Part shown: positions 1-17,350 of the stretch, in pieces
Numbering within the stretch: the first letter of the stretch is position 1
Layout of the letters: every line of letters begins with the position of its first letter
Assembly: GCA_039000165.1 (NCBI GenBank)
Contig: JAWBTW010000016.1
Coordinates: 1 to 17,350, forward strand
Length of the DNA stretch: 17,350 nucleotides
Source: Candidatus Aenigmatarchaeota archaeon
GTDB lineage: Archaea; Aenigmatarchaeota; Aenigmatarchaeia; CG10238-14; SCSR01
Direction: 5' to 3'
Position numbers and translations under genes: made by a program
The notes under the pieces: generated by a model
Databases searched by the model: none
The model's input: the letters and a program-made list of their open reading frames with translations, nothing else
What the model was told of the DNA's origin: nothing

Positions 1-1260
1 AGCTTCTGGAAGGAATTGAGTAATTATCTCTGGATTTTCTATTTTGTTTCTCAATTCTCTAACTTGAGTATAGTCTCCTGAAGTATCGTTAAAGTGAAGA
101 ATTGCTATTGTTGAAATAGAGCTTCCTGGAGGAATTAAGGTTGAATTTAACTCTATTCCAATTCTATCCTTTGAACTACTGTTTTGAATAAAGAAATTTT
201 CTGTGCTTCTGTTAGCATGAATTATTCCTGTGTGGAAGCTACTCCAAAAATCAGAAGCATACCACCATCCAGGAAAACTTGTATTCCCAAAAGCAGATTG
301 CCAGCTTGAGCCAAAAGCTCTTGTTACATCTAAGCCTAAGGCTCCTGCAAAAGTTGAGTTTCTTTCTATTTCGTAAGATGCTAAATTTTTGAAAATAGTT
401 TCAATCTTTATCCATTTTTCTTCCTCTAGACCAAAATCATAAAAGTAATACCTTTTTATCATAAAACCCTCGTTCGTTCTTTCTTCAGAATTCCAAAAAG
501 TTTCATAACCTTTCTGCTCAAAAACTAGCCTAACTGGACCTGAAAATTTTAGGCTCATGTTGTATTTGAAATCAAAGCTAAGGTTATTGCTTCCATTTGA
601 GTATTGAGAATACTCTATTGTTCTTTCTGTTTCGCCTGGAATAGACCAAATATCTTGCTGAGAAGCGATCCCCCTTACTCTATATAAACCAGAAGTATTT
701 TCTCCCCTCAAAGTATCTATCCAGTAGGAAAGACCAGAAGCGTTAACGTTAAGCTCTTCACCATCCCAAGAGTAGCTTATGCTTGAAGGGTATTCTCTTT
801 TTTCTTTTGGTCCGTTTTCCAAACTATCATAATAAACAAAGAATATTCTTTTTGTGTTTGCTGGATTGCTACCGTTCAAGAAAAAGACTAAAGTACCCAA
901 AGCGTTATTTTCTGAGTTAAAATCATCATCTTTTTCAAACTGGCTTGGTATTTCGCCTAAAAGCTCTCCTTCCTGGCTGTATTCTATAACTCTTGTGGAA
1001 TTCTCGTCAAAACTTCCGTAAGGAAGCAAGTCAGTAAAGTTTATTTTATACTCTATCGGCCAGTTTTTTCTTTCAAAAGAAGAAGTGTTAACTTCTAGCC
1101 TTACCCTATAATGCCAAGAAATGTTCCACCATTTGAATTCACTTGCAGGCTGACCAAAACCAACAAAAAAACCTGTCAATTTAAGAAAACCAGAAAAATA
1201 AAGGATAGAAAAAATTAAGGGTAAAGCTAATAGAAGAGCGTAAAAAATCCTTTTTTCCAT
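1..1260 (-). CDS. Secreted/membrane-anchored surface glycoprotein with N-terminal DUF2341-like domain (3'-partial, runs off window start)
   Basis: Not in the ORF track because it has no stop in the window. I translated it by hand from ATG at 1260 and found 420 open codons to position 1: MEKRIFYALLLALPLIFSILYFSGFLKLTGFFVGFGQPASEFKWWNISWHYRVRLEVNTSSFERKNWPIEYKINFTDLL...FDENSTRVIEY...EIPSQF...GTLVFFLNGSNPANTKRIFFVYYD. It has an N-terminal hydrophobic helix, the WWNxxWxYRxxL and FxVYY pattern typical of DUF2341-type domains, and about 16 N-x-S/T sequons. Confidence 0.85.
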   Translation of the reverse strand, partial: MEKRIFYALLLALPLIFSILYFSGFLKLTGFFVGFGQPASEFKWWNISWHYRVRLEVNTSSFERKNWPIEYKINFTDLLPYGSFDENSTRVIEYSQEGELLGEIPSQFEKDDDFNSENNALGTLVFFLNGSNPANTKRIFFVYYDSLENGPKEKREYPSSISYSWDGEELNVNASGLSYWIDTLRGENTSGLYRVRGIASQQDIWSIPGETERTIEYSQYSNGSNNLSFDFKYNMSLKFSGPVRLVFEQKGYETFWNSEERTNEGFMIKRYYFYDFGLEEEKWIKIETIFKNLASYEIERNSTFAGALGLDVTRAFGSSWQSAFGNTSFPGWWYASDFWSSFHTGIIHANRSTENFFIQNSSSKDRIGIELNSTLIPPGSSISTIAILHFNDTSGDYTQVRELRNKIENPEIITQFLPEA

Positions 1261-1341
1261 AATTAATTATTGGAAAACGAATTATTTTTAGTTAAGGATT
1301 AAAAATAAACACAGAAAATTCTTAAACTTATATTAGAGAGG
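1261..1341. promoter_or_regulatory. 81-bp AT-rich divergent intergenic region, presumed to hold promoters for the DUF2341-like gene (-) and the PAS-SBP-HK operon (+)
   Basis: The two genes are head-to-head. There are TATA-like tracts (e.g. TTCTTAAA near 1319-1326 after purine-rich ACAGAAAA), but no single element is unambiguous. Confidence 0.35.
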
Positions 1342-2631
1342 ATGGTTGAAAAAGAGTTTTTAAATGAAATGTGTAATCTGCTTAACGAGGCTGTAGTCTT
1401 TGTTGATTTAGAAGGAAAAATAATTCATCACAACAAAAAGTTTTTAGAGATGTTTAGGATTGAGGAAGAGGTGCTTAAATCTGGAAATCTTAAAGATTTT
1501 CTCAAGGTTGCTTCTAAAAAAGTAAAAAATCCTGAGAAGTTTGAAGATTTAATTAAAAAAGTTTTAACTTCAAAAGAAAGGGTGGAAGGTTCAATAGAAA
1601 CTAAGGATGGAAGGTTTTTTGAAGGTTATTCTGTGCCTTATTTTTCTGAAGGAAAGCTCATCGGAAAATTAGTTGTGATAAGTGATTTGACTGAGAAAAA
1701 AGAGATGGAAGAAGAAATTAAGAAATCTGAGGAAAAGTACAGAAATCTTTTTGAACTTGCTGTTGACCCTATTGTTATTCTTGACAGAAAAGGAAGGTTT
1801 ATAGAAATAAATAAAAAAGTTGAAGAGCTTTTGGGTTATAAAAAAGAGGACTTGATAGGAAAAAAGTTTACTGAAGCAGGAGTTTTAACCAAAAAAAGTA
1901 TCTTGATAACTTACAAGAACTTTCTCAAGAGAATGGCTGGGTTTGAGATTAAACCTTACGAGATTGAAGTGATAAAGAAAAACGGAGAAATACTCATAGG
2001 TGAAATTAACGCAGCTCCCATAAAAGAGAAAGGAAAAATAGTAGGCGATATGGTAATAATTCGAGACATAACTTTTAGAAAGAAAGTAGAAGAAGAAATT
2101 AGGAAATCTAAAGAACTCTTAGAAAAAATTTTCTTAAGCTTGGATTGTGCCGTATTCATTCTTGACAGTAAAAAACCACCAACTATTATTGATTGCAATC
2201 CAGCTGCTAGTAAAATCTTTGGTTATAAAAAGGAAGAGATGATAGGTAAGACAACAGAGTTTTTACATGTAAGCAAAGAAACCTTGGTAGAATTCCAAAA
2301 AGTTTTGTACCCGACAATAGAAAAGAAAGGAAGTTTAACAAACTTCGAGTTTAGGATGAAAAGGAAAAATGGAGAAATTTTTCCGACCGAGCATTCAGTT
2401 TTCCCGTTGAAAGATGAAAAGGGAAATAGAATTGGATGGGTAAGTGTTGTAAGAGATATAACGGAAAGAAAAAGGAATGAGGAAAAGCTGGAAGAGCTGA
2501 ACAAAAATCTTCAGGAAAAAATAAAAGAGCTTGAGAAATTCAAAAAGTTTGCAGTTGGGAGAGAGTTGAAAATGGTTGAACTGAAAAAAAGAATAAAAGA
2601 GCTGGAGGAAAAACTTAGAGTGAAAGAATGA
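1342..2631 (+). CDS. Soluble triple PAS/PAC-domain sensor protein with C-terminal coiled coil and no kinase or other output domain
   Basis: Three PAS-PAC units end in ISDLTEKK, IRDITFRK and VRDITERK, with typical linkers (SEEKYRNLFE, KKNGE, RKNGEIFP). The protein ends in the coiled coil ELEKFKKFAVGRELKMVELKKRIKELEEKL. Confidence 0.92.
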   Translation: MVEKEFLNEMCNLLNEAVVFVDLEGKIIHHNKKFLEMFRIEEEVLKSGNLKDFLKVASKKVKNPEKFEDLIKKVLTSKERVEGSIETKDGRFFEGYSVPYFSEGKLIGKLVVISDLTEKKEMEEEIKKSEEKYRNLFELAVDPIVILDRKGRFIEINKKVEELLGYKKEDLIGKKFTEAGVLTKKSILITYKNFLKRMAGFEIKPYEIEVIKKNGEILIGEINAAPIKEKGKIVGDMVIIRDITFRKKVEEEIRKSKELLEKIFLSLDCAVFILDSKKPPTIIDCNPAASKIFGYKKEEMIGKTTEFLHVSKETLVEFQKVLYPTIEKKGSLTNFEFRMKRKNGEIFPTEHSVFPLKDEKGNRIGWVSVVRDITERKRNEEKLEELNKNLQEKIKELEKFKKFAVGRELKMVELKKRIKELEEKLRVKE

Positions 2632-4208
2632 AGAAGTTAGGACTAGCATTAGTTTTAATAGTTGTAACAATCGTTTTACTTGCATTTTTTACTTTTAGGC
2701 ACGAGGAAAGAGTTGAGGAAAAAAGAACAGAAGAGAAAATTCTTTTCATAGGTTCTGCTGTTGACTTGTACACCATAGACCCTGCTGTTGGGTTTGATGA
2801 AGCAATAAGTAGTACATTAAAAAATCTTTACGATAATCTATACAGGCATGTTGACAACCCACCAAGAGTTATTCCTTGGCTTGCAGAAAGTCATGAAGTT
2901 TTAGACAACGGGACAACTTGGATTTTTCACTTAAGAAAAGATGCCTATTTTCATGATGGTTCGCCAGTAACCTCTTATGCTGTAAAGTATTCTTTGGAAA
3001 GGCTTTTAAAAATAGGCAAAGGTCCTGCTTACATGTTTAAAGGAATAGTGAACGAAAGTGGTATAGAAACTCCTGACAACTACACAGTTAGGATTAAGCT
3101 TCTTAAGCCTTTTGCACCTTTTCTTGATATTATACCTTGGTTGTTTATAGTTAATCCAAAAATTGTTGAGGAGCATAAGGGCGAAGATTTTGGTCAGAGT
3201 TGGCTTGCTTCCCATGAAGCAGGTTCTGGCCCGTTTACCCTTAAAAATTTCATTCCTGGTCAAATCTATGAGTTTGAGGCTTTTGAAAACTACTGGAAAG
3301 GATGGCCTGGAAAAAGACTAAAAGGATTTACAAGAAAAGTTATAAAAGAGTCTTCTGAAAGAATTAACGCTTTGGTTAAGGAAGAGGTCCACATAATTGA
3401 TTGGGTTTCTCCTGAAGATCAAGTTCTTTTGAGAGATGCTTATGGATTCTTAGTAGTGGAAGAACCAGCAATCCATACTTTTGAAATAAAAATGAACAAT
3501 CAGTATGGACCAACTTCTAACAAGCATGTAAGAAAAGCAATATCTTATGCTTTTGATTACGATGCTCTGGAAAAATTGTGGGTTGGAAGAGCAAAATTAC
3601 TTAAAGGGCCTTTGCCACCAAGCGAGTGGGTAAACGAAAATCTAAACGTTTACAGGTTAAACATGACTAAGGCAAGGGAAGAATTAGCAAAATCTCCTTG
3701 GCCGAATGGCGGTTTTTCTTTGGATTATGTTTATGTTGCTGGTTTGGAAGAAGAAAAAGCAGTTGGTTTGCTGCTAAAAAAACAACTTGCTGAGTTAAAC
3801 ATAACTGTAAACATAATTCCTATGAGTTGGGCCGATGCTGTGAATTCATTTAAAGACCCAAAAACCTCGCCAGATATGTTTCCACTTTATTCTAGTTCAG
3901 CTTATCCAGACCCAAACAACTATTTGTGGTCAGCTTATCACTCTTCAACTGCTGGTGAGTGGACAAACCCAGGGCATTATAAAAATTCTGAAGTAGATAA
4001 AATACTGGAAGAAGCTTTAGGAACTTTGGACAAAGAAAAAAGAAGAGAATTATACTTTAAAGCACAGGAAATAATAGTTGAAGATGCTCCAAACATCTTT
4101 GGAGTTTCTCCCCTAGACTTTCATGTTATGAGCAAAAAAGTTAAAGGGTTTAATTATTGCCCTGTTCAGGGTTCTGACGAGGAGTTCTATGGAGTATGGT
4201 TAGAATAA
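2628..4208 (+). CDS. Family-5 (DppA/OppA/NikA-like) extracellular solute-binding protein with N-terminal TM anchor
   Basis: Motifs include TIDPA, LYDNL, PWLAESHEV..NGTTWIFHLRKDAYFHDGSPVT, GSGPF, VRKAISYAFDYD and Y.N.EVDKILEEA....D.EKRRELY.KAQEIIVEDAP. The N-terminal hydrophobic helix has no lipobox Cys. The start overlaps the PAS gene stop (ATGA). Confidence 0.93.
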   Translation: MKKLGLALVLIVVTIVLLAFFTFRHEERVEEKRTEEKILFIGSAVDLYTIDPAVGFDEAISSTLKNLYDNLYRHVDNPPRVIPWLAESHEVLDNGTTWIFHLRKDAYFHDGSPVTSYAVKYSLERLLKIGKGPAYMFKGIVNESGIETPDNYTVRIKLLKPFAPFLDIIPWLFIVNPKIVEEHKGEDFGQSWLASHEAGSGPFTLKNFIPGQIYEFEAFENYWKGWPGKRLKGFTRKVIKESSERINALVKEEVHIIDWVSPEDQVLLRDAYGFLVVEEPAIHTFEIKMNNQYGPTSNKHVRKAISYAFDYDALEKLWVGRAKLLKGPLPPSEWVNENLNVYRLNMTKAREELAKSPWPNGGFSLDYVYVAGLEEEKAVGLLLKKQLAELNITVNIIPMSWADAVNSFKDPKTSPDMFPLYSSSAYPDPNNYLWSAYHSSTAGEWTNPGHYKNSEVDKILEEALGTLDKEKRRELYFKAQEIIVEDAPNIFGVSPLDFHVMSKKVKGFNYCPVQGSDEEFYGVWLE

Positions 4209-5884
4209 AACCATACTTAACCATAAGAAGGAAGTTAATTTTATTCTCACTAATTTTTATCCTGTCGGTTTTAGTTTTAACTTCTGTAAATAATTTTTTA
4301 GTTCAAAAAGCTCATCAAACTACAAACCTAGTAATTCATGAATATGAGTTTCTTTTAAGTTCGATAGATTACTTGAAAATTTTATCCCTAACTTACAGGT
4401 TAAATTTGGACGAGTATCTTTTCACAAACAGTGAAGTTTATCTTCAATCTATGAAAAATTTAATGAATAAAACTGAAAACCAGATTTTTCTTCTCGAAAG
4501 TAAGTTTACGGAAAAAAATGAAATGTTAGAAGAGCTGAAAAGTTCTTTCAGCTCTTATTTTCTGCTGACAGACAATCTAATAAATTACTACAAAAGCAAC
4601 CCAGAAGATATCGAAAGCATAAACATTAAGAAGAATAGAATAGATTCTTTACTAGAAAATGCAATCTTATCAAAACTGGATTTGCTCTCGAAAGAAGTAG
4701 AAAAGAAAACTCTAGAAGCATCAGAAGAATTAGAAAACTTTCACTTTCTAAATATTTTGATATCAATTATGATAATCGCTCTTTTAACAACTTCAAGTTT
4801 GGTTTATTCTTTCTTGGTGGCTAAAAGCATTTTAGACCCAATAAGTAAGTTTGAGGAAGCTACAACTAGAATAGCTGAAGGTGAGTTTGGGTTAAGGATA
4901 GAAGTAAAAAGTAGAGATGAACTTGGAAAGTTAGCTTTACATTTTAACGAGATGTCAAAGAAACTTCTAGAGTTTAAAAGAAAGATCGAATCTCACCAAA
5001 AAGAATTAGAAAAGACTGTAAGAGAAAGAACGAAAGAACTGAACGAGAAGGTAAAAGAATTGACAGAAACTAAGATTGCTCTAATGAATATGATGGAAGA
5101 CTTGAGCGAAACGAACAAAAAGCTTCTCGAAGCTCAGAAAAAATTGAAAAAAAGTTATATGGAACTCAAGAAGCTAGATGTGGAAAAAGACAGGTTTATT
5201 TCAATAGCTGCTCACGAGCTCAAAACCCCCATGACTGCAATTTCAGGGTTTGCTCAACTCTTGAAGGACGAAGAGATAATCAAAGATAAAGAGAAGCGTT
5301 TAAGATACCTTAAAATCATTGAAGATGAAATTAAAAGGTTAAGCGCTCTTGTTACAGATATTTTAGATTTATCAAGAATAGATTTAGGAACGATAAAAGT
5401 TTTTGTTGAAGAAGTAAACATAAATGAGATTTTGAATGACGTGAAAAATGAAATGATTGAACTTGCTAAAGAAAAGAGCCTATACCTAAATGTTGAAGTT
5501 GAAAAAGGAATACCAAATATACTCACTGACAAGGAAAAGCTGAAAAGAATATTGTTGAACCTAGTTAGTAATTCAATAAAATACACAGAAAAAGGTGGAA
5601 TAACGATTAAAGCTGAGAAAGAAGGCGATGAAATAAAGTTTAGTGTTTCGGATACTGGTATAGGTATACCAAAAGAACATTTCAATAAAATTTTCACAAG
5701 ATTCTTTCAGGTTTCTTCACCTTACACAAGAAAAGCTAAAGGAAGTGGCTTAGGTCTTTCTATATGTAAAGAGCTTGTAGAGCTTTTAGGAGGTAGAATA
5801 TGGTTTGATAGTGAGGTAGGAAAAGGAACTACTTTTTACTTTACGCTACCTTTAAAATATAAGGAAAAGAAGACAAATAAATAG
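4196..5884 (+). CDS. Membrane sensor histidine kinase (TM - extracellular helical domain - TM - HAMP - coiled coil - HisKA - HATPase_c)
   Basis: HAMP: PISKFEEATTRIAEGEF...SRDELGKLALHFNEM. H-box: FISIAAHELKTPMTAI. N-box: ILLNLVSNSIKYT. G1: VSDTGIGIP. F-box: IFTRFFQ. G2: GSGLGLSIC, followed by GKGTTFYFTLP. Overlaps the SBP gene by 13 nt. Confidence 0.96.
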   Translation: MVRIKPYLTIRRKLILFSLIFILSVLVLTSVNNFLVQKAHQTTNLVIHEYEFLLSSIDYLKILSLTYRLNLDEYLFTNSEVYLQSMKNLMNKTENQIFLLESKFTEKNEMLEELKSSFSSYFLLTDNLINYYKSNPEDIESINIKKNRIDSLLENAILSKLDLLSKEVEKKTLEASEELENFHFLNILISIMIIALLTTSSLVYSFLVAKSILDPISKFEEATTRIAEGEFGLRIEVKSRDELGKLALHFNEMSKKLLEFKRKIESHQKELEKTVRERTKELNEKVKELTETKIALMNMMEDLSETNKKLLEAQKKLKKSYMELKKLDVEKDRFISIAAHELKTPMTAISGFAQLLKDEEIIKDKEKRLRYLKIIEDEIKRLSALVTDILDLSRIDLGTIKVFVEEVNINEILNDVKNEMIELAKEKSLYLNVEVEKGIPNILTDKEKLKRILLNLVSNSIKYTEKGGITIKAEKEGDEIKFSVSDTGIGIPKEHFNKIFTRFFQVSSPYTRKAKGSGLGLSICKELVELLGGRIWFDSEVGKGTTFYFTLPLKYKEKKTNK

Positions 5885-5885
5885 T

Positions 5886-6644
5886 ATGGGAAAAGTTTAC
5901 TTAGTTTTTGGTTTGTTATTCTTGTTCATTCTCTTTCTCTATGTTTATCAGCCTTTAGGAGAAAACTTCTTTATAATTTCTGATATTATACCAATTTTTC
6001 TCTCGTTTTTAGCTTTTGTTTTTGGACTTTATTCTTACAAGTTTTACGGTAGTACTAGCCTTCAAGGCAAGGCATTCTTGTTTTTAACCCTTGGGACATT
6101 CTTTTGGTTTTTAGGTGAAACTACTTGGGGAATTTATGAAATAATTTTTGGAATCAAGTCGCCTGTCGGTACAATAGCTGATGTTTTTTGGCTAGTTGGT
6201 TATCCCCTTTTCTTATTAGGTTTATGGTATGTTCGAAAAATTTCTTCAACAAAAATTAGAAAACCTGAGCTACTTTTTCTGCTTTTCTTTTCGATTCTTG
6301 TACTTGTTTTTACTTTTTATTTGATCAAGGAAGATGTTTTTAACCCAGAGGTTCTACTATCAGAGAAAATTTTCAGTGTTGGCTATGTTGTTTGTGATAT
6401 AGTACTGATAATTTCTTCAACATTTGCAGTGGTAAATCTCTTCGAAACAAAAATTTTTAGAGCATATTTCTTAATAATTTTGGGAATAATTTCTATGAGC
6501 ATAGCGGATATCTACTACATGAAGTTTCTAGAAACTTATGCAAGCAGTAATTTAATAGATTTGTGGTGGGATTTGAGCTACATTCTATTAGCAGTGGGAT
6601 TTTTCCACCACAGAAAAATAATGAAAGACCTTTTGAAGAAGTAG
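5886..6644 (+). CDS. Integral membrane protein (~8 TM), resembles stand-alone membrane sensor modules normally fused to kinases or cyclases
   Basis: There are eight hydrophobic segments. Motifs LGTFFWFLGE..W.IY and TIADVFWLVGYPLFLLGL resemble the 'P/S-x-ADxFYLxGYPL' multi-TM input module. The gene starts after a 1-nt gap following the kinase stop. Confidence 0.85.
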   Translation: MGKVYLVFGLLFLFILFLYVYQPLGENFFIISDIIPIFLSFLAFVFGLYSYKFYGSTSLQGKAFLFLTLGTFFWFLGETTWGIYEIIFGIKSPVGTIADVFWLVGYPLFLLGLWYVRKISSTKIRKPELLFLLFFSILVLVFTFYLIKEDVFNPEVLLSEKIFSVGYVVCDIVLIISSTFAVVNLFETKIFRAYFLIILGIISMSIADIYYMKFLETYASSNLIDLWWDLSYILLAVGFFHHRKIMKDLLKK

Positions 6645-6873
6645 ATTCTTTTGCAATTTTCTTAATCTTTCTAGTTTTTCCATACTTTTCGTAAAGGGGT
6701 TTGACATATTCTTCTGCAGCTTCTTTGCCTATGGCTTTTTCTAAAAAATACTTAAGCTCTTCCAAGAATTCCATCGGATACTTTTTTGGATCCTCAAAGC
6801 TATCTAGAACATTTAGAAACTTTGGACCAAAAAGGTCAAGAATTATTCTCTTAGCATCTTCGTACAAGCTCAT
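6493..6873 (-). CDS. Small helical hypothetical protein; N-terminal ~70 aa resemble small archaeal signalling-associated domains (DUF3227/NitrOD5-like, tentative)
   Basis: It has an ATG start and follows the MEDS gene on the same strand. The first 70 aa look protein-like (IILDLFG...YPMEFLEELKYFLEKAIGKEAAEEYVKPLYEKY). The last ~50 codons overlap the convergent 8-TM gene and look like read-through. Confidence 0.6.
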   Translation of the reverse strand: MSLYEDAKRIILDLFGPKFLNVLDSFEDPKKYPMEFLEELKYFLEKAIGKEAAEEYVKPLYEKYGKTRKIKKIAKESTSSKGLSLFFCGGKIPLLIECSSNPTTNLLNYCLHKFLETSCSRYPLCS

Positions 6874-6909
6874 AATTTAAGTTTAACTTCCTTAAATAAA
6901 TACCAAGCA

Positions 6910-7592
6910 TCAACCAGCTTTTTTAATTTTTTCTTTAAGTTTAGCTAGCTCTAACTCTCTCTTTATTGCAATTTTATAAAACTTTTCTAAGTCTTCTATC
7001 TTGCCTTTTAAGATTTTTCTTTCTACAGTTTCAGAAACACACCATTTTCTTCCCTTCTTATAGATTAACATCATATGAGATTGAATTATATCTATCAGGT
7101 CAGGAGTCGAAAGGCTTCTTACTGGATACGCACATACGAACAAAACCTTAGAATCTGAAAATTTTTCTGTTATTTCGTTTTCAAAATTCACAACTTTTTT
7201 AAAAAGGTTAGTATTAATCACCCATGACATCTCAGAAGCTCCTCTCACGAGCTTTAGACCTTTAACAATAATTTCATCCAATGCATTTTTAATCAAAATG
7301 TATGCATTTTTTTTGTTGAAGCGATTACCTTTAAAGTAGAAATTTTTGTAGTAAATGAAATGCATTCTTTTCTCTTTTAAAGATTTTTCTAAGCCAATTT
7401 TTTCTTCTATCTTTTTAGCTAATTCCTCTCTAGGATAGAGAAAAATACAGAATTCATTATTTTTTAATCCTGTGACGAAAAATTTTGATAAGCGTCTAAA
7501 AGTTCTCCTTCTTCTTCGTAGAGCATAACCATATGACTTCCTATACCAACTTCTACAGGGCAAAAACCCAAATTAACTTTTTCGCTCACCAT
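6910..7592 (-). CDS. MEDS (DcmR-like sensory) domain protein with C-terminal coiled coil, interrupted by a -1 frameshift near 7479-7492 (pseudogene, sequence error or programmed frameshift)
   Basis: An upstream frame from ATG 7592 gives MVSEKVNLGFCPVEVGIGSHMVMLYEEEGELLDA (MEDS N-terminus G-x-H-hhh-Y...E) and stops at 7466-7464. The downstream frame continues LSKFFVTGLKNNEFCIFLY...VRGASEMSW...FENEI...FVCAY.......DIIQSH. Joined, the two frames give ~227 aa. Confidence 0.85.
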
Positions 7593-7629
7593 TCAAATAA
7601 ATATTAATCAGAGAAAAAAAATAAATATT

Positions 7630-7638
7630 TAAGGAGGT
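7630..7638 (+). promoter_or_regulatory. Shine-Dalgarno sequence of the receiver gene
   Basis: TAAGGAGGT lies 5 nt upstream of the GTG at 7644. Confidence 0.75.
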
Positions 7639-7643
7639 TTGAA

Positions 7644-8015
7644 GTGAAGAAGAAGATAATGATAGTTGATGACGAGGAAAATTTGGTCGAGCTTGTGAAA
7701 GCGATTTTTGAAAGAGAAGGATATGAGGTAATTCCTGCTTATAGTGGAAAAGAATGCCTAGAAAAACTGGAAAAAGTTAAGCCAGACTTGATTCTTATGG
7801 ATATGATGATGCCAGGAATGACCGGGAAAGAAACGACAAAAAAAATAAGGGAAAACCCAAAAACAAAAAACTTAAAAATAGCTTTTCTTACAGTTGTTAG
7901 ACTTTCTGAAGTTGGGATGGAAGAAATGAAAAAATTGAATGTTTTGGATTTTATAACAAAACCTTTTGACAACGAGGATTTGGTGAGAAGGGTAAAAAAA
8001 ATTTTGGGAGATTAG
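7644..8015 (+). CDS. Stand-alone (single-domain, CheY-like) response regulator receiver
   Basis: It has the acidic pocket (IMIVDDE), phospho-Asp (PDLILMDMMMPGMTG), conserved Thr (FLT) and Lys-Pro (ITKPFD). The GTG start has a strong SD. The 123-aa protein has no output domain. Confidence 0.96.
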   Translation: MKKKIMIVDDEENLVELVKAIFEREGYEVIPAYSGKECLEKLEKVKPDLILMDMMMPGMTGKETTKKIRENPKTKNLKIAFLTVVRLSEVGMEEMKKLNVLDFITKPFDNEDLVRRVKKILGD

Positions 8016-8025
8016 AAATGGTAAG

Positions 8026-8658
8026 ATGACAAAGAAAATATCTCTCCCAAAAATCGAATCAAAACTTTTGAAAAAGATGTGGCTATCCTGTTCAGAGGTT
8101 ACGGCAAAAGCTTTAAAGGAAATGATAAACAAGGAAGTTAAAGTTTCTTCCTCCTTTTTAAAGGTTTTACTTTTGAACGAAGTTCCAAAACTTTTAAACC
8201 CAGAAAAAATTTCAACTACAATATTCTTCATCAAGCTTAAGAACGCTGTAAATGGGGTGATTTTGCTTTCCTCTTCCCTTAAGGATATATTAAGAATGGC
8301 CGACATTTTCCTTAAAAAAGAGAAAGGTTATTTCAAGGATTTGAGCGACGAAAACTTGCCTGTTTTAAAAGAGCTTGCAAACATCCTTTCAGGATATTTT
8401 ATAAACATTCTCCAAAAATTGTTCAACACAAAGTATGTTTTATCAGAACCTTTTCTTTCTGTTAACCCTTTTAGAGCAATAGAGGAATTCGAGCTTGGTC
8501 AAGTTTATAAAGAAGAAATCTATACTCTAGTTTTTTTATCAGAGTTTGAAATTCCAGAAGAAAGAATTAAACAAAAAATTGTTTTGCTTTTCAAAAGCGA
8601 TGATATAAGAAAAATTTTGGATTTGATTAGCGAGAAAATAAAGCTAGAAATTGCCTAG
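8026..8658 (+). CDS. cheC: CheC-family (CheC/CheX/FliY) aspartyl-phosphate phosphatase-like protein
   Basis: Size (210 aa) and layout match CheC (TAKALKEMINKEVKVS...EVPKLL; NGVILL; MADIFL). The second active-site motif KELANILSGYF...SEP matches E-x2-N-x22-P. The first site is degenerate. Confidence 0.8.
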   Translation: MTKKISLPKIESKLLKKMWLSCSEVTAKALKEMINKEVKVSSSFLKVLLLNEVPKLLNPEKISTTIFFIKLKNAVNGVILLSSSLKDILRMADIFLKKEKGYFKDLSDENLPVLKELANILSGYFINILQKLFNTKYVLSEPFLSVNPFRAIEEFELGQVYKEEIYTLVFLSEFEIPEERIKQKIVLLFKSDDIRKILDLISEKIKLEIA

Positions 8659-10349
8659 GATTTTTTCTTAACTTTTTCCTTTCTTAACTTTTTGGTTACC
8701 TCTTCCTTTGCTTTAACTTCCTTTTCCTCAACTTTTGTTTCAGTTTTTTCCTCAACTTTGCTTTCTTTCTCAACTTCTTCTTTTGGAGTTTCCTTAGGAG
8801 TTTCCTCTCCAGCTTCTTCGCTTCTTTTCTCTTCAGACTTTACTTCTGGTTTTTCTTTTTCAGCAACCCTAATGATTTTTTCCACTCTTTTCCACTCTTT
8901 TTTCAAAAGCTCTTCTATTTCTTTCAACTTTTTTTCATTTATTCTCTTCACGCTTTCATACTCTTCTTTGCTTATCTTCCCTTCTCTCATCTTTTCTTCC
9001 AAAGAGCTCAAAAGCAAAAGAATATCTTCTCTATTTCTTCTCAGTTCAATTATACTTTCAGGAAGCTTAACCTGAACTATTGGCAAGACTTTGTTAATTT
9101 CTTCTATCTGCTTTTTCATAACAAGAATGTCTTCCTTAATTTCCTCCAAATCCCTTTTGCTAACATAACCTTCAAACTTAACGTTCAAAGCATCTAAAGA
9201 TTTGATTATTTCCTTCAAGCTTTCCTCAACATCTTCTTGCTTAACCTTGTAAAGAGTTAAATCTTCTAAGCCTTTACTCAAATCAACAAATATCTTCTCA
9301 GTCTTTACTCCAATTCTTTCTATATACTTGACTGCTTCGTTTATATCTTCAACTTTTTTCTGGATTTCCTTGTTAATTCTTCCTATGTTTTCTAGACTTC
9401 CAATTCCTTTCAGCATTTCATAAACTGCGTTTATCTTTGTTCCTAAATCTTCTGTTTTTCTCTCAAGTTTTTCCAGAGCAAGCTGGTGTTTATCTATTAC
9501 GCCTAAAACTTCCCTAAACTTCTTAGAAATTTCTTGTGGCTTAACCTCAGAAACTTCATCCTCTATTTTCTCAAGTTTTATTGCAGTCTCTCTTATGCTT
9601 GTGTCAGCAGTTAAAATCATGCTTCTCAGCTCGCCTATACTTTCAGATATCGTTCTTATGCTTTCATCAGTAACTCTCAAACTTTCTCTCATAGTTTCTA
9701 TCATAACTTTCAACTTCTCTATTTCAACCATAAACTGCTCTGCTTCAATTTTCTTTAAAATTTTTTCACTTGTTTCTTCCCTAACCTCCTTTATTGGAGT
9801 TTCAACAGCTTTAGGTTCTTCTGCAGGAGGAGAAACTGGAGGGGACATCGCTACTTCAAGCTTAGCTTCTTCAGCTTTAGTTTCTTCTTCACTTTTAGCT
9901 ACTTTTTGTTCTTTCTTTCTCCCAAAAATTTTGCTTAAAAACCCAAGCCTTGCCTTAGGTTCTATTGTTTCAAAAGTTTTAACTTCAATTTTCTCCTCTT
10001 TCTTTTCTTCTTTTGGAACTTCAACTTCTTTTTCAACTTCTTCAGCTTCAACCTTTTCTTCCCTTGGCTTAACTTCAGCTTTAGCTCCCATCCTCTCTAA
10101 AAATTTGTTTATCTTCTCAAGTTTTTCAAGGTATTTTAGCTTTGTTTCCAAGTAACTTTTTTCGCTTATTTCTGCCTTTCTGTACTGATCTTCCAGAAAG
10201 CCTAGCATGCTTTCAAGCTCAGCTTTTTCTTCCTGAATCTTCTCAATTTTTTCTCTTTCAAATTTTTCCTTTCTTTCAACTTTCTTTTCAGTTTTCTCCA
10301 ATTTCTTACGTTTCTCTCTTTTTACCTTTTTGATTTTTTTCTTTGCCAT
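8655..10349 (-). CDS. Highly charged coiled-coil protein (564 aa) with two SHOCT-like helical motifs and an amphipathic GFLSKIFG segment
   Basis: The protein is E/K-rich with heptad-like stretches over aa ~200-430 and no TM helix. Its ATG directly abuts the stop of the giant gene (TAA-ATG). Its stop overlaps the convergent cheC stop in CTAG at 8655-8658. Confidence 0.88.
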   Translation of the reverse strand: MAKKKIKKVKREKRKKLEKTEKKVERKEKFEREKIEKIQEEKAELESMLGFLEDQYRKAEISEKSYLETKLKYLEKLEKINKFLERMGAKAEVKPREEKVEAEEVEKEVEVPKEEKKEEKIEVKTFETIEPKARLGFLSKIFGRKKEQKVAKSEEETKAEEAKLEVAMSPPVSPPAEEPKAVETPIKEVREETSEKILKKIEAEQFMVEIEKLKVMIETMRESLRVTDESIRTISESIGELRSMILTADTSIRETAIKLEKIEDEVSEVKPQEISKKFREVLGVIDKHQLALEKLERKTEDLGTKINAVYEMLKGIGSLENIGRINKEIQKKVEDINEAVKYIERIGVKTEKIFVDLSKGLEDLTLYKVKQEDVEESLKEIIKSLDALNVKFEGYVSKRDLEEIKEDILVMKKQIEEINKVLPIVQVKLPESIIELRRNREDILLLLSSLEEKMREGKISKEEYESVKRINEKKLKEIEELLKKEWKRVEKIIRVAEKEKPEVKSEEKRSEEAGEETPKETPKEEVEKESKVEEKTETKVEEKEVKAKEEVTKKLRKEKVKKKS

Positions 10350-13300
10350 TTATCCACCCATTTTTTCTATTCTCTTTTCAACAGACTCAAGATAAGTTTC
10401 GGCCATCTTGAAAGCTGCAGTCTTAACTTTATCCTTAGCTATGTTCAGCTCAATTTCAACATCGTAAGTATCAACCTTCTTCGCCTTTAGCTTCTCAATT
10501 CTCTTCTCCAATTCTTCGATCTTCTTCGTAAGCTTCATGTAAAGGTTAAGCTCCTCATCGGTCAAAGCAAAAGGCGAATGCAACAAAGGCCTAAAGCTAA
10601 CGAACCATGGCTTACCATAATTGTACTCAGGGTTCTGTACCATTCCTGTACCAACTGTTAGCTTCGTTACTCTAGAAGCATAATCCATACCATACTTTGA
10701 CCTTACTCTTCCTATATCTCCTTCGTACTTTGTTCTTAGCTGAATCTCGTTTGCTATGTTAGCTCTTATGGCTCCCTTGAAATCTTGTAATACTTGCGAG
10801 ATTAAGAAAACTCCAATTCCCCACTTTCTAAACTCTCTGCAAGCTCTTTCTATAGCTACATATCCTCCCTTTCCTCCATACTTTGGCAACAATCTATGAA
10901 CCTCGTCATAAACAAGTAACAATTTAATTTGCTTCGATTCTGGTGGTCTCATGTCAAATATTGCCTGAATGCTTCTTCTAACAAACTTGTCTAACTGCTC
11001 AGGAGGCAGCCTATTCATAACAAAAACAGTAATCTCTCCTGGGTTCATGTACTTCTTTATGTCTATGGGCATTTCTGGGTCTTCTACAACTATTATGTTA
11101 GTTTTGAAGCTTCTTGCATCTGTTGGCTTAAGACCGAACTTTGGATAGAGGTCAAGCATTTCTTTGAACCTGCAAGGTTTCATGAATCCTGTCCATTGAG
11201 CAGTAGGATCAAAAACTATTACAGGAACTTTTCTTTTCAGTAATTCTTCAGCACAAACCATTGCAGAGACACTTTTACCTGAGCCGGTACCACCAGCTGC
11301 TATCGAATGCATTAACAACTGAGAAATATCTAAGTATGCTTTAACATCAGTTTCGGCAATTTTTCCAACTTCTATTGAGTTTGGTCCTGGTTGAGGCAGT
11401 TTCTTGAATTCTACTGGTGCAATATACCTTGCTTTTGCTGCTTTCGCTGCTCTGTAAGCGCCGTACCACTTAATTCCTATTATCAACAGAGGAACCACAA
11501 CAAAAAGAATAACATAAGTTAGCCAATGCATGAATACACTTCTGAGTATAAAGATTGGTAGAGGAAGAACTGTTACTTCAAAGCTATCTGTTGAAATAGC
11601 ATACTTTATACCGTACCAATAGCTTGCGTTAACCTCTAAGACATACCTTCCTTCTGGTGTGTCAGAAGGAATTTCCAAACTTCTCACATAAGTTTTTTCT
11701 GTCTCTACTGCAAGAGTTTCTTTTGAAGTTGTTATTATTCTATCTTCGTTTAGTGGCTTAACAGTGTAAGTTACTGTTATATCTTCAACCTTAGCAGTTG
11801 GACCCATGTTTATAAGCTTAACCTCAAAAGTAAGGTTTGTCCCTGGGTTGATTGCTTTTGAAAGTATTTTTACGCTTACATCAAGCAAAGGTTCAGGAAC
11901 TTGTTGCACAACTATGGTTACAGGAGTCCTATGAACAATATTTCCTGCAGTAACAACTAGATCTCCAGTATAAATTCCTGGTGCAATTCTTGGAGGAGCA
12001 TAAGCTCTTACAGCAGTAACTTCAGTAGATTTAGGAGCGACAGTAAACGTAGGCTTCTGAACTGTTAAAAGTTGAAAGACAGGGCCTTCTACAGTAATTC
12101 TTACATTTGTAGCTGTGTCTAAGTTGTTAGTCACGTCAATAGAAAATACTTTTTCTTCACCAGGAGTAAGAGTTGTTTCTATCAAAGTAGTTTTTACTTC
12201 CAAGGGAACTAAGGCTACAGGAGGAGCAGCAGGACCTGCTCCAGGTCCTCCTGGTCCACCAGGTCCTCCTACTATTGGTGGAATTGTAGGTGGAATGTAA
12301 ATCGGGACTTGAGGAGCAGGAGGTATTGCTGGGCAATCTATTGGGCAATTACTAGTGCTTTCTCCTGCTTCAGATTCGCATTCTCCATTCCCACAAATAA
12401 ATTCTGCAAGAATATAAACTCCTCTTATATCACTTAAGTTTACTGTAACAGTGTAATCAGTTAAGTTCACTGACTTATCTGAGTTGTCCATTTCTCTGTT
12501 AGTAATTCTCACCCAATTAGTGTTTTGGGCAGTAGAAACTTTTGGTGTCCAGTTTCCACTATACTTATAAATTCCAAGCTTGTTTGGGTCATGAATAGGA
12601 ACGTTACATAAACCTAAAACACAATCAGAAAAGTTGATTTTAAGTATAAAGTAAGCTGGTCTTAAGATAGTGTTAAGATAAACTCCTTTTACTGCTGAGC
12701 TTGTTGTCCTCACGTTAGGAACATTACCAAAAACTATTGGGTTGAAATAATCTGTAGCTATGGTCAAGTTGTACAAAAGAATTTGATGGCTGAAAGTAGG
12801 TTCAAGCAAGCTTATTTTCAAATCATAAGTTTTCATATCTATAGTTTCGTTGTAATAGCCATCGCTTGCGTTTGAGTTAAAGTCGAACCTTATTGTTTCA
12901 CTTCCTTGATCGTAAAACTTGAAGTTAACTCTTAAGGCAGGTTCAGAAATTTGCTCCAAATCCTTAGCATAGCCTGAAAATATTGCAACAGGATAGATTT
13001 CAAAAGATTTTGAAGCAGAGTTGCAATTTTTGCTTAAGTCGCAAACAAAAGCTGATATTGTGTAATTTCCTAGGCTTGAAGTGTTTGTCAAGTTATACTC
13101 AAACAGGTAATTATCCTTAATTCTTGAGATTAAAGTAAAGCTTATGTTTTGGGTTGTGTTGTCAGGGTAAGTTATTTCTCCGCTTATATTCTTGATTCCT
13201 CCGCTTTCTGTAACGTTAACCAAAACTCTAACTGTAGAGTTTGCAGGTATTCTTACAGGAGTAATTAGCTCTATTAAAGGAGCTTGAGTGTCGCGATAAA

Positions 13301-16300
13301 CTATTGAATCATTTTCTATATCACTTCTTACCAAATACCTTGTTCCATTGTAGCTTGCGGTTATGTTTAAGTTATAAACTCTTGCTTCCTCTAACTCAGG
13401 AGCTATAAACCTAACAAACCATAGCTTTTCAGTTGAGTTGTAATAAGCAGAGCTAACAAAAGCTTCTGCCTTTCTTTCATAATCAAAGATAGAAACGTTA
13501 AAGCTTACGTTTTGAGTAACAAAGCTCGAGTTTGCAGTAATGTTAACTTTTGCTAGAATTTCGCTTCCACTAACAACTCCAGTTATAGGATTAAAGCTTG
13601 TTGGACTTATTATCTTAACCTTGTAAACAGAAACAAACATGCTTACAAAAGTTTCTCTTGTCTTTTCTGTTGCGTTTTCTCTCAAACTTCCTGTTATGTT
13701 GCTTATTATCTTTCCTGTGTAGTTTTTGTCAAATTGAATGTCAGGCGAAGAATAGGTTATGTGAATTGTTTTTATTTCGTTGTAAGGCAAAACTATCCTT
13801 GTTTCGCTCAAGTTAAGATAAGGAGCTATTTCACCTGTTTTTATAAGCTCAAGCTCTATTTCTGAGTTTCCTGTGTTTATTATATCTATGCTTCCAAAGT
13901 ATCCTTTATCATCTTGTAAAACATAAGAGCTTAAAACTTTTGGGTTATGCTCCCAAGTTATGTTTACAGGAACTGTTATGAAAACAGGAAGCTCTAAGTA
14001 AAACTCAGAATCCCATCTTATTTCTATTGTTCCGTTATGAGTTCCTGCTAAGTAGTTTGGAGGAACTTCAAAGCTTACGTTAACTTGCCTTGTTTCACCA
14101 ATCGGTATTGAAGTGAAGTTTTTGGGTTTAAAGGAAACGTTAAAGTCTTGACAAACTATTCCCCTTGTGCAGTTTATTTCAACGTTTGTAACGTTTTTAT
14201 TTCCTATAGATTTTAAAGTAATGTTTACACTATCCTTTGCTCCTGGAGGAATTATTTTTGTTATGTTTTCTTCTATAACTTTAAGCTTTGGGTTTGGAGT
14301 AACGTTTACAAGAATTTGAGCAGAGCTTGAGTTATAAGTTTCGTTCAAGTTCTTCCATTCTGCTGTCAAGTTTATGTAATAGATTCCTGCTTCAGTCCCG
14401 TTTGGTATGCTTATTAAAGTTATGTTTGACTTTGATTTCCATTTCAAGATAGTTCCAAAATCAAAGAAGCTTGGTTCGCTTGAAATAAAACCAGAATCTA
14501 TGGTTAAATTAGAATCAAAAGCTCTTGAGCCGCCAGTGTTATTCAAAGTTATGTTAACAGCAAAGCTTTGTCCATACTCTATTGTTATATCGTTTGCTAA
14601 AATGTGAGTAATGTTTGGAATTATTTCTAGTCTTGTAGTTGCCGAACCCTCAACTTCTATTGGCGAAGTGCATCCTTCTAAAGAACGAGTATCGTTTGCG
14701 CATATTCTAATTAAATGAATTCCTTCTTGTAAGCTTGAATAAGTTGTGTTATAGATTGAACCAGCAAAGGAACCCATAAACTGAACAAAGCTTGAGCCGT
14801 TCGGTAAAGTAATGTTAACCCATGCTTTATCAACAGCAAAATTATCAGTAATCTTTGCTTGTATAGTAACGTTTTCAAAACCTATTTCAAAAACTCTTGG
14901 CTCAACTATTATGTCAGTTATTGTTGGCGGAACATCAGTAACGTTAAGTATTATTGTTGTTATCCTTTCAGGTGGGTTTGCAAAAGTAACGTTTCTTATA
15001 ACTATGTTTACAGTGTAAATTGCTTGATAAGCATTCCAAGGAACTGAATAGTCAACACTAACGTTTCTTGAAACTTGTTTTTCTAAGTCAAAGGCGGTTG
15101 TTCCTTTTGCTCCTGAAGGATAAGCAGTAACAAAAATACTTCCATTTCCAGACTTAAGAATCTCGAAAGGTATTTTTACGTTTCCTATGTTTGTTACGGT
15201 TATATTCCCTATGGTTCCGCTTGTGTTTAAGGGAAGTAAAACATAACCGAAGCTTTCTGGGCTTCTTATCCAAGAAGTATTTATTGGTATTGTTAAGTTG
15301 AGAAGCATTTCATCATATCCTGCATTGCTTGAGCTTGCTCTAACTTTTGTCCAGTAAATTCCTGGTGCTTGACCTGCAGGTACTGTTATCGTTATGTCTG
15401 AGACAAAACTTTCGCCTGCTGGAAGCAAGCCATAAGAGTTTGGAATTATAGATAAAACACAAAGCGGACAATCAAAAGCGAGGTTTCCTCCAACTGTGCT
15501 TATTGAAACATCTCTTACTTCATCATTTCCAGAAGCATAAGTTGTTATATTGCCAATATAAGTTGTCAAGTCGTGAGGAGTTGTTTTGTTTATGCTCTTC
15601 GGAATAACCTCTATTACAGGGTTTGAAGAAACTGTTATTGATGTTTCATTCAGTTTTTGCTCAACAGTTTTATCAGGGTTTTGCCATGTAGCTATAGTAT
15701 AAGCTCTTATTAGCTGCGGAGAAGTTTTTTCTGGAACTGTTATTTTGAAAACCCAAGAGCAGGTTTGTCCTGCATAAACTGTCCCGCACTCTTTTCTGCT
15801 TTCATTATAAGTTAGCGAACCTAAAGGATCTTCTGCATGAGTTAAGTTGACAGAATAAGCGGTTGCTGGTCCTAAGTTAGTAAAGTTAACAGAAACTTCA
15901 AAAGTAAAGCCTTGAGTTTGAGTTATGTTATAAGCTACTACGTAAGCAGGAAGTTGCTCAACCAAGCCAGAAATCTTCCCCCAAACGCTTATGTTACCAA
16001 CAAAAGTACTATTAACGTTAGATTCTGGTGGATAATCTCTTGCATAAACGCTTATGTTATACTCTCCTCCTATGGGTGGAAGGTAGCTTGCGGAATAAGT
16101 TGCTCTGAAAAATCCAAAACCTGTTTCCGGCACACTTATATTGCTCATAGGAACTATTACTATGCTTCCATTCGGCAAAGTAATGTTTGCCCAGACAGAT
16201 TCTATACCGTAATTATCAATTATTGTTGCGTTTATGTAAGTAAGATTAAGGTTTGCTTCTATGCTTGAGTTTGGAATTACAGAAAAGTTAAAGATTTTTG

Positions 16301-17350
16301 GCAAGCTTATATCTTTTACCCAAATCGTTTCTATAGCTTCTTTTATGTTTGGTGAATAGTACTGAGTAGCGTTTTCTCCTATAGAACAATTAAAAGTAAT
16401 GTTTCCTTTTTGTGTTGGAATAAAAACATAACTTGCATAGCCAGAAGAATTAGTTGTATAACTTCCGTTAAATATAAATTCAGAGGAAGGTTCCCACTTG
16501 TAAGAAAAGTTGACCTCATAATCAGAAATTCCTGCTCCAGATTCATGATCTTTTACCAAACAAGTTGGATAGAATTCTTCTGGATAGGGAGTTATTCCTA
16601 TTGGCGAAACCCAAACAACATCTGCTAAACCAGTTATTATTATACTAACGTTTGATTTTCCATCTTCATAATAACTTTTGCTTGCAATTGCCATAAGCTG
16701 ATGAGGTCCTGTTCTTTGCTGAGCAACTATTGGCTGAGGCAGAGTTACTTCCAAGCCTACGGCAAGCAATGCAGTTTCGTTGTACCATTTAACTGTCGGG
16801 TTAAGAACAGAAGAGTTTTCTCCATTTTCACTTATTACAGTTGCGCTTAAATCTATAGCTTCTGATTTTGGATGAAGACTTTCGTTTAGTGGTGAAGTAA
16901 TGTTAACAAATAAAATTCCTTTAACTGTTATTGAAGTTGAATTGGTTAGAGAATCTTCATTTCCTGGCCTTGTTGCGTTTATGTATATTACATAAGGTGA
17001 AGGAGTGTAATCGTCTGGCGGGTTAAAGTCAATTAGCTCGCACCATCCTGTTGAGTTTGTTAAGCAACTGAATAAGAAATGAGTTGAGTTGTAAAAGCTA
17101 ACGTTTGCGTTGCTAGCATGCCCTATTTGAGCATCCCTAACATGAACGCTTATGTTTGTTTGGTATGGAGTGAAAGAATCGTTTCTATAAACCCAAGGAT
17201 ATTGAGGAATTATTTGATCAATTTGTAAAGGTCTGCTGAGCCTTATCCAAGTTTCCATTTGTGCTAAAGTAGCGTTATAGTATAAAGTTGAGTTGCTTTC
17301 AATAAAACAAGTTAAGTTGTACCATCCTGCCCCTTCCAAGTTAGTGTACC
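10350..17350 (-). CDS. Giant cell-surface protein (Ig-like repeats, Cys-rich motif, Pro/Gly linker, single TM) fused to a C-terminal cytoplasmic HerA/FtsK/VirB4-superfamily (DUF87-like) P-loop ATPase; 5'-partial
   Basis: The frame is open to the window edge (..YTN-LEGAGWY), so TTG 17339 is probably an internal Leu. The TM WLTYVILFVVVPLLIIGI lies at ~11470-11525. Walker A HSIAAGGTGSGKS has GGTGSGKS at 11271-11294, followed by VIVFDP. Walker B LLLVYDEVH has YDEVH at 10896-10910, followed by REFRKWGIGVFLISQ (HerA-type R-E-x-R-K-x-G...SQ). Confidence 0.93.
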   Translation of the reverse strand, partial: YTNLEGAGWYNLTCFIESNSTLYYNATLAQMETWIRLSRPLQIDQIIPQYPWVYRNDSFTPYQTNISVHVRDAQIGHASNANVSFYNSTHFLFSCLTNSTGWCELIDFNPPDDYTPSPYVIYINATRPGNEDSLTNSTSITVKGILFVNITSPLNESLHPKSEAIDLSATVISENGENSSVLNPTVKWYNETALLAVGLEVTLPQPIVAQQRTGPHQLMAIASKSYYEDGKSNVSIIITGLADVVWVSPIGITPYPEEFYPTCLVKDHESGAGISDYEVNFSYKWEPSSEFIFNGSYTTNSSGYASYVFIPTQKGNITFNCSIGENATQYYSPNIKEAIETIWVKDISLPKIFNFSVIPNSSIEANLNLTYINATIIDNYGIESVWANITLPNGSIVIVPMSNISVPETGFGFFRATYSASYLPPIGGEYNISVYARDYPPESNVNSTFVGNISVWGKISGLVEQLPAYVVAYNITQTQGFTFEVSVNFTNLGPATAYSVNLTHAEDPLGSLTYNESRKECGTVYAGQTCSWVFKITVPEKTSPQLIRAYTIATWQNPDKTVEQKLNETSITVSSNPVIEVIPKSINKTTPHDLTTYIGNITTYASGNDEVRDVSISTVGGNLAFDCPLCVLSIIPNSYGLLPAGESFVSDITITVPAGQAPGIYWTKVRASSSNAGYDEMLLNLTIPINTSWIRSPESFGYVLLPLNTSGTIGNITVTNIGNVKIPFEILKSGNGSIFVTAYPSGAKGTTAFDLEKQVSRNVSVDYSVPWNAYQAIYTVNIVIRNVTFANPPERITTIILNVTDVPPTITDIIVEPRVFEIGFENVTIQAKITDNFAVDKAWVNITLPNGSSFVQFMGSFAGSIYNTTYSSLQEGIHLIRICANDTRSLEGCTSPIEVEGSATTRLEIIPNITHILANDITIEYGQSFAVNITLNNTGGSRAFDSNLTIDSGFISSEPSFFDFGTILKWKSKSNITLISIPNGTEAGIYYINLTAEWKNLNETYNSSSAQILVNVTPNPKLKVIEENITKIIPPGAKDSVNITLKSIGNKNVTNVEINCTRGIVCQDFNVSFKPKNFTSIPIGETRQVNVSFEVPPNYLAGTHNGTIEIRWDSEFYLELPVFITVPVNITWEHNPKVLSSYVLQDDKGYFGSIDIINTGNSEIELELIKTGEIAPYLNLSETRIVLPYNEIKTIHITYSSPDIQFDKNYTGKIISNITGSLRENATEKTRETFVSMFVSVYKVKIISPTSFNPITGVVSGSEILAKVNITANSSFVTQNVSFNVSIFDYERKAEAFVSSAYYNSTEKLWFVRFIAPELEEARVYNLNITASYNGTRYLVRSDIENDSIVYRDTQAPLIELITPVRIPANSTVRVLVNVTESGGIKNISGEITYPDNTTQNISFTLISRIKDNYLFEYNLTNTSSLGNYTISAFVCDLSKNCNSASKSFEIYPVAIFSGYAKDLEQISEPALRVNFKFYDQGSETIRFDFNSNASDGYYNETIDMKTYDLKISLLEPTFSHQILLYNLTIATDYFNPIVFGNVPNVRTTSSAVKGVYLNTILRPAYFILKINFSDCVLGLCNVPIHDPNKLGIYKYSGNWTPKVSTAQNTNWVRITNREMDNSDKSVNLTDYTVTVNLSDIRGVYILAEFICGNGECESEAGESTSNCPIDCPAIPPAPQVPIYIPPTIPPIVGGPGGPGGPGAGPAAPPVALVPLEVKTTLIETTLTPGEEKVFSIDVTNNLDTATNVRITVEGPVFQLLTVQKPTFTVAPKSTEVTAVRAYAPPRIAPGIYTGDLVVTAGNIVHRTPVTIVVQQVPEPLLDVSVKILSKAINPGTNLTFEVKLINMGPTAKVEDITVTYTVKPLNEDRIITTSKETLAVETEKTYVRSLEIPSDTPEGRYVLEVNASYWYGIKYAISTDSFEVTVLPLPIFILRSVFMHWLTYVILFVVVPLLIIGIKWYGAYRAAKAAKARYIAPVEFKKLPQPGPNSIEVGKIAETDVKAYLDISQLLMHSIAAGGTGSGKSVSAMVCAEELLKRKVPVIVFDPTAQWTGFMKPCRFKEMLDLYPKFGLKPTDARSFKTNIIVVEDPEMPIDIKKYMNPGEITVFVMNRLPPEQLDKFVRRSIQAIFDMRPPESKQIKLLLVYDEVHRLLPKYGGKGGYVAIERACREFRKWGIGVFLISQVLQDFKGAIRANIANEIQLRTKYEGDIGRVRSKYGMDYASRVTKLTVGTGMVQNPEYNYGKPWFVSFRPLLHSPFALTDEELNLYMKLTKKIEELEKRIEKLKAKKVDTYDVEIELNIAKDKVKTAAFKMAETYLESVEKRIEKMGG
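12216..12395 (-). other. Cys-rich motif (CGNGECESEAGESTSNCPIDC) followed by a Pro/Gly low-complexity linker with (GGP)3
   Basis: Read directly from the translation. The Cys motif spans 12333-12395 and the linker PAIPPAPQVPIYIPPTIPPIVGGPGGPGGPGAGPAAPP spans ~12216-12332. Confidence 0.85.
13620..16313 (-). repeat. Tandem ~460-aa four-domain super-repeat (2 copies) inside the giant protein, with a third partial copy starting at 13292
   Basis: Units start at DISLPK (16313) and DVPPTI (14936), 1377 bp apart. Colinear matches include WANITLPNGS/WVNITLPNGS (18/20 nt identical at 16168-16187 vs 14797-14816), AYNITQTQG/ANDITIEYG, VSSNPVIEV/VTPNPKLKV and IPINTSW/VPVNITW. Confidence 0.75.

Follow-up and report, generated by a model that had tools for sequence, protein, structure and literature searches.

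A giant surface protein of hot-spring Aenigmarchaeota with a membrane-anchored HerA/CedD-like ATPase and a conserved partner gene

In this study, we examined a stretch of 17,350 nucleotides (the window) from a hot-spring Aenigmarchaeota (DPANN) genome and found it to carry the 3'-terminal fifth of a ~34-kb gene. The product is, as a matter of identity, very probably a type-I membrane giant surface glycoprotein, its glycosylation being predicted from N-x-S/T sequons. Its domains follow one another in the order signal peptide, ~11,000 aa of Ig-like, NEW3, MG2 and filamin-type modules, Pro/Gly hinge, two membrane-proximal beta-sandwich modules, transmembrane (TM) helix, ATPase and three-helix tail. 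This is the architecture of the SPEARE proteins of Nanohaloarchaeota, hence not a new one, the two being likened by published descriptions. It is a described kind of protein that is still functionally uncharacterised. For identity and mechanism taken together, our best explanation is a host-binding stalk on an ATP-driven ring that would transport a polymer where the two cells touch, and we consider it slightly more probable than its negation.

The gene and the features of its extracellular and membrane parts are located as follows.
10350..17348, minus strand: giant surface-protein gene, 3' part (2,332 codons, stop TAA at 10350-10352)
11568..17348, minus strand: visible ectodomain of Ig-like/NEW3-type modules, sequon-rich (aa 1-1927)
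14013..14246, minus strand: NEW3 (NPCBM-associated) beta-sandwich domain, Pfam NPCBM_assoc/NEW3 (aa 1035-1112)
12330..12395, minus strand: Cys-rich motif CGNGECESEAGESTSNCPIDCP, read from the translation (aa 1652-1673)
12204..12332, minus strand: Pro/Gly-rich hinge joining the long stalk to the two beta-sandwich modules next to the membrane (aa 1673-1715)
11463..11567, minus strand: pre-TM hydrophobic stretch and single TM helix, with a basic juxtamembrane stretch next (aa 1928-1962)

The reading frame in the window is a single uninterrupted ORF of 2,332 aa. The window being the entire contig C16, the frame runs off its end on the 5' side, and the ectodomain of more than 1900 aa to which the original prediction referred is therefore only the visible 3' portion of the gene. 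That prediction had proposed retrieving the full gene and looking for a signal peptide, and both were found in G001, a genome 98.7% identical to this one. Here, the open frame has 11,428 codons, the ATG is codon 25 and is followed by MSRKSEVGQSQLFLAFLVLLSGITLVIA, judged by eye to be a Sec-type signal peptide, and the complete protein has 11,403 aa, of which the window part corresponds to aa 9072-11403. In the window's own genome, the terminus of contig C9 encodes the same N-terminus as the G001 protein, including MSRKSEVGQSQLFLAFLVLLSGITLVIA, and this contig end is, as read from the translation, the predicted start of the window's own gene copy. The gene takes up 34.2 kb of an 802-kb scaffold in G001, i.e. 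~4% of a 0.8-Mb genome.

Pfam matches to NEW3 (1.4e-17; 64 bits vs a curated cut-off of 24.4) and to Ig-type domains suggest that the ectodomain is beta-rich. Over 1,938 aa it holds 99 sequons, vs 27.8 expected from composition. The Cys-rich motif CGNGECESEAGESTSNCPIDCP is kept in homologues P0004 and P0005, both of which also have a P/G-rich stretch at the place equivalent to the hinge. In these two comparisons, the ectodomain evolves faster than the ATPase, with identities of 83% vs 97% to P0004 and 66% vs 86% to P0005. No Pfam match to a laminin-G domain was found in the window part or in the full G001 protein; some other family members carry PF02210, PF13385 or PF00054, which we take to be laminin-G families.

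Hydropathy above 1.6 on the Kyte-Doolittle scale is confined to a main segment at aa ~1925-1965 and to two windows at aa 234-235. The AF2 model presents the pre-TM stretch, the TM helix and the basic stretch KWYGAYRAAKAAKARY as one continuous helix (model residues 64-106). A second TM helix was considered and rejected, as the hydrophobic region of 35 aa would not accommodate two helices and the model shows a single one. In the 370 cytoplasmic residues we counted no sequons vs 0.8 expected, a zero that is weak taken alone. Across 237 homologues, which are related sequences and not independent ones, ectodomains hold 20,902 sequons vs 7,635 expected and cytoplasmic parts 112 vs 294 expected. The predicted topology is N-out/C-in. 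Much of what had been read from the letters alone is borne out by these analyses: a single frame, the hydropathy profile and Pfam agree on one polypeptide with ectodomain, one TM helix and ATPase, the sequons do number in the dozens, and their lack after the TM helix does fit an out/in topology.

Fusion of the ectodomain to the ATPase is genuine and conserved. The junction from ATPase through TM helix to ectodomain is bridged by a contig of 1,974 nt (run X5, no differences) and by another of 10,249 nt (run X7), which come from two other studies. A hydrophobic segment lies just ahead of the ATPase in 239 of 252 homologues, and a homologue search returned 496 long homologues. Counted as cluster representatives, matches number 1,050 at an E-value threshold of 1e-3, and 369 still pass at 1e-30. 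Both the retention of the fusion in homologues and the freedom from a chimeric join, which the original prediction had named as points on which it could fail, thus came out in its favour. One might still ask whether the gene is an assembly artefact, given that it borders a contig end and that the MAG is fragmented, or whether a HerA-based anti-phage defence module merely lies beside an adhesin, given that PADLOC HerA models match weakly (best 1.5e-14). We regard this as extremely improbable, since the junction is bridged independently of this assembly, the frame is uninterrupted, the same order recurs in hundreds of homologues, and no Sir2, DUF4297 or nuclease partner of such a module is present.

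The family is widespread. It is present in 92 of 201 sampled genomes of the phylum, 13 of which have frames of at least 10,000 codons (longest 14,526), and also in several other DPANN phyla. Two homologues labelled Nanohaloarchaeota, P0031 and L040, are 57-61% identical; in the phylum to which the genome of L040 belongs, 27 of 42 genomes have a match, with frames up to 12,145 aa, and these frame lengths do not agree with those published for SPEARE proteins. The guess that the DNA came from a symbiotic DPANN archaeon was right as to DPANN, the closest loci being those of Candidatus Aenigmatarchaeota.

In the cytoplasmic part, the following features were located.
10353..11462, minus strand: HerA/FtsK-superfamily ATPase with C-terminal helical tail (aa 1963-2332)
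11271..11297, minus strand: Walker A, AGGTGSGKS (aa 2018-2026)
10890..10922, minus strand: Walker B, LLLVYDEVHRL (aa 2143-2153)
10794..10838, minus strand: REFRKWGIGVFLISQ, a conserved Arg/Lys cluster with sensor-type SQ (aa 2171-2185)
10353..10565, minus strand: C-terminal three-helix tail (aa 2262-2332; model helices 398-423, 429-443 and 447-463)

These motifs are invariant or nearly so across 41 aligned homologues (alignment A1), in line with the intact ATPase originally described from Walker A, Walker B, R-E-x-R-K and SQ. Invariant residues are G153, T155, G156, G158 and K159 in Walker A, D282, E283, H285 and R286 in Walker B, and R305, E306, F307, R308, K309, W310, G311, S318 and Q319 in REFRKWGIGVFLISQ, which aligns with AREGRKFGVG..SQ of HerA; the consensus of the C-terminal tail is conserved as well. 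The sequence hallmarks of the HerA-FtsK superfamily are present: Walker A, a Walker B of the form hhhhDE with a conserved Arg behind it, and, where the next strand ends, a polar sensor residue. In the AF2 model (pLDDT 92.4), the RecA-like core superposes on solved members of the superfamily by Foldseek. Since the catalytic residues are invariant and the ATPase is more conserved than the ectodomain, an active enzyme seems to be required.

Within the superfamily, the closest resemblance is to HerA. Pfam matches the window protein to DUF87, the HerA central domain (1.4e-10), and to HerA_C (1.6e-05), and both match all 41 family members. Foldseek places HerA of S. solfataricus first (4d2i; 3.8e-14, TMq 0.46), with FtsK (2ius) at 3.7e-09. 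Significant PDB matches by sequence, fold and profile are HerA-type, TcpA and FtsK ranking 41 and 48 in Foldseek and DotL reaching 0.0019. Nevertheless, the protein differs from HerA proper in that it is membrane-anchored, has a TM helix where the HAS-barrel would be (no match to the latter) and has no NurA gene adjacent; a separate canonical HerA-like gene, on contig C3, matches the HAS-barrel at 23.2 bits, below the curated cut-off of 25.2. It also differs from the bacterial defence systems Sir2-HerA and DUF4297-HerA, as a Pfam search of the window found no NurA, Sir2 or DUF4297 partner adjacent. A second point of reference is CedD (saci_0667), a membrane-bound HerA-FtsK ATPase that is essential for DNA import in Sulfolobus and is modelled as a hexamer with a positively charged pore of ~28 A (PMC11823120). 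CedD likewise has an N-terminal TM helix directly before a HerA/FtsK-type ATPase, and the NCBIfam CedD model matches 40 of the 41 members (HerA_Thermprot 37, TraD 35, TraC 32). The window protein is no CedD orthologue, however: CedD lacks a large ectodomain and acts together with CedA, CedA1, CedA2 and CedB, and no gene for any of these four lies next to ours. The window ATPase scores 37 bits against NCBIfam cut-offs of 600 for CedD and 800 for HerA, far below both, so that it appears to form a clade of its own whose substrate cannot be read from homology. On this evidence it is about equally distant from HerA and from the DNA-import ATPase CedD, and not VirB4-like. The VirB4 N-terminal domain CagE_TrbE_VirB (PF03135) was found neither in the protein nor in the 91.6%-complete genome; of the 41 members, one was matched by VirB4_CagE (TIGR00929), the model of the VirB4 family. 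Of the HerA/VirB4-type label in the original prediction, then, the HerA half stands (DUF87, HerA_C, 4d2i) and the VirB4 half does not.

Other members of the superfamily, namely FtsK/SpoIIIE, Streptomyces TraB and VirD4/TrwB/DotL, are also membrane-tethered ATPases and act as ring pumps of DNA or protein. These proteins cross the membrane with 2-5 helices and expose little outside the cell. Their Pfam families match weakly here: FtsK_SpoIIIE 28/41 and TrwB_AAD_bind 34/41 are weaker than DUF87 and HerA_C, and T4SS-DNA_transf (20/41), ResIII (34/41) and DEAD (36/41) are weaker matches too. The last two reproduce the match behind the original SPEARE reading of Hamm et al. 2019 (PMC6642349), in which the cytoplasmic part is an intracellular restriction domain that destroys imported DNA. 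We hold that reading to be very improbable: the weak matches of the window protein coincide with its P-loop core (for DEAD, construct residues 149-290), ResIII does not match it at all, Pfam found no nuclease domain, and Reva et al. 2023 conclude likewise (PMC10266531).

The comparison with SPEARE bears on a further claim, that no characterised system has this architecture. Here the original prediction was mistaken, as the architecture is published for nanohaloarchaeal SPEARE and giant proteins (Hamm et al. 2019; Reva et al. 2023), though none of these is mechanistically characterised. The two papers describe NAR1_1133 (5,998 aa), a protein of SG9 (8,553 aa), SVXNc_0300 (9,409 aa) and BNXNv_0298 (8,880 aa) (PMC6642349, PMC10266531), and the former also reports similar sequences in Aenigmarchaeota, detection of a SPEARE protein by proteomics, gels that hint at a cut separating ectodomain from TM helix, and at least one laminin-G domain in the SPEARE ectodomain (PMC6642349). 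SPEARE and the window protein have in common the signal peptide, a giant Ig-like ectodomain, a single TM helix near the C-terminus, a cytoplasmic P-loop ATPase and a C-terminal coiled coil or helices, and both belong to DPANN symbionts. The SPEARE P-loop domain has been called ResIII-like or 'VirB4/TraG-like' in print, and here ResIII and TrwB_AAD_bind are each found in the proportion given above. The differences are that our organism belongs to another phylum and to a hot-spring habitat in place of a hypersaline one, that the G001 protein is longer, as are the longest frames in its phylum, and that Pfam detects no laminin-G, protease-like or toxin-like region. In a word-index search from homologue P0031 (range 3,729-5,000 aa), a 4,057-aa SG9 protein was not among the matches listed, and looking up the clusters of ten long homologues yielded no named SPEARE protein.

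What lies downstream also differs. Reva et al. 2023 had already put forward the idea of contact plus secretion, with a second VirB4-family ATPase encoded directly downstream (PMC10266531); the gene in that place here encodes a SHOCT-like coiled-coil protein.
8655..10349, minus strand: conserved partner gene P0002 (564 aa), its ATG directly after the TAA of the giant gene

In the type IV secretion reading of those authors, a VirB4/TraG-like ATPase, helped by the downstream one, injects effectors into the host along the giant protein or through it, as through a straw. It has the standing of being in print and draws on the weak TrwB_AAD_bind and T4SS-DNA_transf matches as well as on those to TraD and TraC, yet for the protein studied here we find it quite improbable. 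The partner is no ATPase, PF03135 was not found and VirB4_CagE matches a single member as described, HerA-type proteins give the best matches in sequence and in fold, and we infer that Ig-like domains in a row enclose no lumen.

The partner gene abuts the stop codon of the giant gene (GGTGGA-TAA-ATG), and in 80 loci examined, 65 of 75 downstream ORFs matched it. A conserved partner thus follows most related genes, so the proposal of a single-gene machine does not hold. The paralogue of the giant gene on contig C15 has its own partner copy. P0002 consists of a SHOCT-like helix hairpin, a disordered K/E-rich linker, a helical core of ~230 aa with a SESIGELRS motif, a second SHOCT-like hairpin and a K/E-rich tail. 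Pfam matches among partner members are weak (SHOCT_2 7/28, SHOCT 6/28), and at E<=1 there was otherwise mostly coiled-coil noise. P0002 has no P-loop. Its structure model, of pLDDT only 67, is all-helical, and Foldseek gave no PDB match at E<=0.001. An ESCRT-III/PspA-like identity was considered for the partner, and that same search lent it no support. A predicted complex of the ATPase (A1 residues 100-466) with P0002 scored 0.01, which counts neither for nor against binding. Neighbouring genes are otherwise sensory and regulatory ones on the opposite strand; no gene for a polytopic membrane protein, pilin or nuclease lies beside the gene pair. Among RNA data sets, none was listed as carrying the sequence. 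In literature searches we found no paper on the Aenigmarchaeota proteins, the dedicated partner gene or a HerA/CedD assignment, nor the count of 13/201 genomes with frames of at least 10,000 codons, although supplements (Hamm 2019 Table S3 and Fig. S17; Zhao 2022 Table S6) may list the family in Aenigmarchaeota or QJJ-7.

In a rival reading the role would be mechanical: the ring and the coiled-coil protein would make up a cytoplasmic platform that clusters and anchors the fibres, ATP would serve to assemble, disassemble or remodel this platform, and nothing would be translocated. Without such a platform, a load on the very long fibre would tear a lone TM helix from the membrane, and the conserved module takes in the last extracellular beta-hairpin together with the TM helix, as a load-bearing anchor would. 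The partner would suit this role in being an all-helical coiled coil in which SHOCT-like hairpins recur, in following most related genes and in being inherited with each paralogue as its cognate mate, and the lack of an adjacent channel gene would fit as well. The catalytic residues, however, are conserved more strictly than a passive anchor requires, and known members of the superfamily (HerA, FtsK, VirD4, CedD) are polymer pumps and not anchors (PMC11823120). On balance, we consider a pure anchor possible but doubtful.

For our preferred reading, ring formation and substrate translocation are what we infer from family membership, and the hexamer originally proposed, with six bundled stalks above a pump, has the same footing. 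The fast-evolving glycosylated stalk would bind the host cell, and the ATPase domains under the membrane would assemble into a ring of the kind known from HerA, CedD and FtsK, so that several stalks would be clustered at one site. This ring, organised or regulated by the partner, would then spend ATP on polymer transport at the site of contact, the likeliest substrate being DNA or nucleoprotein by analogy with CedD. A channel wide enough for DNA or protein cannot be built from a single TM helix per subunit alone, which counts against translocation; a channel-forming component, none being encoded adjacent, would have to be supplied from elsewhere. We therefore put forward the translocation step tentatively, at somewhat less than an even chance. 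A bolder version, which we think unlikely, would be a DPANN-wide two-gene contact organelle, in which six fibres of several hundred nm stand on one HerA/CedD-like ring that imports host DNA or nucleoprotein and the partner gates the ring or polymerises around it. If true, this would mean a nucleotide supply for cells unable to make their own, and a minimal translocon between cells that has no relation to T4SS pili.

Much of archaeal diversity belongs to the DPANN archaea, whose way of life requires them to touch a host cell. The present family bears on the question of which molecules make and use this contact: in it, a rapidly evolving fibre that faces the host is coupled to a motor that is strongly conserved. 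It extends the published SPEARE architecture, with even larger genes, to thermophilic Aenigmarchaeota. With the ATPase of ~370 aa and its 564-aa partner, biochemists are given defined, soluble proteins to work on in a field that has been purely descriptive until now.

The largest gene of the window, which is the entire contig C16 of a 783,037-bp genome (25 contigs, 91.6% complete), lies on the minus strand together with its downstream neighbour:

10350-17348, minus: 3' part of the giant gene, from 17348 down to the TAA at 10350-10352; 2,332 aa, open at the contig end
11463-11525, minus: positions encoding the transmembrane (TM) helix
8655-10349, minus: P0002, 564 aa, K/E-rich; ATG immediately after the TAA of the giant gene

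A hydropathy scan placed the hydrophobic region at aa ~1925-1965, with just two other windows above threshold (aa 234-235), and in an AlphaFold2 model built from 41 aligned homologues (pLDDT 92.4, pTM 0.81) this region is one long helix running on into the basic stretch KWYGAYRAAKAAKARY. The ectodomain side of the helix holds 99 N-x-S/T sequons against 27.8 expected from composition, and the part 3' of it 0 against 0.8 expected, a zero that is weak alone. Across 237 homologues, 20,902 sequons fall in ectodomains, where 7,635 are expected, and 112 in cytoplasmic parts, where 294 are expected; this is a descriptive count and not a test, because the sequences are related. The order is ectodomain, TM helix, ATPase, and the topology is N-out/C-in. 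Frame, hydropathy, sequon counts and motifs agree in this with the original prediction, but what it described is only the 3' part of a larger gene. A Cys-rich motif, CGNGECESEAGESTSNCPIDCP (12330-12395, minus), directly before a Pro/Gly hinge and conserved in the homologues P0004 and P0005, could form a knot, stabilised by disulfides or metal, at the stalk base.

The closest locus, L002, with 99% identity in the ATPase region, lies on an 802,037-bp scaffold of the near-identical genome G001. Traced upstream, its frame extends over 11,428 codons with no stop and has an ATG at codon 25 followed by the signal-peptide-like MSRKSEVGQSQLFLAFLVLLSGITLVIA; the G001 protein is therefore 11,403 aa long, and this genome thus has the full gene that the original prediction had suggested retrieving, with a start resembling the signal peptide to be checked for. 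The window protein corresponds to its aa 9072-11403 (98.7% identity). The N-terminal 107 aa, 79% identical to those of G001, come from the extreme end of contig C9 of the window's own genome, and the gene is thus divided between two contig ends; its repetitive middle is unassembled and is probably similar in length to that of G001. In the full G001 protein, Pfam identified MG2, Filamin, DUF11, NEW3, Big_1, Big_7 and Big_3_5 domains, with no hit in a 3,333-aa middle piece, and 508 sequons are present in the entire ectodomain, where 171 would be expected. Such size is typical of the family: in 41/44 related loci that include 10 kb upstream, the frame reaches the locus start without a stop, and frames of at least 10,000 codons ending in the ATPase occur in 13 of 201 sampled genomes of the phylum (maximum 14,526). 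An Ig-like domain is roughly 4 nm long, and a few hundred nanometres is about the size of a DPANN cell. At that length and ~100 aa per domain (Reva et al. 2023, PMC10266531, as described there), the fibre could measure a few hundred nanometres. Ectodomains diverge faster than the ATPase, ~5-fold in P0004 (non-identity 17% vs 3%) and ~2.5-fold in P0005 (34% vs 14%). Elsewhere in the genome, a 1,414-aa ectodomain-like ORF at the start of contig C4 (C4:3-4244), 28-33% identical to parts of the giant ectodomain, ends in an X run (scaffold gap) and may be another giant surface gene broken by assembly.

Fusion of ectodomain and motor is retained in homologues, a hydrophobic segment occupying the projected TM position in 239/252, with at least 200 aa ahead of the ATPase in 238/252 and at least 1,000 aa in 143/252. 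An N-terminal hydrophobic segment was found in 138/252, many of the remainder being partial, and 98/252 extend >100 aa beyond the ATPase match. Among 7,981 scored candidates, a search limited to lengths of 1,282-4,081 aa returned 496 proteins, the best 120 of them all at E<=2.6e-124; when cluster representatives were searched exhaustively, 1,050 matched at E<=1e-3 and 369 at E<=1e-30, with lengths of 356-7,665 aa among the 150 matches listed. Source names include Aenigm-, Micr-, Woese-, Pace-, Nano- and Nanohaloarchaeota; species-representative genomes contain at least 608 confirmed stretches, and 92/201 sampled genomes of the window's phylum have a match (E<=1e-40; 1-3 copies per genome). Records labelled Heimdallarchaeota, Halanaerobiaceae bacterium, Thermococcus and Hadarchaeales (L045, L068, P0018, P0289, P0294) also hold family members, which could be mis-binned short contigs or real spread beyond DPANN.

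That the gene is an assembly artefact is less likely. The window stretch is present in hot-spring metagenomes from four studies, and ATPase, TM helix and ectodomain are joined both in a 1,974-nt contig (X5) spanning 11010-12983 with no differences and in a 10,249-nt contig (X7) from 11185 onward; the two contigs come from two studies, neither of them the possible source study. These bridging contigs exclude a chimeric join as far as assemblies can show.

Precomputed Pfam accessions of homologues reveal very different ectodomains joined to the ATPase module: presumably PQQ-type beta-propellers (PF13360/PF13570), TPR (PF07719/PF00515), parallel beta-helix (PF13229) and laminin-G (PF02210/PF13385), along with CarboxypepD_reg (PF13620) and DUF5752 (PF19027). 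The pattern suggests that modules have been shuffled about a TM-motor cassette that stayed constant.

The window protein contains Walker A (AGGTGSGKS), Walker B (LLLVYDEVHRL) and REFRKWGIGVFLISQ; these catalytic motifs are intact and strongly conserved, their key residues being invariant across the 41 aligned homologues. Pfam assigned the ATPase to DUF87, the HerA central domain (1.4e-10), and HerA_C (1.6e-05). All 7/7 PDB sequence matches at E<=1 were HerA-type, including T. kodakarensis HerA-NurA (9x1l), S. solfataricus HerA (4d2i), Sir2-HerA (8wiv) and YjgR, while the family profile matched 11 PDB sequences (8 HerA-type, 2 to the extracellular part, and DotL at 0.0019). Foldseek ranked HerA 4d2i first (3.8e-14), TcpA 41st and FtsK 48th. 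Among 41 family members, Pfam matches were DUF87 and HerA_C (41 each), DEAD (36), TrwB_AAD_bind and ResIII (34 each), FtsK_SpoIIIE (28), AAA_10 (26) and T4SS-DNA_transf (20); NCBIfam matches were CedD (40), HerA_Thermprot (37), TraD (35), TraC (32) and VirB4_CagE (1), with scores all far under the cut-offs (window protein 37 bits vs 600 for CedD and 800 for HerA). The ATPase therefore forms its own clade within the HerA-FtsK superfamily, approximately equidistant from HerA and CedD. Of the "HerA/VirB4-type" label, the superfamily stands; VirB4 identity was rejected, given VirB4_CagE in 1/41 and HerA-type best matches throughout. PF03135 had no match in the window genome (91.6% complete), and the HAS-barrel is absent from the window ATPase. 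The genome encodes four more DUF87-type ATPases and a second TM-ATPase locus:

C3: canonical HerA-like gene, 501 aa; HAS-barrel match below the curated Pfam cut-off (23.2 vs 25.2 bits)
C1: DUF87-type ATPase, 708 aa, F-93-like winged helix
C5: DUF87-type ATPase, 424 aa, Zot-like hit
C10, near the end: DUF87-type ATPase, 561 aa
C15:3-5202 region: second TM-HerA-type gene, truncated at the contig start with 1,168 aa visible
C15, 3475-4392: partner paralogue, 306-aa ORF 3' of the C15 ATPase gene; matches the partner core (4.6e-17)
C15, 4414-5202: MinD/ParA-like P-loop gene, after the partner paralogue

Those on C1, C5 and C10 look like mobile-element or virus-type ATPases. The C15 ATPase is 46% identical to that of the window, and its orthologous class measures about 2,186-2,227 aa in related genomes.

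Pairing of the TM-ATPase with a coiled-coil partner is conserved. A GGTGGA lies just 5' of the P0002 ATG, and a downstream ORF is present in 75 of 80 related loci and matches P0002 in 65/75 by phmmer and 66/75 by jackhmmer. The 28 aligned partners share an N-terminal helix hairpin (motif LL.SLE..Y..A.ISE..Y), a disordered linker, a conserved helical core (SESIGELRS; E236, E240 and R242 invariant), and a second hairpin with the same motif type before a K/E-rich tail, many having a third motif copy. SHOCT_2 (7/28) and SHOCT (6/28) matches weakly suggest that the hairpin motifs may be SHOCT-like. Genome-wide, the partner profile found P0002 and the C15 ORF (2.9e-142, 8.1e-41) and two far weaker ORFs on C7 (2.8e-06, 0.00044). 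P0002 and the C15 ORF each lie beside a TM-ATPase gene, and thus each of these two ATPase genes has its own cognate partner. A literature search found no mention of a P0002-type partner. Beyond P0002 lies a dense sensory/regulatory cluster (1342-8658) within this 0.78-Mb genome, whose genes recur after the partner gene in G001; a further ORF (1-1260) occupies the other contig end:

1-1260, minus: 420-aa ORF, no Pfam hit; runs off the other contig end
1342-2631: triple-PAS protein
2628-4208: SBP_bac_5 solute-binding protein
4196-5884: HAMP-HisKA-HATPase histidine kinase
within 1342-8658, between the histidine kinase and the MEDS-domain protein: 252-aa protein, no hit
6910-7563, minus: MEDS-domain protein
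7644-8015: response-regulator receiver
8026-8658: CheX-like protein (weak)

The 420-aa ORF may encode another surface protein; the L002 ORF in the matching place (20491-21396) has a signal-peptide-like start.

As described by Hamm et al. (2019, PMC6642349), nanohaloarchaeal SPEARE proteins reach up to 8,553 aa, lie mostly outside the cytoplasm with a TM in the direction of the C-terminal end, and were seen by proteomics, with ectodomain and TM-plus-cytoplasmic part in separate size fractions; similar sequences were noted in Woesearchaeota, Aenigmarchaeota, Micrarchaeota and Altiarchaeales. Their intracellular part, the most conserved, was interpreted there as a type III restriction enzyme; for our protein a restriction enzyme is a less likely reading, as is a role in a defence system. 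Re-annotation of 9,409-aa and 8,880-aa proteins from two cultivated nanohaloarchaea gave the order Sec signal peptide, ~75 Ig-like domains, TM, "VirB4/TraG-like" ATPase and coiled coil, and a type-IV-like secretion "straw" was proposed (Reva et al. 2023, PMC10266531). The downstream gene in those loci is a VirB4-family ATPase, whereas here it is the coiled-coil P0002, and we consider the straw less likely for the present gene. Small SPEARE-like genes were also described in MAGs including QJJ-7 (Zhao et al. 2022, PMC9563170), which is the source label of our homologue P0031. The window gene probably belongs to this group, given the domain order, identical to the one described, the ResIII and coupling-protein side hits common to its family, the Nanohaloarchaeota-labelled homologues (57-61% identity) and the statement of Hamm et al. 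(2019). The architecture had therefore already been published and contact-plus-translocation already proposed, contrary to the initial view that no characterised system had it, though neither paper demonstrates a mechanism.

CedD, which Sulfolobus cannot do without in DNA import, is a HerA-FtsK ATPase bound to the membrane, with a basic pore of ~28 Å in its published hexamer model (PMC11823120); of the proteins studied by experiment it is the nearest analogue of the TM-plus-ATPase module. By family membership the ATPase would form a ring, several stalks would cluster at that single ring, and a polymer would be moved at the expense of ATP. With CedD as precedent, our preferred reading, though less likely than not, is that such a ring motor at a contact site moves DNA or nucleoprotein with its partner. 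The main rival, in which nothing is translocated and the structure serves as a mechanical anchor or scaffold, draws on the coiled-coil nature of the partner and the lack of an adjoining channel-forming gene; we think it rather unlikely.

In conclusion, the described, functionally uncharacterised SPEARE-like proteins gain with the window gene a new member that is very large and thermophilic. While not categorically new, the finding adds that the ATPase is placed near HerA and CedD, that its partner is conserved and that frames of >10,000 codons occur across the phylum; these additions make this giant-adhesin-ATPase family more tractable.
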